NCBI GenBank assembly: GCA_039802205.1
Contig: JBDRWD010000004.1
Span: forward strand, 11,229-75,228
DNA length: 64,000 bases
Source of the DNA: a candidate division WOR-3 bacterium
GTDB lineage: Bacteria; Hydrothermota; Tepidihabitantia; SM23-42; JAOAFX01
Reading direction: 5' to 3'
Shown: positions 1 to 64,000 of the stretch, piece after piece
Position numbering within the stretch: position 1 is the stretch's first letter
How the letters are laid out: each line of letters starts with the position of its first letter
The notes under the pieces: generated by a model
The model's database searches: none
Seen by the model: only the letters and a program-made list of their open reading frames with translations
Told to the model about the DNA's origin: nothing
Position numbers and translations under genes: made by a program

Positions 1-152
1 CACTTCGTTCCATTGTGGAGAATTATATGCTTGATATAATGTTCAACCTTCCAAATTTATCTGGAATTGAAAAGTGTATCATTACCCGGGAGGTGATTGT
101 CAACAATGCACCCCCAGAATATGTGAAGACAACCAAACGGCGTGCGCAGTAA
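1..152 (+). CDS. clpX: ATP-dependent Clp protease ATP-binding subunit ClpX, 3' fragment. Only the C-terminus lies in the window.
   Basis: Frame-3 translation reads ...LRSIVENYMLDIMFNLPNLSGIEKCIITREVIVNN..., which matches the conserved ClpX C-terminal segment (GLRSIVE...LD.M..LP). The stop codon TAA is at 150-152. Confidence 0.75.
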   Translation, partial: LRSIVENYMLDIMFNLPNLSGIEKCIITREVIVNNAPPEYVKTTKRRAQ

Positions 153-170
153 GGCGCTTGATTTATTAAC

Positions 171-932
171 ATGGATTTAATACGGCAGCTATATCTAAAA
201 TTTCAAAAGAAAAAATTTAATAAGCCGTTTCATCCGGTGGGTGTTGCCCGGAAGGAAAGTTTTCTGATTGTGCCTTCGGAGAGAATAAAGGAATTTCTGG
301 GGTCGCTTTCATTTATTGCCGGGATGAGAAAGTTGGGTGAGGTGCTTTTGCTTTTGCCCGAAACTTTTGGTATTTACCTCGAGTCTTTCCGGGTTAACTT
401 CTTCCAGATTATTTATTACCGGCGAGCCCCCCAGATATTGACCAGGGAATTTAAAGAGCTAAAAAATCAACTTAGCAAAATATCCTGTCGGTGGCTCATT
501 GACCTTAACCCCGAGCCCAATCCTTCATTGCCGGTTTTGGTACCGGTAGAAAAAAGAGTAGCATTTTACAACCAAAAATCATTTCCCCTATACAATATCC
601 TCATCAAAGGTGGTTTGAAGGGAATGGTAGATTTTTTCCAAATACCTAATATTGATCCTGTTTCCCTTTTCCGGTTTCCTAAAACTGAATTACGGGCAGT
701 CGCCCGGGAATTGCCTGAAAAGAAACCTTTGTTATTTGCTAATCAAATCGAAAGCCTCAGTGAAGTATTAGACCATTTGTCTTGGCCCGGGAGCGTAGTA
801 GTAAGCAAAAAAAATAAAGATGAGATTACTCGCGACCTAAAGAAACTTTATCTATGTGATGCCTATTTCGGTCCTGATGACGAAATATGCGAATTTGCCC
901 GGATTTTTAAAAAAGAGATTTTTACCAAATGA
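171..932 (+). CDS. Hypothetical protein, first gene of the signalling operon.
   Basis: 253-aa ORF with no recognisable motif. Its stop overlaps the start of the downstream GGDEF gene (ATGA at 929-932), which indicates translational coupling. Confidence 0.5.
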   Translation: MDLIRQLYLKFQKKKFNKPFHPVGVARKESFLIVPSERIKEFLGSLSFIAGMRKLGEVLLLLPETFGIYLESFRVNFFQIIYYRRAPQILTREFKELKNQLSKISCRWLIDLNPEPNPSLPVLVPVEKRVAFYNQKSFPLYNILIKGGLKGMVDFFQIPNIDPVSLFRFPKTELRAVARELPEKKPLLFANQIESLSEVLDHLSWPGSVVVSKKNKDEITRDLKKLYLCDAYFGPDDEICEFARIFKKEIFTK

Positions 933-2767
933 CTGATATTGCCCGGCGGTTAGACAATCTCATATACAAATTGAGCACCATTCCGATGTATCAACTGGAT
1001 GTCATACAGCTTGCGGAGTTTTTGGCAACACATTTAGCAAGTAAAGGTTGTCTGCTGCTTGCAGGAAATCGGATATTATACCAGCATAACCTTACTCCTG
1101 AGGCAGTCTCAAAATTCCAAGAGAATTTGTTTGCTGAAGACCTGGAAGTGAATGGTGTAAGATACAGACTTTTTCTAAAATTTGAACCCCGGGAAAGATT
1201 GCCTATTTCCATTAGGCAAAAACTAAAAAATTTGTTGGCGCTTATCCAGCAGATTCTGGGGGTGAGTAATATTGCGCGGGAGAGAATCAGTGAATTCCAG
1301 ATTATTAACGAATTAAATCTGAATGTGATTACGACTCTGGAGTTGCATAAAGTGATATGGTTTGTAGAGATTGCCGCAAAAAAACTCCTTGAGACGGAAA
1401 AGGTTTATTTGTATTATGCAATTGAAGACCAATTGGTAGGAAGAGAAAAGCGTATCTCAGTGAAAGTGCTTCCTCCCGAGATATACCGACAACTTTCTCG
1501 GAGTCGACAAGTGATGAAGTTAGATAAAACTAAAAATGGTTTTCTAAAGTCCTTTTTGCCTACGCTGGCTTCGGGGATGGTTTTGCTGGTGCCTTTCACG
1601 ATTAAAAATCGGGGGCGTGGCTTCTTTTTACTCGATGAATTTGAGAAGATGCCAAACGAAATAAACACAATAATGCGCCTTAAATTTTTGGGTAATCAGG
1701 CGGCGATCGCACTAGAAAGGATTGAATTATTCCAGGCATTGAACAAGGCACTCCAGGAGAGCAGAGGTTTGCAGGAGATTGCTAAACTTCTCTTATCACC
1801 CTACGAGTTGAAACATTTCTTCACCGAAGTTCTGCGTCGCGCCCAACAGATTCTGGGGTTTAAGAAAATCATGTGTTCGATTTACAATCCCGAAACCGGG
1901 ACTTTTGAAAGGTTCCATGGAGTTGGCATATCATTGAAAAAATTCCGGGAGGCGAAAAAGGTTCATCCTCCATACCAAGTGATAAAAGGTATTATGCAGG
2001 ATCGCTTTCGGATTTCCAATTCATACTACATACCCAGCGAAGAGGTAATGGAAGAAATAAGGGAATACGAAGTATACAAATCCGCCCATCGGCAGCAAAG
2101 GGTTCATGACTTATGGGCACCGGGTGATATTTTGATTAGTCCGATTTATTCGCGGGCCGGCGAGATACTCGGTATCCTCTCGCTTGCCGAACCGGTAGAT
2201 AATCGGATTCCCGATCGCAACAAAATCCGGTTACTGGAGGCATTCGGTGATTTTTTAGGCTTGGCGATAGAGAATAACCAACTTTTTGAAAAAATTTTGA
2301 TTGTTTCTTATACCGATGAACTCACCGGGGTATATAACTACCGATTTTTGCGTGAGAAGTTGCAGGAATTGATTGCCCGATCCCCTAAATCAATTGCGTT
2401 AGCGATGATTGATCTTGATCGGTTTAAAGAATACAATGACCAACACGGACACCTCGCCGGCGATCAACTGCTCCGCAAGATTTCTCAGATATTGCGTGAT
2501 GTTATAAAGGATGGATATATTACTCGCTACGGGGGCGATGAGTTCATCATCATCTTACCCGCGGCCGGTGCCCGGGCTATGCGTTTTCGGATTGAACAGG
2601 TCCGGAAGATCATACAGGAGGGGAAATCTTTCAAACAATCCATCCGGTTCTCCTGTGGAATCGCCGTGTATCCGGAGGATGGCCAAGACTTTGGGACGCT
2701 GATTGATACGGCGGATAAGCGTCTTTATCTGGAAAAGAAGAAAAAATATGAGATGGCTGTTTCGTAA
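929..2767 (+). CDS. Diguanylate cyclase with GAF-like sensor domains (GAF-GGDEF).
   Basis: The C-terminal GGDEF domain has the intact active-site motif RYGGDEFIIIL. It is preceded by LTGVYNYRFL and DLDRFKEYNDQHGHLAGD, both typical of the GGDEF fold. The N-terminal ~400 aa are GAF-like. Confidence 0.9.
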   Translation: MTDIARRLDNLIYKLSTIPMYQLDVIQLAEFLATHLASKGCLLLAGNRILYQHNLTPEAVSKFQENLFAEDLEVNGVRYRLFLKFEPRERLPISIRQKLKNLLALIQQILGVSNIARERISEFQIINELNLNVITTLELHKVIWFVEIAAKKLLETEKVYLYYAIEDQLVGREKRISVKVLPPEIYRQLSRSRQVMKLDKTKNGFLKSFLPTLASGMVLLVPFTIKNRGRGFFLLDEFEKMPNEINTIMRLKFLGNQAAIALERIELFQALNKALQESRGLQEIAKLLLSPYELKHFFTEVLRRAQQILGFKKIMCSIYNPETGTFERFHGVGISLKKFREAKKVHPPYQVIKGIMQDRFRISNSYYIPSEEVMEEIREYEVYKSAHRQQRVHDLWAPGDILISPIYSRAGEILGILSLAEPVDNRIPDRNKIRLLEAFGDFLGLAIENNQLFEKILIVSYTDELTGVYNYRFLREKLQELIARSPKSIALAMIDLDRFKEYNDQHGHLAGDQLLRKISQILRDVIKDGYITRYGGDEFIIILPAAGARAMRFRIEQVRKIIQEGKSFKQSIRFSCGIAVYPEDGQDFGTLIDTADKRLYLEKKKKYEMAVS

Positions 2768-3926
2768 GAAAGAAAAAGTTAGTCTTTTACCGGAAACGAG
2801 TGGTTTTACTTCGCGTACCCTTGTTATCTACTTTTTAATCGGGATCGGTGTTATTGGTGTTGTCACTTATGCTTATTCCACATTTCTAATGGGACGTATT
2901 AAGAGGGAGACCGAGACGACATCCCGGATTTTTGCCAGTTATGCCTCAGGACCAGGTGCCAGCGAAGAGGAATTGCTGGCTTTACTTTTTCGGGAGGTGA
3001 TTGAAAAGATTGACTTTCCGGTCGTCTTAACCGATGCTCAGGGGCAACCGTATTCAGCAAAAAATGTACCTGAAAAAGATCTGGGTAAAATCGTTAAAAA
3101 ACTCGACCGGGAACATCGACCGATTCCGATAGTCATCCGGACAGGTTCGGATTCGACAATCGTCGGCTATGTTCATTATGGTTTATCACCGTTCACCCGC
3201 TCATTGAAGATCTTGCCTTTTTTAATGACCGCTTTTCTTTTGGCATTTCTTTTTCTGGGGTTCTGGGGGTATTTGATTTATCGGAAGAGCGAAGAGGAAA
3301 AGATATGGTATTCCCTTGCCAAGGAAACTGCCCATCAACTTGCCACCCCTCTTTCTTCTCTTACCGGCTGGCTGGAGACTTTAAAAAGAAATGTTACACC
3401 CGAAATCTTTGAGGGTATTGTTGAGGATACCCAGAGGATGAAAGAAGTGCTGGAAAAATTTTCCCGTATCGGTATGCCCCCGCGGCTGATTGAAAAGGAC
3501 CCGATACCGGTGATCCAGAAGGCGGTGAGTTATATCAAACGGCGTGCCCACACTCAAATTAAGTTCATTGAAAATTATCGGCCTCTGCCGCCTATTAAAT
3601 TTGATGACATTCTTCTCGGCTGGGCAATAGAAAACATCTTGAAGAATGGTCTTGATGCCATTGGTCCCAAGCCTGGGACCATTTCAATAAAAACCGAGGC
3701 TGATGACCATAATGCGATCATTGAAATTGCTGATACCGGACCGGGAATCAAACAGGCAAAGGATATCTTTAAACCTGGATATACCACCAAAAAATATGGC
3801 TGGGGATTGGGACTGGTTTTGACAAAACGGATTGTTGAAGAGTACCACAAGGGCAAACTCACTTTAAAAAAGACCGGTCCGGGAGGCACGACTTTTCAGA
3901 TTTATATCCCAGGGAGTGGAAAATGA
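2748..3926 (+). CDS. Sensor histidine kinase, PorY-like. Two transmembrane segments flank a periplasmic sensor.
   Basis: H-box AHQLATPLSSLTGW. The HATPase_c domain has the N box ENILKNGLDA, the G1 box IADTGPGI and the G2 box GWGLGLVL. Hydrophobic segments lie at roughly residues 25-45 and 185-205. The start was chosen at ATG 2748, which overlaps the GGDEF stop; the alternative start is ATG 2703. Confidence 0.85.
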   Translation: MRWLFRKKEKVSLLPETSGFTSRTLVIYFLIGIGVIGVVTYAYSTFLMGRIKRETETTSRIFASYASGPGASEEELLALLFREVIEKIDFPVVLTDAQGQPYSAKNVPEKDLGKIVKKLDREHRPIPIVIRTGSDSTIVGYVHYGLSPFTRSLKILPFLMTAFLLAFLFLGFWGYLIYRKSEEEKIWYSLAKETAHQLATPLSSLTGWLETLKRNVTPEIFEGIVEDTQRMKEVLEKFSRIGMPPRLIEKDPIPVIQKAVSYIKRRAHTQIKFIENYRPLPPIKFDDILLGWAIENILKNGLDAIGPKPGTISIKTEADDHNAIIEIADTGPGIKQAKDIFKPGYTTKKYGWGLGLVLTKRIVEEYHKGKLTLKKTGPGGTTFQIYIPGSGK

Positions 3927-5431
3927 AAATATTATGGATTGATGATGAGATTGAACTTTTAAAACCTTTTATCTATTTGCTCAATCAAGAGGGCTATGAG
4001 GTGAAGACCGCAACCAGCGGTGAGGATGGTATCCGATTAGCCAGTCGCGAGGTTTTTGATCTCATCTTTCTTGACGAAATAATGCCCGGGGTAGACGGTT
4101 TAGAGGTTCTGCGAAGAATAAAACTTGATAATCCCCAGCAACTGGTGGTGATGGTCACCAAAAGCGAAGAAGAGGCATTGATGAAACAGGCATACAGCGG
4201 CTGGGTTGATGATTACATAACCAAACCCTTCAGTTTTAATCAAATTCTTTCGGTGTTGAACCGGATCCTTAAAAGACGCCACTTGATTGAAGAAAAAATG
4301 GCGGAAGATTATGCGAGTCAATTTAATGTCCTTGCTGAGCCCGAAGATTATAATGGTTGGATTGAGTATTATCGCAATTTGGTATCCTGGGATTTGCGGT
4401 TTCTGGAATACGGGAGCAAGGAGTTGAAGGAGATTCATAATGAACGAAAGCGGAGCGCCAATGCGGGTTTTACCAAGTATATCGTCCACAACTATCCAGA
4501 TTTTATTAAAGGTCGCGGCCCGATTCTCTCTAACAGCCTGTTTAAGACCGTGGTTTTCCCCACACTCCAGGAAGGGAGCTTGTTTTTTGTGATATTTGAT
4601 TCCATGCGTCTTGATCAGTATTTAAAGCTCCAGCCTTACTTGCGTGATTTCTTTGAAATAAATACTCAATATTATTTTTCCATTCTCCCGTCTGCCACAC
4701 CCTATTCCCGCAATAGTATATTCGCCGGGCTTTTACCCCTGGAGATTTTACAAGGGTATCCCCAATACTGGTTGTTTGAAGAGAAAGGGCAGAACCGGTT
4801 CGAAAAAGAGTTGTTTACAGAATTGCTGAAACGAAATAGTCTGAAAATAAATTTCAACTTTTATAAATTGTCGACCATTGAAGAAATCGAGAGGAATGTT
4901 TCTAAAATCGCTCAGGACCGGAGTGATATTACCATCGTGATAATTAACTTTTTTGATCTTTTGCTCCATTCTATTCCAGGTCGGGGTGATATGAAAGGAT
5001 TGCTTGATGATGAACGGATCTTACTCAATCTTTTAAGTTACTGGTTTCCTGTTTCACCGCTTTTTGAACTATTCAAAGCCATTGCTACTAAAAAACGGCG
5101 GATCATTCTCACCAGCGACCACGGTTTTATTCATGTGCGCCGACCCACGGTGGTTTATGGAGGCCGGGAAATTTCTCCCAATCTACGTTATAAATACGGT
5201 CCCGCACTCCGGGTGGATGAAAAAACCGCTCTGGTTTTGAATAATCCCGGAGCATTTTATCTGCCCGCCGAAGATGCCTCGGTTCGGTTTATAATCGCCA
5301 AAGAAGATTACTATTTTATTTACCCTACCAAACCCACGGAATATGAGCGGGAATTCAAGTATACTTTTCAGCATGGAGGTATCTCACTGGAGGAGATGAT
5401 TCTGCCGATAGGCTTTTTGCTACCCCGATGA
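3923..5431 (+). CDS. Response regulator with a CheY-like receiver domain fused to a PglZ (alkaline-phosphatase superfamily) effector domain, PorX-like.
   Basis: The N-terminal REC domain has DDE...D54-like LIFLDEIMPG, T and K (VMVTKS...YITKPF). The C-terminal ~350 aa carry IFDSMR, a nucleophile-motif position typical of AP-superfamily and PglZ domains, and LTSDHGF, a metal-binding DHG motif. The 502-aa length matches PorX (about 518 aa). ATGA overlaps the kinase gene. Confidence 0.8.
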   Translation: MKILWIDDEIELLKPFIYLLNQEGYEVKTATSGEDGIRLASREVFDLIFLDEIMPGVDGLEVLRRIKLDNPQQLVVMVTKSEEEALMKQAYSGWVDDYITKPFSFNQILSVLNRILKRRHLIEEKMAEDYASQFNVLAEPEDYNGWIEYYRNLVSWDLRFLEYGSKELKEIHNERKRSANAGFTKYIVHNYPDFIKGRGPILSNSLFKTVVFPTLQEGSLFFVIFDSMRLDQYLKLQPYLRDFFEINTQYYFSILPSATPYSRNSIFAGLLPLEILQGYPQYWLFEEKGQNRFEKELFTELLKRNSLKINFNFYKLSTIEEIERNVSKIAQDRSDITIVIINFFDLLLHSIPGRGDMKGLLDDERILLNLLSYWFPVSPLFELFKAIATKKRRIILTSDHGFIHVRRPTVVYGGREISPNLRYKYGPALRVDEKTALVLNNPGAFYLPAEDASVRFIIAKEDYYFIYPTKPTEYEREFKYTFQHGGISLEEMILPIGFLLPR

Positions 5432-5439
5432 GAGAAAAC

Positions 5440-5467
5440 TTGACAGGGAAAAGTTTTGCATTATAAT
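5440..5467 (+). promoter_or_regulatory. Sigma70-like promoter for the Hsp20 gene.
   Basis: TTGACA (5440-5445), a 16-nt spacer, then TATAAT (5462-5467). The ATG at 5473 lies only 5 nt after the -10 element, so the transcript is probably leaderless. Confidence 0.45.
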
Positions 5468-5472
5468 TTATC

Positions 5473-5916
5473 ATGAAAAATACCCGAGCGCGCGGCATGG
5501 AAAAACTGGAGGTTGCTGAAATAAAAGTGGTATTGAGGTCATTGGATGAAAGCATCGAAGAATCTGAGAGTGTGGAGCTGATTAACTGGGAACCATCTTA
5601 CGACTTATATATAGTGGATGAAACAATTTTCATCAGCATTGAACTACCGGGTGTGGAATTAAAAGATATCACCATCAATGTCGGTCAGAATTACATGATC
5701 GTGTCGGGCGTCAAACGTCCTTTGATTGTAAGACAACCTGGATATCGGAATGTAGTTTTTCACAACCTGGAAATTTCCTACGGTCGGTTTTTCCGGCGGA
5801 TTGATTTTCCATTACCGGTGGAGGCAAAAGACGGGGATTATAAGTTAGAAAGAGGCGTTTTGACGATAAAATTTCCGGTGTTAAAAGAACATATCATACC
5901 TATTGAGGAGGCTTAA
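5473..5916 (+). CDS. Hsp20 / alpha-crystallin family small heat-shock protein.
   Basis: The alpha-crystallin domain is present: YDLYIVDETIFISIELPGV...GVLTIKFP. There is an I-x-I-like C-terminal IIPI. Confidence 0.85.
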   Translation: MKNTRARGMEKLEVAEIKVVLRSLDESIEESESVELINWEPSYDLYIVDETIFISIELPGVELKDITINVGQNYMIVSGVKRPLIVRQPGYRNVVFHNLEISYGRFFRRIDFPLPVEAKDGDYKLERGVLTIKFPVLKEHIIPIEEA

Positions 5917-5918
5917 CG

Positions 5919-8258
5919 ATGGAGGAAAAAGAGATAACAATTCCTGAGGAACTGGGTATTATTCCGATAAAAGGGGGCGTAATATTCCCGGATCAGATGG
6001 TCCCTTTAATCATCCAGACTCCCAAACTTGCAAAATTGATCGATGAAATACTCACCACCAATAAGCTGGCGGGTGCGATCACCCAGCGTAATCCCGATGT
6101 GGAGGAACCCAAGCCTGAAGAGATTTATCAGGTAGGTTGCGTCATTCAGATTACCAAGATGTTGCGATTCCCGGATGGGACGATTAGGCTTTTGGTGCGG
6201 GGATTGAAGCGTTTTCGTGTTTTAGAATTTACCCAAGTCGAACCCTACTTGAAGGCGAAGATTCAACTTTATCCTGACGGCTACAAGAAGACCATGTCGA
6301 TTGAGGCTCTGATGCGAAATGTCGTGACCATGTTTCAACAACTCGTTTCTTTGGCACCCTATCTACCAGATGAGCTGGGTGCAATCGTTTTGAATATCGA
6401 TGATCCGGACCGCCTGATAAATTTTGTCACCGGTTATACCAATCTGGAGGTTAGTGAAAAACAGGCAATACTGGAGATCGCTGACCCCAAAGATCGATTT
6501 TTGAAACTGATCCCCCTTTTACAAAAAGAAATAAGCATTCTCGAGTTAGGTGCCAAGATCCGTTCCCAGGTGAAGAGTGAGTTTGATAAAGGTCAGAAAG
6601 AGTTTTATCTTCGGGAACAGTTAAAAGCGATTCAACGGGAATTGGGCGAGACCGATGAACATACCCGAGAGATTGAAGAATTGAGGAAGAAGATTCAAGA
6701 AGCCAAGATGCCTGAGAATGTAGAGAAGGTGGCGTTAAAAGAACTCGACCGCCTCGCTAAGATGCCACCCCAGGCTGCCGAGTATACGGTTTCCCGTACC
6801 TACTTGGACTGGTTGATCTCCTTACCATGGTCGGTGGCTACCGAGGATAATCATGATCTGGCAAGGGCAAAGAGGATTTTGGATGAAGATCACTACAATT
6901 TAGAAAAAGTAAAAGAGCGTATTCTGGAATACCTGGCGGTGAAAAAATTAAAACCCGATTCTAAAGGAACGATTCTCTGTTTTATCGGTCCACCTGGAGT
7001 GGGCAAGACTTCCCTGGGCAGGTCCATTGCCCGGGCATTGGGCCGGAAGTTTGTGAGGATATCCCTGGGAGGTATCAGGGATGAGGCGGAGATCCGGGGA
7101 CACCGGAGGACATATATTGGTGCATTGCCGGGCCGGATCATCCAGTCCATTAAGACCTGTGGTTCTAAAAATCCGGTGTTTATGCTCGACGAGATTGATA
7201 AGATTGGTACGGATTTTCGGGGGGATCCATCTAGTGCCCTTTTAGAGGTTCTGGATCCAGAACAAAATTATGCCTTTTCCGACCATTATTTGGAGGTTCC
7301 ATTTGATTTATCAAATGTGATGTTCATAGCTACTGGCAATCTCATTGATCCGATCATACCGGCGCTTAAAGACCGGATGGAGATTATTGAACTGCCAGGC
7401 TATATCCTTGAAGAAAAAGTTGAGATTGCCAAAAAATACTTAATCCCGCGGCAGATTGCCGAATGCGGACTGAAACCAGAGAATATCCAATTTGAAGAAT
7501 CAGCAATAAAGATGATAATAAACAATTACACCAAAGAAGCCGGGGTACGAAACTTAGAACGGGAGATTGGTTCAATATGCCGTAAGGTGGCACGGCGGTT
7601 TGCGGAAGGTAAGAAAAAACCGGTCCGTATCGATGAAAAAAACCTCGTAGAATTCCTGGGTCCACCAAAGATATTCTCCGAAGTTGCAGCCCGGAAAGGA
7701 GAAGTAGGATTGGCAACCGGGCTTGCCTGGACACCAACCGGCGGAGAGATTATCTTCATTGAATCGTTGAAAGTCCGGGGTAAAAAAGGATTGATTCTTA
7801 CCGGGTTACTCGGGGATGTGATGAAAGAATCCTGTCAAGCCGCGGTTTCCTATCTGAAAACCAAATTTGAAAAATGGGGTATAAAAGAAAATTTAGATGA
7901 ATACGATTTGCATATTCACATTCCTTCCGGTGCTATTCCCAAGGATGGTCCTTCAGCTGGATTGGCGGTGATTGTGGCACTAAGTTCTCTTTTTAGAAAC
8001 CAGCCAGTGGATCCCAAGATTGCCTTCACCGGTGAGATCACCCTCACCGGCCGGGTGCTTCCGGTAGGCGGTATTAAAGAAAAGGTAATCGCAGCAAAGC
8101 GGGCAGGCATTGATACAATCTTCTTGCCCGAAGAAAATAAAAAAGATTTACTGGAAATACCCGCACATGTGAAAAAGGGATTGACCTTTAAATTTGTTAA
8201 AAAGATTGATCAGGCACTGAACGAAGTTTTTAAAGACCACCAAAAAATGAAATCCTGA
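5919..8258 (+). CDS. lon: ATP-dependent Lon protease (La).
   Basis: N-terminal LON domain, Walker A GPPGVGKTS, and the serine protease active site PKDGPSAGLA. Confidence 0.95.
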   Translation: MEEKEITIPEELGIIPIKGGVIFPDQMVPLIIQTPKLAKLIDEILTTNKLAGAITQRNPDVEEPKPEEIYQVGCVIQITKMLRFPDGTIRLLVRGLKRFRVLEFTQVEPYLKAKIQLYPDGYKKTMSIEALMRNVVTMFQQLVSLAPYLPDELGAIVLNIDDPDRLINFVTGYTNLEVSEKQAILEIADPKDRFLKLIPLLQKEISILELGAKIRSQVKSEFDKGQKEFYLREQLKAIQRELGETDEHTREIEELRKKIQEAKMPENVEKVALKELDRLAKMPPQAAEYTVSRTYLDWLISLPWSVATEDNHDLARAKRILDEDHYNLEKVKERILEYLAVKKLKPDSKGTILCFIGPPGVGKTSLGRSIARALGRKFVRISLGGIRDEAEIRGHRRTYIGALPGRIIQSIKTCGSKNPVFMLDEIDKIGTDFRGDPSSALLEVLDPEQNYAFSDHYLEVPFDLSNVMFIATGNLIDPIIPALKDRMEIIELPGYILEEKVEIAKKYLIPRQIAECGLKPENIQFEESAIKMIINNYTKEAGVRNLEREIGSICRKVARRFAEGKKKPVRIDEKNLVEFLGPPKIFSEVAARKGEVGLATGLAWTPTGGEIIFIESLKVRGKKGLILTGLLGDVMKESCQAAVSYLKTKFEKWGIKENLDEYDLHIHIPSGAIPKDGPSAGLAVIVALSSLFRNQPVDPKIAFTGEITLTGRVLPVGGIKEKVIAAKRAGIDTIFLPEENKKDLLEIPAHVKKGLTFKFVKKIDQALNEVFKDHQKMKS

Positions 8259-8259
8259 G

Positions 8260-9303
8260 ATGTTGCTGCTGTTATTGACGACCATAAAATGGCAAGCGGC
8301 TTATCTTCCTTTTGATGATTCTACTTACATCTTAAATCTTTGCTTAGAAATCCCACCCCAAATTTTACGATTTACCAATCTGGATTCGGTAGCGATGGCA
8401 ACCTATGAAATCCAACTTTTGGTATTCGATCGAAAGGGTAATCAGCTCACCGGGGAGTACTGGTATCGGGAAAAAGAAAGGACGACCGAAAATTTATATG
8501 ATTCGTTAAAAATCCGGATTCCCGCACGTTCAAAAAAGTTTCAGCTAAAGATTCTGGATTTGCAAGGATCCGAGTTATTGAATGTAAAAGAAAATATTAA
8601 CCTTTTAAGTTATATCGCGAATATCCGTTCCCGGCTGCTCGGGGATACACTTTGGGTAACTTTCACCATTCTCAATCAGCAAGGCAATGCTGAGTGGATG
8701 CTGGTTGAGTTTCATGGAATGAAGAAGACTGAATTGCTGGAAAAGGGAATTTATGATGATACAGTGGGATTTTATGTTGCACCACTATCCAATGGGAATT
8801 ATGAATTACACCTCCAGGTGAAAAAAGGGGAAGGTAATCTTGAAAATACGGTGATCCCGGTGGTGATCGATCGGCCGTTCTATCTGGATGATAAGACCTG
8901 GTATCTGAAAGTCGCTCAACTGGAGTATATCGCTACACCTGGAGAAATGGATCAGCTGAGAAAAGCCCGCATAGAGGAGCGTGATTCGCTGTGGCGGACT
9001 TTCTGGAAGCAGTACGACCCAACGCCGAATACCGAATATAATGAAAAAGAAGCCGAATATTTTGAACGCATTGCCTATGCCGAGGAACATTTTTCTTTTG
9101 GGGATAAGGGGTGGCGGAGCGACCGGGGTCGGATATATGTTAAATACGGTCCACCCGATGAGATTCAATCCCGTCCTTATGAACTTTCCACCAAGCCTTA
9201 TGAAATCTGGTTCTACTATCGATTGAATTTGAAGTTTATTTTCTATGACCGTCATGGATTCGGTGAGTATATTCTTATCAACCCCCATGGAGAAAGAATA
9301 TGA
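8260..9303 (+). CDS. GWxTD-domain protein, paralog 1.
   Basis: C-terminal GWRSDRGRIYVKYGPPDEI...YEIWFY, which matches the GWxTD-domain core (GWxTDRG...YGPPD). Confidence 0.6.
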   Translation: MLLLLLTTIKWQAAYLPFDDSTYILNLCLEIPPQILRFTNLDSVAMATYEIQLLVFDRKGNQLTGEYWYREKERTTENLYDSLKIRIPARSKKFQLKILDLQGSELLNVKENINLLSYIANIRSRLLGDTLWVTFTILNQQGNAEWMLVEFHGMKKTELLEKGIYDDTVGFYVAPLSNGNYELHLQVKKGEGNLENTVIPVVIDRPFYLDDKTWYLKVAQLEYIATPGEMDQLRKARIEERDSLWRTFWKQYDPTPNTEYNEKEAEYFERIAYAEEHFSFGDKGWRSDRGRIYVKYGPPDEIQSRPYELSTKPYEIWFYYRLNLKFIFYDRHGFGEYILINPHGERI

Positions 9304-10583
9304 ATTTGCTGGTGAGTCTATTCAGCACCATTAATTTTTTTGTCCAGCCGGTATTGTATCACACCCCATTGACGACGATGGATTCCTCAGGTGCTGAAAC
9401 CCGGATCGAAAATATATTTTATCTGGAGTTCAACTGTGCCATTCCTTATAATGAACTTTTTTATCGTGAAATTGGGGGCAAAATAATTGCTGATTGTGGA
9501 GTAAAATTGAAGATAGTTAACCGGAGACTGGCTGATTCGCTTTTGGACTCTTTAAGTTATCAATTCACCATTCCCTCTTTTTCCCAAGCGGCTAAGGAGC
9601 AGATGGTATTCTATCTCCAGTTTGGCCGGTATCTTACCCAGGGCGAATATGACTGGTCAGTCACCGTTAGTTGCCAGGATAAATACGGTAAGGTCCAAGG
9701 AAGGCGAGCGATTTCGGAATTGGATTATCTGATGAGCGATATCCTGTTAGCCCAATCGATTACTCAGGATACTACCGGCGGTTTTTTGACCAAGGGTAAT
9801 CTGCGCGTGGTACCTAATCCATCAGGAATTTTTGAGTCAAAAGCGAAAAATCTTTTTATTTACTACGAACTATACAATATTAAAATTGCTGGAGACAGTT
9901 TGCGGGTGACTTATCTTATCACCGACTCCCACAAAAAAACCGTAAGGAAAATAACCAGGTATGTCGCAAAAAAGTTTTCCCGACAGGCGTTGAATTTGGG
10001 GATAAATATTGAAGCGTTGAAGCCCGATTCTTATCAACTTACTGTCATGGTGGACGATTCCGTAAACTCCCGGCATCTTGCCAAACAAGTAGATTTTCAA
10101 ATCCAGGAGGCAAAAGTCCAACCGCTGGAGATAACTACCGAAGATTTGCCTTATTACGAGGCGATTGAGTATTTTGTCAGTCCGCAAGAATATAAGCACT
10201 TTCAGGGTTTGGATGGAGAGGGAAAGAAATTGTATCTGAAGAAATTCTGGCAGAAACATAACTATCAAGAGATAGCCCAAAGGTATGAATATGCGGACGC
10301 ACATTTTCAGGAGGGATATTTGGCTGGCTCCAAAACCGACCGCGGGCGAATTTACATAAAATACGGACCACCGGATGAGGTGGATAATAAACAATTTGAA
10401 GAAGCCAAGCCTTATGAATACTGGCAGTATTACAACGGCTTGGAGTTTATCTTTGTTGATGTCCGGGGAACGCAGGAGTATATTCTGGTCTGGACGAATG
10501 CCCCAGATGAAAAATCCAAACCCGGACTATATCGGTATTTGCCAGTTTTTAAAAGGCGGGAAATAGGTGAAGATAAGGAGTGA
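9300..10583 (+). CDS. GWxTD-domain protein, paralog 2.
   Basis: C-terminal GSKTDRGRIYIKYGPPDEV...YEYWQY. ATGA overlaps paralog 1. The shared motifs indicate a tandem duplication. Confidence 0.6.
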   Translation: MNLLVSLFSTINFFVQPVLYHTPLTTMDSSGAETRIENIFYLEFNCAIPYNELFYREIGGKIIADCGVKLKIVNRRLADSLLDSLSYQFTIPSFSQAAKEQMVFYLQFGRYLTQGEYDWSVTVSCQDKYGKVQGRRAISELDYLMSDILLAQSITQDTTGGFLTKGNLRVVPNPSGIFESKAKNLFIYYELYNIKIAGDSLRVTYLITDSHKKTVRKITRYVAKKFSRQALNLGINIEALKPDSYQLTVMVDDSVNSRHLAKQVDFQIQEAKVQPLEITTEDLPYYEAIEYFVSPQEYKHFQGLDGEGKKLYLKKFWQKHNYQEIAQRYEYADAHFQEGYLAGSKTDRGRIYIKYGPPDEVDNKQFEEAKPYEYWQYYNGLEFIFVDVRGTQEYILVWTNAPDEKSKPGLYRYLPVFKRREIGEDKE

Positions 10584-10586
10584 ACT

Positions 10587-11237
10587 ATGGAAACGAATGC
10601 CTTTAGAGAGGAAATAACCGAAATCTTAAATAAAAAATCGTCTGTATTATTTCAGCTCCTGGATGATATCAAATCTTTGCTCAACAAAAATATTGAATGG
10701 AGTATAAAACTTCACGATGAGGTCCGTTTGCTCCGCACCCTGTTGGCGTCTTCTACACTTACCAAGAAAGAAAACATCGCCATATTCGTTGATTCGCAGA
10801 ATCTCTACTATTCGGCTAAGATGAGTTACGGGGCAAAAGTCAATTATGAAAAATTATTGCGTCTTATCACCGGCGACCGCAATCTGGTTAAGGCGTACGC
10901 CTATATCGTCCAGCCCCCTGAAGGAGATGTAAAACCTTTTGCTACGAGCCTTGAACATATCGGATATATCGTAAAAATAAAAGATGTGCGAACCCGGGCG
11001 GATGGTTCGGCAAAGGCTAACTGGGATATGGGGATTGCACTTGATATTCTGGGAATGATCGATTACGTTGATACTATTGTACTTGCCTCAGGTGATGGTG
11101 ATTTTGTTCCACTTGTAGAATTTGTGAAAAACCGTCATAAACGAGTGGAGATATTTTCATTCCCGGAAAATACCGCTTATGATTTAAAAGAAAAAGCCGA
11201 TCGATTTGAACCCCTTGATGAGCGGGTGATATTGTAG
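10587..11237 (+). CDS. NYN-domain (LabA-like) protein, predicted RNase.
   Basis: IAIFVDSQNLYYSAK...LASGDGDFVPLVEFV, a NYN/PIN-like acidic-residue pattern. RBS AAGGAG lies 6 nt upstream. Confidence 0.7.
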   Translation: METNAFREEITEILNKKSSVLFQLLDDIKSLLNKNIEWSIKLHDEVRLLRTLLASSTLTKKENIAIFVDSQNLYYSAKMSYGAKVNYEKLLRLITGDRNLVKAYAYIVQPPEGDVKPFATSLEHIGYIVKIKDVRTRADGSAKANWDMGIALDILGMIDYVDTIVLASGDGDFVPLVEFVKNRHKRVEIFSFPENTAYDLKEKADRFEPLDERVIL

Positions 11238-11264
11238 TATCACTTAGTTAAAAGACGGGATTAC

Positions 11265-12104
11265 ATGATTGATTATCATATCCATAGCCAGCACTCAATT
11301 GATGCGGAAGGAACTCTACGCGAATATTGTGAATCTGCATTGAAACTGGGCTTGAAAGAGATTTGCTTTACCAATCACTGTGAACTGGATCCTTTAAGGG
11401 ATGATAATCTGGTAAGGATTAATGGAACAGTGCGACCGTTAAGCCGAGAGGCGTTCAGTCAATTGCAAGAAGAAATTTTTGAACTCAGTGAAGAATACAC
11501 AAAAAAGGGTCTCAATATCCGATTTGGAATGGAGGTTGGTTTCTTCAAAGGGATTGAAAAAAGGTTAAATGAGATACTTGATGGATTGGAACTCGATTAC
11601 CTCCTTGCCGGAGTCCATTGCCTTGAGCATATCTGTATTGATAGTTCTAAGGAATGTCATAATTATTTTCAAACCCATTCCGTGGAAAAACTCCTTGAAG
11701 ATTATTTTTCAACCATGGAATTGCTCGTCCGCACCCGCTTATTTGATGCGATTGCCCATTTTGATGTGTACAAAAAATATGGATGGAATTTCTATGGTGA
11801 TAAGATTAAAAATTTTGATCAGGACCGGGTTTATGGACTTTTTAAACTCATGGCAGAGTATGAGATCGGGTTGGAGATAAATACCGCGGGTCTGCGCCGG
11901 CATAATGAGTTCTATCCTGCACCCGAATTTGTTAAACTGGCTAAAGATGCGGGGATAGAGGTCATTACCATTGGTTCTGATGCTCACCGGACCGCAGATC
12001 TGGGAAAAGGGATAGCTGAGGCACTCCAATATGCCAAGACATGGGGATTTGACCGGGTTTATAAGTTTAAAGGACGGTGTCGATTACCCCTTGACATTCT
12101 TTGA
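11265..12104 (+). CDS. PHP-family phosphoesterase (histidinol-phosphatase HisJ-like).
   Basis: The N-terminal DYHIHSQHS..NH motif and later H/D metal-ligand motifs fit the PHP domain. Confidence 0.75.
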   Translation: MIDYHIHSQHSIDAEGTLREYCESALKLGLKEICFTNHCELDPLRDDNLVRINGTVRPLSREAFSQLQEEIFELSEEYTKKGLNIRFGMEVGFFKGIEKRLNEILDGLELDYLLAGVHCLEHICIDSSKECHNYFQTHSVEKLLEDYFSTMELLVRTRLFDAIAHFDVYKKYGWNFYGDKIKNFDQDRVYGLFKLMAEYEIGLEINTAGLRRHNEFYPAPEFVKLAKDAGIEVITIGSDAHRTADLGKGIAEALQYAKTWGFDRVYKFKGRCRLPLDIL

Positions 12105-12201
12105 AAGTTAGTTAAAATATATAATAGTAAGAGAATTGAATCCATTAACGCGCATGAATAATTATGTACAAAAGTTGGAAAAAAGAAAGGGGGTGAGATT
12201 T

Positions 12202-12232
12202 AAAAAGAAATAACGGTTGCGTATTTCTTTTT
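12202..12232 (+). other. AT-rich hairpin in the 5' region of the S8 protease gene (terminator or attenuator-like).
   Basis: AAAAGAAATA-acggttgcg-TATTTCTTTT inverted repeat followed by TTTTTAAT. It lies 20 nt upstream of the RBS and ATG of the 12254 gene. Confidence 0.3.
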
Positions 12233-12253
12233 AATCATGAGAAAGGAGGATAA

Positions 12254-15200
12254 ATGGGATTGCTTTTGGTTGCATTAATTGTCGTTAATGAATCCTGTCT
12301 GGTTGCCTACCAGAGTGGAACATACACACCGCCTTATCTTCCTGAATATGACTACATTGCTATCGCGGGTTACTATTTTAACCCACGGGAAAGATTACCG
12401 GAAATTCCGGTCGAGCTCACTGGCGAATCCGATTACTACTTGATCCACATAAAAGGACCGGTCTATGAAGATATGAAGAAAACAATTGAAGCTCAGGGAG
12501 TGAAGCTCATTCAGTATATTCCGTTCAATGCCTTTATTGCACGGATGGATAGGAGTAAAAAGGATTTGGTTGAAGGGCTCTCTTTTGTGAACTGGATAGG
12601 GAATTATGAGCCTGCTTACAAAATCAGCACCTTATTCAAAGAATTGCCCGATGAAGATGAATGGCTTGTATTTCCATTCCCGGATGAGAACATTTATCTT
12701 TTAAAGCGCAAACTCGAAAACCTTGGTTGTAAAATCTTGGAGATTTCTGATGATGATTATTGTCGGGTGATTAAAATCCAGTCCGAGCGGAATCATCTTA
12801 ATACGATTGCCCGGATGACAGAGGTGATGTATATTGAACCATATCTCCAACCCGTTGCCTATAATCAATCGGCTCAGTGGGTGACCCAGACCTGGAAGCA
12901 AGTAGATAGGAGAATCTGGCGCAAAAACCTGATGGGTCAAGGACAGGTGGTGAACACTGCGGATACAGGAATACTCACTTCCCATGATATGTTCCGGGAC
13001 CCTGCCGTTTCAATCACAACCTGGGGGAATTATCCCACCCACCGCAAGATCATTGCCTATCTCCAACCCACGGGTTCCTCGGCGGCATTTGGTGATAATG
13101 CAGGCGGTAGCTGGCATGGGACTCACACTGCCGGAACCATTTGTGGCGACGATTCCTATGTCAATGGGACAAATCCGAATGATGGAATGCCATTGAAGGC
13201 AAAGATGTTCTTTATGGATATTGGAACATCTACTGGTTCTCTTTCGGTTCCATCAAACCTTGCCAATCTCTACCTTCCACCTTACAATGGTAATGCCGGT
13301 GGTGCTGCACGAATTTCTTCACATTCCTGGGGTTCCACGAGTGGTGCGGGTTCTTATACTTCATATTGCGTTACCACTGACTCCTTTATGTGGCGGAACA
13401 GGGACTTCTTAATCTGTTATGCTGCAGGGAATAGTGGACCGGGGTCAAATACAGTTTACCCACCCGGAACATCCAAAAATATTCTTACCGTCGGTGCGAC
13501 CATGAATAGCACCGCGGCAATTTATATGGCAGATTTTTCAAGCCGTGGTCCCACTGCTGATAACCGGATAAAACCCACTGTCACAGCACCGGGATATTTC
13601 CTCTTTTCATCGGTAGGACCTAATAATAATTCCTATCTGGGAATGGCAGGAACAAGCATGGCAACACCATGTGCTGCAGGCAACGCCGCGATTGTCAGAC
13701 AATACTTTGCTAAGGGATTTTATCCTTCTGGTGATTCAAACCCAGCAAATGCTTGGAGTTTCATTCCTGCTTCTCTGGTGAAGGCAATCATCATAAACGG
13801 TGCTCATCCTTCAATCGCAGGTTCAACCATTCCGGATAATAACACCGGCTGGGGTAGGGTCTGTCTTGATGATGCACTCTTCTTCAGCGGTGATGTGCGT
13901 AAACTCTGGGTAACCTATGATAGCGTTGCTACGGGTCAGTTTGATGAATTTACCATCACGGTGAACAATCAATCTGAACCTTTAAAAATCACGCTGGTCT
14001 GGACTGATTATCCGGCTACAGCAGGAGCGAGTGTGACGTTGGTAAATAATCTTGATCTACGAGTTACCAGTCCCACCGGTACAGTCTATCTGGGAAATGT
14101 CTATAGCGGTGGTCAATCTGCACCGGGTGGTTCTGCTGATAACCGGAATGTTGAAGAATGTGTGCGTCGGAATGTCCCTGAGATTGGTAACTGGGTGATC
14201 AGGGTAACAGGAACGAATGTACCCCAGGGAACAAACCAGCCTTATGCCTTAGTTGTTTCGGGTGGTCTTGGTCCAACTACGAGTCCTGTCCTTCATATTG
14301 CGGGTCAGCGAATTTACGATCCTCCTCCTGGTGGAAATTTCAATGGTCGGTGTGATGCAGGAGAGACGGTATATCTCATTGATACACTCCGAAATCTCTC
14401 CAATGTGGGGGTGACCAATTGTGTGGGTGTTTTAAGAAAAACAAGTTCTTATATCACTTTAATCGACTCTGTAGGAAACTTTGGAGACATTGCTGTTGGT
14501 GGCACAGCCCATAATGGTGGTTCTCCATTCCGGTTTTCCATATCTTCAACGACACCCGCAGGAACCTTTGTGGACTTTATTCTGCATCTCACCGGTGGCG
14601 GTGGCTATGTGCAGGATATTGAATTCAGCCTTGAGGTCGGGATCAACGAAGTCCATGTAATCTGGGGTCCCAAGACCGTCCAGGTAGCACCGGGTGATAC
14701 CCACTTCCTTTATGGTTTAGGCTATAATCCACAAAACAACCGGCTTTATGTTTGCAACTTCTACCGCCGGACTACCGGGATTGTGATGTACACTTCGGAC
14801 AGCAATGTTACCTATCTGGGTACAATTCCTGCTCCGGATTCCTGCCCAACCGATATTAAATATTGTGCTTATGATAACACCTTCTGGGTGGCGGCTGATC
14901 CGAATCCTACCGCGCCGAGTAGGATAATTTATAAAATCAACACCAGTGGCACGGTTTTGAGACAATTTGCCAATCCCGCAAATGATTATCCAACAGGGCT
15001 TGCCTGGATGCCAACATCAAGGTGGTTATATGCGGCAGACCGCAGAACATCGGCTGGTGCGACACCAATAATTTATCGTTGCGATACCCTGGGTGGAAAT
15101 GTTTCATCAGTCAATCTGACAATCGGTGATAACTATGGACCCAGGGGACTGGCGATAGAGCCTTATGGCCCTGATACAACGCTGTTACTTGTGTATACAC

Positions 15201-15727
15201 ATTTCAGTAGTGATGCAACTCCAGTACTACTTAAGATTGTACTGTATGAGCTGCGTAGAAGTGATGGTGCAGTTTTAAACTCAGTTACCCTACCGGGCTG
15301 GAATGTCCGTGGTGTGGAGTATGACCCACGCGATGGTAATTACTGGTTGACGATTGCTCAAAACCCCAACCGGGCGATTGTTAAAATACTCGGCTTCCGT
15401 GGTATTCCAGGAGTGGGTATTGATGAAGAACTGCAACCAGGACCGCTTGAGAAGATAAGCCTTTCCCCTGGTATGCCGACGCCCTTCAAAAATACCGTGA
15501 AATTCAATTATTCGGTGCCGGTCAAGATGAGAGTGCGACTTGCGGTTTACGATATCACAGGAAGACATGTTAAGACATTTGTGAACGGTGAGGTGGAGCC
15601 GGGTACCCAGACAATAATTTGGAATGGAATGGACGAGAATAATAAACGGTGTGCGAGTGGTGTCTATCTCTGCTACATGGAGACAGAACATGGTTCCGTT
15701 GTCCGGAAGTTCGTGATGTCGAAATAA
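12254..15727 (+). CDS. S8 subtilisin-family serine peptidase with a T9SS C-terminal sorting domain (secreted cargo).
   Basis: The Asp/His/Ser triad is present: VVNTADTG, SWHGTHTAG, GTSMATPCAAG. The C-terminal roughly 80 aa are a Por_Secre_tail-like domain (PTPFKNT...LAVYDITGRHV...WNGMDENN...SGVYLCYM). RBS AAAGGAGGA. Confidence 0.9.
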   Translation: MGLLLVALIVVNESCLVAYQSGTYTPPYLPEYDYIAIAGYYFNPRERLPEIPVELTGESDYYLIHIKGPVYEDMKKTIEAQGVKLIQYIPFNAFIARMDRSKKDLVEGLSFVNWIGNYEPAYKISTLFKELPDEDEWLVFPFPDENIYLLKRKLENLGCKILEISDDDYCRVIKIQSERNHLNTIARMTEVMYIEPYLQPVAYNQSAQWVTQTWKQVDRRIWRKNLMGQGQVVNTADTGILTSHDMFRDPAVSITTWGNYPTHRKIIAYLQPTGSSAAFGDNAGGSWHGTHTAGTICGDDSYVNGTNPNDGMPLKAKMFFMDIGTSTGSLSVPSNLANLYLPPYNGNAGGAARISSHSWGSTSGAGSYTSYCVTTDSFMWRNRDFLICYAAGNSGPGSNTVYPPGTSKNILTVGATMNSTAAIYMADFSSRGPTADNRIKPTVTAPGYFLFSSVGPNNNSYLGMAGTSMATPCAAGNAAIVRQYFAKGFYPSGDSNPANAWSFIPASLVKAIIINGAHPSIAGSTIPDNNTGWGRVCLDDALFFSGDVRKLWVTYDSVATGQFDEFTITVNNQSEPLKITLVWTDYPATAGASVTLVNNLDLRVTSPTGTVYLGNVYSGGQSAPGGSADNRNVEECVRRNVPEIGNWVIRVTGTNVPQGTNQPYALVVSGGLGPTTSPVLHIAGQRIYDPPPGGNFNGRCDAGETVYLIDTLRNLSNVGVTNCVGVLRKTSSYITLIDSVGNFGDIAVGGTAHNGGSPFRFSISSTTPAGTFVDFILHLTGGGGYVQDIEFSLEVGINEVHVIWGPKTVQVAPGDTHFLYGLGYNPQNNRLYVCNFYRRTTGIVMYTSDSNVTYLGTIPAPDSCPTDIKYCAYDNTFWVAADPNPTAPSRIIYKINTSGTVLRQFANPANDYPTGLAWMPTSRWLYAADRRTSAGATPIIYRCDTLGGNVSSVNLTIGDNYGPRGLAIEPYGPDTTLLLVYTHFSSDATPVLLKIVLYELRRSDGAVLNSVTLPGWNVRGVEYDPRDGNYWLTIAQNPNRAIVKILGFRGIPGVGIDEELQPGPLEKISLSPGMPTPFKNTVKFNYSVPVKMRVRLAVYDITGRHVKTFVNGEVEPGTQTIIWNGMDENNKRCASGVYLCYMETEHGSVVRKFVMSK

Positions 15728-15735
15728 CCTAAAGA

Positions 15736-15765
15736 GCGGGGCTCGGATTTAAATCCGAGCCCCGC
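15736..15765. terminator. Perfect 30-nt palindromic hairpin between the S8 and C25 genes.
   Basis: GCGGGGCTCGGATTT|AAATCCGAGCCCCGC is a perfect inverted repeat. There is no strong U-tract, so the hairpin could function in either direction. Confidence 0.5.
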
Positions 15766-15781
15766 ACATAAAGGGGTAAAT

Positions 15782-18700
15782 ATGATTAAAATAAAAATCT
15801 TGGCACCATTGTTAATCCTACCGTCACTTATTTTTTCACTACACATAACTGTTCCGGTGGACCAACTCAATTATACAATTTCTGATTTTGAAGGATACAA
15901 AAAAATCTGTTTGGAAAATGGTGTAACAGTCGGAAATCCGGGGAGCCCGGAGATTCCTTCTTTTGTTTATACCCTATTTTTACCTACCAATCAAAAGATT
16001 AAAAATGTGAATATCGCTGCCGCCGAATGGGAAGAAATTGCTGGCGAGTATCTCTTATTTCCAGTACAGCCTCCAGCACTCCTCAATGGACCATTGAAAT
16101 TTTTTGGTCCGGATTCCGAGATTTACCAGTATCCCGGATTTTATCCAGAAAATCTGGTTATTGCTTTTCATTCCGGGAATCTTCGGGGGTATCACCTCGG
16201 GCAAATTTTAATTGCCCCTTTTAGATATGAGCCAATAACAAAAAAACTCTATGTTCTCAGGAAATTGGTTTTAGATATTGAGACCGAACCTTATGCTGGA
16301 GGGATAAAGCCATATCGGCAGACAAGGTTTTCCCAGAAGATATTTGAGAATATACTCCAAACTATGTCCCAATTTAAATTTTTGGGAGGGACTATCCATC
16401 ACCCAGAGGTATCGATTGAAGATAATACGGAAGATCTGTTACCTTCTGATTTACCATCTTTTTCAGGGACTCCATTAGACTTAATTATAGTCACGACTGA
16501 ACCCTTTGTTCCAGTTTACGAAGAATTTCTGCGTTATAAAAAACTATTCGGGTTTAATGGTGTAATCAAGACAATGGAATGGATCAGGAATCATTATTTG
16601 GGAGTGGATGATGCAGAGAAATTGCGCAATTTTATCAGAGATGCGGTAGAAAAATGGGGGGTGAGTTTTGTTTTACTGGGCAATGATGTGCCAGATATTC
16701 CTACCCGCTGGGTATGGGTGGATTATGTGATGGGATCGTATCCGGCTCATTTCACCACCGACCTTTATTATTCCGACCTTGATGGCAACTGGAATTTTGA
16801 TGGCGATGAACAGTTTGGAGAGGTCTCGGATTCCATTGATCTTTATCCTGATGTCTTTGTAGGAAGAATTCCTGCCCATGTTCCAGATGATGTGGAGCAT
16901 TATCTCAACAAGACCCTTTCCTATCTTTTTGCTCTCCAGACGCCTCCCAATTCTAACGAATCCTGGCAGCGTCAGGCATTATTTGTCACAAGTATGTTCT
17001 GGTCTCAGAATGACTCTTATTATATCGCCCGTAATCAATTGAGTCCCCTCTTACCTGGCAATTTTGGAAGAAATTTTTTTAACGAAAGCTCAAAACAACA
17101 GATCCTTCGGGGCATAAAAGAAGGTTACAATCTTATTACTTGGCTTGCCCATGGTGATGTTAACCTTTTGCGAGCAAGGACAACTCCTCGAGAATATGTC
17201 TCCAATTTTGATTTTGACTCTTTGGCTAATAACATCTATCCATTTATGGTGGTCATCTCTTGCTTTACCGGACCATTCCAGGAAGATTGCCTGGGCGAGC
17301 ACTGGGTGATGAATTCCCATGGTGGCGGTATTGGATACATTGGGCCAACTAGTTCCAGTGCAGCTTATAATCATATCGATTATATAAGGACTCTATTCCC
17401 CAATCTTTTTTCTGAACCCCTCAGTGTCTCCCTAGCTTTTAGCAAGATCCCGTGGATTCCCTATGCTCAGTTTGATAACTGGCATCGGGTATTTCAGTAT
17501 TCGCTTAATTTACTTGGAGACCCAACTTTGAAATTATGGTCGGTGGTGCCACATCGGATAGATTCGGTTTTGGTAGACCCGGACACCTTAAATGTAGGAT
17601 ATGATACCTTGACTTTACATATCTTCCCCATGATTGAAAGATTTGAGGTAGTATACTACAAGGAAAATGAAGTATTTTTAAAAGATTCAGGTTTTGTCGG
17701 TATTGCGGTAACCCCTCTGCGCACCCGTTCAACAGGTTTTTTGAAATACACGATAATTGCCGATGGCTGTGTGCCTTATATTGATTCTTTATATGTGCTG
17801 CCATTATCCGGTTACCTTGTCTACCAGGGGCAGCGGGTTGTGGATACTCTTGGGAATGGTGATGGTATTCCCAATCCAGGAGAGATTATTGATCTTTTCA
17901 TTGGTTTGCGTAATACAGGCACTCAGCCTTTGGATTCAGTTTTTTTGCGGATTGCTTCTTTGGATAGTTTTGTTACTATTCTGGTGGATACGGCGCGGTA
18001 TGGCGTTATCATGCCGGGTGGGGTGGAGGAGAATCTCACGCCTTTACGGATTGCGATAGGTCCTTGGACGCCGGATGGATATGAGGTTTATTTGGCTTTG
18101 GATATTGGTGGTTTTTATTCTGATTCCTGTAGTTTTACGGTTGAAGCACCGGTGTTAAGGCTCTTTACCCAGGATTATATTTTGGATGGCGGAGTTTATA
18201 AGGTTTTGCCGGTTGTTGAGAATTGCGGAAGTGGTGATGCGGATTCGGTTTATGCATTGGTCAGGAGTTATTCGGATACAGTGGTAGTTTTGGACAGTCT
18301 GGTTTATTTTGGAGGAGTGAGTTCGGGTCATGTTGTTTCTGCACGAGATACTTTTCGTTTAATGTTGAATTATCCGGGTCGGGTTGTTTATAGTTTTGCG
18401 CTTTACAGTCGGGGTTGGCAGGCTGAAGAACGGCAGGTGGTTTTGGGTAGGCCTATGCGGGTGGATTCGCTTTGGGCGTTTGGTACTCCTAATTCTGTTG
18501 TTTTGAATTGGGTTATGGTTTCTGGTGCGGTTGGCTATAGGATATATCGGGCGTTGGAACCGAATGGTGATTTTGAGTATATTGGGAATCCCCTTACGCG
18601 GGTGAGTTATTATGAGGATTTGGGAGTGGAGTTGGGGCGGGATTATTATTATTATGTGGTGGCCGTGGATTCTTCGTTGAATCAGGGATATGCTTCGGAT

Positions 18701-20320
18701 ACGATAAAGGCGCGGGTTAATCCTGCGGTGGCTTTGGGTTGGCCACGGATGGTTTTTGGTTACTTATTTTCTTCACCCAATTTTGGTGATTTGGATCCGG
18801 ATTATCCGGGATTGGAGGTGGTGGTTTCTTCGCGGAATGGGGATGTTTACATGTGGCATTGTGATGGCACGCCGGTGGGTATAGATCCATATGGGCGAAT
18901 ATTTTCTTGTAATTCCGAGATTTGGTCTTCGCCGGCGGTGGGCGATGTGGACAGGGATGGCAATTTAGAGATCTGTCTTGGGATAAGGCGGTGGGGAGAG
19001 AATCTTTATATTTTGCGGAGATCCGGAATTAGTTGGATTCCTATGGATAATTGGCCCAAGAGTCTTGATGGTTCGATAATTGGTTCACCAGTATTAGCGG
19101 ATATTGATAATGATGAAGATTTAGAGGTATTTGTTATAACAGAGGCTGGAAGGTTCTATGTATTTCATCATACAGGTGAAGGTGTTTATTCCCCAGATGG
19201 AATATTAAAAGTTTTATATGGGTGGCATGGAGGCTCGCCAGCGGTGGGTGATTTAAATAACGATGGGGATTTAGAGATAGTTGCATGTGGTGGTTCACAA
19301 TCAGACTCTTTATTTATTTGGGATCGTCATGGTAATTATTTTGGTGTCTTTCCTAAGCAGGTGGCGGCAAAGATGTGTTATTCGCCGGTTTTGGGTGATG
19401 TGATTGGGGATGGTTCGCTGGAGATTTGTTTTTATACGGATTCTACAGACATGGTCCATCTGTTAGATATGAATGGGAATTTGGTATGGCAGAGATATAT
19501 CCCGGCGTTGGGTGATGTTGAGGGGTACCCGGTGCTCGCGAATGTGGTTGGGGATGGGCGTCCAGAGGTGGTTGTGGGCAGCAATCGGGGTTCGATGTTT
19601 CTTTCGGTGTTAGATTCGTTGGGTAATATAGTTTCAGGTTTTCCGGTTTCGTTGGGTTGGGAGTTTAAGTTACCAGTGGTTGGAGATGTGGATGGTGATG
19701 GTATGATGGATTTGGTTTGTGGAGCTGGTGATTGGAATTTGTATGCGTTTCATAGTAATGGTGGGTTGGTTAGTGGTTATCCAATTCATTTTGGTATTCG
19801 GATTGAACAATCGCCGGCACTTTACGATATTGATCAGGATGGTAAGTTGGAGTTGATGATTGGCGCGAATGATTATCGATTTTGGGTTTTTGATTTAGAT
19901 GGGCAGTTTTTCGAATGGCCTAAGTTTCGTTATGATCCTTATAATTCGGGTTGTTATAAGTCGCTTTACTGGGCGAATGTTGGAGAAGTTATTACAAAGA
20001 GCGGTGGTGATAGATTTTATTTTGGGGTCTATCCCAATCCTTTTAAGGATCGTTGTGTGATCCGTTTAAAGATTCCGAGCAGCAAGTTGGTTGGTCAAAA
20101 CAGGGAGGCGGTTAAAGATTTTAGCCTTGTGGTTTATGATGTTTTGGGACGTCAGGTGAGGATGTTTAATCTGGATCCTGCAAGGCTGGATCAAATATCA
20201 GACATTATCTGGGATGGTTCGGATAATCTGGGCCGGAAATTACCATCGGGAATTTATTTTGTTCGTCTGAAAGTGGGTCAGTTGAATGTGATCAGGAAAG
20301 CAATTCTTTTGAATCATTGA
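15782..20320 (+). CDS. Peptidase C25 (gingipain-like) family protein with FG-GAP/VCBS repeats and a T9SS C-terminal domain.
   Basis: Features of the C25 catalytic domain are present: LLGNDVPDIPTRW, FTTDLYYSDLDGNWN, DVFVGRIP, the His candidate in TWLAHGD, and the Cys candidate in VVISCFTGP. At least 7 FG-GAP repeats of the pattern SP.LGD.D.DG.LE follow. The C-terminal domain ends NPFKDR...VVYDVLGRQV...SGIYFVRL. There is a signal peptide. Confidence 0.75.
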   Translation: MIKIKILAPLLILPSLIFSLHITVPVDQLNYTISDFEGYKKICLENGVTVGNPGSPEIPSFVYTLFLPTNQKIKNVNIAAAEWEEIAGEYLLFPVQPPALLNGPLKFFGPDSEIYQYPGFYPENLVIAFHSGNLRGYHLGQILIAPFRYEPITKKLYVLRKLVLDIETEPYAGGIKPYRQTRFSQKIFENILQTMSQFKFLGGTIHHPEVSIEDNTEDLLPSDLPSFSGTPLDLIIVTTEPFVPVYEEFLRYKKLFGFNGVIKTMEWIRNHYLGVDDAEKLRNFIRDAVEKWGVSFVLLGNDVPDIPTRWVWVDYVMGSYPAHFTTDLYYSDLDGNWNFDGDEQFGEVSDSIDLYPDVFVGRIPAHVPDDVEHYLNKTLSYLFALQTPPNSNESWQRQALFVTSMFWSQNDSYYIARNQLSPLLPGNFGRNFFNESSKQQILRGIKEGYNLITWLAHGDVNLLRARTTPREYVSNFDFDSLANNIYPFMVVISCFTGPFQEDCLGEHWVMNSHGGGIGYIGPTSSSAAYNHIDYIRTLFPNLFSEPLSVSLAFSKIPWIPYAQFDNWHRVFQYSLNLLGDPTLKLWSVVPHRIDSVLVDPDTLNVGYDTLTLHIFPMIERFEVVYYKENEVFLKDSGFVGIAVTPLRTRSTGFLKYTIIADGCVPYIDSLYVLPLSGYLVYQGQRVVDTLGNGDGIPNPGEIIDLFIGLRNTGTQPLDSVFLRIASLDSFVTILVDTARYGVIMPGGVEENLTPLRIAIGPWTPDGYEVYLALDIGGFYSDSCSFTVEAPVLRLFTQDYILDGGVYKVLPVVENCGSGDADSVYALVRSYSDTVVVLDSLVYFGGVSSGHVVSARDTFRLMLNYPGRVVYSFALYSRGWQAEERQVVLGRPMRVDSLWAFGTPNSVVLNWVMVSGAVGYRIYRALEPNGDFEYIGNPLTRVSYYEDLGVELGRDYYYYVVAVDSSLNQGYASDTIKARVNPAVALGWPRMVFGYLFSSPNFGDLDPDYPGLEVVVSSRNGDVYMWHCDGTPVGIDPYGRIFSCNSEIWSSPAVGDVDRDGNLEICLGIRRWGENLYILRRSGISWIPMDNWPKSLDGSIIGSPVLADIDNDEDLEVFVITEAGRFYVFHHTGEGVYSPDGILKVLYGWHGGSPAVGDLNNDGDLEIVACGGSQSDSLFIWDRHGNYFGVFPKQVAAKMCYSPVLGDVIGDGSLEICFYTDSTDMVHLLDMNGNLVWQRYIPALGDVEGYPVLANVVGDGRPEVVVGSNRGSMFLSVLDSLGNIVSGFPVSLGWEFKLPVVGDVDGDGMMDLVCGAGDWNLYAFHSNGGLVSGYPIHFGIRIEQSPALYDIDQDGKLELMIGANDYRFWVFDLDGQFFEWPKFRYDPYNSGCYKSLYWANVGEVITKSGGDRFYFGVYPNPFKDRCVIRLKIPSSKLVGQNREAVKDFSLVVYDVLGRQVRMFNLDPARLDQISDIIWDGSDNLGRKLPSGIYFVRLKVGQLNVIRKAILLNH

Positions 20321-20414
20321 CAGGATGAAGAAAAAAAATATAATTGGGAGATGAAAGGGGGTGAGAAAAATAAAAAACATGAGAGAAAATAATTATCAAA
20401 AGAAAGGAGTGGCT

Positions 20415-23400
20415 ATGAAAAAAATCGCGATTCTAATGGTAATAGCAACACTGGCACTGGGGGCAATAAAAACCCAGGTGCCCACGCCGGTTCAACCGGT
20501 TCAAAAAGAAGAACAAAAAAATGATTGGGAAAGTCCAGTAGACCGCACCGACATCATTCCAGTATTCTCAAGCGAGGTTAAATCTCAATTCATTCCTGTT
20601 ACCTATGGAGATGCAACGAAGATTGCTTTCTCCAACGGTATTTCATTTGATACCAAACTTCTGGGCAAAAATGGTGAACCGGATTTACCTGTGGATCTAA
20701 AGACACAATATCGGGATGATGAAACTGGCTACTATATCGTTCAATTTTCAGGACCGATCTATGGACCTGAGAAAGACTGGCTTGAAGCACAGGGTGCGAA
20801 GATTCATTTCTACATTCCCAACTATGGATTTGTCATCTCTCTAAAGAATCAAGCACAGAAAAATGCCATTTTGGCTAATCCAGCAGTTAACTGGTTGGGT
20901 ATTTATCAGCCGGCTTATAAGATTTCCCGGCTTTTTGATGCGGTTGATGGTGAACATGTGGTGACGATTCTGCTTTTCAATGATGCTGATATGACCGTGG
21001 CTCTGGAAAAAATCAAGGCAGTATCCTTAGCCCGGGATATTATCACTTCCGACAATGGTATCAACAAAATGGTCTGGTGCACGGTTAATAAGGCGGACTT
21101 GAATAAACTGGCGAATATCAAAGAGATTTACTGGATTGAACCCTATATCCAGCCTCATGCCTATAATGTCAATGTTCAGTGGGTAGTGATGACTGGCTAT
21201 CGTTCAACAGCCCCACCTAACAATGATGATACAGCCCGCCGGATGTGGGGGATGGGGATTTACGGTGATGGTGAAATCATCAACCATTGTGATTCAGGAA
21301 TCAATACCCAGCACTATCTGCATCGTGCCGGTAGTGCCCAGATTACGACCTGGGGTGTATATCCGACGCATAATAAAATCGTTGCCTATGATTCTGGTGC
21401 ACCGGCTCAAATAGTATTTGGTGATGGTTCTGGTGCTTCTTATCATGGCACCCATACCGGTTGTACTGCAGCAGGGAATGATACGACTTTAGGGACGAGT
21501 TATTATGATGGTGTGGCCAAACGTGCCCGGATATACCACAATGATTGTGGTGATAATACGAGTTCTTCGATCTATACCTTTGGGGATTTGAATGATCTCT
21601 ATATCCGGCCTTATAACAAATACTATGCGAGCCATGGAATAAGGGCGTATTTGAGCACCAACTCTTGGGGTGCAGATGTGGGGGGTGCATATACAGGCAT
21701 GAGCCTCAATGTCGATCAGTTCATGTGGGCTCATAAGGATTTTCTGTTATTCTATTCTAATGGAAATTCTGGTCCGTCAGCGAATACAGTAGGTTCTCCA
21801 GCGACAGCTAAAAACTGTGTTTCGGTTGGAGCCACTGGTAATGGCACATCTTCCAATTCCCTTGCTTCTTATTCCAGCCGTGGTCCAACCGATGATAACC
21901 GTATCAAACCAACTATCTGCACGCCAGGTTCAAGTGTTATTTCTGCCACCACCGGAACCACAGGAACTGGAACGATGTCTGGAACGAGTATGGCTTCGCC
22001 TGGAGCATGTGGTGCAGGTGCACTGGTTAGACAATACTTAAGAGAGGGTTGGTATCCTACGGGTAAAAAGGTCGCCGGAAATGCCTGGTCTTATATCAGT
22101 GCGGCAATGATAAAGGCGATATTGATAAACTGCGCGGACCCAAATGTTTCAGGTGGAACTGTTCCGGATAACAATATCGGCTGGGGTCGGGTTGACCTTG
22201 ATTCCACACTATATTTTGCCGGTGATACCCGTAAGACGCTCCTCGTCGATGATACCATCGGTATTTTGACCGGTGAGCGAAAGGATTACCATTTCAGTGT
22301 TCCTTCAGGTGCCGCGAATTTAAAGATCACCCTTGTCTGGACCGATTATCCAGGCAACCCAGCAGTCAATAAACAGATTGTAAATGACCTTGATCTGTAT
22401 GTTCAGGTGGGAAACACCTATTATCGTGGTAACCAATACTCTGGGGGTCAATCAGTGGCAAATCCACCTGGTCGGGATTCCCTTAATGTTGAGGAATGTG
22501 TAAGGGTAAATTCACCGACCGCCGGCGACTGGCTGGTGAGGATTGAAGGCCGAAATGTACCCTATGGACCACAGCCCTTTGCTTTGGTGATTACCTATAC
22601 TGCCGCGACCGTTGCTGGAGTTGTTACAACTGATAAGGCAGTTTATCGTGCCAATGATTTCATTATTGACACCGTGCGGGTAAGAGTTGAGGACCCAAAC
22701 TATGGGGTGGTTGGAATTAGGGATACAGTCCGTGTTGTGCTAACTGGGAAATACATTGAGACTCAACCCGAAACTCTGAGATGCGTGGAGCTTGCGGAGA
22801 GTGCATATGTCTTCAAAGGTGAGATACCGTTGCTCTTCCGTGGTGCAGTCCATGGTGATGGAAGACTCTCTGTCTGCCAGGGTGATACGATTTATGTCTC
22901 CTATACCGATAATAATCCTTCTTATGTTTCTACCACTTGGGCAGCGGTTGATGCCTGGTATTTTAACATCTACAATGTCCATTGTGAGAACATCGATGCT
23001 ACATCAGTAGATATCTGCTGGAATACGAATGAAGGTGCAAATTCCAAGGTTTATTATGGCACGAATCCAAACAATCTCAACCTTGTAGCGCAAGTTGATA
23101 CTCCTTACTGCATGCCGCATCGAGTAAAACTAACAGGATTAACGCCCAACACCATCTACTATTATGATGTGGAATCAAAAGATTTCCGCGGCAACGCAGT
23201 GCGCGACAACAATGGTGGTCTCCATTATACCTTCAAGACAAAACCTCAGGCTGGAATAGATGTTCTGGTTGTGGTATTGAACAACAATCTCCAGGGCACT
23301 GAATTTGCTCATCCAGACTTCATGAAGAATGCGCTCATTGCTGGTGGCTGGACTTATAACTGGTGGTCAACCAAGGATCAGGGACAGTATAGACGGAACG

Positions 23401-24992
23401 ACTTAAAGTGGTATAAAGCCGTATATTTCCAGGTCGGACAGGAAAACTATCCAGTCTGGACGGTTGCCCAGAAAGAGACGATAAAGACCTATCATGATGG
23501 TGGTGCCCGTTTTGCCATGACCGGTCATGATATTGGTTGGGATACGTGGCAATACAGCCGGGTGGATACGATCTTCGCCAAGGACTATCTCCATTTCCGT
23601 TATATTGGTGATATCACCGCTACCACCTGGACTTCCTTGCGAGGTATTGCGGGTGATCCGATCTCTGGAAATTATACAGCGGGTGTGACTTATCAACCAT
23701 TCCGGCAGGGCGCAGCAGGTGATTCTATTAGGCTTTCCGGGACTGGTGCAGCAGGAACTGGAACTTATGTCTGGCATGGTAATGCGGCGAATGATTCTTG
23801 CGGTATCAAATGGGAATCGACGAATAATATGGGAACACCAGGTGATGGTGTCTGGGGTGGCCAGCGGACAAGGGTGGTAACCAACGCGTTTGAGATCACT
23901 CAGATTGATACTACAAATCCCAATAGTACCACCCGGACCGATATTCTCAATAACATGTTCATCTGGCTGATTGGCCATGACCATCCGGATGTGACAATCT
24001 CTTCGCCGGTGGCAGGTCAGACCTATACCTCAAGCCCAATCACCATCTCCTGGACTGCAACCGCCTATGGTGGCGCCCAGATTGATACTACCTGGATTGA
24101 ATACTCACCTGATGGTGGTTCAACCTGGTATCTGATTGCTTCTGGGACCAATCTTACTTCGCCTTATTCGTGGAATGTGAGTACCCTTCAGAATAGCAAC
24201 AGATATCGGGTGCGGGTGACGGTCAATGATAAGAATGTCTATCCATCGATGAGGGGCTTTGCCGAGACCGGCAATTTCCGGATTAACATTGCGGGCAATG
24301 ATGACCTTGGTCCAAAGGTGATACCGAATTCAATCATCGTGGCGAATAACCCGAAATTTGTAACTTCGACTGACACCGTTTTGACCTTTACGGCTGTAGT
24401 GAGTGATTCTGAAACTGGTTTGAGCACAATCGGTGCAGCAAGTTACATTGCCAAGAGTCCGAATGCCTCAAGTGGCGAAGTACCGATGACGGTCGTGGAC
24501 GGTGCATGGGATGAGATTGTTGAAGATGTTGCCGGTTCTATCCGATTAGTTTACACGCCGAATGTGGTTAATATCTGCACACTCTTTGTCCGGGGCCGCG
24601 ACAATGCATCATATCGTGCACAGAACTGGGGTGCCTGGTATTATAGGACTTTCACTTTGATCAATGGCGATATCCGTCCAGTAGGCATTAGCGAAGGTAG
24701 TAATATTATCCCTGTGGCATACAATCTTTCAGCGCCTATGCCCAATCCTGCAAAGGGAGTGGTCAGAATACACTATGCAATTCCTCATCCTACCAAGGTG
24801 ACGCTGAAGATCTACAACTGTCTCGGTCAGGTAGTGCGGACACTGGTGGACGCCGAACAGAAACCAGGAGTTTACACCATTTACTGGGATGGCAGGGACG
24901 AGAATGGGCGACGGCTTGCTGCGGGAATTTATTTCTACCAGATGGTTTCTGACGAGTTCACTGATACAAAGAAGACGATCTTGCTGAAATAA
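20415..24992 (+). CDS. S8 subtilisin-family peptidase (paralog of the 12254 gene) with an FN3-like middle region and a T9SS C-terminal domain.
   Basis: Catalytic motifs INHCDSG, SYHGTHTG and GTSMASPGA. The C-terminal domain ends NPAKGV...LKIYNCLGQV...AGIYFYQM. The start was chosen at ATG 20415, which is preceded by AAAGGAG; the alternative upstream starts are GTG 20361 and ATG 20379. N-terminal and core motifs are shared with the 12254 gene. Confidence 0.9.
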   Translation: MKKIAILMVIATLALGAIKTQVPTPVQPVQKEEQKNDWESPVDRTDIIPVFSSEVKSQFIPVTYGDATKIAFSNGISFDTKLLGKNGEPDLPVDLKTQYRDDETGYYIVQFSGPIYGPEKDWLEAQGAKIHFYIPNYGFVISLKNQAQKNAILANPAVNWLGIYQPAYKISRLFDAVDGEHVVTILLFNDADMTVALEKIKAVSLARDIITSDNGINKMVWCTVNKADLNKLANIKEIYWIEPYIQPHAYNVNVQWVVMTGYRSTAPPNNDDTARRMWGMGIYGDGEIINHCDSGINTQHYLHRAGSAQITTWGVYPTHNKIVAYDSGAPAQIVFGDGSGASYHGTHTGCTAAGNDTTLGTSYYDGVAKRARIYHNDCGDNTSSSIYTFGDLNDLYIRPYNKYYASHGIRAYLSTNSWGADVGGAYTGMSLNVDQFMWAHKDFLLFYSNGNSGPSANTVGSPATAKNCVSVGATGNGTSSNSLASYSSRGPTDDNRIKPTICTPGSSVISATTGTTGTGTMSGTSMASPGACGAGALVRQYLREGWYPTGKKVAGNAWSYISAAMIKAILINCADPNVSGGTVPDNNIGWGRVDLDSTLYFAGDTRKTLLVDDTIGILTGERKDYHFSVPSGAANLKITLVWTDYPGNPAVNKQIVNDLDLYVQVGNTYYRGNQYSGGQSVANPPGRDSLNVEECVRVNSPTAGDWLVRIEGRNVPYGPQPFALVITYTAATVAGVVTTDKAVYRANDFIIDTVRVRVEDPNYGVVGIRDTVRVVLTGKYIETQPETLRCVELAESAYVFKGEIPLLFRGAVHGDGRLSVCQGDTIYVSYTDNNPSYVSTTWAAVDAWYFNIYNVHCENIDATSVDICWNTNEGANSKVYYGTNPNNLNLVAQVDTPYCMPHRVKLTGLTPNTIYYYDVESKDFRGNAVRDNNGGLHYTFKTKPQAGIDVLVVVLNNNLQGTEFAHPDFMKNALIAGGWTYNWWSTKDQGQYRRNDLKWYKAVYFQVGQENYPVWTVAQKETIKTYHDGGARFAMTGHDIGWDTWQYSRVDTIFAKDYLHFRYIGDITATTWTSLRGIAGDPISGNYTAGVTYQPFRQGAAGDSIRLSGTGAAGTGTYVWHGNAANDSCGIKWESTNNMGTPGDGVWGGQRTRVVTNAFEITQIDTTNPNSTTRTDILNNMFIWLIGHDHPDVTISSPVAGQTYTSSPITISWTATAYGGAQIDTTWIEYSPDGGSTWYLIASGTNLTSPYSWNVSTLQNSNRYRVRVTVNDKNVYPSMRGFAETGNFRINIAGNDDLGPKVIPNSIIVANNPKFVTSTDTVLTFTAVVSDSETGLSTIGAASYIAKSPNASSGEVPMTVVDGAWDEIVEDVAGSIRLVYTPNVVNICTLFVRGRDNASYRAQNWGAWYYRTFTLINGDIRPVGISEGSNIIPVAYNLSAPMPNPAKGVVRIHYAIPHPTKVTLKIYNCLGQVVRTLVDAEQKPGVYTIYWDGRDENGRRLAAGIYFYQMVSDEFTDTKKTILLK

Positions 24993-24996
24993 AGGC

Positions 24997-25033
24997 AAAT
25001 GGGGCAGGGTTTCACCCTGCCCCATTTTGTTTT
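24997..25033 (+). terminator. Rho-independent terminator after the S8 paralog.
   Basis: AATGGGGCAGGG-tttca-CCCTGCCCCATT stem followed by TTGTTTT. Confidence 0.7.
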
Positions 25034-25052
25034 CCAAACCGGAGGTGTTGAA

Positions 25053-27656
25053 ATGGTTAAGGTTATGAGTTTTTTGGCTATTTTTATTTTTTCCTTTGCT
25101 CAATCTAACCTGGTAAGAATTGAACTCGAGGCGGACCGGCTGGAGCCACTTTTTGCCCGGGATCTAAAAATCATAAAGGAGCTGGATAATTGTGCATTGG
25201 TCCTGGCAGATGATGATGAAATTGCAGAATTAAAAGATTTTAAATTAGAAATATTGGAGAAAAATCCGAAAGAAGGGAAATATTATCTGATTTACACCTT
25301 TGGTAACTCGTTTGAACCTGGGATGTTTGGCAGGGTTCTTACTGTGGACAATAATGTCTATTTGATAGAACTAAGAGAAGATAGACTCATGCCCTTGACA
25401 CAGGAACGCGTGGAAATCGTCCGTCTATCTTTCAAACCTATCATAAAATCCGGGTCAATAAATTTACCGGAAGTGCGTTATCACCCGATTATTCAGGAGA
25501 TTGTGAATCGGGTCAATCCCGATACGGTGTTGAGTTTTGTCCGGCGTTTGCAAAATTTTAGGACCCGATATTCAACCCATGATTCCTGTTTTGCTGCGGC
25601 AAACTGGATAAGAAACAAATTTATTGAATACGGCTGTGATTCGGTATATTTTCAATACCACACTTCTGGTTATGCACCGAATGTGATAGGAATAAAAAGA
25701 GGAGTTTTATATCCCAATATTTATGCAATCATTGATGGTCATTTTGATGCGACATCAAATCAAGCACCGAATATTGCTCCAGGAGCGGATGATAATGCCA
25801 GCGGCACTGCTGCAGCGCTTGAGGCGGCAAGGGTCTTAAGAGATTATCAATTTGAGTATTCTGCCCGGTTTATTGCCTTCAGCGGCGAAGAACAGGGTTT
25901 ATACGGCAGTACCTATTATGCTAATAACGCTCGGCAGAATGGCGATAGTATCCTTGGGGTTTTAAACGGAGATATGATTGGCTATGTGGATATCTCGCCA
26001 GAAAATTGCAATGTTTTGACCAACAGCGCCAATGTTCCTTTTGCCGATTTCTTTGTTGCCTGTGCCGATACCTATACCAACTTGCTCACTGTGAAGCAAA
26101 CACTTTCTTCTATTCCTTCTGACATCCAACCATTCTACGACAATGGTTATCACGGATTATGTAATATTGAAGATTACTGGCCCACCAATCCCCACTATCA
26201 CCGCACGAGTGATACAATTGGTGCGGGGTATAATAATAATCCCTTTGCTACCGAAGTAATAAAGGCAGAAATTGCTGCACTCTGTGTTTTAATAAAACCT
26301 TATGAATCCAACCGTCCCAATGTGTTGCTAAATCGCACTGCGGTGGTGGAGGATAATAATAACAATGGCCGGCTCGACCCAGGTGAGAATGCCGGAATTG
26401 TTTGCTATGTTCGGAATGCTGGGGGGATGGCAGCAACCAATACCACGGCAAAATTGCGGTTAAACGATATTTACATTACACTGCTTGATTCTACCACCAC
26501 CTATGGAACGATTCCAGCTGGTGATTCTGCACACAATAGTTTGGATCCATTCCGGGTTTCTGTCTCTCCTGCCTGTTCCATCGGGCATACCGTCAATTTT
26601 CAGCTTTATATTGTTTGTGCGGAAACTTCCTGGACGAGAAATTTCAGTTTAACCGTCGGCCGGCCGATGCCCACTGATACTGGATATTATTATGTCTACT
26701 GGTCGGGTTGTCCATATCAACAGGCACCGGTTTATAGTTGGTTTGCAATAGATACGACCCAGACCCAGAATCCCGGAATATCTTTGAATCTCAGTGACGA
26801 TCAGGTTAGGCGTGTGGGATTGCCCTTTACCTTCAAATACTATGGTTTGAATTACAATCGTATTTCAATATCATCAAATGGATTCGTAACTTTGGATTCA
26901 GCAACATCCAGTTATCCATCGAATTATGGTTTGCCAAACGCAAGTGCACCACGAACTTGTGTTGCAGGTTTATGGGATGATTTGGACCCTGGGGTTAGTG
27001 GGGCTCCTGGTGATGTTTATTATTACAATGATGCGGCAAATCATCGTTTTGTAGTGGAATGGTTTAGGGTTCCCCATTATGGTGCAAATACGACTTTGGA
27101 GACATTTGAGATAATTTTGTATGACCCCGCTTATTATCCGACGCCAACAGGGGATGGTGAGATAATAGTTCAGTATATGAATTCAATGCAGCAGAGTGAT
27201 AATACCATTGGTATACAGAATTACGCACGGGATGTTGGTATTCAGTATTACTATGACGGCACATATCATCAGTGGGCGGCTCCCATTACTTCTCAGTTTG
27301 CTTTAAAGTTTACAACCTGGCCGCCAACGGTTGGAATTGAGGAAAAAAGAGATTTGACCATTACAGATAGACCAAATTTGATCTTGGTTCCGAATCCCTT
27401 TAAATGCCGACTGAATATCATATATTCTCTGCCAAACGATTATGATGAAAAATCGAATCTCAGCCTCGCGATTTACGATGTTTTAGGAAGACTTGTAAAA
27501 TCTTTTACTCCTGAGACTTTAACTCGGGATTCAGGTGCAAGTATTGTCTGGTTAGGAGATGATGACTTAGGTCGAAAGGTACCCGATGGTGTGTATTTTG
27601 TGCGAATGATTGCCGGTGAGTATCAGGAGACAAAGAAAGTCGTGGTTCTTAGGTAG
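25053..27656 (+). CDS. M28-family zinc aminopeptidase with a T9SS C-terminal domain.
   Basis: HFDATS...GADDNASGTAAALEAARVL...FSGEEQGLYGS...NGDMIG, the classic di-zinc M28 ligand set. The C-terminal domain ends NPFKCR...LAIYDVLGRLV...GVYFVRM. RBS GGAGG precedes ATG 25053 and a signal peptide. Confidence 0.85.
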   Translation: MVKVMSFLAIFIFSFAQSNLVRIELEADRLEPLFARDLKIIKELDNCALVLADDDEIAELKDFKLEILEKNPKEGKYYLIYTFGNSFEPGMFGRVLTVDNNVYLIELREDRLMPLTQERVEIVRLSFKPIIKSGSINLPEVRYHPIIQEIVNRVNPDTVLSFVRRLQNFRTRYSTHDSCFAAANWIRNKFIEYGCDSVYFQYHTSGYAPNVIGIKRGVLYPNIYAIIDGHFDATSNQAPNIAPGADDNASGTAAALEAARVLRDYQFEYSARFIAFSGEEQGLYGSTYYANNARQNGDSILGVLNGDMIGYVDISPENCNVLTNSANVPFADFFVACADTYTNLLTVKQTLSSIPSDIQPFYDNGYHGLCNIEDYWPTNPHYHRTSDTIGAGYNNNPFATEVIKAEIAALCVLIKPYESNRPNVLLNRTAVVEDNNNNGRLDPGENAGIVCYVRNAGGMAATNTTAKLRLNDIYITLLDSTTTYGTIPAGDSAHNSLDPFRVSVSPACSIGHTVNFQLYIVCAETSWTRNFSLTVGRPMPTDTGYYYVYWSGCPYQQAPVYSWFAIDTTQTQNPGISLNLSDDQVRRVGLPFTFKYYGLNYNRISISSNGFVTLDSATSSYPSNYGLPNASAPRTCVAGLWDDLDPGVSGAPGDVYYYNDAANHRFVVEWFRVPHYGANTTLETFEIILYDPAYYPTPTGDGEIIVQYMNSMQQSDNTIGIQNYARDVGIQYYYDGTYHQWAAPITSQFALKFTTWPPTVGIEEKRDLTITDRPNLILVPNPFKCRLNIIYSLPNDYDEKSNLSLAIYDVLGRLVKSFTPETLTRDSGASIVWLGDDDLGRKVPDGVYFVRMIAGEYQETKKVVVLR

Positions 27657-27658
27657 CT

Positions 27659-29578
27659 TTATTTAATAATTACCACCTTTTTGACTTCTTGATGATCATT
27701 AATCCTTGAAGAGATAAAATAAACCCCATTGGGAAGCTCAGGCAAAGTTAGTGCATATTCGCCAGGCGGATAAGATTTTCTCAGGTTCCATATTCTCCGT
27801 CCCAGAGTATTATAAACTGAAATTTCCACCGCGCTAGTTTGGCAAAGTCTAAGATTGATTCTAAGCATCCGGGCTACGGTTTGGGTGGTGATATTGTTTG
27901 TCTTGATGGTTGCTTTAGCCAGTTCTTCGAGAGAAACCGTAGATGGCAACACCGGTAAAAGTAGATGAGAGGGAAGCGCGGGTGTCCGGTAGACTTTCTG
28001 GGTAGCCACCAGAAAATTGGGGTCATCCCTTCTAAAAGGAGCGCCGGTATTGGGATTTTTTTCAAATCTTGGATAATTAGAGGAAGAAATAATTACCCTT
28101 AAGCGATGTCCGGTATTAAATACCTGGGCAGTGCTCCATAAGTCAATATTGAATGTGTCAGGTACATTAGGAATTAACGAATCCTCTCTATCGAATCCAT
28201 GTCTGTGCCGTGCCATTAGAATATTGTCGGTTACCAAAATTGACCTGCCATCAGGATAGACATCAGTAACTCTTATCGCCCAGTCAGTATCATAGCGGTC
28301 AGAAGCCGCATAGAGAACGAATTTTAATTTACCGATCACGGTCAAAGGCGAGGTTAGTGGCGGTGTTGAGAATATTAGAACATCCGACCGGTTCTCAATT
28401 GGTCTCTGGTCGATCGGACCGTAACCATGAGTGAGTCCGATGAACTCTCTACCACCATAGGTTGTACAGGGATTTGCCGGGTCATAGATAAAGGTATCAA
28501 TCGCAAATGTAGTTGGGGGTAGGGTATCAAGCAGGTGGTTATCCCGGAGATAATACTTTTTATACACAACCTGGGGCAGGGGCCAGGTGTCAGCCTCAAT
28601 CCAGCGGTTCCAGTTTGTCGTATCCTGGGTATCACAATCTCCCATTAGGTAGAATTTGACTTTAGGCGGCGGAATCGGACCACCTCCTTCTTTCATCCAG
28701 TAATCATACCAGTCCAATAACATCTGAATAAAACTCAGTTCATCCATTTCGGCATTCGGTGGATAGACCAAGTCTCCCTGTTCCCTTGTTCCCCAGGCAT
28801 CACCATGCCCCCAGGGTCCGATAAACAATTTTTGGTTATGAAATCTTTTCTGCAATTCGCTGAACGCCTCAAGCACACCGTCTGTATACATATCATACCA
28901 GCCCTCAACATGGAACATTGGATAATTCGCGACATTGTATTTTTGAGAAAGATCGACGATTGACCAGCGGTTACAATAATTTGGATAATTACAAACCGTA
29001 TCAATAAGCCAGGGTGTATCAACACCGTGTAGCCAGGTTTCAACAAGTGCCTTCCTGAATTCGCCACCGGTGAATGCACAATCACGATAAAGATTCGGTG
29101 CCGCAACCATCGGTGCACAGCAAACAAGATGGGGAGGCAGTGCGCCTGCTGCATAATATTGGGTCATTCCATGGGCAGAGGCGCCGATCATTCCAACCTT
29201 TCCATTACACCAGTTTCTATTTGCCACCCATTCCACCGCATCATAGCCGTCCTGTAGATCCCCCCAGCCATCAGTCCAGAAGACCATCGGTTCACCTTCG
29301 GAATCACCATAACCCCGTAGGTTTTGAACCACAAGGGCATAACCCATTATATCACAGATCAAAGTGATATAAGTATCATCCCAGCCCCTTCCATAAGGGG
29401 TTCTCTGTAATAATGCCGGTGCCTTCAGTATCGGGTTGTTCCAGAAAGGACGATAGATATCAGTCCCCAATCTCACGCCGTCTCTCATCGGTACACCAAC
29501 GCTATCGGTCTGATAGCCAAACGCCGATACGCTGAAAAGCAAAAACAGACATAAAAAGATTATGTTTTTATTTTTCAT
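27659..29578 (-). CDS. CocE/NonD-family (S15 X-Pro dipeptidyl-peptidase-like) hydrolase with a T9SS C-terminal domain.
   Basis: RTPYGRG...GYALVVQNLRGYGDSEG..GMIGASAHG, a GxSYxG-like nucleophile elbow. The C-terminal domain ends ISVYNTLGRRI...GVYFISSR. RBS AAGGAGG precedes ATG 29578. The stop lies 2 nt from the stop of the convergent M28 gene. Confidence 0.8.
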   Translation of the reverse strand: MKNKNIIFLCLFLLFSVSAFGYQTDSVGVPMRDGVRLGTDIYRPFWNNPILKAPALLQRTPYGRGWDDTYITLICDIMGYALVVQNLRGYGDSEGEPMVFWTDGWGDLQDGYDAVEWVANRNWCNGKVGMIGASAHGMTQYYAAGALPPHLVCCAPMVAAPNLYRDCAFTGGEFRKALVETWLHGVDTPWLIDTVCNYPNYCNRWSIVDLSQKYNVANYPMFHVEGWYDMYTDGVLEAFSELQKRFHNQKLFIGPWGHGDAWGTREQGDLVYPPNAEMDELSFIQMLLDWYDYWMKEGGGPIPPPKVKFYLMGDCDTQDTTNWNRWIEADTWPLPQVVYKKYYLRDNHLLDTLPPTTFAIDTFIYDPANPCTTYGGREFIGLTHGYGPIDQRPIENRSDVLIFSTPPLTSPLTVIGKLKFVLYAASDRYDTDWAIRVTDVYPDGRSILVTDNILMARHRHGFDREDSLIPNVPDTFNIDLWSTAQVFNTGHRLRVIISSSNYPRFEKNPNTGAPFRRDDPNFLVATQKVYRTPALPSHLLLPVLPSTVSLEELAKATIKTNNITTQTVARMLRINLRLCQTSAVEISVYNTLGRRIWNLRKSYPPGEYALTLPELPNGVYFISSRINDHQEVKKVVIIK

Positions 29579-29617
29579 AATGACCTCCTTATTCTTAACC
29601 TGGTTTATAATCATCGT

Positions 29618-32044
29618 CTATTCAATCTTTATTATTTTTTTCTTAATTTCTCCTATTTTACTTCCTTTTAATACAAAAAAGTAAATGCCAGATGGCAGAA
29701 GATTGCCATCCTGGTCTAATCCATCCCAGTTTAGGGTTGTATTTTTCTCTCTCAATGGACCAGAAAATAACCGCCGAACAGATTGCCCTAATGCATTTCT
29801 AATTTCACATTCAATGTCTGTCTTAAATTGAAGACTTATGTCAATTTGAATTCGGTCGCGAAATGGATTTGGTCCTAATGATATCTGGATATTCTTTTTA
29901 TTTTCGGTATTTTTTTCTTCTACAAAATACCCAATCGTATCAACCTGTAATTCCACATAATTGGAATAAAGCGAATGATGACAAGCCGATTTACTTTGAC
30001 GATAAGCAAGCACATGTGCAATCCACTGTGAATCAGCTGGCAATAACGGTACTTTTTCAAGATTCTTATGTGGCAAATCAGTATACCATTCAGGATAATA
30101 TTCATTTATCTTTCTTTTATTCCATTCTTTCAGATAAGCAACATGGATTGAATCATCAGGATAATGTCTTTTTACATCCCCTTTTATGAAAGCCAGAACA
30201 ATATCCCAGATTTCTTTAAAAGACAACGGGAAATCCCATTTAGACTTTGCTACAATCCGCGCAATGATAGCCCCAATCAAACCCGGTATTTTATCATAAG
30301 GATACCAGCACATACCATTGCCCACAAGCACACCTGCCATCCCTTTAAAAGGCAAGGGCTCTATTGAATAGGCATAAGCCCGACCAGGTAATGCTTCTTT
30401 ATAGTAACCATAAACATAAATAATATAATCCCTTGTCCAGCCAGGTTTTAAGGAAGGCAATGAACTGGCATCAAAACCTAAATCAATCTCATCCCCATGA
30501 TGCATAATTACAAAACAATCATCAACTCCTTTTAATAACGGCTGGACATCACCATATTTTGTTGCATTTCCAAAAACCGCAGGGAAATCATTATCAACAA
30601 GTTGATGATAATGATACTCACCAGGATATTTACCATCTTTAGAATAGTAGGCACCATAACCATAGTAATGCAAGTCTGCATATTTTAATGGCACCTCAAA
30701 TATTGCATAATCAGTGTGGGTATTTTCTTCTATCCAGACCTTATCCACATAGACGACCTCATCAAATGTAATCCGCAAACGATGGTCATCAGTCAGAAAG
30801 ATTGACCTCCCTTTTTTATCATAGAGTGGAAAGACCATCGTCTTACTCGTCCCTGCAGGATAACCACAATACCCGATTTTTTTCCAGCGTCCATCCTTGC
30901 CAATCACCTCAACCTTAGGGAATTTGATAGTCCTCCCTCTTTGTTTCAAGCGGTAACGCAAACTCACATAGTCATAGACATCATCGTCAGAAAACCGTGT
31001 GGAACCATTGAGGAATAAGACTGCCTTTGCTGGATTCATTAACTCACCAAGGTCAAACTCAATTATTAAAGGATCATTGAAAGAAAAAGGCACATAGTTT
31101 CGGTCAGTTTCTTTTATATAATTTAACACATCCTTTCCATCAACCGTGCGCGCGGCAATCGGCAATTTCTTCTCAATGGTTGCAAAAATTTTGAATGGAG
31201 GTGGTGGAAAGATTGCAGCTTCATTAGGATAAATAGCCACCCCTTCAGGATGGTCAACCGCCAGGAGTTTGACCTGGTCAATATATGAAACCTCAGGTTT
31301 CATCTCATTCAGTTTAATAGAAATAATTCCATTATCTTTCGTCTTGATCTGATGGGAAGGAATCTTAAGATATTCATCAGGGTCGATGGGCATATAAATA
31401 TTAAACCCGGCTATTCTATCTACCCATAATCCCAGATTGGCACTGGCGATCACATCACCAACAAATTCATATTCCTTACCATTCCAGGAAAAGAGCAAAG
31501 GACATGAACCTTTATAAGCCTCAGCTGCCAAGAAGGTATAGGAACTATCATTTATAATCCAGTCAATGGTATCACTCGCAGTACAAACCCAGGATAACAA
31601 TGTGTCAGTATCTCCACTGATCGCCGGGCTATAGAACCAGTGAGAACTATCTCCCCTTGTATCATAAATAAATAATTGAGCAACAGGATGGTATGTACCA
31701 GCCCTATGGCCATACCATCTGAAGGTCATCCGGGCAATTTTATTAATAGGTTCATTTATTCTAAAACGATACAATTGGGTCACAAATCTTGTGGTATCTG
31801 GATTATATGTAATCCACCACAATGTATCAAAAAAAGCGATTGCATTTTTTTCTTCTGGAGTTGCAGGTTGATAACCAGGGTTCCCAGGTTTTAGTTGAGG
31901 CGGTGCCCGGCTGTCTGAGGGATTCTTCCATGCCTCACTTCCAGGGCTCTGGATTGTATAGATAATCTGACTCCAGACTGGGGAGGTAAAAAATAACACA
32001 ATCATTACCACCCCTACAAGGATAACAAGATATTTTTTGGCCAT
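29618..32044 (-). CDS. Secreted protein of unknown function with a T9SS C-terminal domain.
   Basis: A signal peptide is predicted to be cleaved at VWS|Q. No recognisable catalytic motif was found. A clear C-terminal domain is present: NPFRDR...IRNALGQSV...SGIYFFVL. Start at ATG 32044. Confidence 0.6.
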   Translation of the reverse strand: MAKKYLVILVGVVMIVLFFTSPVWSQIIYTIQSPGSEAWKNPSDSRAPPQLKPGNPGYQPATPEEKNAIAFFDTLWWITYNPDTTRFVTQLYRFRINEPINKIARMTFRWYGHRAGTYHPVAQLFIYDTRGDSSHWFYSPAISGDTDTLLSWVCTASDTIDWIINDSSYTFLAAEAYKGSCPLLFSWNGKEYEFVGDVIASANLGLWVDRIAGFNIYMPIDPDEYLKIPSHQIKTKDNGIISIKLNEMKPEVSYIDQVKLLAVDHPEGVAIYPNEAAIFPPPPFKIFATIEKKLPIAARTVDGKDVLNYIKETDRNYVPFSFNDPLIIEFDLGELMNPAKAVLFLNGSTRFSDDDVYDYVSLRYRLKQRGRTIKFPKVEVIGKDGRWKKIGYCGYPAGTSKTMVFPLYDKKGRSIFLTDDHRLRITFDEVVYVDKVWIEENTHTDYAIFEVPLKYADLHYYGYGAYYSKDGKYPGEYHYHQLVDNDFPAVFGNATKYGDVQPLLKGVDDCFVIMHHGDEIDLGFDASSLPSLKPGWTRDYIIYVYGYYKEALPGRAYAYSIEPLPFKGMAGVLVGNGMCWYPYDKIPGLIGAIIARIVAKSKWDFPLSFKEIWDIVLAFIKGDVKRHYPDDSIHVAYLKEWNKRKINEYYPEWYTDLPHKNLEKVPLLPADSQWIAHVLAYRQSKSACHHSLYSNYVELQVDTIGYFVEEKNTENKKNIQISLGPNPFRDRIQIDISLQFKTDIECEIRNALGQSVRRLFSGPLREKNTTLNWDGLDQDGNLLPSGIYFFVLKGSKIGEIKKKIIKIE

Positions 32045-32074
32045 ATTACACCCCTTTTTATTTTTGTCCATTTT

Positions 32075-33745
32075 TTATTTCAACTTGATAACCTTTCCTA
32101 TCTTTATGCATCCCCCATACTCAAACTTAACAAAATAAACGCCCGCAGGTAATTTGCGATCCGAATCATCAGAACCGTCCCACACAACCGTTGACTGTTC
32201 ACCGTTTACCGTTAACCGAGAAAGATCTTTAACCATTCTACCGCTTACATCGTATATCGCAAGGCTGAAGCCTTGCCCGACATTTCCGTTTGGATTTTGG
32301 GATTTGGTGCTTGGGATTTGAAATTTAATAACACAGTGATTCTGGAATGGATTCGGTAATACGTTGAGCGAGATTATCATATTTTTCGTCTTGCTTTGTT
32401 CATGGATACCGGTCGTTGCCTGTAATGCCTTCCAGACATTCAACCTTCCCCAACCATAATTATTATTCGGATATGGTGCACCAGGAGCAGGTCTATCTGC
32501 ATTATTGAGCAGAATATTATAAATCTCAGTAACTGAAAGATTTGGATTCTTCTCAAAAAGTATTGCTACAGCACCGGTGGCATGGACACAGGATAATGAA
32601 GTTCCATGGATTGTTGTGTATTGCTGATTGAGCCAGGCAGTTCTTATACTATAACCAGGTGCGCACAAATCCGGTTTGGTCAAATTCCAGTCATTCCGAT
32701 ACCAGTATGTAGTATCATTCCAAGGGACACTATCAGGTGCTGGACCACGCGAAGAAAACGATACGATTGTATCATTGACATTCGTTGCCCCGATGCCCAG
32801 CACCGTTGGATAGTTGCCTGGAGTATTTGTAGTCATTGAACCAGGACCGGCATTTCCAATTGAAAAGACTGGCAAAATTTCAAGTGATTTCAGGGTATTA
32901 CAGATATCCCACCAAGTGAGGTCAAATTGATTTGAACTCCCCCAGGCATTGTTAATTGCCCTAATATCAAAACCGGAATCCACTTTTAAAGTAGCGAACC
33001 ACTGTAATGCAACAATTGGGCTAACATTACCTCCGATCATTGCAACACATAATTTTACATCTGGGGCTACACCGATATCATCGGTAAACGGACCCAATCC
33101 ATCACCACCACATATAATACCAGCACAGGCTGTGCCATGACCATTGTCATCGTATGGATATGGGATACCATGCCAAAAATCCCGCCATTTTATCAACTTA
33201 CCGCCCCGCAATGCGGGATGGGTTGTATCTAGTCCAGTATCAAGCATACCGACTATTATACTATCGCCAGTATATCCATAATACCAGCAGGAATCCGCCA
33301 TTATTCGCTGAATGTTCCATTCAGGAGTGCGCGATGTTGTTCCTGATTCTTCTATGATGGGAATTGGTTTGACTTCAGGGATATGGGATATCAATCTTAC
33401 CGACGGATGACGGGCAAGTTCTTTTATAACTCGCACACTCGCCCTTAAATATATCCCATTCACAATCCAGAATTGCAAAACAGAATCTATTTCCCCGGGA
33501 AATCTTTTCAAAAACTCCATAATTGGCTTCTGGCTATCTCTGGCGATTGACTTGAATACTTCTGCCTTTTGTTTTATGGTCAGGTCTCCAAGTGTATTGT
33601 CAGGATAAGGTTGATTGATAATAACTAAAACCTCAATTCTTGTATCGTTGCTAATCTTTATTAGTTGTTCTTGTAGTTGTGGTGAAATGTTTTCCTGTCT
33701 TGCTTCCAATCCAAATCCAACAAGTATTAATAGAACTAACCACAT
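32075..33745 (-). CDS. S8 subtilisin-family peptidase with a T9SS C-terminal domain.
   Basis: GMLDTGLDTTHPAL (Asp), GHGTACAG (His), GTSLSCVHATG (Ser). The C-terminal domain ends NPFQNH...LAIYDVSGRMV...GVYFVKF. A signal peptide is present and the RBS is GGAGGA. Confidence 0.85.
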   Translation of the reverse strand: MWLVLLILVGFGLEARQENISPQLQEQLIKISNDTRIEVLVIINQPYPDNTLGDLTIKQKAEVFKSIARDSQKPIMEFLKRFPGEIDSVLQFWIVNGIYLRASVRVIKELARHPSVRLISHIPEVKPIPIIEESGTTSRTPEWNIQRIMADSCWYYGYTGDSIIVGMLDTGLDTTHPALRGGKLIKWRDFWHGIPYPYDDNGHGTACAGIICGGDGLGPFTDDIGVAPDVKLCVAMIGGNVSPIVALQWFATLKVDSGFDIRAINNAWGSSNQFDLTWWDICNTLKSLEILPVFSIGNAGPGSMTTNTPGNYPTVLGIGATNVNDTIVSFSSRGPAPDSVPWNDTTYWYRNDWNLTKPDLCAPGYSIRTAWLNQQYTTIHGTSLSCVHATGAVAILFEKNPNLSVTEIYNILLNNADRPAPGAPYPNNNYGWGRLNVWKALQATTGIHEQSKTKNMIISLNVLPNPFQNHCVIKFQIPSTKSQNPNGNVGQGFSLAIYDVSGRMVKDLSRLTVNGEQSTVVWDGSDDSDRKLPAGVYFVKFEYGGCIKIGKVIKLK

Positions 33746-33762
33746 AGCAATCCTCCAGCAAA

Positions 33763-33791
33763 ATCATATACCACAATAAATCCTTTGTCAA
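33763..33791 (-). promoter_or_regulatory. Sigma70-like promoter for the 32075-33745 S8 gene.
   Basis: On the minus strand: TTGACA (33786-33791), a 17-nt spacer, then TATGAT (33763-33768). The RBS GGAGGA follows. Confidence 0.45.
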
Positions 33792-33843
33792 GACCCCATA
33801 CTATCATTAACTTCCATTCAGCGCTGTCTGGTATTTCTCAATA

Positions 33844-35190
33844 TTAAAATACTACAAATTTTTTCGTAAAGCTTTCTCTTCTATCAGGATAAAATTTAAT
33901 AAAATAGCATCCTTTCACTAATTTGGGAAGTTCTATGACCGAAGAGCAAATATCACTTTTCTCAAAGACTTTTCTACCGAGGGCATCAAAGATTTCAATT
34001 TTATTATATCTCTCTCTGTTTCCAAGGTTAAATTGGATTCTTTTGCCTGACGGGAAGATAGTAGGTGAACTCTGATTATTCAATGCAATATCTCGCTTTT
34101 CCTCAACCGCTACATTCAACGGCGTATATCTGAATGCGGATAATCTTGTGCCACCTGCATAACCCCATCTTGAATTGAACATATCCATTCCCAATGGTGA
34201 ACAACCCCAGGGACTGTTATCAAATATCACAGTATCCACAAGCCATTGATTTCCACTGTTGGTCGTTTTTAAGAAGATACTAAAATGGCTTCCCTCCCAG
34301 CCGGCACGATTACCACCGCCAACGGCAAATCCATTCTGATTATCAACAAATTCAATCGCATATAAGCCATATTTACCAATGGATACCGATGGTCCCATTA
34401 CTTCAACCCAATTGTTTCCGCCATCGGTTGTTCTGAAGAAAATTCCGGGTGATGCAGAATCCCTTAATCCGCAGACCCAGCCATTGAGGTTATCAATAAA
34501 ATGGACACCATAAAATTGATACATCGCATTTGAAACTTGTGCGGTCCAGCTGGTCCCACCATTTGTTGTATGGAGAATCAATCCATTTATTCCCTGATGA
34601 TTTATTGTGTCATAATCACCACCCACAATCCAGCCCTCATTGGGATTGATAAAATAGATGCTTTTTAAAGAACCGGAGACTGGTGCACTCTGGGTAGTCC
34701 AGGAAGAACCACCGTTGGTTGTTTTTCTAATATCGCTGTTTGCACCGGCAATCCAGCCGGTATTCGCATCAAGGAAGAATACATCATCCCACATCTTACC
34801 GATGAATTCAAAAGTCAAACCATAGATATTCGTCCAGGAATTACCGCCATCAGTAGTTTTGTAAACAACTGCTGCGGGAAAGAGATTAGCTATTATTCCC
34901 ATTGCTGTAAGATAGCCGATACTGGTATTGACAAAATCCATCCCGAAGACAAACATGCACTGGTTGATGGTCCAGGGACGTATCTCCTGCCAGGTATTAC
35001 CGCCATCCGTCGTTTTATAAATAATCCCTCCCACCTGGTCTCTCACACCACAAAGAATACCTATCATGGAATCAGGCGCTGCGGCATCCAGAAATCCATT
35101 ATCTGTTGGCTCATAATGGCGTGTTTCCCATCTTGATATGCCAAAGAGCCCCCATGTGAGAGTAACGTACATTATAAAAAATTTTTTCAT
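33844..35190 (-). CDS. BNR/Asp-box beta-propeller protein (Ycf48/sortilin-like) with a T9SS C-terminal domain.
   Basis: Six repeats of the pattern YKTTDGGNTW / TTNGGSSW / TTNGGTSW / TTDGGNNW, plus a signal peptide. The C-terminal domain ends IEIFDALGRKV...GCYFIKF. RBS AAGGAGGAATT. Confidence 0.7.
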   Translation of the reverse strand: MKKFFIMYVTLTWGLFGISRWETRHYEPTDNGFLDAAAPDSMIGILCGVRDQVGGIIYKTTDGGNTWQEIRPWTINQCMFVFGMDFVNTSIGYLTAMGIIANLFPAAVVYKTTDGGNSWTNIYGLTFEFIGKMWDDVFFLDANTGWIAGANSDIRKTTNGGSSWTTQSAPVSGSLKSIYFINPNEGWIVGGDYDTINHQGINGLILHTTNGGTSWTAQVSNAMYQFYGVHFIDNLNGWVCGLRDSASPGIFFRTTDGGNNWVEVMGPSVSIGKYGLYAIEFVDNQNGFAVGGGNRAGWEGSHFSIFLKTTNSGNQWLVDTVIFDNSPWGCSPLGMDMFNSRWGYAGGTRLSAFRYTPLNVAVEEKRDIALNNQSSPTIFPSGKRIQFNLGNRERYNKIEIFDALGRKVFEKSDICSSVIELPKLVKGCYFIKFYPDRRESFTKKFVVF

Positions 35191-35364
35191 AATTCCTCCT
35201 TGTTTTTCAGATTTTTAAAGCCATTGTTTTCTGTTTATAGTTAATTTTAATTAAAACTATGCACTCGTCAACTACTATTTTATCGCCCAGTGTGTCATTT
35301 TTTTAGCAATTCAAGGGCTGAAAAGAGTGAAATTACCAATACATTAAGCGTGAATTAATAATTA

Positions 35365-35392
35365 TTGACCGATTTAAAAAAATTACTATAAT
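35365..35392 (+). promoter_or_regulatory. Sigma70-like promoter for the regulator gene.
   Basis: TTGACC (35365-35370), a 16-nt spacer, then TATAAT (35387-35392). The ATG at 35403 lies 10 nt downstream with no Shine-Dalgarno sequence, so the transcript is near-leaderless. Confidence 0.4.
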
Positions 35393-35402
35393 ATTCCCGC
35401 AT

Positions 35403-37643
35403 ATGGCTAACAGTGATATTGAATTTAAAAAATTGGTCGTCGAGGAGTATTTAAAAAACGGTTCTTTAAGAAGGACCGCAAAAAACTTCGGGATTCATTA
35501 TTTAACGCTTTATCGATGGGTAAAAGTTTATAAAGTATTAAAAGACCGCTTTTTCGTATCCGCTTATAAAATTCCCTGGAATAAGACAAAAGAAACATTG
35601 GAAAAAGAGATTGTATTTTTGAAAGAAAAGAACCCCAATATTACTATAAAAAATACCCAGGAGGTTTTGAGAAAAAGAGGGATTAAGGTCTCTTGCCATG
35701 CAATCTGGTCAATATGGAACCGCTATGGCTATGCGGGAGCCACGAAAAAGACATCCGAGATCAATGACAACCATCCAGGTATCAGTGCCAATGAGATACA
35801 ACAAAAATTGGCATTAGCATCAAAACTATTCAATGACGGAAAGATCAGAGAAGCAGCAGAGATTTTAAATAGTGTACCTCTTCTACCTAAAAACCAATTA
35901 TTGACTAAAATCCCGGACCAATTTTTGAGTCTGCCGCGGCGCCTGGAAAAAAATCTTGCGCTATTTGGAAAGATTCCGATTGAAGAAAATTTAAAAAGGA
36001 TGGATAGTTTATATAACGAGGCGAAGAAAAAAAGTTTATTCTATTTAGCAATTCGGGCTGGTTTGGCAGAACTTGCTTTGCTCTCCTGGAAGGGCGATCT
36101 GGTAAACCAGCAAAAGATTTTAAAAGAATTAAAGAGTTTTTTTAAAATTAAGAAGAGAAAGAGAATTGCTGCTATGGAATTTAATCTTTTCTTCACCATT
36201 CTCATCGCCGAAGCCAATCTTTATATCGATCTTTTTAAAATTGACAAGGCATATTATCTCGCCCGAAACTGTCATTTAAGACTTAGACGGCGGAAAAACC
36301 AGGATTCTAATCTCATATTACACCTTGCCCGGCTCTATGTCCGTCTGGGTGAAATAAAAAAAGCGGAATACTGGTATCAACAGGCATTGGTTGGGATGTC
36401 GGATGAGCAAAAACGAGAGTTAAATGCACAATTAGCCCTGAATATTCATTTTATGAAGGGTGAATACAAACAGGCACTGGAGTTATGTAAGGATCCTAAC
36501 CTCCCGGAATGGATCCGCATGGCTCTTCCTTTAAGGTTTAAAAGTCTTTACTATTTAATCAAAGGAAATCCCAATCTTGCGATAGAAACTGCAACCAAGA
36601 GTTTGAATCTTTCAAAAGAGCAGGAATTGCCCCGTGATATATTTAATTCATATTTGACGATTGCTGCAGCGTTTAATGCTATGAACGAAAAAGATCGAGC
36701 AATGATGATTTTAAAGAATTTGAAAAGGTACATAGAAAAATTTAAGTTAACAGTCCAGAAAAAAATGTTACAAATAATTCTCAAAGAAAATTTAGGATTG
36801 TCCGATGGTTTTAATCTTCCGATTTTGAAAATTGGTTTACTTTTGCAAAAAAATAAATATAAGCAGGCATTACTTCTGGCAAGAAAGAAAGGGTTGATTA
36901 CAATCTTTTATCGTTATATATTCTTTATCTCCCAACCAATAACAGATCTATTGGCTAAAGGCAAAAGTACTGGATTGCCAAAATCAATATTAAAACTGCC
37001 GATATTCAACCAGGAGACAATCACCTTTTATGTAAAATTTATTGGACATCTTACCATAACAAGAAATCAAAAATCTATTAAAGTTAAATTAAAACCCAAA
37101 GATGCGGCGTTGTTGATACATCTAAGTCTTAAATTGAATACCCCGGATAGTTGTATCTATCTGGACGATTTATGCAGAAATTTCTGGCAAAATCAAAAGA
37201 CTGCACACCGAAATTTGTCTCATTCGTTGAATAGAATAAAAAAACAGTTAAATATCCCTGGTCATTATCTTGAAATGGGTTGCGAGGCAGGTGTTTTTGG
37301 TCTGATAAATCGAAATTTATTCTTTCTTACCGACTATCAAGATATGTTACGGGCGTTATCACAGGCAAAAGCCTTAGCACGAGCCGGTGCGTGGGAACTT
37401 GCAAGAACTGAATACCTAAAGGCATTCGCACTATTCCGCGGCGAACCATTAAAAAAGAACTTCGACCAATGGTCGGTGGACTTAAGGTATAGAATTTTAA
37501 CCACGTTAGAGATTGAAGGCATTAATTTTGTCCGTGAATGCCTTGTACGGGGTGATAGAAATTCGGCTTTGAAAATATTAAAAAGAATTCTGAAGATGGT
37601 TCCGGATTCATTAGAGGCAAGAAAAATCCTCGCGAACCTGTGA
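35403..37643 (+). CDS. Multidomain transcriptional regulator: an N-terminal IS3-OrfA-like HTH, TPR-like repeats, and a C-terminal SARP-type winged helix with a BTAD domain.
   Basis: The N-terminus KKLVVEEYLKNGSLRRTAKNFGIHYLTLYRWVKVYK resembles the IS3 OrfA/HTH_28 helix-turn-helix. The C-terminus F.VKFIGHLTI...KLKPKDAALLIHLSL...NLSHSLNRIKKQL then FLTDYQDML..EYLKAFALFRGEPL...ILKRILKMVPDSLEA matches the OmpR-like plus BTAD architecture of AfsR/DnrI (SARP) regulators. Confidence 0.6.
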   Translation: MANSDIEFKKLVVEEYLKNGSLRRTAKNFGIHYLTLYRWVKVYKVLKDRFFVSAYKIPWNKTKETLEKEIVFLKEKNPNITIKNTQEVLRKRGIKVSCHAIWSIWNRYGYAGATKKTSEINDNHPGISANEIQQKLALASKLFNDGKIREAAEILNSVPLLPKNQLLTKIPDQFLSLPRRLEKNLALFGKIPIEENLKRMDSLYNEAKKKSLFYLAIRAGLAELALLSWKGDLVNQQKILKELKSFFKIKKRKRIAAMEFNLFFTILIAEANLYIDLFKIDKAYYLARNCHLRLRRRKNQDSNLILHLARLYVRLGEIKKAEYWYQQALVGMSDEQKRELNAQLALNIHFMKGEYKQALELCKDPNLPEWIRMALPLRFKSLYYLIKGNPNLAIETATKSLNLSKEQELPRDIFNSYLTIAAAFNAMNEKDRAMMILKNLKRYIEKFKLTVQKKMLQIILKENLGLSDGFNLPILKIGLLLQKNKYKQALLLARKKGLITIFYRYIFFISQPITDLLAKGKSTGLPKSILKLPIFNQETITFYVKFIGHLTITRNQKSIKVKLKPKDAALLIHLSLKLNTPDSCIYLDDLCRNFWQNQKTAHRNLSHSLNRIKKQLNIPGHYLEMGCEAGVFGLINRNLFFLTDYQDMLRALSQAKALARAGAWELARTEYLKAFALFRGEPLKKNFDQWSVDLRYRILTTLEIEGINFVRECLVRGDRNSALKILKRILKMVPDSLEARKILANL

Positions 37644-37991
37644 TTTCTCTGGGTCCACTCCACTTTTTGTCAAATCATTTTTATGCGCTGGATTATTAGA
37701 TGTAGCCGCACCCTTCAGGGTGCGAGATACCTTGGGATTTAAAAAAATTATCCGCAGTCTAAAGCCTGCGCCTACCATTTACCGGTTACCACCCAAGAAT
37801 TTCAAATTTATGCAAGGCAAAAGCCTTGCCCTACAAAAGTACCCAGCGCTAAATCATTGATTACCCTTACAAATTTTATCCATGAGTTTCATCGCTCCTT
37901 CATGAGATATAAAAAAATATGGATAGGGCTTAGATGATTTCTTCCTTGACAAATCGCTATTTTTATTTAAAATTATATAACTATTCCATTT

Positions 37992-38855
37992 ATGGACATT
38001 AATCAATATCTTACCGAGAAGAAACAGTTGGTGGATGCGGCGCTGAAAAAATACTTCAGTGATCGTAACCAATTTTTTGAAGTTATGTATTACTCACTTG
38101 ACCGGGGTAAGAGGATAAGACCCATCTTAACTATTGCCAGTTATGAGGCAAATGGAGGCACCAATGTTGAGGAGATAATGTCTATTGCCTGTGGTCTGGA
38201 ATTGATTCATACCTACTCGCTTATCCATGATGACCTTCCCGCAATGGATAATGATGATTACCGCCGGGGTAAGGAATCTGCCCATAAAAAATTCGGTGAA
38301 GCAATGGCTGTGCTTTCTGGGGATGGATTATTTGCCTATGCTTTTGAATTGTTCACCGAGTCAGAAGACCATCTTAAAGAGCGCTATCGGGTGATAAAAG
38401 AAGTAAGCCTGGCGGTTGGGCCTAAGGGGGTAGTTTATGGCCAGGTGCTGGATATCCAATCCCATCCTGAAATCAATCCAAAGATGTTGCGTCAGATTCA
38501 TCTTAATAAAACCGCTAAATTCATTGCGTTGGCGATAAAAGCTGGCGCAATTATGGCCCAAGCTCCTGAAGCACGCATAAGAATTCTGGAAAAAGGAGGA
38601 GTATATCTAGGGATATTATTTCAATATACCGACGATATTCTTGATGTAACCGGCAAAAAAGAAAAATTGGGCAAAACGCCCCAAAAGGATATTCTCCAAG
38701 AAAAACTCACTGCCCCAAGAGTTTATGGACTCTCTGGTGCTCGATTCCGTGCGCAAAGATATGCCTGCCTGGCAAAGAATACTTTTAACCAATTGGGCAA
38801 GAATTTTGAGATATTCAGTGCGCTCACGGATTTTGTCCTGAATCGGTCGTTTTAA
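37992..38855 (+). CDS. Polyprenyl diphosphate synthase (FPP/GGPP synthase family).
   Basis: First Asp-rich motif LIHDDLPAMDNDDYRRG and second Asp-rich motif QYTDDILD. Confidence 0.9.
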   Translation: MDINQYLTEKKQLVDAALKKYFSDRNQFFEVMYYSLDRGKRIRPILTIASYEANGGTNVEEIMSIACGLELIHTYSLIHDDLPAMDNDDYRRGKESAHKKFGEAMAVLSGDGLFAYAFELFTESEDHLKERYRVIKEVSLAVGPKGVVYGQVLDIQSHPEINPKMLRQIHLNKTAKFIALAIKAGAIMAQAPEARIRILEKGGVYLGILFQYTDDILDVTGKKEKLGKTPQKDILQEKLTAPRVYGLSGARFRAQRYACLAKNTFNQLGKNFEIFSALTDFVLNRSF

Positions 38856-38916
38856 CATGCAAAACAGGCCATTTCCTTACTATAAATTGAACGTATAATT
38901 TTTATCAAATTCCACA

Positions 38917-40776
38917 ATGGCCCTCCTTGAAAAGATAAACGGACCTGCAGATTTAAAGAAATATCCGGTTGAGCAACTCCAGGTGCTTGCCCGGGAGATA
39001 AGAGAGGAAATCATAAAAACCGTATCTCAAAATGGAGGGCATCTGGCACCTTCACTCGGGGTTGTGGAATTGACGCTGGCAATTTATCGGGTTTTTGATG
39101 CCGAAAGAGATAAAATAATCTGGGATGTGGGACACCAGACCTATGCCCAGAAGTTGATCACGGGAAGAAGAGATAAATTCCACACCTTGCGCACATATAA
39201 TGGGATTAGCGGATTTCCCAAACGCGAAGAGTCAAAATATGATCATTTCAATACCGGTCATTCTTCTACTTCGCTGTCGGCCGCTGCTGGTTTTGCCATT
39301 GCCCGGGATTTAAAAGGGGAAGATTATCATATCATCAGTGTTATCGGTGATGGTTCTCTGGGTGCAGGCATGGCATTTGAGGCTTTAAATCACATCGGAC
39401 AATTGAAAAAGGATGTTATCGTTGTTTTAAATGACAACGAGCGTTCGATCGGGGAGACGGTGGGAGCATTATCTCAGTATCTGACGAAGATTATAACAAC
39501 CCGCACTTATAACCGGTTCCGTGACGACCTTTGGGTTTTCTTAGGTAGATTTCCACCTTACATCCGTGATCGGGCTCGAAATCTTGCCAAAAGAATTCAG
39601 GAGGGTATGAAAGGTTTATATTCTCCATCGGTGATCTTTGAGGAACTTGGTTTTCGTTATATAGGACCTTTAAATGGTCATCAGTTGGGCGAATTGATTG
39701 ATACATTGTCACGGGTTAAAGAGATGCACGGACCCAGGTTGGTCCATGTGGTGACCAAGAAGGGGAAGGGATATAAGATTGCCGAAGAAGCACCCGAAAA
39801 ATTTCATGGCATTGGTCCATTTGATATTGCCACGGGCGAAGAAAAACAGAAACTCAATTCGTATACTAAAGTCTTTGGCGATGCCTTGGTGAAATTTGCG
39901 GAAAAGAACAAAAAAATTGTGGCGATTACCGCGGGGATGTGTTTGGGCACTGGTTTAAAAGAATTTTCATTAAAATTTCCGGAGCGGTTTTTTGATGTAG
40001 GTATCTGTGAACAACATGCGGTAACGATGGCTGCGGCACTGGCGCTTGAGGGCTATATTCCCGTTTGTGCAATATATTCGACTTTTCTCCAGCGGGCCTA
40101 TGACCAGGTTATACATGATGTTTGCCTTCAAAAGGCGCCTGTGATATTTGCGATTGATCGGGCCGGACTGGTCGGTGAAGATGGTCCTACTCATCACGGT
40201 CCGTTTGACCTTTCTTTTCTAAGTTGTATACCCCATATGGTAATAAGTGCACCGAAAGATGGGGCAGAACTGGTCGCCCTGTTGAAGACCGCGATTGAGT
40301 ATCGTGAAGGTCCTTTTGCCATTCGCTATCCCCGCACTTCGTGTTCCTTACCGGAGAGTTCAGATATCCAGACTGTGGAAATTGGAAAATGGGAAATTCT
40401 CCATCCGGGACAGGAATATGCCATTATTGCCTGCGGGACGATGGTCAAAACAGGTCTGGAGACAATAAAATTATTAAAGAAAAATAGAATAAATCCTTAT
40501 CTCATCAATGCTCGTTTCGTTAAACCCCTTGATTTTGAAATGCTTGATACACTGATTGCAAAATTAAAGTCAGTTTTTGTTCTTGAAGAAAATTCTTTCA
40601 TAGGTGGTTTAGGAAGTGCTGTGGCGAATTATCTGGTAAATAACAAATTGCCGGTTAAAGTCCACACCATTGCCCTGCCAGATCGTTTTATACCTCACGG
40701 ATCAAGGGAAGTTTTACTCAAGGTGGTTGGGCTTGACAGTGAGACTATAGCAGATAAAATTATGAAATCGTTATGA
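38917..40776 (+). CDS. dxs: 1-deoxy-D-xylulose-5-phosphate synthase.
   Basis: The TPP-binding region GHSSTSLSAAAGFAIARDL...GDGSLGAGMAFEALN is present, with a transketolase-like C-terminus. The length of 619 aa fits. Confidence 0.95.
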   Translation: MALLEKINGPADLKKYPVEQLQVLAREIREEIIKTVSQNGGHLAPSLGVVELTLAIYRVFDAERDKIIWDVGHQTYAQKLITGRRDKFHTLRTYNGISGFPKREESKYDHFNTGHSSTSLSAAAGFAIARDLKGEDYHIISVIGDGSLGAGMAFEALNHIGQLKKDVIVVLNDNERSIGETVGALSQYLTKIITTRTYNRFRDDLWVFLGRFPPYIRDRARNLAKRIQEGMKGLYSPSVIFEELGFRYIGPLNGHQLGELIDTLSRVKEMHGPRLVHVVTKKGKGYKIAEEAPEKFHGIGPFDIATGEEKQKLNSYTKVFGDALVKFAEKNKKIVAITAGMCLGTGLKEFSLKFPERFFDVGICEQHAVTMAAALALEGYIPVCAIYSTFLQRAYDQVIHDVCLQKAPVIFAIDRAGLVGEDGPTHHGPFDLSFLSCIPHMVISAPKDGAELVALLKTAIEYREGPFAIRYPRTSCSLPESSDIQTVEIGKWEILHPGQEYAIIACGTMVKTGLETIKLLKKNRINPYLINARFVKPLDFEMLDTLIAKLKSVFVLEENSFIGGLGSAVANYLVNNKLPVKVHTIALPDRFIPHGSREVLLKVVGLDSETIADKIMKSL

Positions 40777-43700
40777 TATTTTTTGTCATCTTTGTTTTCA
40801 ACCAATTCACTATGCCCTACGAAACAAAAGCCTTTATTACTTCTGATGGCGAATACATAGTATATCTCCGCTATTATCAAGGGGAATTTATTGGGATTGA
40901 CAGTATTATTCCCGTAAATGACTACTTTGCTATCGGTTTGAAAAAGAAAAATCAAAAAATGATGCTCAAAGAATTACAAAGTGATTTGATGAAGAAAGGG
41001 GGTTACGCAAATAAAGGATTGTTTGGAACCATCGAGATACCTTTGCCCAAGGGCGGTTTTAGCGACTTTATGGGTGAAACCGGAAAACTTGATGTGGGTG
41101 GTTACATTAAAATCACACTGGGGGGCACGGAAACCTTTTATTCTAATCTGCCAGCGGAACAACAGCGACCTTCACTTCTGCCGGAATTAAAAATGGAACA
41201 GGAAATGGCGGTAAATCTTGATGGCGAAGTTGGTGACCGTATGCGGGTTTTCATTGACCACAATTCTACAAGAGTTGACGAAACTCAAAATAAGATTCGT
41301 GTTACCTATAAAGGAAAAGAAGACGAAATACTTCAGGAACTCGAAGGAGGTGATACTCAACTATCAATTCCCGGCACAAGTTACACAGGTGATATTCCAG
41401 CACACCAGGGATTGTTTGGTTTAAAATCCACCGCCAAGTTGGGACCGGTGGATATCGTGGCAATTGCATCCCGGGAGCAAACCCAGTACAGTGAACAGGA
41501 GATCACCGGGGGCATTGAAAGTATGTATGATACAATCTGGTCTAAAGATTATGCTAAGCGACAATTCTTCTGGCTGGGGACAACTGACTCCATTATTGAA
41601 CTGAGGGTTTATATCGATGATGGAAATAACGCGAACAATAATAATGGGATTACGCGCTATGCCCGGGTGTATCTTGACCTGAACGATGATAATGTCCCCG
41701 ATGATACTCTGGAAAAAGAAGAAGGTTTTTTCACCTTGAAATACGAAGGTTTAGAACAGGATTATCAGTTTTTTGGGCGCCGGGTCAATATCATTGAGTT
41801 AAAAAATGGACTTTATAATAATCTGGAGGCATTGGGAGTTTACTACCGTAAGATCAACAGTCTGGGGCAGGAAGATACGGTGGGTTTCATTGGCGCGGAC
41901 ACATTGTGCTTGAAACTGATCTGTCCACGAACCTCACGGGTGACTTCACTAGCCTGGCGCAATTATGAGTTAAAAAACTATTATCCCGTTGCCAGTCCAG
42001 GGGAGAAGGTTGACACCCTAATGATTTATCACGATGTTGGGAGTGGTATTGATGAATACATCTATCAAGGGCGCACCCTGTTGTCGATACTCGGACTGGA
42101 TAAGGACAACAACAACGAGGTAGATCCCTATGGAGGATTTGGCAGTGGAGGATACGATTTAAACCGCGGGCTGCTTATTTTTCCAGAACCAATGCCGTTT
42201 GTGAATAGCGGACTGCCTGAGCCTGATTCCGAGGTTTACACTAATCCGTTTTATTCTATCCATCGCGGTAAGTACTACATCTACACTAAAACCTTTCAGG
42301 TAAAGAAAACTTTCCCTATCCCATTCAACACCAAACATGTGCGAGTTTATGTCAATGATGTAGAACTTGATCCTGCGGAATACATCGTGGACTACGATAT
42401 GGGAAAAGTTGAAATTATGAGGCCCATCTCGCGTACCGACCGCGTCCGGATACAGGCAGAATACAGCGCGCCTTTTTCCGCGACACAAAAAAGCCTAATC
42501 GGTATGCGGGCAAATTCGAAAATCTTCGGGGAAGGAAGCATTGGTTCTTCTTTTTTCTACCGGACCGAGTCCTATCAAATGGCACCATACGAGCATATCC
42601 GCTTTAACGAGGAGCCTTCCAATCGGATGGTCTGGGAGATGGATTTTGCCGTTCCAGGTAAAATCCCTTATTTAACGGAATTTATTGATAATCTGCCTTT
42701 GGTACAAACCGAAGCCGAATCAAAATTCAATATCAATTTTGAAGGGGCATATTCATTCTCTAATATCAACTCCCGGAATGCTGTATATCTTGATGATTTT
42801 GAGGCTACCTCCATTAATTATTCAGCGGTTTTATCAAAGAGTTATTGGTATCCCTGTTCTAAACCGGTGAATTGCGATACAAGCAATTTTGCCCGGAGAC
42901 GTCTGATCTGGTTTACACCTACCGGTGGTAATGTTTTTAAAATGGAAGATATTTATAATAATCCTACCGATCCCCAAGCGATTGCCGAGGTTTTACAAAT
43001 TCAGTTCACTCCGGATAACAGACAATCGTTTGCCGGCTTAACCCAATACCTAACAAGTGTGAATCTCGACGAATGTGAGAATATTGAATTGATCATAAAT
43101 GGCAGTGGAGGGAAGGTCCACATCGATGTTGCTGAGGAAATCAGCGAAGATCAGTTACGGCGCAACAAAAAAGGTGAAATTGTTGGATTGGGCACCTTTG
43201 AAGATGAAGATAACAATCCACGCAATTTTTCTTGGGATGCGAATAATGAAGATCGGGGATTGGATAATGTTTTTGGTAATGATGCTGATAATGTCCCCGG
43301 AGATGATGGTAATGATGATTATATTGAAAATGACTATTATCACGGCGGCATAAATGGGACAGAAAAGAACAGGATCTGGGATACCGAAGATATTGATCGG
43401 AATGGCATTTTTAATCTCAGCACAAATATTTACTACAGTTTTTCAGTACACCTGGATTCGAGCCGATATCTGGTAGAAGGGGGATTGAAAAACAACTGGA
43501 AGATGTTTCGGATACCATTGAAAGATTCCCTGGCCCGCGATACCGTCTTTGGTCTTCCTAACTGGCAGAATATTAAATTTGTCCGTATCTGGTTTGATGA
43601 TTTTACTGCGCCCCAGACCATTTATCTTCATAAACTTAATTTTACGGGCAGTCGCTGGAAGAATTATGGTGTAGTATCTGAAGATTCGCTCAATCCGGTG

Positions 43701-46214
43701 GATACCACGGAAAAATTTATCATTACCCCGGTGAATACCGAAACTCACACCTATTATAAACCGCCCTATCCCTTACCTATTGATCCTTTTACAGGGAAAA
43801 CGATTAATGAAGGGGGATTAGAATTAACCCTTCATGAGGTGAAAAAAGGTCATACCTGTATTGCCTACCGGCGTATTGAAACTCCGGAGGATTACCGCGG
43901 ATACGACACTTTGATTTTTTATTTTCGTACTCTTCATTCCAACCCGCAAATCGCCTTGCGTTTCGGTTCGGATTCAATGAATTATTATGAATACCGGACC
44001 GATTACGATGCTGGAGCAGTGGAATATAATAACTGGCGCAAATACCAGGTTGTTATAGCTCATTTCCCGGAACTGAAAAAGAAGACAGGCGGCATGGGCA
44101 TACTCACCGAAGGGAATTATACAGTCTCCGGCAACCCCTCACTGCAAAGTAATAGATTTTTTGAAATAAGGATTACCAATAATTTTACCACTTCCCTTTC
44201 TGATACAATGTGGTTCAATGATATAAAACTTTCTTCGCCGAAGAATGAAGTGGGTCGAATAATGAGATCCAGTGGTTTTTTGAATATTGCCGACCTTTCC
44301 AACATTACTTTTTCCTATTCAGAATCTAATGGGCGATTCAGACGACTCTCCGAAGCAAGGGGAATTTCGGAGTCCGGCCCGGGCAAAAACTTTGCACTCA
44401 ACACCGGTCTGACATTAAATAAGTTTCTGCCGCAAGATTGGAATTTCAGCATTCCGATTAACTTTGGTTTTAATAGAAGTATTCAGGAACCGCGATATTC
44501 TTCATTTATTGCCAAGGATGTAGAACTGGATGATTCAGCACGAATGATGGAACGCGCAACCAGCACCATCGCGGGCTATAACCTGAGTTTTTCCAAATCC
44601 GGTTCAAAGAATTGGTTATTGAAATATACCCTGGATAATCTGAGGTTATCCCACGATCGGACGGTTTCCACCTCAAATACTGCGCCGCAAATTGATACCA
44701 CCGATTTTAGAAATTACCATGGTGAATACAGCCTCAGCCCTAAATTGTCACTCAAACTGCTAAGACAAAAAATCGAACTTCTGCCGCAGACAATGTCCTT
44801 TACTTCTTCTTATACCGATAATCGAGCAAAAAGGTATGTTCGGGATAGTCTTAATCAACCCTACGAAATCAGCCCTGGTTATCCTCAACGTCGGAGAACA
44901 TTGAGCCCTGGTTTCTCAGTAAGTTATTCTCCACACCAGATTATTTCAACTTCTTATTCCTTTTCTCAAATTCGTGACTCAGTATCCCAGAAATGGCGGT
45001 TCGGTGATGAAGTCAGCCGAAATCAGACATTCAATAGTCGCATTGCCAAAGAACTGTTAATAGTCAATCCCTCACTCCAGTTCAGTTCCAGTTATAATGA
45101 GGACCATCGTTTTGAATGGCGCCATCCTTATGACCGTCGGGGCGTGAATAACAGCTCCAATATCAGTCTTTCTACCACCGCTGATATTAAAAAGGTTATC
45201 AAATTCTTTACCCATCTTCGGGATGAAACAAAAGATAGCCTCCAGCTGCCTGGTTCTCCTTTGTGGATTGTAAAACAGATAGAAACATTTGTCGATTTCA
45301 TTCAGAATCCAAGTTTTGGTTTTTCGCGGAGCCGTGCCTCTGGTTATTCCACGCTCGTCCGACCAGATTTTAGGTACCAATGGGGATTAGTCGATACAAT
45401 CCCGGTAGCACAACAGGATTCTAATAGTTATGGCACCCGGAACATTTCGGATAATTTTAATGTAAACTCTGGAATAAACTACGCAATTTTGAGTTTGACC
45501 GGGAGTTATACCAAACAGTTGACCCGCAGTTTCACCTATAGCGGTATGGAGAATAAAAATGTGAGTGAATCATATCCCAACGCCAGTTTACGGATCTCCC
45601 GGGTGGAGAGAATCCCTTTCTTAAAAGAGTATGCCTACACTTCCTCCGTGAACTTAGGTTTTAACCAAAATCTGATACGTCTTTATCAGAGAACGGCTGA
45701 TACCCTGGAACGGTTGATCTCGGATAGTCGAGTTCTTTCATTTAATCCACTGCTGGGCTGGCAAACGAACTGGAAACGCGGAATTACCAGCAATGCCAGC
45801 ATCAGTTATTCTGAAACGATGGGGCATCAATATTCAGACCTTTTTATTAATCCCTCCAAATCAATCAATTGGAGCGGTTCTCTTTCTTTAGCCTATACCT
45901 TTAGTGCCCCCAAAGGGTTGGCGATCCCGCTCCTCCAAGGTATCAGGTTTGCTTCAAATCTAACTACCAATCTCACCTATAGTTATAATCGAAACATCTC
46001 TTATGCCGCTTCGGTGGAAAATCCCAATTATTTGGATACCAGGACCCCAGTGGTTGATAATACCACCAGCAACATTGATATTTCTTTAAGTTATAATTTT
46101 TCGACGAGCGTCACCGGTGGTGCTAATCTCAATTATTCGCGGAATCAGGACCGAATTTATAATAACAGTTATCGGCGGATAGGTGTAAACATATGGGCAA
46201 ATATCAATTTTTAA
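40773..46214 (+). CDS. Giant (1813-aa) outer-membrane beta-barrel protein, candidate SprA/Sov-like T9SS translocon.
   Basis: It has a hydrophobic N-terminus. The last roughly 900 aa are rich in S/T/N/Y with alternating amphipathic beta-strand patterns and end in a classic OMP beta-signal, ...RIGVNIWANINF (terminal Phe). There is an acidic D/N-rich segment at about 43200-43340. The size class and the context (T9SS cargo, PorX/PorY-like genes, a glutaminyl-cyclase-like gene next door) fit SprA. Assignment by homology is not verifiable here. Confidence 0.5.
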   Translation: MIFFVIFVFNQFTMPYETKAFITSDGEYIVYLRYYQGEFIGIDSIIPVNDYFAIGLKKKNQKMMLKELQSDLMKKGGYANKGLFGTIEIPLPKGGFSDFMGETGKLDVGGYIKITLGGTETFYSNLPAEQQRPSLLPELKMEQEMAVNLDGEVGDRMRVFIDHNSTRVDETQNKIRVTYKGKEDEILQELEGGDTQLSIPGTSYTGDIPAHQGLFGLKSTAKLGPVDIVAIASREQTQYSEQEITGGIESMYDTIWSKDYAKRQFFWLGTTDSIIELRVYIDDGNNANNNNGITRYARVYLDLNDDNVPDDTLEKEEGFFTLKYEGLEQDYQFFGRRVNIIELKNGLYNNLEALGVYYRKINSLGQEDTVGFIGADTLCLKLICPRTSRVTSLAWRNYELKNYYPVASPGEKVDTLMIYHDVGSGIDEYIYQGRTLLSILGLDKDNNNEVDPYGGFGSGGYDLNRGLLIFPEPMPFVNSGLPEPDSEVYTNPFYSIHRGKYYIYTKTFQVKKTFPIPFNTKHVRVYVNDVELDPAEYIVDYDMGKVEIMRPISRTDRVRIQAEYSAPFSATQKSLIGMRANSKIFGEGSIGSSFFYRTESYQMAPYEHIRFNEEPSNRMVWEMDFAVPGKIPYLTEFIDNLPLVQTEAESKFNINFEGAYSFSNINSRNAVYLDDFEATSINYSAVLSKSYWYPCSKPVNCDTSNFARRRLIWFTPTGGNVFKMEDIYNNPTDPQAIAEVLQIQFTPDNRQSFAGLTQYLTSVNLDECENIELIINGSGGKVHIDVAEEISEDQLRRNKKGEIVGLGTFEDEDNNPRNFSWDANNEDRGLDNVFGNDADNVPGDDGNDDYIENDYYHGGINGTEKNRIWDTEDIDRNGIFNLSTNIYYSFSVHLDSSRYLVEGGLKNNWKMFRIPLKDSLARDTVFGLPNWQNIKFVRIWFDDFTAPQTIYLHKLNFTGSRWKNYGVVSEDSLNPVDTTEKFIITPVNTETHTYYKPPYPLPIDPFTGKTINEGGLELTLHEVKKGHTCIAYRRIETPEDYRGYDTLIFYFRTLHSNPQIALRFGSDSMNYYEYRTDYDAGAVEYNNWRKYQVVIAHFPELKKKTGGMGILTEGNYTVSGNPSLQSNRFFEIRITNNFTTSLSDTMWFNDIKLSSPKNEVGRIMRSSGFLNIADLSNITFSYSESNGRFRRLSEARGISESGPGKNFALNTGLTLNKFLPQDWNFSIPINFGFNRSIQEPRYSSFIAKDVELDDSARMMERATSTIAGYNLSFSKSGSKNWLLKYTLDNLRLSHDRTVSTSNTAPQIDTTDFRNYHGEYSLSPKLSLKLLRQKIELLPQTMSFTSSYTDNRAKRYVRDSLNQPYEISPGYPQRRRTLSPGFSVSYSPHQIISTSYSFSQIRDSVSQKWRFGDEVSRNQTFNSRIAKELLIVNPSLQFSSSYNEDHRFEWRHPYDRRGVNNSSNISLSTTADIKKVIKFFTHLRDETKDSLQLPGSPLWIVKQIETFVDFIQNPSFGFSRSRASGYSTLVRPDFRYQWGLVDTIPVAQQDSNSYGTRNISDNFNVNSGINYAILSLTGSYTKQLTRSFTYSGMENKNVSESYPNASLRISRVERIPFLKEYAYTSSVNLGFNQNLIRLYQRTADTLERLISDSRVLSFNPLLGWQTNWKRGITSNASISYSETMGHQYSDLFINPSKSINWSGSLSLAYTFSAPKGLAIPLLQGIRFASNLTTNLTYSYNRNISYAASVENPNYLDTRTPVVDNTTSNIDISLSYNFSTSVTGGANLNYSRNQDRIYNNSYRRIGVNIWANINF

Positions 46215-46984
46215 AATTGTCATTTATTTATGGGATAATAGCGGTGATACTTTGGGCAAAAGAACCTTATGATTATTTAATTGAATATTGTAAATTTGGG
46301 AGCCGGGCCATCGGTACGGAAGGGCATAGGAATGCCTTGAATTACATCGTCAAAAACCTCAAAAATCCGGAAATAGACTCTTTTATCGTGGATGGTGTGT
46401 GGCTATATAATCTCCAACAAAAATTTCCGGCGGGTGAACCTCTTATCGGCATTGCTGCGCACTGGGATTCTGATCGCAACTGTCCTGGAGCTAACGATGG
46501 TGGTTCGGGTGTGGCATTACTTCTGAAACTTGCCGATACCCTCTCCAAAAATCCTCCGGAACTGAGTGTCCATCTGCTGTTTTTTGATGGCGAAGATGTG
46601 GAAAAGGCCGAGCTCTACGGTTCAACCCATTTTGCCAATAAATGTCTGGATCAGTATTCTTTTGTGATAATAATTGATATGGTTGGCGATAAAGATTTAC
46701 AGATTTATAAAGAAGGACATTCTACAAAATTCTTCCCCGACTTAGTTGATTCGCTCTGGCAAATCGCCCGGGAAGCAGCGCCGGAGATTTTTCTTTCTAA
46801 TGTAAAATACTACATCATTGATGACCACATGCCACTGATAAAATACGGAATAAGGGCGGTGCTTATTATTGATTTTGATTATCCTTACTGGGATACGCCC
46901 TTCGATACAGTGGATAAATGTAGTAAGGAAAGTTTAGAGAAAGTTTATCAATTCCTTTTGAAGATAGTTTATCGCAATTATTAA
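46193..46984 (+). CDS. M28-fold mono-zinc enzyme resembling animal-type glutaminyl-peptide cyclotransferase (QC).
   Basis: AAHWDSD...GANDGGSGVALLLKLADTL has a single Asp, as in the QC motif GATDSAVPCAMMLELARAL rather than the aminopeptidase motif GADDxxSG. FFDGEDVE compares with QC FFDGEEAF, and IIDDHMPLIKYGIRAVLIID compares with QC DDHIPFLRRGVPVLHLI. The ORF overlaps the 3' end of the SprA-like gene. Confidence 0.6.
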   Translation: MGKYQFLKLSFIYGIIAVILWAKEPYDYLIEYCKFGSRAIGTEGHRNALNYIVKNLKNPEIDSFIVDGVWLYNLQQKFPAGEPLIGIAAHWDSDRNCPGANDGGSGVALLLKLADTLSKNPPELSVHLLFFDGEDVEKAELYGSTHFANKCLDQYSFVIIIDMVGDKDLQIYKEGHSTKFFPDLVDSLWQIAREAAPEIFLSNVKYYIIDDHMPLIKYGIRAVLIIDFDYPYWDTPFDTVDKCSKESLEKVYQFLLKIVYRNY

Positions 46985-46995
46985 TAATAAAATCG

Positions 46996-47313
46996 ATGAA
47001 CAAAAAAGAGATAGTAATTCTGGCCATTATCAGCGTAGTCTATTTGGCAATAAATATCTGGAATTACTTCCGATACCACTCCCTGAAGCAGAGTTATCAA
47101 TTGATTATCACTGAAGAACTAAAACAAATTTCAATCAACACCGCCAGTCAACATGAACTGGAAAGCATTCCGGGCATTGGTCCGGCTTTAGCCCGGCGCA
47201 TCATTGAGTATCGGGAAAAGAACGGAGGCTTTCGGACCGTAGAAGATCTCAAAAAAGTAAAAGGGATTGGAGAGAGGTTGTTTGAAAAACTCAAACCCTA
47301 CATAACCTTGTAA
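46996..47313 (+). CDS. comEA: ComEA-like helix-hairpin-helix DNA-binding protein.
   Basis: N-terminal TM helix and tandem HhH motifs: INTASQHELESIPGIGPALARRIIEYREKNGGFRTVEDLKKVKGIGERLFEKL. Confidence 0.75.
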   Translation: MNKKEIVILAIISVVYLAINIWNYFRYHSLKQSYQLIITEELKQISINTASQHELESIPGIGPALARRIIEYREKNGGFRTVEDLKKVKGIGERLFEKLKPYITL

Positions 47314-47363
47314 AAGATATCCGGATACTAACTGAGGATTGGCAATTGACAAGATGCTGAATT

Positions 47364-48311
47364 ATGATATTATTATCCGTGAAGAAGAAAATTGAGACTG
47401 CCGGTTATCTTTTTCTCTTGCCAGCCCTGTTGATCATTTTGATTTTCCGTTTTTATCCGATAATTCAGGCAATCCGGATGAGCCTTTATCAGTGGTCAAT
47501 CGCCGGACCTTTAAGATTCATCGGTTTTAAAAATTATTATCGCCTCTTCATCGATGTCAAATTTTATCAATCGCTCCTTAACACCATCTGGTATTTGCTG
47601 TGTGTGGTGCCAATAACGGTGGCTTTGTCTATTGTTATTGCTTATCTTTTAAATCAGAAAATCAAAGGCCAGGGCGTCTACCGCACCCTTTATTATCTTC
47701 CGGTTGTCACATCAATTGTTGCCATCAGTGTCGTCTGGCGGTGGATATTTAATCCGGATCGCGGCTTATTCAATGCCTTCTTTCAATTTGTGGGAATGCC
47801 TGGAGTGAAATGGTTGAACGACCCGCGGGGTATTTTTGAATTGATTTTCCACACCAAACTTTCAGGAGTTCTCGCTGGACCATCCATCGCTCTCATCTGT
47901 CTGATGATAATGGCGATCTGGCATAACCTGGGTTACTGCATTATCATCTGTTTGGCGGGTCTGCAGAATATTCCTGGGCAGTTTTATGAAGCCGCAAGGA
48001 TTGATGGTGCTCGAGGCATCCAACTCTTTTGGAATATCACCTTGCCCCTCCTTTCCCCGACGATATTTTATCTTCTGATTACCCAATCCATCATTGCTTT
48101 TAATACCTTTACCCCGGTTTATGTGATGACCCAACCCCCAGGAGGTCCTCTGGGCACGACAAGTCTTGTGGTGTATTATCTTTATGAGCAAGGGTTCAGA
48201 TTATGGAATCTGGGTTATGCCAATGCTTTAGCCTTTGTCGTCTTTGCCATCATCTTTATTCTCACCAAAATTCAGCAACGTTTTCTGGAAAAACGAGTAT
48301 ATTATGAATAA
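47364..48311 (+). CDS. Carbohydrate ABC transporter permease (MalF/UgpA-like).
   Basis: Six TM segments and the EAA loop YEAARIDGARGIQLFWNITLPLLSP. Confidence 0.85.
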   Translation: MILLSVKKKIETAGYLFLLPALLIILIFRFYPIIQAIRMSLYQWSIAGPLRFIGFKNYYRLFIDVKFYQSLLNTIWYLLCVVPITVALSIVIAYLLNQKIKGQGVYRTLYYLPVVTSIVAISVVWRWIFNPDRGLFNAFFQFVGMPGVKWLNDPRGIFELIFHTKLSGVLAGPSIALICLMIMAIWHNLGYCIIICLAGLQNIPGQFYEAARIDGARGIQLFWNITLPLLSPTIFYLLITQSIIAFNTFTPVYVMTQPPGGPLGTTSLVVYYLYEQGFRLWNLGYANALAFVVFAIIFILTKIQQRFLEKRVYYE

Positions 48312-49113
48312 AAAGGTAGTCCATATATTGTTGATTGTTGGTGTCATTTTCATGGTCTTCCCTTTCGGCTGGATGCTTCTCACTTCATTGAAGACCCAGG
48401 ACGAAGCCTTGAAATTTCCTCCCACTCTGATTCCGGAAAAAATCATCTTGAGCAATTTTATTGAGGCCTTTCGTGAGGTAAATTTTACCCGTTATTTTAT
48501 CAATACCTTGATAATGACCACTGGTTCGGTGATTCTTGTTTACCTCACATCGGTTCTCGCCGCCTACGCCTTTGCCCGGTTAAAATTTCCCGGGCGCGAG
48601 ATAATTTTTACATTATTTTTAGCGCTGATGATGATCCCCATGCCGGTTTATCTGGCACCATCTTATGTAATTCTGAGTAAATTTCGGTTTATTGATACTT
48701 TCTGGGCATTAATCATTCCTTGGGGTGTTAATATCTTTGCTATTTTTCTTTTACGTCAACACTTTAAATCTCTGCCCCAGGAGTTGTTTGATGCTGCAAA
48801 AATCGATGGATTGAACCATTGGCAGATCATTCGGTATATCGTGCTTCCCCTTTCCCGACCGGTCCTTGTGACGATCGGCGTTTTTGAAGTTATCACCAAC
48901 TGGAATTCATTCCTCTGGCCCCTGATTGTCACCCATTCTGATACCATGCGCACGATTCAAACCGGCCTTGCCTATTTTGCACAGGCAGAGGCGACGAATT
49001 ATCCCCTTTTATGTGCTGCCGCAACCTTTACCACCATGCCGCTTGTCATTCTTTATTTTTTTGTTCAGCGTCAGATAGCGGAATCTTATGCCCGCAGTGG
49101 TTTGAAGGAGTAA
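48304..49113 (+). CDS. Carbohydrate ABC transporter permease (MalG/UgpE-like).
   Basis: EAA loop LFDAAKIDGLNHWQIIRYIVLPLSRP. The start ATG 48304 overlaps the upstream stop. Confidence 0.85.
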   Translation: MNKKVVHILLIVGVIFMVFPFGWMLLTSLKTQDEALKFPPTLIPEKIILSNFIEAFREVNFTRYFINTLIMTTGSVILVYLTSVLAAYAFARLKFPGREIIFTLFLALMMIPMPVYLAPSYVILSKFRFIDTFWALIIPWGVNIFAIFLLRQHFKSLPQELFDAAKIDGLNHWQIIRYIVLPLSRPVLVTIGVFEVITNWNSFLWPLIVTHSDTMRTIQTGLAYFAQAEATNYPLLCAAATFTTMPLVILYFFVQRQIAESYARSGLKE

Positions 49114-49120
49114 TATTATT

Positions 49121-49340
49121 GAAGGAGACGATGATGAGAGTAATTGAAGAAAAGGACGTGGAATGGTATGCGGGGAGTGATGCTCAAACCTATCCACGCC
49201 GAGTAAAGGTCGACGGTAACTGGCGGGAAGTATTTACTTTTGTGAAGCAGATCCGTGAAGAATATTTCACTCGCAAGAGGCATACAATATTTCTATGCCA
49301 TATCGGTGATAATGAGGTGGTGAAGGTAAGACTACCCTGA
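49121..49340 (+). CDS. Small hypothetical protein (73 aa).
   Basis: A GGAGA RBS precedes ATG 49121. No recognisable domain. May be spurious. Confidence 0.25.
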
Positions 49341-49345
49341 AAATA

Positions 49346-49373
49346 TTGACTTTTGACAGATTTTGGTTATAAT
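49346..49373 (+). promoter_or_regulatory. Sigma70-like promoter for tRNA-Val.
   Basis: TTGACT (49346-49351), a 16-nt spacer, then TATAAT (49368-49373). The tRNA starts about 20 nt downstream. Confidence 0.45.
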
Positions 49374-49392
49374 AGAAACAATGTTGCGAAAT

Positions 49393-49468
49393 GGGCGGTT
49401 AGCTCAGTTCTGGTTAGAGCGTCTGCTTGACATGCAGGAGGTCACCCGTTCAAGTCGGGTACCGCCCA
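49393..49468 (+). tRNA. tRNA-Val (anticodon GAC).
   Basis: Manual fold: acceptor stem GGGCGGT/ACCGCCC is 7/7 paired, D stem GCTC/GAGC, anticodon stem TCTGC/GCAGG, anticodon loop TTGACAT, T arm ACCCG-TTCAAGT-CGGGT, discriminator A. CCA is not encoded. Confidence 0.9.
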
Positions 49469-49607
49469 CTCTGGCAATTCATTCAATTTCCCGCAGGTCC
49501 GATTTTCTGCAATTCCCGAAGGGCGGAGTAGTTGAAAGAAGGAGTGGTTTCTTCGGCGCCCAGTGGGGGAGGCTCAATCCGGTAAAGGAATGGAAAGGTT
49601 AGGTTAA

Positions 49608-50312
49608 ATGGAAGAGGTCCTGCAAAGATTGGCAAAGATCAGGGACCTTTCGGAAACGATAAAAAAGAATGATATGTTATTAAAAAACATTCCGGAGACG
49701 ATCGTCAAATTAAAAAACGAGATTGAACAAAAAAATAAACAATTAAATCAGGTCAAAAATCGATTGACGGAGATAAAAAAGTTGTATAAACTAAAAGAAG
49801 GTGATATCGCGGATAATGAGAACAAAATCAACAAGTTAAATCAACAAATTCATTCAGTTAAGACCAATGAAGAATATCGGGCGATCCTCAAGGAAATTGA
49901 GTTTTTAAAAAATTCACGCCTGGCGATAGAGGAGGAGATGATAAACCTTCTTGAGGAAGAGGAGAAACTTAAAAATTCATTGAGTAGTCTGGAAAAAGAA
50001 ACCAAGGAATTTATTGAGCAGAAAAACCGAGAGATTCAACAGTTGGAAGAACAGAGAGCACAAGTTATGGCGGAACAAGAAAAAAACAGAAGTGTCTTTG
50101 CTGACGAGATAAAGAAATTACCGGTAGAGGTGAGAAGCATATATGAGCGGATTACGAATGCCCGGGATAAGGCGATCTGCGTCGTCACCGACGAGGGCAT
50201 ATGCACTGGATGTTATACCAATATTACTCCCCAGACACTCAATGAATTAAGAAAGAAGGATAAGTTGGTGCTTTGCGATTCCTGCGGGCGCATCCTCATT
50301 TATGGCTTATGA
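49608..50312 (+). CDS. Coiled-coil protein with a C-terminal C4 zinc ribbon (COG1579-like).
   Basis: Long heptad-rich region and a C-terminal CTGC...CDSC motif. Directly upstream of rnhA and overlapping it. Confidence 0.6.
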   Translation: MEEVLQRLAKIRDLSETIKKNDMLLKNIPETIVKLKNEIEQKNKQLNQVKNRLTEIKKLYKLKEGDIADNENKINKLNQQIHSVKTNEEYRAILKEIEFLKNSRLAIEEEMINLLEEEEKLKNSLSSLEKETKEFIEQKNREIQQLEEQRAQVMAEQEKNRSVFADEIKKLPVEVRSIYERITNARDKAICVVTDEGICTGCYTNITPQTLNELRKKDKLVLCDSCGRILIYGL

Positions 50313-50736
50313 ATCAGTCGTAGTTTATACCGATGGTGCTTCCGGAGGCAATCCTGGACCCGCGGGCATCGGTTTTGTGGTTTATGATGAACATAATCCG
50401 CAGGAGCCAATTTTCAGTTTTGCCCATTATATCGGTATCACCACCGGTAATGTTGCTGAATACGAAGCACTCATATCTGCATTGAAATGGCTTCTGAAAA
50501 ATAACATCCAAAAGGCAGTAATATACACCGACTCCGAATTGGTCTATAAACAACTAACCGGTGCTTATCGGGTGAAGTCTGCGCATATAAGAAACCTTGT
50601 TTCTCATGCCCGCCAGTTGCTCAATAAATTTAAAGAAATCGATTTGAAAACCATCCCTCGGGAAGAAAATCGCGCAGCCAATAAACTTGCCCAGCGGATT
50701 GTTAAAAATATAAAAAAGCAGAAAAAACCTTCATAG
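50302..50736 (+). CDS. rnhA: Ribonuclease HI.
   Basis: YTDGASGGNPGPAGIG...EYEALISAL...IYTDSELV, the RNase H type 1 DEDD pattern. Confidence 0.85.
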   Translation: MAYESVVVYTDGASGGNPGPAGIGFVVYDEHNPQEPIFSFAHYIGITTGNVAEYEALISALKWLLKNNIQKAVIYTDSELVYKQLTGAYRVKSAHIRNLVSHARQLLNKFKEIDLKTIPREENRAANKLAQRIVKNIKKQKKPS

Positions 50737-50738
50737 TT

Positions 50739-52088
50739 ATGAATAGAAAAAAAGAGATAAATCCGGCGCGCATGCTTATCTTTGGCTATATCGCTTTGAT
50801 TCTCTCCGGAACCTTTTTGCTTTCTTTGCCCTTTGCTACCCCGCGCGGTATTAATTTTATTGATGCCCTATTTACTTCCACATCTGCCCTTTGTGTTACG
50901 GGTTTGATCGTGCGTGATACCGCGACCGGTTTTACTGTCTGGGGTAAATTGATAATTCTATTTTTAATCCAGATAGGCGGATTAGGTTATATGACCTTGT
51001 CCACTACTTTTTTCTTTTTTCTGGGCAAAAAGATATCCTTACGTGACCGGATGCTTTTTAAAGAATCCGTAAATGTTCTAAGCTATGAAAATCTGATGCG
51101 CTTTGCCTGGCGTATTTTTCGCATCACCGTGATTGTAGAGTTGATTGGTGCCCTGTTATTCTATCTCTGTTTCCGTTCGCGTTTCCCACCGCTCGTCGCC
51201 GCCGGGCACGCTCTTTTTCATGCCGTCTCGGCATTCTGCAATGCCGGTTTTTCTACTTTCTCAGAAAATCTTTCTTTGTTCCATAACCTCTGGGCGGTAC
51301 CCCTGATCTGCGCGATTCTAATAATCAGCGGGGGTATTGGATTTGTGGTGATTTCGGATCTTTATTATCTCTTAATCAAAAATTCGAGAAGAGGCATTTC
51401 GTTACATACCAAACTGGCACTAAGGACGACTTTAATCTTGATAATTGTCGGAATGGTTTTCATTTTGGTTTATGAGGGTAATAGAAGCCTTGCTGCATAT
51501 CCTTTGCATTTAAAAGTAATCCATGCATTTTTCCAGGCAGTAACACCTCGAACCGCCGGTTTTAACACTGTAAATATCGCTAACTTTGCCCCCTTTACGC
51601 TCTTTTTGCTCATGTTATTTATGTTCATCGGGGCTTCACCGGGCGGAACCGGTGGAGGGGTAAAGACTACCACTTTTGCTGTGGTTCTGATTTGGGTTAA
51701 AGAACTGCTTTTGGGAAGATACAAAAATGGCATTTTGATTATGAAGAAAAAAATTCCCCAGGAGCAGGTACTCCGGGCTTTTCTGTTGATCGCACTTTCT
51801 TCCATCGTGATTTTATTTATTTTCTGGATATTGCTATTGACCAATTTCGGATCACCTTTTAAATTATTATTTGAAATCATTTCGGCTTTTGGCACTGTGG
51901 GTTTATCACTCGGTTCCGAGCTTAATTCAGTTTGTAGTTATGCACATGACTTTTCGGTATGCGGGAAGTTGTTGATAATCATTTTGATGTTAACCGGCCG
52001 GGTGGGCACCCTGACGATTGGTAGTGCCTTAGTACGCACCCATACGGTTGATTTTTCATATCCCGAAGAACACATCGTGATTGGTTAA
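50739..52088 (+). CDS. ktrB: Ktr/Trk-family potassium transporter membrane subunit.
   Basis: Multiple TM segments with selectivity-filter-like glycine motifs GLGYMTLS and ASPGGTGGGVKTTT. Confidence 0.9.
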   Translation: MNRKKEINPARMLIFGYIALILSGTFLLSLPFATPRGINFIDALFTSTSALCVTGLIVRDTATGFTVWGKLIILFLIQIGGLGYMTLSTTFFFFLGKKISLRDRMLFKESVNVLSYENLMRFAWRIFRITVIVELIGALLFYLCFRSRFPPLVAAGHALFHAVSAFCNAGFSTFSENLSLFHNLWAVPLICAILIISGGIGFVVISDLYYLLIKNSRRGISLHTKLALRTTLILIIVGMVFILVYEGNRSLAAYPLHLKVIHAFFQAVTPRTAGFNTVNIANFAPFTLFLLMLFMFIGASPGGTGGGVKTTTFAVVLIWVKELLLGRYKNGILIMKKKIPQEQVLRAFLLIALSSIVILFIFWILLLTNFGSPFKLLFEIISAFGTVGLSLGSELNSVCSYAHDFSVCGKLLIIILMLTGRVGTLTIGSALVRTHTVDFSYPEEHIVIG

Positions 52089-52096
52089 GTGGAGTG

Positions 52097-52142
52097 ACGA
52101 ATTAGAAATTTTAATTGACAATTCGTCAAAAATGAATATAAT
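52097..52142 (+). promoter_or_regulatory. Promoter with an overlapping palindromic operator upstream of ktrA.
   Basis: TTGACA (52115-52120), a 16-nt spacer, then TATAAT (52137-52142). The inverted repeat TGACGAATT-N16-AATTCGTCA (52096-52129) overlaps the -35 element. About 100 nt of leader separate it from ATG 52242. Confidence 0.45.
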
Positions 52143-52241
52143 TATTTTATGAATTTCACCAATGCTGCTTTACACCGGGGTTTATTTTTTATTGACCCCA
52201 GCCTGTTATTTGCTCTTTTATATTCCGCATAGTGGAAAATT

Positions 52242-52928
52242 ATGAAACAGTTCGTCGTCATCGGCTTGGGGAGATTTGGTTCCAGTATCGCCCGTGCCCT
52301 CACCGAGAAAAACTTTGAGGTGCTGGCGATCGACCGGAATGAAGAAAGGGTTAAAGAAATAGAGGGATTTGTCGCCCAGGCAGTGGTCGTGGACGCCACC
52401 GATGAAAAAGCACTTAAGGAACTTGGAATAAAAGATTTTGATACTGCAATTGTTAGCATTGGCGAAAACATTGAAGATAGCATCATGGTGACACTCCTCT
52501 TAAAAGAACTGGGGGTCCGGCAGGTAATCGTTAAAGCCCATAATGAGCTCCACGCCAAAATTTTAAACAAAGTAGGTGCAGACCGGATTGTCTTTCCGGA
52601 AAAAGAAATGGGGGAGAAACTGGCTGAGAGTTTAGCCAGCCCTAAAATATTTGATTATATAGAATTATCTACCGAATACGGTATTTTAGAGATTGTGGCA
52701 CCTAAAAAGTTCTGTGATAAAACGCTGGGCGAATTGAAATTACGCGAAAAATTTGGGGTCAGTGTGATGGCGATAAAAAGAAAAATACCTTATACCCGCC
52801 CTGACGGCTCCCCAGATTTTAAGGAAGAAATAATTATCGGTCCAGGTGGTGCGGATGAAATATTACCTGGTGATATTCTCGTTCTTTTGGGGAGATATAA
52901 AGACCTGAATCGCATTGAAAAACTATGA
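52242..52928 (+). CDS. ktrA: Potassium uptake regulatory subunit KtrA/TrkA (RCK_N plus RCK_C).
   Basis: VVIGLGRFGSSIARAL Rossmann GxGxxG motif. The 228-aa single-RCK architecture indicates KtrA. Confidence 0.85.
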   Translation: MKQFVVIGLGRFGSSIARALTEKNFEVLAIDRNEERVKEIEGFVAQAVVVDATDEKALKELGIKDFDTAIVSIGENIEDSIMVTLLLKELGVRQVIVKAHNELHAKILNKVGADRIVFPEKEMGEKLAESLASPKIFDYIELSTEYGILEIVAPKKFCDKTLGELKLREKFGVSVMAIKRKIPYTRPDGSPDFKEEIIIGPGGADEILPGDILVLLGRYKDLNRIEKL

Positions 52929-53182
52929 ACGATGATTATTCCGATTTAATAGAGATTGCCGAGTTTTACATCCTGAGCCAGAAGTACGAAGAGGCGATAA
53001 AAATCTTGCAAAAAGCCAAAAAAATAAATGATCGTGACCCGCGGCTTTATTATAACCTGGGGATTGCCCAAGAGGCACTTAACAATCGGGATGAGGCAAT
53101 AAAATTTTTCCGCCAGGCACTCTCCCTGGATCCCAATTTTACTTCGGCCCAAGAACATCTGGACAAACTGATCAAGGGATGA
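52925..53182 (+). CDS. Small TPR-repeat protein.
   Basis: Two TPR-like units, including YYNLGIAQEALNNRDEAIKFFRQALSLDPN. Confidence 0.5.
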   Translation: MNDDYSDLIEIAEFYILSQKYEEAIKILQKAKKINDRDPRLYYNLGIAQEALNNRDEAIKFFRQALSLDPNFTSAQEHLDKLIKG

Positions 53183-54688
53183 ATGTGTTTCGTTTTTTTG
53201 AAAAATTGTAATTTAATTGATTGTATAAGAGAAGAAAGTCGAAACTGCACTATTTTCATCAAGCAGCCCTTTATTGATAAGATAATTTTTAAGCCGGATT
53301 TAGCGGTCAAATTGGCGAATTATCTCAAGAAAAATCTGGGAGAAGTTACGGAGTATGACCTTAAGGGTGGTTATATCCTCCCAGGCTTCACCGATTCCCA
53401 CACACACCTTCTCGCCCGAGGCATAGAATTACAGCGAGTGGATTTAAGCACCTGTCGTTCCCCTCAAGAATGCCTGGAAAAATTGCGCTCAGCACGGCAC
53501 GAAAAAATTATCTTCGGGGTAAACTGGGATGATGCTGGATGGACCAAAGGTAAAATTGCAGATTTAAATCGTCAGGTTTTAGATAAAATCTCAAAAAATA
53601 AACCGGTGATAATGCGGCGGATCTGTGGACATTTTGCGATCTGTAATACCCGGGTCCTTAAGTTCATTCCTGCTGAATGGAGAATTGTCGATCGGTCACA
53701 GGGTTATCTTTATGAGGATGCCGCACTTTATATCAACAAAATTTTTCCACCCGATTTTGCGATGTATGAGAAAGGATTGAAAGAAGCGATGGCAGAAGCA
53801 CTGGCGCTGGGCATTACTTCCATCCATGAAATCACCGACCAGCGGGGCTTCAGGATATACCAAAATCTAAAGAAAGAACTGAGGCTGCGTGTTGCTTTAT
53901 ACCTCACCGATGAACTCGGAATCCTTGCTAAGGCCGGCCTCCAGTCTAACTTTGGCGATGATTATTTGAAATTTTCGGGGAAAAAGATATTCTTGGATGG
54001 TTCCATTGGTGCTCGGACCGCAGCAGTGCGAAAACCTTATATCCGGTCACAAAATTATGGAAAACTGCTGATGACCGAGCAAGAGTTAACTGAACTCATA
54101 AAAACCGCCGAGAATTATTCAATTCAGTTGATGATTCATTCAATCGGTGACCGGGCTACGGAGGTTATTTTGAACGCCTTTAAAAGGGCAAAGGTTAAAT
54201 CAAATCGACTCCGGCACCGCTTAGAACATCTGGAAATACTTGATAAGCGGTTAATCCAGAAGATAGCCCGGGTTGATTTAATTGCTTCCATGCAGCCTAA
54301 TTTTCTCCGCTGGCAAACACCGGGAGGGCTGTATGAGAGAAACCTTGGAATAAGATACCAAAAGATGAATTGTTTTAGCGAGGTTAAAAAGGCAGGCGTA
54401 AAATTAATTTTCGGTTCGGATTGTATGCCCCTGGGCCCATTTTATGGCATCAATCTTGCGGTCAATCATCCTGTTGAAGATTTCTGCCTTTCACCCGCGG
54501 AGGCGATTGCATTATACACCCAAACGCCTGCCTGGGCAACATTTGATGAAGATAAAAAAGGGAAACTGGAAGAAAATAAATTTGCGGACTTGCTGGTGCT
54601 TGATAAAGACCCATTAAAAAAAGAGAATCTTGCCCAGATCAAAATAGTTAAGGTATTCGTCGGAGGAAGTCTCGTATATCAACAATAG
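53183..54688 (+). CDS. Amidohydrolase-family metal-dependent hydrolase.
   Basis: YILPGFTDSHTHL, an HxH metal-binding motif at the N-terminus of the TIM barrel, with amidohydrolase_3-like length and a C-terminal FGSDCMP. Confidence 0.8.
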   Translation: MCFVFLKNCNLIDCIREESRNCTIFIKQPFIDKIIFKPDLAVKLANYLKKNLGEVTEYDLKGGYILPGFTDSHTHLLARGIELQRVDLSTCRSPQECLEKLRSARHEKIIFGVNWDDAGWTKGKIADLNRQVLDKISKNKPVIMRRICGHFAICNTRVLKFIPAEWRIVDRSQGYLYEDAALYINKIFPPDFAMYEKGLKEAMAEALALGITSIHEITDQRGFRIYQNLKKELRLRVALYLTDELGILAKAGLQSNFGDDYLKFSGKKIFLDGSIGARTAAVRKPYIRSQNYGKLLMTEQELTELIKTAENYSIQLMIHSIGDRATEVILNAFKRAKVKSNRLRHRLEHLEILDKRLIQKIARVDLIASMQPNFLRWQTPGGLYERNLGIRYQKMNCFSEVKKAGVKLIFGSDCMPLGPFYGINLAVNHPVEDFCLSPAEAIALYTQTPAWATFDEDKKGKLEENKFADLLVLDKDPLKKENLAQIKIVKVFVGGSLVYQQ

Positions 54689-54706
54689 TGCCAACTGCTT
54701 TATTAG

Positions 54707-55516
54707 ATGAGTAATTTTTTCTGGCTTTTGAAGAAGGCATACACCAAATTCAATACCGACCGCGGACCACTTTTGGCTTCGGCATTAGTCAACGCTGCAA
54801 TATTCAGTCTTTTCCCTCTTCTCCTTGGGTTGGTATCGTTTTCTTTCTTTATTCTCGGTTCATCCCAGGGCATCATGGAAAAGATTATTCCTGTTTTAAA
54901 ACAGATAATTCCCATCGGTCTCGATGAAATCGTTAAGAATATTAAGATGATTCGGCAGACATCTATCATCGTCGCCGTCATCGGAATGCTCGGCTTTTTA
55001 TGGGGTTCGGCGAGCATCTTCGGGGCGATTGAATCAAGTTTGAATGTGATCTGGAAAGCAAAAAAGGACCGGCCGTTTATCAAAAAGAGCCTTATCGGAA
55101 TGGCATGGGCTTTTGTGGCTTGGATTACTTTGATTGCAACCGTGGGTGTTACAATCTGGGCGAGTGCCTTAGGATTGAAAGGAGTCACCCGGTATTTGCC
55201 GCTCCTCAACATGGCGATAAGCACCGGGATTTTCGGACTTATTTACTGGTTTTTCCCCAATCGTAAGGTGCGATTTAAAGAGGCATATGTGGGAGCAATA
55301 TTTACCGGCACAGCATGGGAACTTACCAAATTTCTTTTCACCCTATATGTGACGCGCGTGGTGGATTATTCCAAAATATTCGGATCTCTTTCCGCAGTAA
55401 TCCTTCTCTTATTATGGTTGTATTACTCTGCCTGCGTTTTTCTTTACGGTGCGGAGTTGAGTTATGTTTATGCCCGAAGGAAGATTTTAAGAGAAAAAAG
55501 GCGTATACCTCAGTGA
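54707..55516 (+). CDS. YihY/BrkB-family membrane protein.
   Basis: Six predicted TM helices and an N-terminal LLKKAYTKFNTDRGPLLASALVNAAIFSLFP typical of the family. Confidence 0.7.
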   Translation: MSNFFWLLKKAYTKFNTDRGPLLASALVNAAIFSLFPLLLGLVSFSFFILGSSQGIMEKIIPVLKQIIPIGLDEIVKNIKMIRQTSIIVAVIGMLGFLWGSASIFGAIESSLNVIWKAKKDRPFIKKSLIGMAWAFVAWITLIATVGVTIWASALGLKGVTRYLPLLNMAISTGIFGLIYWFFPNRKVRFKEAYVGAIFTGTAWELTKFLFTLYVTRVVDYSKIFGSLSAVILLLLWLYYSACVFLYGAELSYVYARRKILREKRRIPQ

Positions 55517-55531
55517 GTTTATTCTAAAGAC

Positions 55532-56071
55532 CTATTTATTTTTACCGCAACACTTTTTGTACTTCTTTCCACTCCCGCAGGGGCAGGGGTCATTACGGCC
55601 AATTTTTAGTTCACTGGCCACTACGGCTTCTTGAGGATTTGTGAGTTTCTTAGAAGACACTTTACCCGAGGGAAGCATTTTGATAAATTCTTTGGTATTA
55701 TCCTGGACCACTTTTTTGAGCTGGCGACTGTTTTTAATATGTCCTTCTCCTTCCAGGAAATCCAGAAAAAGGATAATTATTTCCGGAATGTCTTTGCTCG
55801 CTTCTTTACTCAACGCTAACTTTTGGGGTGCATATTCCAGTAAGAAATTACGGATGTGTTCTTCGTGTAGTTCACCAATCTCTTTATGGTGATGAAAAAA
55901 CACATAATCAAGGAGACTTTTGGTGATATATTCCGCCTTAGTTTGTGTCGACTTTGTTTTCAATTTTGATGCTTCTATGAATTGCCGAACTGTGGCATTG
56001 ATAAAATGGACAAGCCTTTTTTCTCGTTTTCTTTCTTCGGCTTTTTTTTCTTCAATATCGGTTAGAGCCAT
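55532..56071 (-). CDS. SEC-C motif domain protein.
   Basis: The C-terminal [17 protein letters not shown] metal-binding motif is present. Confidence 0.55.
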
Positions 56072-56132
56072 ATAAAATTATACTCAGATTTCTTTTTATG
56101 TCAATGAACCTACAAACATCCGATCGCGTTAT

Positions 56133-56618
56133 TTACCAGTTCGTCAGAATTACCGTCACGAGTCTTTCGGCGGTCCTTTTCATTGCCTCTCTTATTCCTT
56201 TTTCTTCTTCTGTAGTATAGGTAGCCCAATCAGCAACATCGCCCTGCCAGAAGATCGTATTTCTTACCCGGTCATAGACAGTTACCGAGAGCTTGATGGT
56301 AATTTTATATTGCGAAACTGATAAGGCACCGGCATAAACATAAGGCTCTTTGGCAAAGCCGGTTACTTTACCGATAAGGACGATATCAGCCTGTTCTTCA
56401 CTTACGAGTTGGAGGCCGGAATTATTTCGAAAGGCTTCGAGTGTCGTTTGGGTGGCCAGTTCGTCAAGTCCGGTCTTGTAGGTTTGATTTTCAAAAATTT
56501 TTATGTGCACACTCCGTATGTAACTGGGCAGTAGCGAGCGAGTGGAATAGCCGCAGCATCTTAAAGCACAAAGAGGGATTGTAAGAAATAGCATAAAAGA
56601 TACTCTCCAATATTTCAC
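56133..56618 (-). CDS. Lipoprotein, LptE-like candidate.
   Basis: Signal peptide with a Cys-containing lipobox-like LRCCGY. The ~160-aa size and the pattern CGY..R...LP...V.I resemble LptE. Weak. Confidence 0.4.
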   Translation of the reverse strand: MKYWRVSFMLFLTIPLCALRCCGYSTRSLLPSYIRSVHIKIFENQTYKTGLDELATQTTLEAFRNNSGLQLVSEEQADIVLIGKVTGFAKEPYVYAGALSVSQYKITIKLSVTVYDRVRNTIFWQGDVADWATYTTEEEKGIREAMKRTAERLVTVILTNW

Positions 56619-58852
56619 GGCAGCTTCTCCAGGCGGTTTTGGGCTTCAATACTCCAGAGATTATTCGTCCCCATTTCTTTGATTATTCGCTTGTAAATTA
56701 GTTTTGCTTCTTTAATCTCATCCATCATTTCCAGTACCAGAGCTGTCTTGAAGAGAGCCGTGGGATACCATAGATCATCTTTTTTGGAATCATTAACGAT
56801 TTTTTGATAATAATACAGAGCCGAAAGAAAATCGCCTTTCCCAAGGTAGGCTTCGGCAAGCCAAAAATAACTGTTTACTTCAGGTTTTAATTTGCTTGCC
56901 TTTTTGAGATGATCAATGGCGGTATTGATTATGCCCTTTTTTAAATTCGCATAACCGATCTCAAAATATACCTCAGCTTTCAGGGAGTCCGGGCAGAAAT
57001 TAATAAATTCATTGCCGGCTTTGATCACTTCATCCCACTTTTCTGCTTTTTTTAGGGCAAGGATCCGATTCTGTGCTGCTTCCAGCCGGAGGGTGGAATC
57101 TTTAAGGGCAAGACCGTAGTAAAATGCTGCTGAATCAAAATCCTGTTTTAAATATTTCAATGTTCCCATTTTAAATAATGCCGGTGGATAATAGAGGGTG
57201 TTTTTGAATCTTTTAATGAATGCAGCAAAGGATGATTCTGCCTTTAGGTAGTCACCGCGGCGAAAAAGAACAAGCCCGGCGTGGTAAAATAGCCAGTCTT
57301 CATTGGAATATTCCGGCATCCGGACGAGTGAATCGATTAATTTCTCTGCCTCAGACAAATGGTTTTCTCCTACAAGCCGTATGACCAATGCCTGATAAAA
57401 TTCCTGGTCTAATCGACCAAAGGTTTTTAGGTACAAAGATTCTGCAAGCTGTTTCTTTCCGGTATGGAGCAGACTGAGCAGGTAGTACCTTGCCCTTATT
57501 GTGTCCTGGCTAAACAGTTCAAATTTTTGGCCAGCGATAGCTGAATAAGCCTTCTGGCGAAAAAGATGATCAATGTACCGGATAAGACTTTTTCGTCGGA
57601 GGAGAGAATCAGTGGAGACTTTTGAGAGTTCCCAATAAATCGTCTCCGATGGTAGTTGGTGATATTCCATACACTCTGCCTGGATGAACTTCAGATAAGG
57701 TTGATCAAAAGAGGCCAAAATCAAATCTTTTAATGCCCCACGATAGTTTTTTTCACTATAGGCTTTCTGTGCCCGAATTAAGCGCACAAAATTTTTTGTT
57801 TCGGAATAGGGTAGATAATCTTTGATTTGGGCATACGCCTCTTGGTATCTTGATTTTTTTAAAAACGCTTCGCAGATGAGGGAATCAAGATAAAAATTCT
57901 TACCGACCCGGGTGGAGAAATTTAAAAGTTTGTGCTCAAAATCGCTGGTATCCTGAAAAATTGTATCAATCCCTGCGGGTTTTAACCACCGGTCTTTTGG
58001 GAGGTGTCTTATATTCAAAAATTTACATACTACTTCTGGTTCAGGCGAAGTGCAAAGAAGATTGCTGTCTATTGAACAGGAGTCACAAAAAAATCTCAGA
58101 AGCTTCTGTTCCGTATGCCAGTGTTCGACTTTTTCCATGCGTTTAAGAAGCACTGGTAAGTCATTTATGCGTAAGTCGACACTGAAAAGGGCCCAGCGAT
58201 ATAACTGCTCATCGGGTATTTCATCCAAACGGGTGTTGATATATTCCCACCAAGCATTGATGGTATCACCCATTGCCAGGTAAGTGGCGATCAGATAAAT
58301 CTTTCTTTTTATGCTTTTTAATTCCTTAAAAACTTTGATTTTTTCTTCCCAGTTTTTTAAACCAACCGCCTTCAAAATTTTAAGCGATTCATTTTCGGGC
58401 GCAAAGGAGAGGAGTTCCTCAATATTCCATCCTTGAGCCCCCAAATTCACCAGGATGGTATTGACAACACTGGTCTCGGGTTCCAGGTATTCGTATCTTT
58501 TTAAGTATTCCCATGCCAGGGGGAAAAGATTTTTTCGGATAAGATGCTGGAGCAGAAGATTACAGACTTCGTATCTTTTATGATGGAAGGGGAAGAAACT
58601 TAAATAGCTATTTACCGTCGTAAGAAGATTGATTAAATCCTGTTGCTGGTCATAGATTTTAATTAGATAATAAGTGGCTTCGGGAACAAGGGTATCGGTT
58701 GGATTTTCCCGGAGAAAATTATCCAACAAAATTTGCGCAAGTCGATAATTCCCGGATTGATAGTTTTTCAATCCGGTCTCAAAATCGGATGCTCGGAGTA
58801 GATTGAGTGTTAAAATCAATATGAGGGATATACCGGATGGGCGGATGACCAT
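56615..58852 (-). CDS. Large TPR-repeat protein with a signal peptide.
   Basis: 745 aa. Multiple TPR-like helical repeats (W/Y-LA-Y-A-P patterns) and an N-terminal signal sequence. Confidence 0.6.
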   Translation of the reverse strand: MVIRPSGISLILILTLNLLRASDFETGLKNYQSGNYRLAQILLDNFLRENPTDTLVPEATYYLIKIYDQQQDLINLLTTVNSYLSFFPFHHKRYEVCNLLLQHLIRKNLFPLAWEYLKRYEYLEPETSVVNTILVNLGAQGWNIEELLSFAPENESLKILKAVGLKNWEEKIKVFKELKSIKRKIYLIATYLAMGDTINAWWEYINTRLDEIPDEQLYRWALFSVDLRINDLPVLLKRMEKVEHWHTEQKLLRFFCDSCSIDSNLLCTSPEPEVVCKFLNIRHLPKDRWLKPAGIDTIFQDTSDFEHKLLNFSTRVGKNFYLDSLICEAFLKKSRYQEAYAQIKDYLPYSETKNFVRLIRAQKAYSEKNYRGALKDLILASFDQPYLKFIQAECMEYHQLPSETIYWELSKVSTDSLLRRKSLIRYIDHLFRQKAYSAIAGQKFELFSQDTIRARYYLLSLLHTGKKQLAESLYLKTFGRLDQEFYQALVIRLVGENHLSEAEKLIDSLVRMPEYSNEDWLFYHAGLVLFRRGDYLKAESSFAAFIKRFKNTLYYPPALFKMGTLKYLKQDFDSAAFYYGLALKDSTLRLEAAQNRILALKKAEKWDEVIKAGNEFINFCPDSLKAEVYFEIGYANLKKGIINTAIDHLKKASKLKPEVNSYFWLAEAYLGKGDFLSALYYYQKIVNDSKKDDLWYPTALFKTALVLEMMDEIKEAKLIYKRIIKEMGTNNLWSIEAQNRLEKLP

Positions 58853-59938
58853 TTACCTAATTCCGTTTAATATAATCTGTTCCATCAGAGTGGCGGAACG
58901 GTCCCATGAGAAATTCATTGCCCAATCACGGGCGGCACGGGAAAATGCAGTCCAACGCTCATCGTTGATGAGTAGTTCTTTAATCCGCGCTGCTAATTCC
59001 GGGATATTGCCGTATTCATAAAGATAACCCGTCTTTCCATCAATGATTGTTTCCTTTAAGCCCGGAGCCCGGGCACAGATGACAGGTGTTCCGCAAGCCT
59101 GGGCTTCCAACACCGTCAGACCCCAACCTTCTTTTATAGAGGGTTGAACGACAACCCGTGCCTTCTGATACATCTCATATTTTTCTTTTTCACTCACGAA
59201 GCCCTTGAATTCTACATTTAACTTTAAATTTTTTGCCAGTTTCTTTAAGTCCTCAAGGGCATCCCCGGTTCCGACGAGCGCGAGTTGGACGGGGTGTTCA
59301 TTTTTTACCAAATGGATTGCATACAGCAGATGGTCAATCGATTTATACCGTTTGATTCTGCCCACATACAGAACGAGGTTCTGTTCCCGTTTAATACGAT
59401 TATCAATTAGAACTTCTGGAATGCCGCTGTAAACTATGGAGATATTTTGTTTGATTCCCATTTTCCTTAAATCTTCAGCGGTGCTCTGAGAGATAGCAAT
59501 AAACTGCGAACGAGCGTAGAAAATAGGAATTAAACTTTCCGTTAAATAAACGTAACTGGCAAACAAGGGGTTTGTTTCCCGAAAGATAGTTTTGCGGAAA
59601 AGATGCATGATCATGATTAAATTTTTCTTCCGGGTGAAAAAAGGTGAGTAAAAGGGTATTTTGTTCTGGTCGTCAATTATCACATCAATTTTTCGATGCC
59701 TCAAAAGTGCGCGCAGGGCCCATGGTACATAAAAATTGAAGTTAAAACGCCGCCCAATCCGGAAGATCTCAAAACCATCAAGGATTTCATAACGCTTCTG
59801 TTTCAAACCGCGACTGCAGAGAAGCAAAACTTTATGCCCCCTTTTGATGAGTCGGGAAAATATTTCGTAAAGGTATACTTCCGCTCCTCCGGCATAGGGG
59901 TTCTTCCAGTCCTGCCAGTTGACGATTAGAATATTCAT
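58853..59938 (-). CDS. Glycosyltransferase family 4 (GT-B, group 1).
   Basis: C-terminal glycosyltransferase-1 domain with E..EGWGLTVLEAQACGTPVI. Confidence 0.8.
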   Translation of the reverse strand: MNILIVNWQDWKNPYAGGAEVYLYEIFSRLIKRGHKVLLLCSRGLKQKRYEILDGFEIFRIGRRFNFNFYVPWALRALLRHRKIDVIIDDQNKIPFYSPFFTRKKNLIMIMHLFRKTIFRETNPLFASYVYLTESLIPIFYARSQFIAISQSTAEDLRKMGIKQNISIVYSGIPEVLIDNRIKREQNLVLYVGRIKRYKSIDHLLYAIHLVKNEHPVQLALVGTGDALEDLKKLAKNLKLNVEFKGFVSEKEKYEMYQKARVVVQPSIKEGWGLTVLEAQACGTPVICARAPGLKETIIDGKTGYLYEYGNIPELAARIKELLINDERWTAFSRAARDWAMNFSWDRSATLMEQIILNGIR

Positions 59939-59947
59939 TTATGGCAT

Positions 59948-60874
59948 TTATGAGGTTTTGATTTTTGCCCGCCAGTAATTCAACAGGTCTTCAACGGTTT
60001 TTTCCAGTGGAATTTTGGGTGACCAACCGGTTAATTTTGCAAACTTTTCGCCATTGCCTTCCAGGACCATGATATCAGTTTTTCGTATACGTGTTGGATC
60101 AACTTTGACTTCAAAATCCACTCGGGCAAATTTTTTGAACAGTTCGATCACGGTCCCCAATGCATACGACCGGCCGGAGGAGATGTTGAATACTTCGTTG
60201 GGGACAAATTTTTCTATAGCAAGTTTATAAGCTCCAACCACATCAAGCACATTCATAAATTCTCTTTTTACTTCAATATTGCCCACTTCAATCAATGGTA
60301 TTTTCTTACCGCGTTCGATTTCGGCGATCTGCCGGGCGATCGAAGGTAATACAAAGTCCGGTGTCTGCCCTGGCCCGGTGTGGTTGAAAGGCCTTAGAAT
60401 CATCACTTCTATATTATTCCCGGAGTATTCCCGGCATATCAGTTCTCCAGCATATTTGCTTACTGCATAAGGATTTTTCAGCATAATAGGAGAATCTTCC
60501 TTTAGATTCTCCCCCCCACCGTAGACTTCACAAGTGGAGACAAAGATGAATTTGATTTTTTTATTCAAGGCAAGGGCGCTTTCCAGGAGATTCACGGTTC
60601 CCATTATGTTGGTATTGTAGGTAGCCGGTCGGTCGATGAAAGATTTGGCGACAGAGCTGATAGCTGCCAGGTGAAAAATGATATCGGGATTATGAATTTT
60701 TAATGTTTCGCGCACCATCTCAAAGTTTAATATATCCATTTCTACATATTTACCGGTCTTGGGTCGGAGAGGAGGATAACATGTGGGGATGAGCATGGCG
60801 AGTGTTTCTTTTAAAACCTTAACCAGATGGGAGCCAACAAAACCCTCGGCACCCGTGATGAGAATACGGTTCAT
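59948..60874 (-). CDS. NAD-dependent epimerase/dehydratase, likely GDP-4-dehydro-6-deoxy-D-mannose reductase (Rmd-like).
   Basis: N-terminal ILITGAEGFVGSHL Rossmann motif and the SDR YxxxK motif (YAVSKYAGE). Adjacent to gmd and overlapping it. Confidence 0.6.
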   Translation of the reverse strand: MNRILITGAEGFVGSHLVKVLKETLAMLIPTCYPPLRPKTGKYVEMDILNFEMVRETLKIHNPDIIFHLAAISSVAKSFIDRPATYNTNIMGTVNLLESALALNKKIKFIFVSTCEVYGGGENLKEDSPIMLKNPYAVSKYAGELICREYSGNNIEVMILRPFNHTGPGQTPDFVLPSIARQIAEIERGKKIPLIEVGNIEVKREFMNVLDVVGAYKLAIEKFVPNEVFNISSGRSYALGTVIELFKKFARVDFEVKVDPTRIRKTDIMVLEGNGEKFAKLTGWSPKIPLEKTVEDLLNYWRAKIKTS

Positions 60875-61824
60875 AGGATACGGGAGCGCCAGTAATCTAA
60901 AAGGTCTTTCAAGGTTTGTTCCAACGGGATGGAGGGTTCCCAGCCGGTGGCGACATGGAACTTTTCATACGAGCCGATGAGAAGTTCTACATCCGAGGGT
61001 CTCATCCGGGCTGGATCTGGTACTATTTCCAGGTCCAGATTTACCAATGCAATCATTTTATCAAGCAGTTCCTTTATCTTGATGCCTTTCCCGGAGGCGA
61101 TATTGTAGACTTCGCCGGGTGTGCCTTTTTTTAATGCTAAATAATAACCCCGAACCACATCCCGGACATCCGAAAAATCCCGGACTGCTTCCAGATTACC
61201 GACATATATAATCGGTTTGCGTTTCTTTTTTTCAATTTCAATTAGCTGTCGGGCAAAATTGGATGAGACAAAAACCTCACCCCGACGCGGACCGGTGTGA
61301 TTGAATGCCCGGGTACGGACAATTTTTAGACCATAACTTTTGTAGTATTGAAAACCAAGCAAGTCCTGGGCGACTTTACTTACTGCATAGGGGCTTAAAG
61401 GTCGCAGTGGATTTGTTTCTTTTATGGGCACTTCCTGGGGATGAACAAGTCCGTATTCTTCACTGGATCCCGCAATATGGATAAAAGGATCAATCTTTAA
61501 TTCACGCACCCCTTCAAAGATATTCAATTCCCCGAGGACATTGGTTGTCAAAGTCTCCGCAGGGGCGCGCCAGGAAAACGGAACATAGCTTTGAGCCGCA
61601 AGGTGGAAGATATAATCAGGCCGAGTTTCACTCAAGACATATTTCACGGCCGTGGCGTCCCGAATATCACACTCAAACAATTTTATCTTATCAAGAATGT
61701 GTTCAATATTTTCGAGTCGGGAACGCCATTTGATTGTTCCAACTACTTCAATATTTTGAGATAAAAGATATTCAGCAAGATGACTACCGGCGAATCCCGA
61801 GATGCCGGTGATGAGTGCTTTCAT
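60871..61824 (-). CDS. gmd: GDP-mannose 4,6-dehydratase.
   Basis: ALITGISGFAGSHLAEYLL...VVGTIKWRS, and the YAVSKVAQD YxxxK motif, as in Gmd. Confidence 0.75.
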   Translation of the reverse strand: MKALITGISGFAGSHLAEYLLSQNIEVVGTIKWRSRLENIEHILDKIKLFECDIRDATAVKYVLSETRPDYIFHLAAQSYVPFSWRAPAETLTTNVLGELNIFEGVRELKIDPFIHIAGSSEEYGLVHPQEVPIKETNPLRPLSPYAVSKVAQDLLGFQYYKSYGLKIVRTRAFNHTGPRRGEVFVSSNFARQLIEIEKKKRKPIIYVGNLEAVRDFSDVRDVVRGYYLALKKGTPGEVYNIASGKGIKIKELLDKMIALVNLDLEIVPDPARMRPSDVELLIGSYEKFHVATGWEPSIPLEQTLKDLLDYWRSRIL

Positions 61825-62585
61825 AGGCCTCCCTTCTTTTCCAGACCCGCAGGCAGGTATGCCGTAGGATCAACGGCTTGTCCTTTGAAGATTATCTCAT
61901 AATGGAGATGGGGAGAGGTGGATTTGCCCGTGGAACCCACCGTTCCAATAATCTTTCCACCAGTGACCATATCTCCATGTTTTACCAAAATAGAATGGAG
62001 ATGCCCGTAAAATGTTTTGTAATTTGTACTGTGTTCAATTACGATATAATTTCCATAAAAGGTATCTACCCCAACTGCAATTACCTTGCCTGGTCCGGCA
62101 GCGACAACCGGTGAATAAAACGGCGCAGCAATATCAATGCCTTTATGGCTTTCGTTAAATTTTCTTGAGATCGTGCCAATTGCCGGTAACAAATAAGGAA
62201 GATTTTCTTCCTCAGGACTGACTTTTTTCTCAGCGCTTAAAATTAAGGTGCTGTCAACAACTGGGATCACCGGCGTCGGAGTTTTATCTATTCCTAACAT
62301 TTTTTTGATTCGTTGATTTTCAATCTCACTTAATTCCAATTTCTTTTTCAATTCCTCGAGCCTACTGAATTCTTTCTCCACAGCATTAAGGCGGCGCTTC
62401 AATAATGCAGATTCAACCATCCGGTAGGAAAAGGCTCCGTAGGTTACGAATCCGAAGACAAACAGAATGGCGATTAGTAAAAGAAGGACAAGGAAGATGA
62501 AAAAAAATCTCCGTGGAATGAAGATATGACGGGAAGAGGCAGAATCGGTTGAGACAATGATAATTGAAAAACCTTTTTTCATCAA
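61821..62585 (-). CDS. M23-family metallopeptidase (LytM domain), membrane-anchored with a coiled coil.
   Basis: HKGIDIA...GNYIVIEHSTNYKTFYGHLHSILVKHGDMV...GSTGKSTSPHLHYEI, the HxxxD and HxH M23 motifs. Confidence 0.85.
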   Translation of the reverse strand: MMKKGFSIIIVSTDSASSRHIFIPRRFFFIFLVLLLLIAILFVFGFVTYGAFSYRMVESALLKRRLNAVEKEFSRLEELKKKLELSEIENQRIKKMLGIDKTPTPVIPVVDSTLILSAEKKVSPEEENLPYLLPAIGTISRKFNESHKGIDIAAPFYSPVVAAGPGKVIAVGVDTFYGNYIVIEHSTNYKTFYGHLHSILVKHGDMVTGGKIIGTVGSTGKSTSPHLHYEIIFKGQAVDPTAYLPAGLEKKGGL

Positions 62586-63584
62586 TTATGCAAATCCCTG
62601 TTCCGCACAATTAGTTAGTAATCGGATCGCACCCTCCACATCCTTTAGGTCACAGAGTTCGTTAGGCGAATGGATATAACGGGTGGGTATGGAAACCACC
62701 CCACTTATAACCCCTTCTCTGGTCATCTGAATGACCGCGGCATCGGTTGTTCCGCGTTCCAGTATTTCAATCTGGTAAGGAATTTTTAGACGCTGGGCGT
62801 AAGCAATAAGTTTTTCTTTTATGAAGGGATGAGCGATGAAGGCACTATCCATCATTTTTATGGCTACTCCTTTACCAACGCTCACTGCCATTCGAGGTGA
62901 TTCCGGTGTATCACCGGTACCAGTGACATCAACCGCGACCGCATAATCGGGGTTGATGCCGAAAGCACTCGTTCTCGCCCCCCGTAAGCCGACTTCCTCT
63001 TGGGTGGAAAAGACAAAATAGAGGTCGTCTTTGTTATTTTTAATGCGTTTTATTACCTCAATCAAACAATAACAGCCAATCCGGTCATCCAAAGCCTTGG
63101 CAATTAACTTGTTATTTACTGTCTCAGTCGACTGATAGAAAGAAGCAGTATCACCAACACGTACCCATTTCTCCGCAGCTTTTTTACCGTTCGCACCAAT
63201 ATCAATATAATAATTATCCAGTTGGGGTGGTTTGGGAGTTTCGGGTTTGGTTTCAACCCCGATGACCCCTATAACTCCATTAGCAAAGATCACCCGGTGG
63301 TGCAAGATTTTCTCCGGAAAGATACCTCCGACCGGGGCAAAACGCAGAAATCCCTGGTTATCAATGTGTTTTACAATTAAACCAATTTCGTCCATATGGG
63401 CACAGAACAACAGTTTTTTACCATTCTTTTTATTTCTGGTGGGAAGATAAGCGATTAGGTTGCCCAAAGTATCAACTTTTATGTTTTTACAAACTTTTTG
63501 AATCTCAGATTTTATCAGCGAACGAACTTTTTCTTCGTGTCCAGATGGCCCATAAATTTCAGTCAGTTTTTTTATCAATTCCAT
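62586..63584 (-). CDS. M42-family aminopeptidase (FrvX/TET-like).
   Basis: CAHMDEIGLIV...ALDDRIGC...STQEEVGLRGA, typical of M42. Confidence 0.8.
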   Translation of the reverse strand: MELIKKLTEIYGPSGHEEKVRSLIKSEIQKVCKNIKVDTLGNLIAYLPTRNKKNGKKLLFCAHMDEIGLIVKHIDNQGFLRFAPVGGIFPEKILHHRVIFANGVIGVIGVETKPETPKPPQLDNYYIDIGANGKKAAEKWVRVGDTASFYQSTETVNNKLIAKALDDRIGCYCLIEVIKRIKNNKDDLYFVFSTQEEVGLRGARTSAFGINPDYAVAVDVTGTGDTPESPRMAVSVGKGVAIKMMDSAFIAHPFIKEKLIAYAQRLKIPYQIEILERGTTDAAVIQMTREGVISGVVSIPTRYIHSPNELCDLKDVEGAIRLLTNCAEQGFA

Positions 63585-64000
63585 TTTGCTCCTTTTAGAA
63601 TTTTTTCCAAAGTTAAGGACAATAACCTTATGCCGTTGGTGATATCCCGCATAGAGGCGATGGCGATTGGAGAATGGATATAACGAGCTGGTGTGGAAAT
63701 GACCATCGCTGGAACACCAGCCCGGGCAAGGTGCATCACTCCCGCATCTGTTCCACCAATCATTGGTTGTTTGAATTGATAGGGTATGTGGTTTTGCTGG
63801 GCAGTATTTTCAAATAACTCGAGGAGCTTTTTATCGCAAAGGATTGTAGCATCCGCAACAGTCAACACTGGACCCCGTCCCAGGACCGGATAATCTGGAA
63901 CATCCTTTTGCTCCGGAAATTCGGCGGTGCCGGTGGTATCAACGGCTAAGGCTAGGTCCGGATTTATTCTGAAGCTTACTAGTCGGGCACCGCGCAAACC
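63575..64000 (-). CDS. Second M42-family aminopeptidase paralog, partial. Its N-terminus lies beyond the window edge.
   Basis: C-terminal M42-like ...DTTGTAEF...GGTDAGVMHLARAGVPAMVIS.PARYIHSP. Overlaps the downstream paralog by 10 nt. Confidence 0.7.
   Translation of the reverse strand, partial: GLRGARLVSFRINPDLALAVDTTGTAEFPEQKDVPDYPVLGRGPVLTVADATILCDKKLLELFENTAQQNHIPYQFKQPMIGGTDAGVMHLARAGVPAMVISTPARYIHSPIAIASMRDITNGIRLLSLTLEKILKGAKWN

Follow-up and report, generated by a model that had tools for sequence, protein, structure and literature searches.

Organisation of the locus

The window, by which we mean the whole 64,000-nt stretch of WOR-3 DNA that was analysed, carries a gene for a 746-residue regulator and, divergent from it, four genes whose products have T9SS sorting tails (Table 1). 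Because its maximum 19-residue Kyte-Doolittle hydropathy is 1.52, the regulator is predicted to be cytoplasmic. The first gene on the opposite strand encodes a BNR beta-propeller (PSII_BNR 4e-17, Por_Secre_tail 7e-6) and is preceded by a GGAGG Shine-Dalgarno sequence; its orthologous neighbours are also present in the loci of close relatives. The cargo genes follow one another in the same direction at gaps of 98, 3 and 3 nt, and from this spacing the four of them probably form an operon.

On the other side of the regulator gene, ispA of the window has its own promoter and begins after a 348-nt gap, and in close orthologues ispA-dxs-sprA lie 39-46 nt after the regulator. SprA is the T9SS translocon. 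Two long ORFs of the window were considered as a second paralogue (745 aa, 56615-58852, and 779 aa, 5919-8258) and both were unrelated; the 348-nt spacer was considered as a decayed paralogue and rejected, tblastn giving no convincing remnant. An Rfam search of 35000-38100 found nothing, and PADLOC returned no defence-system match.

Table 1. Features of the regulator gene, the intergenic region and the divergent genes (window coordinates)
Feature	Position	Strand	Description
Regulator ORF	35403..37643	+	746 aa, ATG start, predicted cytoplasmic
Regulator promoter-like site	35365..35392	+	TTGACC 35365-35370, 16-nt spacer, TATAAT 35387-35392
Spacer from -10 to ATG	35393..35402	+	10 nt, ATTCCCGCAT, carries the family-specific TTTCC(G/A)C motif
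Bipartite paired-like HTH, residues 1-115	35403..35747	+	PAI-like 4-51, RED-like 64-115; no catalytic domain follows
TPR-like all-helical solenoid, residues 129-518	35787..36956	+	presumed sensor or interaction domain
Conserved linker, residues 519-537	36957..37013	+	consensus KGKxTxLPxxxLxLPxFN
OmpR-type winged helix-turn-helix, residues 538-643	37014..37331	+	beta sheet, three helices, beta-hairpin wing (predicted)
BTAD helical bundle, residues 644-746	37332..37640	+	last helices also score as TPR_14
Heptamer TGACACA, candidate operator	35291..35297	-	reads toward the cargo gene
P1, cargo -10 hexamer TAAAAT	35277..35282	-	heptamer-associated; no -35 at normal spacing
P2, second cargo promoter	35244..35271	-	TTGACG-16-TAAAAT, near-consensus
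Divergent gene, presumed target	33844..35190	-	448-aa BNR/Ycf48-like beta-propeller, T9SS C-terminal sorting domain
Three further T9SS-tailed genes	27659..33745	-	S8 subtilase, FlgD_ig/CTD protein, S15 X-Pro dipeptidyl peptidase

Promoter and start of the regulator gene

The promoter-like site of the regulator gene agreed with the consensus at 11 of 12 positions and ends 10 nt before the ATG, as the initial annotation had described it (near-consensus and almost leaderless). Its TTGAC and TAnAAT elements were kept in orthologues, and an in-frame TTGACA-17-TATAAT was present at 19 of 21 family loci. The layout from promoter to ATG was also kept at 19/21 loci; 119 other genes gave 8 strict and 11 loose matches. 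The 10-nt spacer was invariant among five orthologues, and its TTTCC(G/A)C motif recurred at about 21 of 23 paralogue loci and was missing from the other leaderless-like promoters on the same contigs. The start codon lacks a Shine-Dalgarno sequence. Since only 10 nt lie between the -10 hexamer and the ATG, the arrangement implies an mRNA that would be leaderless or have a very short leader, of about 2-5 nt if transcription starts at the usual distance from the -10. Judged from sequence, the combination of regulator architecture and promoter is far beyond chance.

Domain architecture of the regulator

The regulator protein is predicted to be composed of an N-terminal paired-like HTH, a TPR-like solenoid and a C-terminal SARP module. 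HTH_28 passed its Pfam cut-off at residues 8-44 (27.0 bits, cut-off 25); the transposase-type HTH recognised earlier is thus real, and is more precisely a bipartite PAI+RED domain. The profile of the N-terminal family segment matched in the PDB the RED subdomain of Sleeping Beauty (5unk, E 1e-4), a PAI subdomain (E 2e-3) and the IS3 OrfA-like protein Cgl2762 (2jn6, E 2e-4), and HTH_28, HTH_23 and HTH_Tnp_1 matched 27 of 28 relatives. No other part of the family is as conserved as this domain, in which W39, E67, K74, E75, P78, S97 and W105 are nearly invariant. Transposases of the IS630/Tc1-mariner, IS481 and IS3 groups have the same PAI+RED paired-like HTH (residues 4-51 and 64-118 of the regulator); unlike them, the regulator has no catalytic domain after it, no terminal repeats and no mobility. 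The sequence comparisons indicate that the paired-like HTH is a domesticated DNA-binding domain of transposase ancestry that is used in a regulator.

For the central region, TPR_14 scored 32.5 bits against a Pfam cut-off of 23.5, which places the regulator among TPR proteins and, together with the solenoid fold, bears out the repeats proposed in the initial annotation. Several other TPR models were just under cut-off at residues 270-440, and the family profile matched consensus TPR proteins at up to E 3e-59. In the predicted model (pLDDT mostly 75-90 in this region), the stretch from the HTH to the SARP module consists entirely of TPR-like helices, and scans with Pfam and NCBIfam found no NB-ARC or AAA-type ATPase family there. 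The best Foldseek match of the solenoid was domain III of MalT (1hz4), and NprR (5dbk) was matched with a TM of 0.56. In MalT and the RNPP regulators, the solenoid is the binding site of the inducing ligand or peptide. From the fold likeness to MalT and NprR, we infer that the solenoid of the regulator most likely has a sensory role, with a cytoplasmic ligand or partner as its signal, in the manner of MalT domain III and the RNPP regulators. Both known systems join an HTH to a TPR-like sensor solenoid, a likeness at the level of the fold only; unlike the regulator, MalT combines an ATPase with a LuxR-type HTH, RNPP proteins are from Firmicutes and carry an HTH of the XRE type, and a SARP module is missing from both. 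In the linker that follows the solenoid, P526, P533 and F535 are nearly invariant among 93 relatives.

The identity of the C-terminus could not be proved by HMMs alone, and the assignment as a SARP module therefore rests on structure. BTAD (PF03704) stayed below threshold at residues 644-731 (19.0 bits versus 22.1, E 0.0019), and Trans_reg_C (PF00486) gave no match in the regulator protein even at E<=10. BTAD matched all 7 close relatives and, weakly (E<=0.1, best E 2.1e-5), 17 of 36 distant ones; Trans_reg_C weakly matched the C-terminal segments of 8/36 relatives (E<=0.1, best 1.3e-3). In PDB searches, single-sequence and 7-sequence profiles gave TPR or 14-3-3 noise and a marginal match to CovR. 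The 93-sequence full-length profile was swamped by TPR proteins, and for this reason the C- and N-terminal segments were searched separately; the C-terminal profile gave marginal matches to DrrD, CadC and PmrA (E 0.05-0.2).

Foldseek with the full-length model returned TPR solenoids only, and the search with residues 530-746 (predicted model with pLDDT 94 and pTM 0.87) gave six best PDB matches that were all SARP modules, from AfsR and EmbR, over 206-211 columns at rmsd 3.1-3.9. The AfsR structures 8k60 and 8hvr were matched at E 3e-8 to 2e-7 with TM 0.74-0.76, and the EmbR structures 2fez and 2ff4 with TM 0.69. The next matches were OmpR-type winged helices only, with E>0.02, at least four orders of magnitude weaker. 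On this predicted model, the C-terminus is confirmed as a SARP module, with the winged helix packed directly against the BTAD bundle. The recognition helix of the winged helix bears the signature RNLSH..R.KK.L and is well conserved. The OmpR-like winged helix plus BTAD domain proposed in the initial annotation is therefore upheld by the AfsR and EmbR folds and fails at Pfam gathering thresholds; the HMM mismatch that was to count against it formally applies to the one protein, and is overturned by the fold and by the weak BTAD matches among relatives.

The regulator family

A profile search returned 174 cluster representatives at E<1e-30, most of them 700-800 aa long and matched end to end. 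This conservation refutes the earlier alternative that the gene is a degenerate OrfA fusion lacking conservation. The 93 aligned full-length members are 20-74% identical to the protein of the window, and the whole 746-aa architecture is kept in relatives down to about 20% identity. A word-indexed homologue search with the 93-member alignment was dominated by TPR proteins, and added no family members or names. The named family loci, gathered by a related-locus search that was seeded with a 7-member alignment and so under-samples the family, come mostly from WOR-3/Stahlbacteria MAGs, with several paralogues per genome, and one locus (L008) holds two tandem modules. The MAG labels 'Cloacimonadota' and 'Desulfobacteraceae' also occur. 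Judged by these alignments, the regulators are a large, previously undescribed family, mostly of WOR-3 and Stahlbacteria among the genomes found here.

The divergent gene as a presumed target

The gene upstream of the regulator was divergent from it at all 21 loci. Its product carried a T9SS tail in 14 of 17 complete cases by Pfam (Por_Secre_tail or FlgD_ig) and in 15 of 17 by a custom HMM, and the tailed neighbour was usually a beta-propeller; the same tail was found in 24 of 125 other ORFs on those contigs. The pairing was broken at two loci, in L012 by AIM24 and in L009 by a BNR protein in which no tail was detected. Among paralogue loci, the downstream genes were not conserved and differed at all of them.

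The initial annotation had placed the minus-strand cargo genes under the control of the regulator. The divergent arrangement, the T9SS tails and a heptamer 8 nt from the cargo -10 support this, short of proof; the immediate target would be the BNR beta-propeller gene, and the protease genes come later in the probable operon.

A candidate operator in the intergenic region

In the window, the heptamer TGACACA is 67 nt from the regulator -35 and 8 nt upstream of the cargo -10, an offset that changes by +/-1 nt with the motif edge drawn. At least 17 of 22 intergenic regions had the pattern (n)GACACA-N8-TATAAT-like on their cargo strand, and the distance from the heptamer to the regulator -35 was fixed at 67-68 bp or 85-86 bp across loci. 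The strict pattern occurred at 7 of 18 non-redundant loci (shuffle mean 0.13, maximum 3 in 2000 shuffles) and 0 times on the opposite strand; across all retrieved loci, 11 of its 15 matches were in regulator-gene intergenic regions. ACACA-N8-TAnnnT occurred twice in the 64-kb window, with 1.6 expected, and one of the two is the cargo site. Scanning with the pattern alone revealed a further cargo/regulator module in L009.

At most paralogue loci, just one cargo promoter can be recognised; its -10 is good, it lacks a -35, and the heptamer stands where a -35 substitute would be. P2 is confined to the orthologue group of the window and is absent from paralogue loci. A tandem SARP-type repeat at the cargo promoter was considered and rejected: at 11 or 22 bp upstream, the PWM scan met an A-tract but no second heptamer. 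About 40 nt upstream of the heptamer there is a weaker TTGnnA/TGGAAA element.

In Streptomyces, the promoter-proximal SARP site is located 8 bp upstream of the -10, and where the -35 is suboptimal the SARP stands in for sigma R4 (PMC11301090; PMC10972967). By this analogy, the heptamer newly found here is a candidate operator at the position of the promoter-proximal SARP site.

Comparison with known regulators

The SARP module is N-terminal in every described SARP, and extra domains such as NB-ARC, TPR or LAL come after it (PMC10972967). In the regulator it occupies the C-terminus (538-746), after the HTH and the TPR region, and its surroundings are a WOR-3 MAG with T9SS cargo, ispA, dxs and sprA, not an actinobacterial biosynthetic gene cluster. 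The large SARPs of Streptomyces (AfsR, PolY) contain a SARP module, an NB-ARC/STAND ATPase and TPR in that order. AfsR has in common with the regulator the fold of winged helix and BTAD, a TPR array in the same polypeptide and, for the candidate site of the regulator, the 8-nt offset from a -10 that has no -35. Compared with the large SARPs, the order of domains in the regulator is reversed, the NB-ARC ATPase is missing, a paired-like HTH is added at the N-terminus, and sequence identity is 14-21%; its locus has a single conserved heptamer instead of tandem repeats, its host phylum is WOR-3, and its neighbours encode T9SS cargo and not antibiotic biosynthesis. Small SARPs (ActII-ORF4, DnrI, RedD) and EmbR of Mycobacterium tuberculosis have the same two-domain DNA-binding/activation module, and cluster-situated SARPs adjoin their presumed target, as each regulator copy does. 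The small SARPs, of about 300 aa, contain nothing but the module, and EmbR adds an FHA domain; unlike in the regulator, there is no N-terminal HTH and the module does not follow a TPR array.

In Bacteroidota, the PorX/PorY two-component system and the ECF sigma factor SigP control T9SS machinery genes. They also concern the expression of the T9SS or its substrates; as a response regulator and a sigma factor, they are unrelated in sequence to the regulator, which in contrast belongs to a multi-copy one-component family paired with individual cargo genes.

Proposed mechanism and alternatives

We propose, with a probability of roughly 0.6, that the protein is a one-component activator which senses a ligand and turns on the neighbouring cargo operon, acting via its SARP module at the heptamer. 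The regulator would be made from its strong sigma-70-type promoter on an mRNA with no leader or next to none. Its SARP module would bind (T)GACACA, 8 nt upstream of the -10 that lacks a -35, replace the contact of sigma region 4 with a -35 and draw RNA polymerase to the cargo promoter on the opposite strand. Transcription of the BNR beta-propeller gene would thereby start, and probably that of the three genes after it (proteases and CTD protein) as well. The same complex may also feed back on the promoter of the regulator; such autoregulation is suggested by the fixed 67-bp distance from heptamer to -35 and by TTTCC(G/A)C at the start site. Reading of the heptamer by the SARP module, activation and not repression, ligand sensing and autoregulation are all inferred. 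Several observations count against this reading: the heptamer is single and described SARP sites are tandem direct repeats for two protomers; the module is C-terminal, under threshold for Pfam BTAD and without a Trans_reg_C match; P2, just downstream, is near-consensus and therefore should need no activator; and the second DNA-binding domain of the regulator could read the heptamer instead.

The same protein and operator region could also act mainly in repression or autorepression until a ligand releases the protein, which would be bound between the back-to-back promoters and at TTTCC(G/A)C, shutting one or both. This would suit the regulator promoter and P2 of the window, which are both near-consensus and need no activator, and the TTTCC(G/A)C motif, which lies exactly where a bound protein would block initiation. 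The rigid spacing of 67-68 or 85-86 bp suggests a single complex across both promoters, and sites so placed more often serve repressors according to the AfsR paper (PMC11301090). We nevertheless consider repression unlikely: at most paralogue loci the cargo promoter has the signature of activator dependence, and characterised SARP modules are overwhelmingly activators, with few that repress, such as RslR1 on rslR2 (PMC10972967; PMC11301090).

Another possibility is that the heptamer is read by the N-terminal paired-like HTH, an unrelated factor or an alternative sigma, with the SARP module binding elsewhere or only contacting RNA polymerase or another protein. One heptamer without a tandem repeat would fit this, as would the high conservation of the N-terminal domain if all paralogues have a DNA target in common, and the TTGnnA/TGGAAA element could form the other half of a two-part site. 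Such a reader is still rather improbable, as the 8-nt offset agrees with the SARP rule (PMC11301090), the winged-helix recognition helix is conserved as well, and the heptamer co-occurs specifically with regulator genes. Finally, we regard as very improbable that the gene is a mobile-element relic (a transposase OrfA fusion), or that its true targets are the downstream ispA-dxs-sprA genes: the IS481, IS3 and IS630 NCBIfam models do match the N-terminus, but at residues 7-127 only, with 21-32 bits against cut-offs of 100-224 and no DDE catalytic domain, the sole long inverted pair is two promoters and no terminal, element-like inverted repeats are present, and synteny is stable, with gene position and full length kept down to about 20% identity, so that a mobile-element origin was rejected; and the close spacing to ispA-dxs-sprA in close orthologues, with its link to the translocon, is offset by the different downstream neighbours of every paralogue locus and by the promoter and 348-nt gap of ispA in the window.

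Beyond activation through the SARP module at this one operon, we tentatively suggest, as a possibility for the whole family, that WOR-3 carry an expanded set of one-component regulators, each specific for its cargo. Every paralogue would be firmly tied to a single T9SS substrate gene, usually for a beta-propeller, via a divergent promoter cassette of fixed geometry, and two unrelated DNA-binding modules flanking a ligand-sensing TPR solenoid would bridge both promoters, coupling SARP-style cargo activation from a monomer site to autoregulation of the leaderless transcript. If true, the scheme would parallel, for secreted cargo, the one-regulator-per-locus organisation of polysaccharide utilisation loci in Bacteroidota, and would give a SARP module of reversed architecture its first functional context outside Actinobacteria. 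To our knowledge, very little is known of how individual T9SS substrates are regulated outside Bacteroidota, and the pairing of regulator and cargo offers a testable lead.

In the literature, SARPs figure as activators of antibiotic clusters in actinobacteria, and their DNA-binding module is always N-terminal (PMC10972967). The regulator is demonstrably unusual in its reversed domain order and in the T9SS context of its SARP module: a known structural module is found in a new setting, at the C-terminus of a different protein chassis and in an uncultured phylum, and the candidate operator occupies a position that the cryo-EM structures of AfsR explain. If confirmed, activation from 8 bp upstream of the -10 by replacing the -35 would be ancient and portable, not a speciality of Streptomyces. 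Because the promoters resemble the sigma-70 consensus, testing in a heterologous host should work though WOR-3 are uncultured. The analysis also provides a functional label for about 170 protein clusters; the NCBI records seen for the family read 'helix-turn-helix domain-containing' or 'hypothetical'.

Family and domain architecture of the regulator

A word-indexed homologue search returned only six clusters, every one full length, with 99, 73, 73, 67, 39 and 33% identity to the window protein; the named clusters are candidate division WOR-3 MAGs, and NCBI labels these relatives 'hypothetical' or 'helix-turn-helix domain-containing'. In a census of metagenome-derived sequences, 1.84 billion representatives were searched exhaustively with a profile; 1458 proteins matched at E<=0.001, and tightening the threshold left 254 (E<=1e-10) and 174 (E<=1e-30). 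The best 150 matches were mostly 700-800 aa and aligned end to end. Aligning 93 full-length members (20-74% identity to the window protein), we found that conserved positions are distributed across all three regions. The size of the family at E<=1e-30, its full-length matches and this conservation thus rule out a decayed OrfA fusion. When each GTDB species was represented by one genome and scanned with two peptide patterns only, 17 loci were added, from WOR-3 and Stahlbacteria MAGs, two 'Cloacimonadota', one 'Desulfobacteraceae' and two plain 'bacterium' genomes; four genomes gave two matches each, and one genome holds at least three copies. The members under non-WOR-3 labels (L013 and L019, Cloacimonadota MAGs; L016, Desulfobacteraceae) could reflect mis-binning, mislabelling or a broader family distribution. 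A TPR-containing ORF of similar length in the window (745 aa, 56615-58852, minus strand) is unrelated to the regulator (BLASTP E 0.08).

The initial annotation gave the coordinates and the TTGACC-16-TATAAT promoter correctly, and predicted an IS3-OrfA-like helix-turn-helix, TPR repeats and a C-terminal SARP module (OmpR-type winged helix plus BTAD bundle). HTH_28 and TPR_14 exceeded their Pfam cut-offs, with several further TPR models narrowly under theirs. When the profile of residues 1-118 was searched against solved structures, the IS3-OrfA likeness was borne out, and the region proved to be bipartite (PAI and RED); HTH_28, HTH_23 and HTH_Tnp_1 matched 27 of 28 relatives, and HTH_32 matched 25 of 28. 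These profile matches identify the N-terminus as a transposase-type DNA-binding domain, paired-like and bipartite.

Features of the regulator locus (nucleotide positions are those of the window)
Feature	Position	Strand	Remark
Regulator ORF	35403-37643	+	746 codons; ORF call
HTH_28	residues 8-44		Pfam, 27.0 bits (cut-off 25)
TPR_14			Pfam, 32.5 bits (cut-off 23.5)
BTAD	residues 644-731		Pfam, 19.0 bits (cut-off 22.1), E 0.0019
PAI subdomain, 6urs	residues 4-51		E 2e-3
IS3-OrfA-like protein, 2jn6	residues 5-51		E 2e-4
Sleeping Beauty transposase RED subdomain, 5unk	residues 66-118		E 1e-4
Two small helical bundles	residues 2-46, 64-107		AlphaFold model
Unbroken helical solenoid	residues 129-518		AlphaFold model
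Beta-sheet, three-helix and beta-hairpin unit	residues 540-643		AlphaFold model
Five-helix bundle	residues 644-745		AlphaFold model
-35 TTGACC	35365-35370	+	then 16-nt spacer
-10 TATAAT	35387-35392	+	with TTGACC, 11/12 consensus positions
Heptamer TGACACA	35297..35291	-	then CTGGGCGA
-10-like TAAAAT	35282..35277	-	after CTGGGCGA
P2, TTGACG-16-TAAAAT	35271..35244	-	near-consensus; just downstream of heptamer promoter, window's orthologue group
BNR/Ycf48-like propeller gene	33844-35190	-	T9SS tail
S8 subtilase gene		-	T9SS tail; behind BNR gene
FlgD_ig/CTD protein gene		-	T9SS tail; behind S8 subtilase gene
S15 X-Pro dipeptidyl peptidase gene		-	T9SS tail; last of four

A fold search with the full-length AlphaFold model (mean pLDDT 79) returned TPR solenoids only, with MalT domain III on top and NprR among the matches, in agreement with the predicted central region. 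Residues 530-746, excised from 36 family members, were therefore modelled and searched apart. The results showed that the top six PDB matches of this model (pLDDT 94, pTM 0.87) were SARP modules without exception: AfsR 8k60 and 8hvr (E 3e-8 to 2e-7, TM 0.74-0.76, rmsd 3.1-3.6 across 206-211 columns) and EmbR 2fez and 2ff4 (TM 0.69). From the seventh match down (E>0.02), the OmpR-type winged helix alone was covered. The SARP prediction thus held at the level of fold but not of HMMs, BTAD being sub-threshold and Trans_reg_C without a Pfam match in the window protein; had HMMs been the sole evidence, the C-terminal assignment would be unproven. Weak matches (E<=0.1) were found in the C-terminal segments for BTAD (17/36) and Trans_reg_C (8/36), and the family C-terminal profile marginally matched the DNA-binding domains of DrrD, CadC and PmrA in the PDB. 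Taken with the fold match, they indicate that the modelled C-terminus is a genuine SARP module diverged past the Pfam thresholds. No hydrophobic segment of membrane-spanning length was found in the protein.

The SARP fold is common to the regulator and the described SARPs, whereas the regulator fails two Pfam thresholds, carries the module at its C-terminus (the opposite end from all described SARPs), has no NB-ARC domain, unlike the large SARPs, and comes from another phylum, with other kinds of genes around it. It is therefore a SARP-module protein on a new chassis, outside the described small, medium and large classes. Searches of one literature library found no paper joining WOR-3 and type IX secretion (T9SS), or SARP/BTAD and T9SS.

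Divergent T9SS cargo neighbours

All four minus-strand genes upstream of the regulator bear a T9SS C-terminal sorting domain. With gaps of 98, 3 and 3 nt between them, they are probably one operon. Downstream lie ispA, dxs and the gene of a 1813-aa SprA-like protein. Close orthologues retain both flanks; the divergent T9SS-tailed neighbour is the sole flank retained in the 39% and 33% relatives. The upstream neighbour is on the opposite strand in 21/21 loci; among the 17 such genes whose C-terminus is intact, 14 have Por_Secre_tail or FlgD_ig (Pfam). A custom HMM detected the tail in 15/17 upstream genes versus 24/125 other ORFs of the same contigs. These neighbours are mostly beta-propellers (BNR, Kelch, FG-GAP, LVIVD, PQQ); one, in L016, is a gingipain-like protease (C25) whose gene is 529 nt away from the regulator, and in that spacer no heptamer of the kind described below is recognisable. 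Exceptions to the tail pairing are L012 (AIM24) and L009 (BNR, no tail detected).

Two consecutive cargo/regulator modules occupy 2530-11468 of L008: BNR plus CTD (-), regulator 1 (+), SBBP beta-propeller (-) and regulator 2 (+). The latter has 37% identity to the query profile and the same TACAAT-GTTTCCAC-ATG promoter. L009 carries a second copy (10465-13147), whose N-terminus corresponds to residue 55, so that the first HTH is missing; truncation or a mis-called start may explain this. AGACACA-N8-TATAAT lies 5' of the CTD gene from which this copy diverges. In the window, eight successive genes (12254-35190, 23 kb) each encode a T9SS C-terminal sorting domain, four plus-strand genes (1157, 1512 and 1543 aa, then an M28 peptidase of 885 aa) converging on the four minus-strand genes, with the regulator at one edge.

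The regulator's own promoter

Between the -10 and the ATG lie only ten nt, ATTCCCGCAT, without a Shine-Dalgarno sequence; with a start site at the usual distance from the -10, the leader would be about 2-5 nt. Five orthologues show almost no change in TTGAC, spacer length, TATAAT or the ten nt that lead to the ATG. The strict layout (TTGACn-15..18-TAnnnT, then 4-14 nt and an in-frame start) occurs in 15/21 loci, including paralogues of 27-40% protein identity, and a looser -35 adds four more. The strict pattern also precedes 8, and the loose one 11, of 119 other genes from these contigs, so leaderless-like promoters, including that of sprA, also occur elsewhere in the lineage, and the regulator family is strongly enriched in them. 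A family motif, (G/A)TTTCC(G/A)C(A)A, lies directly 3' of the -10 and is absent from these other promoters; two 'Cloacimonadota' loci retain it with a longer leader and a Shine-Dalgarno sequence. Both translation-initiation modes occur side by side at the window's regulator-cargo spacer: the cargo gene has a strong GGAGG Shine-Dalgarno (35176-35190) and the regulator none (35393-35405), 212 nt apart.

A candidate operator and the proposed function of the regulator

In the cargo direction, a heptamer is common to the intergenic regions, (T/G/A)(G/A)ACACA (edge uncertain by 1 nt), exactly 8 nt 5' of a -10-like hexamer, with the -35 missing at the normal distance. The 64-kb window has two strict ACACA-N8-TAnnnT sites (1.6 expected), one of them inside the 212-nt regulator-cargo spacer on the correct strand. 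The strict pattern was found in 7/18 non-redundant intergenic regions (mean 0.13, maximum 3 in 2000 shuffles) and in none on the opposite strand; with one-mismatch versions, at least 17 of 22 regions carry it. Regulator-cargo spacers account for 11/15 strict matches in all fetched loci. When the regions were aligned on the heptamer, the regulator -35 fell in register without gaps; it is 67-68 nt away in 12 loci, while six have 85-86 nt. A weak TTGnnA/TGGAAA element lies about 40 nt 5' of the heptamer.

SARPs, AfsR among them, recognise direct repeats; the promoter-proximal repeat lies 8 bp 5' of the -10, overlapping with a suboptimal -35. Bound as two protomers, the protein stands in for the sigma region 4 contact and reaches the beta flap, sigma R4 and alpha-CTD (PMC11301090; PMC10972967). 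By analogy, the geometry of the candidate operator and its -10 is the one expected of a SARP-activated promoter. We favour, at a probability of about 0.6, a ligand-responsive one-component activator: sensing would fall to the TPR solenoid, and the SARP module at the C-terminus would bind the heptamer and so bring RNA polymerase to the divergent promoter of the cargo gene. A second contact with DNA, perhaps at the regulator's own promoter, would be made by the paired-like domain at the N-terminus. The motif 3' of the regulator's -10 could be a start-site/discriminator feature or an autoregulatory operator, and P2, near-consensus and just downstream, suggests that basal cargo expression at the window locus may be independent of the regulator; that the protein works as a repressor or autorepressor is nevertheless unlikely. 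Somewhat less likely still is recognition of the heptamer by the N-terminal domain or another factor. In favour of this, the family has a single conserved heptamer, in contrast to the direct repeats of SARPs, and a PWM scan found no second one at -11 or -22, usually an A-tract; against it, the 8-nt distance is that of SARP sites. Control of ispA-dxs-sprA is highly improbable, and so is a relic of a mobile element. As to the latter, IS481, IS3 and IS630 NCBIfam transposase models match only residues 7-127 with scores far under cut-offs, no catalytic domain follows the N-terminal HTH, no element-like inverted repeats surround the gene, and its position is retained in orthologues.

Spacer and genes downstream of the regulator

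A 348-nt non-coding spacer (37644-37991) separates the regulator from ispA in the window lineage and the 99% relative only; the 73% orthologues have 39-46 nt. Neither an Rfam match nor a protein remnant was found in it. Two hairpins, both GC-rich, lie at 37709-37724 and 37812-37830, and the 15 nt at 37736-37750 copy the regulator's promoter spacer exactly. A 25-nt, 96% copy of the second hairpin lies 3' of one L008 paralogue (7304-7328). TTGACA-16-TAAAAT precedes the ispA ATG by 18 nt, without a Shine-Dalgarno sequence. The sprA-like gene (40773-46214) overlaps the dxs stop by 4 nt, and its leaderless-like promoter, also TTGACA-16-TAAAAT, lies within the dxs 3' end, 12 nt before the ATG, a layout shared by L002.

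Follow-up and report, generated by a model that had tools for sequence, protein, structure and literature searches.

A compact SprA/Sov-type translocon gene overlapping a glutaminyl-cyclase-like gene in a candidate division WOR-3 bacterium, and the recurrence of the pair in related phyla

SprA of F. johnsoniae is a giant single-chain transmembrane beta-barrel of 36 strands, and its known partners are PorV, Plug, PPI, SprE and SkpA. It recruits enzyme-like accessory subunits, for example a PPIase (PMC10994853). Most signal-peptidase-I substrates of P. gingivalis are modified by its glutaminyl cyclase (PgQC), whose gene lies apart from sov (PMC10653852). Mutagenesis in P. gingivalis was taken to argue against a control of T9SS targeting by pyroglutamate (PMC5837995), and the authors of the "Q-rule", who observed that the T9SS and pyroglutamylated exports co-occur, found no mechanistic link and held the rule to be Bacteroidetes-specific (PMC5837995, PMC10653852). 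The PgQC gene belongs to an operon with PG2158 and hemG, whereas the QC-like gene described here comes directly after sprA.

We analysed a 64-kb window (64,000 nt) of a WOR-3 genome. The ORF listing gives two ORFs, both starting with ATG, at 40773..46214 (+, 1813 aa) and 46193..46984 (+, 263 aa). The preliminary description of an 1813-aa ORF ending in NIWANINF and overlapping a 263-aa ORF of M28 fold was exact in its coordinates. The genes and gene-level features of the locus are as follows.

12254..15727, 15782..20320, 20361..24992 and 24999..27656, plus strand: four genes for T9SS cargo with a type A CTD (TIGR04183)
27659..29614, 29618..32071, 32075..33745 and 33844..35190, minus strand: four further genes for T9SS cargo with a type A CTD (TIGR04183)
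37992..38855, plus strand: ispA, upstream of dxs (FPP synthase profile, 281.5 bits)
38917..40776, plus strand: dxs, upstream of sprA (TIGR00204, 827.5 bits)
40773..46214, plus strand: sprA, predicted T9SS outer-membrane translocon SprA/Sov in a compact 1813-aa form (TIGR04189, PF14349 and fold)
46181..46185, plus strand: Shine-Dalgarno-like AGGTG inside sprA, 7 nt before the QC-like ATG (read from the sequence)
46193..46214, plus strand: overlap of 22 nt between the sprA 3' end and the start of the QC-like gene (ORF coordinates)
46193..46984, plus strand: type II glutaminyl-cyclase-like M28 protein of 263 aa (Pfam M28, PDB profile and Foldseek)
46996..47313, plus strand: ComEA-like helix-hairpin-helix gene (Pfam HHH_3, 91.9 bits; TIGR00426, 77.2 bits)

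The genes from dxs onwards are tightly packed. The dxs stop and the sprA ATG share 4 nt (ATGA, read from the sequence), the Ile-Trp codons of the SprA C-terminal motif contain the QC-like ATG (AAC ATA TGG...), and the ComEA-like gene, whose product has an N-terminal TM segment, starts 12 nt after the QC-like gene. Since both overlapping ORFs are long, have strong family matches and have about 120 close homologues each, neither is there by chance. The AGGTG motif may act as the Shine-Dalgarno sequence of the QC-like gene, and sprA and the QC-like gene are most likely co-transcribed and translationally coupled; the same transcript probably extends to dxs upstream, which overlaps sprA by 4 nt, and to the comEA-like gene downstream. 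A promoter-like site (11/12 matches) is present inside dxs just before sprA, and promoter and terminator scans of the locus gave scores barely above those of shuffled controls. The order ispA-dxs-sprA is kept in both WOR-3 clades and only there. All eight cargo ORFs, which lie upstream of sprA (12254-35190), exceeded the TIGR04183 cutoff (24.0-32.0 bits against 23), so the window is indeed full of T9SS cargo, as had been claimed. No core T9SS genes (porK/L/M/N, porV, porU and others) were detected among the scanned ORFs of the window. Public records list the WOR-3 pair under no more specific names than "hypothetical protein" and "M28 family peptidase".

The 1813-aa protein is, on profile and modelling evidence, the T9SS translocon SprA/Sov. 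It scored 322.7 bits against NCBIfam TIGR04189 (cutoff 200), the search that the preliminary description had suggested for its SprA assignment, and 72.6 bits against Pfam SprA_N (PF14349; cutoff 27). The profile built from the 16-sequence alignment A1 matched F. johnsoniae SprA (6h3i) collinearly with an E-value of 2.9e-95, in segments 42-287/58-299, 307-1077/403-1397 and 1120-1485/1474-1903, and the final 330 aa gave no significant sequence alignment to 6h3i with this profile. An AF2 model restricted to aa 614-1813 (the C-terminal 1200 aa, pLDDT 82.4) matched only SprA chains in the PDB, with E-values of 1e-53 to 1e-44 and the next fold at 1e-4; the best match was 8gl8_A (E 1.1e-53, TMq 0.58), and about 27 long strands were counted in the last 670 aa of this partial model. 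The likeness to F. johnsoniae SprA (6H3I/8GL8) thus comprises end-to-end homology in the same order, a score above the TIGR04189 threshold and a modelled C-terminal region that superposes on the SprA barrel only; an aromatic C-terminal beta-signal and a gene placed among CTD-bearing cargo genes are further features shared with SprA/Sov. It is extremely improbable that the protein is instead another giant envelope protein (TamB-like, autotransporter or LptD-like), a reading for which nothing speaks beyond size and the C-terminal aromatic residue. Only SprA families were matched, and the SprA fold was found at 1e-53 compared with 1e-3 or worse for TonB-dependent, LptD and SusC barrels; TamB-like, autotransporter and LptD-like identities were accordingly discarded. 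The protein is shorter than the Bacteroidetes form, as first described (1813 aa against 2403 aa in F. johnsoniae), but this is no anomaly, about 1800 aa being the usual SprA length in WOR-3. The approximately 590 residues absent relative to F. johnsoniae SprA correspond to many shortened inserts and not to a single lost domain. The gene also differs from P. gingivalis sov in being followed by a cyclase gene.

Both ends of the predicted translocon are informative.

40773..40805, plus strand: SprA leader MIFFVIFVFN followed by the conserved Gln11 (predicted signal-peptidase site N10|Q11)
46188..46211, plus strand: SprA C-terminal beta-signal NIWANINF (translation)

The SprA translation ends ...RRIGVNIWANINF followed by the stop, and the terminal Phe is invariant in alignment A1, with the consensus VGxNxWVNINF. 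At the other end, the frame is open for only 5 codons before the sprA ATG. The leader is just 10 aa long and lacks a charged n-region, in which it differs from known SprA/Sov; clade SprA leaders are 10-12 aa, all hydrophobic, with a small residue at -1 (N/G/A/T/S) and an aliphatic one at -3. The leader is therefore atypically short and without a basic n-region, yet it fits the -3/-1 rule, and cleavage would be expected at N10|Q11. A +1 Gln is found in every query-clade locus with a complete SprA N-terminus and an adjacent QC gene, the exceptions being L051 (43% identity; Asp) and the truncated L006 (Arg), and also in most Marinimicrobia, KSB1, Gemmatimonadota and Calditrichia loci.

The 263-aa protein scored 103.8 bits against Pfam Peptidase_M28, and its closest relatives in both sequence and predicted fold are type II QCs, in agreement with the original glutaminyl-cyclase-like assignment. 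Searched against the PDB, the family profile gave bacterial QCs as its eight best matches (3e-35 to 1.6e-25), and the first aminopeptidase followed at 1.5e-15. The 26 best Foldseek matches of the AF2 model (pLDDT 84.5) were all QCs, including BtQC, PdQC, TfQC, PgQC and the Fimbriiglobus and Acidobacteriales QCs. These measures place the protein in the bacterial type II (M28-fold) glutaminyl-cyclase group, and cyclase activity may be expected of it. The bacteroidal type II QCs (PgQC 6QQL, TfQC 6QRO, BtQC 4FUU/7D1D, PdQC 3TC8) superpose with a TM of about 0.8 at 25-28% identity. Features in common with them are Asp followed by Gly at the ligand turn, the paired E-D, the D-D-H motif, a Trp preceding the last ligand and, by prediction, a leader for extracytoplasmic location; they are longer (~310-330 aa against 263 aa). 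The QCs of Fimbriiglobus ruber (7D1B) and Acidobacteriales (7D18), non-Bacteroidota enzymes whose structures were reportedly described by Huang et al. in 2021, have the same fold and are similarly close (profile E 6e-28 and 8.5e-29), and we know of no link of either to T9SS genes. Ahead of the last ligand, 7D1B and the WOR-3 protein have a short "IDFDY-x-xW" segment in common; unlike the WOR-3 protein, 7D1B and 7D18 have His at the last ligand and keep a longer loop. Identity to human/animal QC (QPCT, e.g. 2AFM) is ~21%. The positions assigned by translation and alignment are listed below.

aa 1-22 of the QC-like protein, plus strand: hydrophobic leader, ...ILWA|KEPYDY (translation)
46460..46462, plus strand: His90, second-site ligand position, in the HWDS motif (alignment)
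46496..46501, plus strand: Asp102-Gly103, predicted metal ligand Asp followed by Gly (bacteroidal-QC pattern)
46592..46597, plus strand: Glu134-Asp135, predicted catalytic Glu and metal ligand Asp (the "ED" of bacterial QCs, human E201-E202)
46676..46678, plus strand: Asp162, equivalent of human QC Asp248 (alignment)
46820..46828, plus strand: Asp210-Asp211-His212, D-D-H motif, with Asp210 equivalent to human Asp305 (alignment)
46889..46894, plus strand: Trp233-Asp234, conserved Trp and Asp at the third metal-ligand position (His here in all solved QCs)

The QC-like protein is probably Sec-exported and periplasmic, given this leader and those of its homologues, which have AxA-like sites (..TNA|K, ..LHA|R, ..ALA|K); four Cys are conserved. 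It is not a lipoprotein like PgQC, because there is no lipobox Cys. In human QC, numbered on what we take to be the QPCT sequence, the equivalents shared are D159/D102, E201/E134, D248/D162, D305/D210 and W329/W233, whereas human E202 is replaced by Asp135 and human H330 by Asp234.

QCs are told apart from M28 aminopeptidases by Gly/Ser after the first ligand Asp (Asn/Asp in aminopeptidases), the D-D-H motif and the Trp before the last ligand (PMC7948796). D102-G103, E134-D135, D162, D210-D211-H212 and W233 are invariant in the clade and match these discriminators. The aminopeptidase hallmarks, namely Asn/Asp following the bridging Asp, paired E-E, a Tyr ahead of the last His and absence of D-D-H, are not seen; the window's own CTD-bearing LapA-like M28 protein (24999..27656) displays that pattern (D-N, E-E, S-D-I, Y-H). 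An ordinary di-zinc M28 aminopeptidase that trims exported proteins or peptides is therefore a very unlikely identity for the small protein, even though its NCBI name is "M28 family peptidase", potential ligands occupy all five di-zinc positions (H90, D102, D135, D162, D234), and 2ek8 and 6hc6 were matched at ~1e-11 with a single sequence. Di-zinc aminopeptidases (SgAP 1CP7, Aneurinibacillus 2EK8, YwaD 6HC6 and the LapA-like cargo) do share the fold and the five ligand positions, but they are without the QC hallmarks and matched the family profile about ten orders of magnitude less well, and no aminopeptidase is among the 26 best folds. The preliminary description had reached the QC assignment by a different route, arguing that the motifs match a mono-zinc QC and not di-zinc aminopeptidases. 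That argument is invalid since genuine QCs also retain the second-site residues, i.e. all five M28 ligand positions, and taking a full di-zinc ligand set as evidence against a cyclase would wrongly have rejected the assignment.

The Asp at the position of the QC zinc-ligand His in this WOR-3 clade had been overlooked. The zinc triad Asp-Glu/Asp-His (D159/E202/H330 in human QC, D149/D183/H299 in PgQC) is incomplete, D102 and D135 being present and the His position being taken by Asp234. All catalytic and ligand residues other than position 234, including the acid network E134, D162 and D210 as assigned by alignment, are invariant in 121/121 homologues; at position 234, 115 of these 121 close homologues have Asp and the other 6 have His. 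The equivalent residue is His in 141/151 family representatives, in all other sprA-linked QCs and in solved QCs, and the Asp234 variant with an otherwise intact pattern is restricted to one 50%-identity cluster. In addition, a 13-aa loop right after the HWDS motif, which is conserved in bacterial QCs (HWDS-RPxAD...P in the bacteroidal form) and holds PgQC Arg118, is absent from the clade. The clade enzyme thus appears from its alignment to be a derived form that has lost the loop and changed its third ligand from His to Asp, and for these two reasons cyclase activity may be altered. One could go further and propose that the clade M28 protein is no longer a zinc glutaminyl cyclase, having another chemistry or metal or acting chiefly as a structural partner for SprA in the periplasm. 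Both changes, of which the loop deletion removes a residue conserved in bacteroidal QCs, and the confinement of the Asp variant to a single cluster would fit this, as would the recruitment by F. johnsoniae SprA of enzyme-like subunits such as the PPIase (PMC10994853). We nevertheless judge such a loss distinctly unlikely: the invariance of the other catalytic and ligand residues argues for a working site, Asp is competent as a metal ligand, and QCs have been crystallised with Fe, Co or two zinc ions (7d2i, 9fxh, 7d21). The alternation of Asp and His within the clade fits position 234 staying a metal ligand, and Asp234 could bind metal.

We also found that the sprA-QC pair extends well beyond this genome. 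Among the 63 informative loci, defined as those with at least 1.2 kb after sprA, 38 have the QC-like M28 gene immediately downstream on the same strand, and together with the overlap seen here this upholds the proposed linkage of translocon and cyclase genes. The pair is present in 12/12 loci of the WOR-3 query clade, 10/10 of Marinimicrobia/Fidelibacterota and 10/13 of a Zixibacteria-like group, with single paired loci in Gemmatimonadota, KSB1, Fibrobacteraceae and Zhuqueibacter. The distance from sprA stop to M28 start is within +/-30 nt in 29 of the 38 loci, often -1, -4 or -22, and the -22 nt overlap occurs in 10/13 query-clade loci. To describe the pairing across WOR-3, Zixibacteria, Marinimicrobia, KSB1, Gemmatimonadota and Fibrobacteraceae is new, and its recurrence in related phyla suggests an old tie.

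Adjacency alone is no proof of functional dependence, however, because a comEA-like gene is about as conserved a neighbour, adjoining sprA or sprA-M28 in ~30 loci, and because no M28 gene lies between sprA and comEA in the sister WOR-3 clade (0/9 loci). Calditrichia, Cloacimonadota and most Ignavibacteria also have the block without the M28 gene. The cyclase could accordingly be a general housekeeping periplasmic enzyme whose place after sprA is an inherited order (a sprA-QC-comEA block) with no specific relation to the T9SS. That comEA has no known T9SS role, that P. gingivalis QC is broad in its substrates and encoded away from sov (PMC10653852), and that most cargo here has no +1 Gln all agree with such an origin. 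It is, however, fairly unlikely in our view, since the pair persists across lineages whose SprAs are no more than 23-30% identical and whose remaining flanking genes all differ (ispA-dxs is confined to WOR-3, and comEA is absent from Marinimicrobia sprA loci), since stop/start overlap or abutment in most lineages is typical of co-translated partners, and since the SprA +1 Gln is widely conserved.

The suggestion that the cargo is pyroglutamylated is only weakly backed. Gln at the predicted +1 is clear in 2/8 cargo proteins and one or two residues off in 3/8. In a crude heuristic signal-peptide analysis, Gln enrichment was 1.35-fold in the query clade (p 0.06) and 1.82-fold in Marinimicrobia (p 4e-5), and a clear Q-rule among the exported proteins of the query clade was not detectable by this heuristic and the eight cargo proteins.

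Taken together, we propose that the segment encodes the T9SS outer-membrane translocon SprA/Sov followed by a Sec-exported, periplasm-facing cyclase. Signal peptidase I would expose an N-terminal Gln on exported proteins, the cyclase would convert this Gln to pyroglutamate, and the cap would shield these proteins from aminopeptidases. We infer the substrates, as we do the identity of the metal: likely ones would be SprA itself, in which a conserved Gln follows a short leader, and some of the CTD cargo proteins. The pairing of sprA with the QC gene would then be an old unit that many non-Bacteroidota lineages of the FCB superphylum have kept. We consider this proposal as a whole, in which an overlapping, derived QC caps SprA and some cargo within an old FCB unit, to be somewhat better than an even prospect. 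A bolder version, in which the stability or biogenesis of the translocon depends on pyroglutamate capping of SprA itself, and of some cargo, and the cyclase has an all-carboxylate metal site (Asp102/Asp135/Asp234), possibly a non-zinc one, is unlikely; such a dependence would explain the phylogenetic co-occurrence of the T9SS and the Q-rule.

In conclusion, the WOR-3 genes can now be annotated as SprA and a QC-like enzyme. The stop/start-overlapping sprA-QC pair provides independent evidence at the genome level that translocon and cyclase have an old tie, and the pairing yields the testable idea that SprA itself may be a key substrate of the cyclase. As a family, QCs are a drug target in P. 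gingivalis (PgQC) as well as in humans (QC), and the clade-specific replacement of His by Asp at a predicted ligand offers a natural experiment on their metal site.

We identified a gene pair in which the first member almost certainly encodes SprA/Sov, the outer-membrane translocon of the T9SS, and the second very probably a member of the glutaminyl cyclase (QC) group of M28-family proteins. The locus is laid out as follows:

37992..38855, same strand as sprA, upstream: ispA
38917..40776, same strand as sprA, upstream: dxs, whose stop overlaps the sprA ATG in ATGA
40773..46214, + strand: sprA, 1813 aa
46193..46984, + strand: M28 (QC-like) gene, 263 aa
46996..47313, 12 nt downstream of the M28 gene: comEA-like helix-hairpin-helix gene with an N-terminal TM segment

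Two ABC sugar-permease genes come after the comEA-like gene. The ORF table reproduced exactly the two overlapping reading frames of the preliminary description, which share 22 nt, and the C-terminal beta-barrel signal that it had pointed out, NIWANINF, is present in the translation (...GVNIWANINF). The ATG of the small gene sits within the Ile-Trp codons (AAC ATA TGG) of this signal, at 46188-46214, and AGGTG can be read 7 nt 5' of it. Because the cyclase start codon is made of beta-signal codons (ATA TGG), the protein motif and the -22 nt overlap, both of which are conserved, constrain each other. Proteins 100% identical to both products are present in NCBI WOR-3 MAGs, where the small protein is annotated as "M28 family peptidase"; close homologues of the large protein carry the label "hypothetical protein". 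Directly upstream of the ispA-dxs-sprA block, at 35403-37643, is an ORF for a 746-aa fusion protein that combines a weak transposase-like N-terminal HTH (IS481/IS3-type) with TPR repeats and a BTAD-like region; a homologue occupies the same place in L002, one of the sprA loci from our GTDB scan.

The identification of the large protein as SprA, already suggested from the sequence alone, was borne out by every search. It scored 322.7 bits (cutoff 200) with the NCBIfam equivalog TIGR04189 (T9SS outer membrane translocon Sov/SprA) and 72.6 bits with Pfam SprA_N, and no family other than the SprA ones was matched in NCBIfam or Pfam. A single-sequence PDB search found F. johnsoniae SprA alone (1e-29), and a 16-sequence WOR-3 family profile found it at 2.9e-95, with collinear segments (profile/F. 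johnsoniae SprA) at 42-287/58-299, 307-1077/403-1397 and 1120-1485/1474-1903. The AlphaFold2 model, which covers residues 614-1813 (mean pLDDT 82.4), consists almost entirely of beta structure, and its final 670 residues contain about 27 long strands. Its best Foldseek matches in the PDB were four SprA chains (8gl8_A at 1.1e-53, 8gl6_A, 6h3i_A and 6h3j_A; TMq 0.55-0.58), and the next, at 1e-4 or above, were CBM domains, SusC, LptD and TonB-dependent barrels. A TamB or autotransporter identity was ruled out by these SprA-only family, PDB and fold matches. The length of 1813 aa is not anomalous. All close homologues measure 1793-1813 aa, and in 64 complete loci the lengths of the stop-free sprA ORF form a continuum between about 1750 and 2640 codons, with the query clade (the WOR-3 relatives sharing the sprA-M28 pair) at the short end and Ignavibacteria and Bacteroidetes at 2225-2391 codons. 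As the collinear segments run along F. johnsoniae SprA, the shortfall of about 590 residues is spread across many shortened inserts.

For the small protein, no NCBIfam model captured it (dapE matched at 16 bits only), and its placement comes from structures and diagnostic residues. A single-sequence search of solved structures gave TfQC 6qro (6.5e-21), 7d18, BtQC 4fuu and 7d1b as the best matches, with aminopeptidases scoring near 1e-11 and human QC near 5e-6. A 35-sequence M28 profile recovered eight bacterial QC entries (3.2e-35 to 1.6e-25) well ahead of the best aminopeptidase, 2ek8, at 1.5e-15. The 26 best Foldseek matches of its AF2 model (pLDDT 84.5) were all QCs, first bacterial ones (BtQC, PdQC, TfQC, PgQC and those of Fimbriiglobus ruber and Acidobacteriales) and after them enzymes from insects, flatworms and ticks; the aminopeptidase SgAP first appeared at rank 27. 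QCs are told apart from M28 aminopeptidases by an Asp / Glu-or-Asp / His ligand triad, by the catalytic Glu and Asp, by a residue other than Asn or Asp behind the first ligand Asp, and by Trp where aminopeptidases have Tyr ahead of the last ligand (Taudte et al., PMC7948796). The small protein carries D102-G103, E134-D135, D162, D210-D211-H212 and W233, all invariant among 121 homologues, and the LapA-like M28 protein at 24999..27656, a same-window control bearing a T9SS CTD, shows the aminopeptidase state (D-N, E-E, S-D-I, Y-H) at those positions.

The preliminary description was thus largely right in its interpretation, with the QC call now standing on profile, fold and residues. Its own grounds, motifs of a mono-zinc QC and not of a di-zinc aminopeptidase, fail, as all five M28 ligand positions are occupied (H90, D102, D135, D162 and D234). 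It had named a full di-zinc ligand set as evidence against a QC; those positions are all filled in the sequence, yet this is not a valid test, since genuine QCs, including the human enzymes, keep the second-site residues and can bind a second zinc (PMC13424184; PDB 7d21), so the mono- or di-zinc state is unreadable from sequence.

The metal site is altered in one WOR-3 clade, and this Asp-for-His, loop-deleted QC variant is new. The zinc-ligand His (human H330, PgQC H299), part of W-H-T in every solved QC, is replaced by Asp234 (W-D-T) in the small protein. Among 121 close homologues this position is Asp in 115 and His in six; the 26 sprA-linked homologues outside the query clade all have His there, as do 141 of 151 sequences in a MAFFT alignment of the query with 150 representatives at 50% identity. 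Within that set, Asp234 with an otherwise intact pattern occurs in the query's own cluster only, and the two other Asp cases also carry Asn for the first ligand Asp. A 13-residue loop (HWDS-RPxADxDxDxxxxxx-P), whose span includes the conserved Arg118 of PgQC (PMC7948796), is missing in the query clade; bacteroidal QCs and the remaining sprA-linked proteins retain it. Loop loss and the His/Asp state are uncoupled, since six short-loop sequences still have His; the deeper-branching locus L051 has both loop and His. We looked for a His that might compensate and is found in the Asp234 clade alone, without success: H45, H146 and H212 are present in His234 QCs too. Since the other active-site residues are invariant and His and Asp interchange, the variant site probably still binds a metal, and the Asp234 enzyme may retain cyclase activity. 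Four cysteines (Cys33, Cys97, Cys151 and Cys243) are invariant or nearly so among the WOR-3 cyclases of this clade. Two disulfides may form between them, as would suit a periplasmic protein; Cys97 is five residues N-terminal to the ligand Asp102.

We scanned GTDB, one genome per species, with the SprA alignment as query and took the best 80 of 568 confirmed matches as loci, so the sample leans to relatives of the WOR-3 SprA and includes one Bacteroidetes locus only. Six-frame ORFs of these loci were searched with the M28-family profile, and the 63 with at least 1.2 kb after the sprA stop were considered informative. In this sample drawn from the best 80 matches, an M28 homologue lies immediately downstream of sprA on the same strand in 38/63 loci.

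Table. Informative loci with an M28 homologue adjacent to sprA, by lineage.
Query WOR-3 clade, including the 43%-identity L051: 12/12
Marinimicrobia/Fidelibacterota: 10/10
Zixibacteria-like: 10/13
Gemmatimonadota, KSB1, Fibrobacteraceae, Ca. Zhuqueibacter: one locus each
Unclassified bacteria: 1/5 (L052; the other four without the gene)
Ignavibacteria: 1/5
Second WOR-3 clade/"Stahlbacteria": 0/9
Calditrichia: 0/2
Cloacimonadota, Hydrothermota, Bacteroidetes: none in the single locus of each

Negative loci had no M28 match elsewhere within +/-10 kb of sprA, and all sprA-linked M28 proteins carry the QC signature. The first possible M28 start falls within +/-30 nt of the sprA stop in 29/38 loci; in the query clade the spacing is -22 at 10/13 loci, and many Marinimicrobia and Zixibacteria show -1, -4, 0 or +1. 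In the other pair-bearing lineages SprA shares just 23-30% identity with the query, and the remaining neighbours differ (ispA-dxs is upstream of sprA in WOR-3 only), which argues for selection on the pairing. Part of the adjacency signal is an old syntenic block, because a comEA-like gene is also conserved beside sprA; the QC gene can drop out of this block. The order sprA-M28-comEA is found in the query clade, several Zixibacteria and a Gemmatimonadota locus (after the M28 gene in L001-L008, L022-L026, L050, L056 and L067), and sprA-comEA in the second WOR-3 clade, Hydrothermota and others (directly after sprA in L011, L012, L013, L021, L027, L028, L030, L045 and L072). We know of no T9SS role for ComEA-like proteins. 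The second WOR-3 clade (L010-L019, L027) keeps the order ispA-dxs-sprA-comEA with the cyclase gene missing between sprA and comEA, and its SprA often carries Tyr in place of Gln behind the signal peptide (..LASA|YSLYD). In P. gingivalis the QC gene is in an operon with PG2158 and hemG, not sov (PMC10653852), whereas here it follows sprA. Our literature search found no paper tying sprA/sov to a QC or M28 gene, and nothing relevant on the T9SS in WOR-3 or other FCB phyla. Both proteins are of known kinds; the wide conservation of the pair outside Bacteroidota is new.

Also new is a conserved Gln following a minimal SprA leader. In every query-clade locus with a complete SprA N-terminus and an adjacent QC gene, SprA starts with Met and 9-11 hydrophobic residues followed by Gln (40773-40805 here), as in MIFFVIFVFN|QFTMPYE, MTFILPVIIFA|QFMVPYE and MNLILSIILFS|QLSTPYE; the exceptions at +1 are L051 with Asp (..GLVAA|DDF) and the downstream-truncated L006 with Arg (..ALLFV|RFTLPYDE). 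The leader is exceptionally short (10-12 aa, without a basic n-region) and in the window cannot be longer, as five open codons only lie upstream of the sprA ATG. Position -1 varies (N/G/A/T/S) and -3 is aliphatic, the pattern expected if signal peptidase I cuts right before Gln. By predicted cleavage sites, which like those of the query clade were read by eye, Gln also follows a normal signal peptide in SprA of most Marinimicrobia (..YG|QG.., ..FG|QS..), KSB1, Gemmatimonadota, Calditrichia and some other loci, and does not in most Zixibacteria. Covariation of QC adjacency with this Gln was considered and dropped, because Zixibacteria with the adjacent QC gene are mostly without the Gln and several lineages without an adjacent QC gene have it. 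SprA is a specific candidate substrate of the adjacent QC. Elsewhere in the window, two adjacent GWxTD-domain proteins are encoded at 8260-9303 and 9300-10583 (TIGR04514, 110 bits; Pfam GWxTD_dom, 31 bits), the second with a hydrophobic N-terminus followed by Gln (..INFFV|QPV).

The window was correctly described as full of T9SS cargo, since eight ORFs (12254-35190) reach the cutoff of the type A sorting domain, TIGR04183. Gln is at the predicted +1 in two of the eight, 24999 (..FSFA|QSN) and 29618 (..PVWS|QII), one or two residues off in three and absent in three, and the Q-rule (Gln at the mature N-terminus of exported proteins) is not evident among these eight proteins. A crude and noisy home-made signal-peptide heuristic gave 12% Gln at +1 in the query clade, where Gln was 1.35-fold enriched (p 0.06) behind the hydrophobic core, and 37% in Marinimicrobia (1.82-fold, p 4e-5); it underestimates Gln at +1, since the Ignavibacteria/Bacteroidetes positive control reached 26% against a published value of about 70%. 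The LapA-like M28 aminopeptidase at 24999-27656 (63.5 bits), which carries a T9SS CTD, is a secreted aminopeptidase of the type that pyroglutamate capping would protect against. Another cargo protein (15782-20320, 1512 aa) weakly resembles the PorU sortase (55 bits, cutoff 420) and a T9SS-dependent M6-like protease. Its C-terminal half, especially at 18000-20000, contains FG-GAP/VCBS-like repeats (SPAVGDVDRDGNLEI...), at which GC skew peaks sharply (0.44) and AT skew dips (-0.28); no tandem DNA repeat was found in this region. An envelope-biogenesis cluster on the - strand (55532-56071, 56133-56618 and 56615-58852) encodes a protein with a SecA-like zinc motif at its end, a lipoprotein resembling LptE (38.9 bits) and a TPR protein of 745 aa whose repeats are YbgF/CpoB- and BamD-like.

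It is very likely that sprA and the QC-like gene are co-transcribed, probably from a promoter 5' of ispA (37946-37973) and/or one inside dxs, 5' of sprA (40733-40760), both of which are consensus matches only. Across 37400-49800, candidate promoters (42 versus 29.9 +/- 4.9 in shuffled controls) and terminators (16 versus 12.2 +/- 3.4) were close to control numbers. Translation of the QC gene would be coupled to termination of sprA, and the product would be exported by its N-terminal leader; unlike PgQC it has no lipobox, and its four conserved cysteines fit an oxidising compartment. In P. gingivalis, pyroglutamate was argued from experiments to stabilise exported proteins and not to direct T9SS targeting (PMC5837995, PMC10653852). 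Several aminopeptidases are encoded as T9SS cargo in the same window. A periplasmic QC may cyclise the +1 Gln of SprA and other exported proteins and shield them from aminopeptidases; the balance leans modestly towards a retained cyclase function acting on SprA or on cargo.
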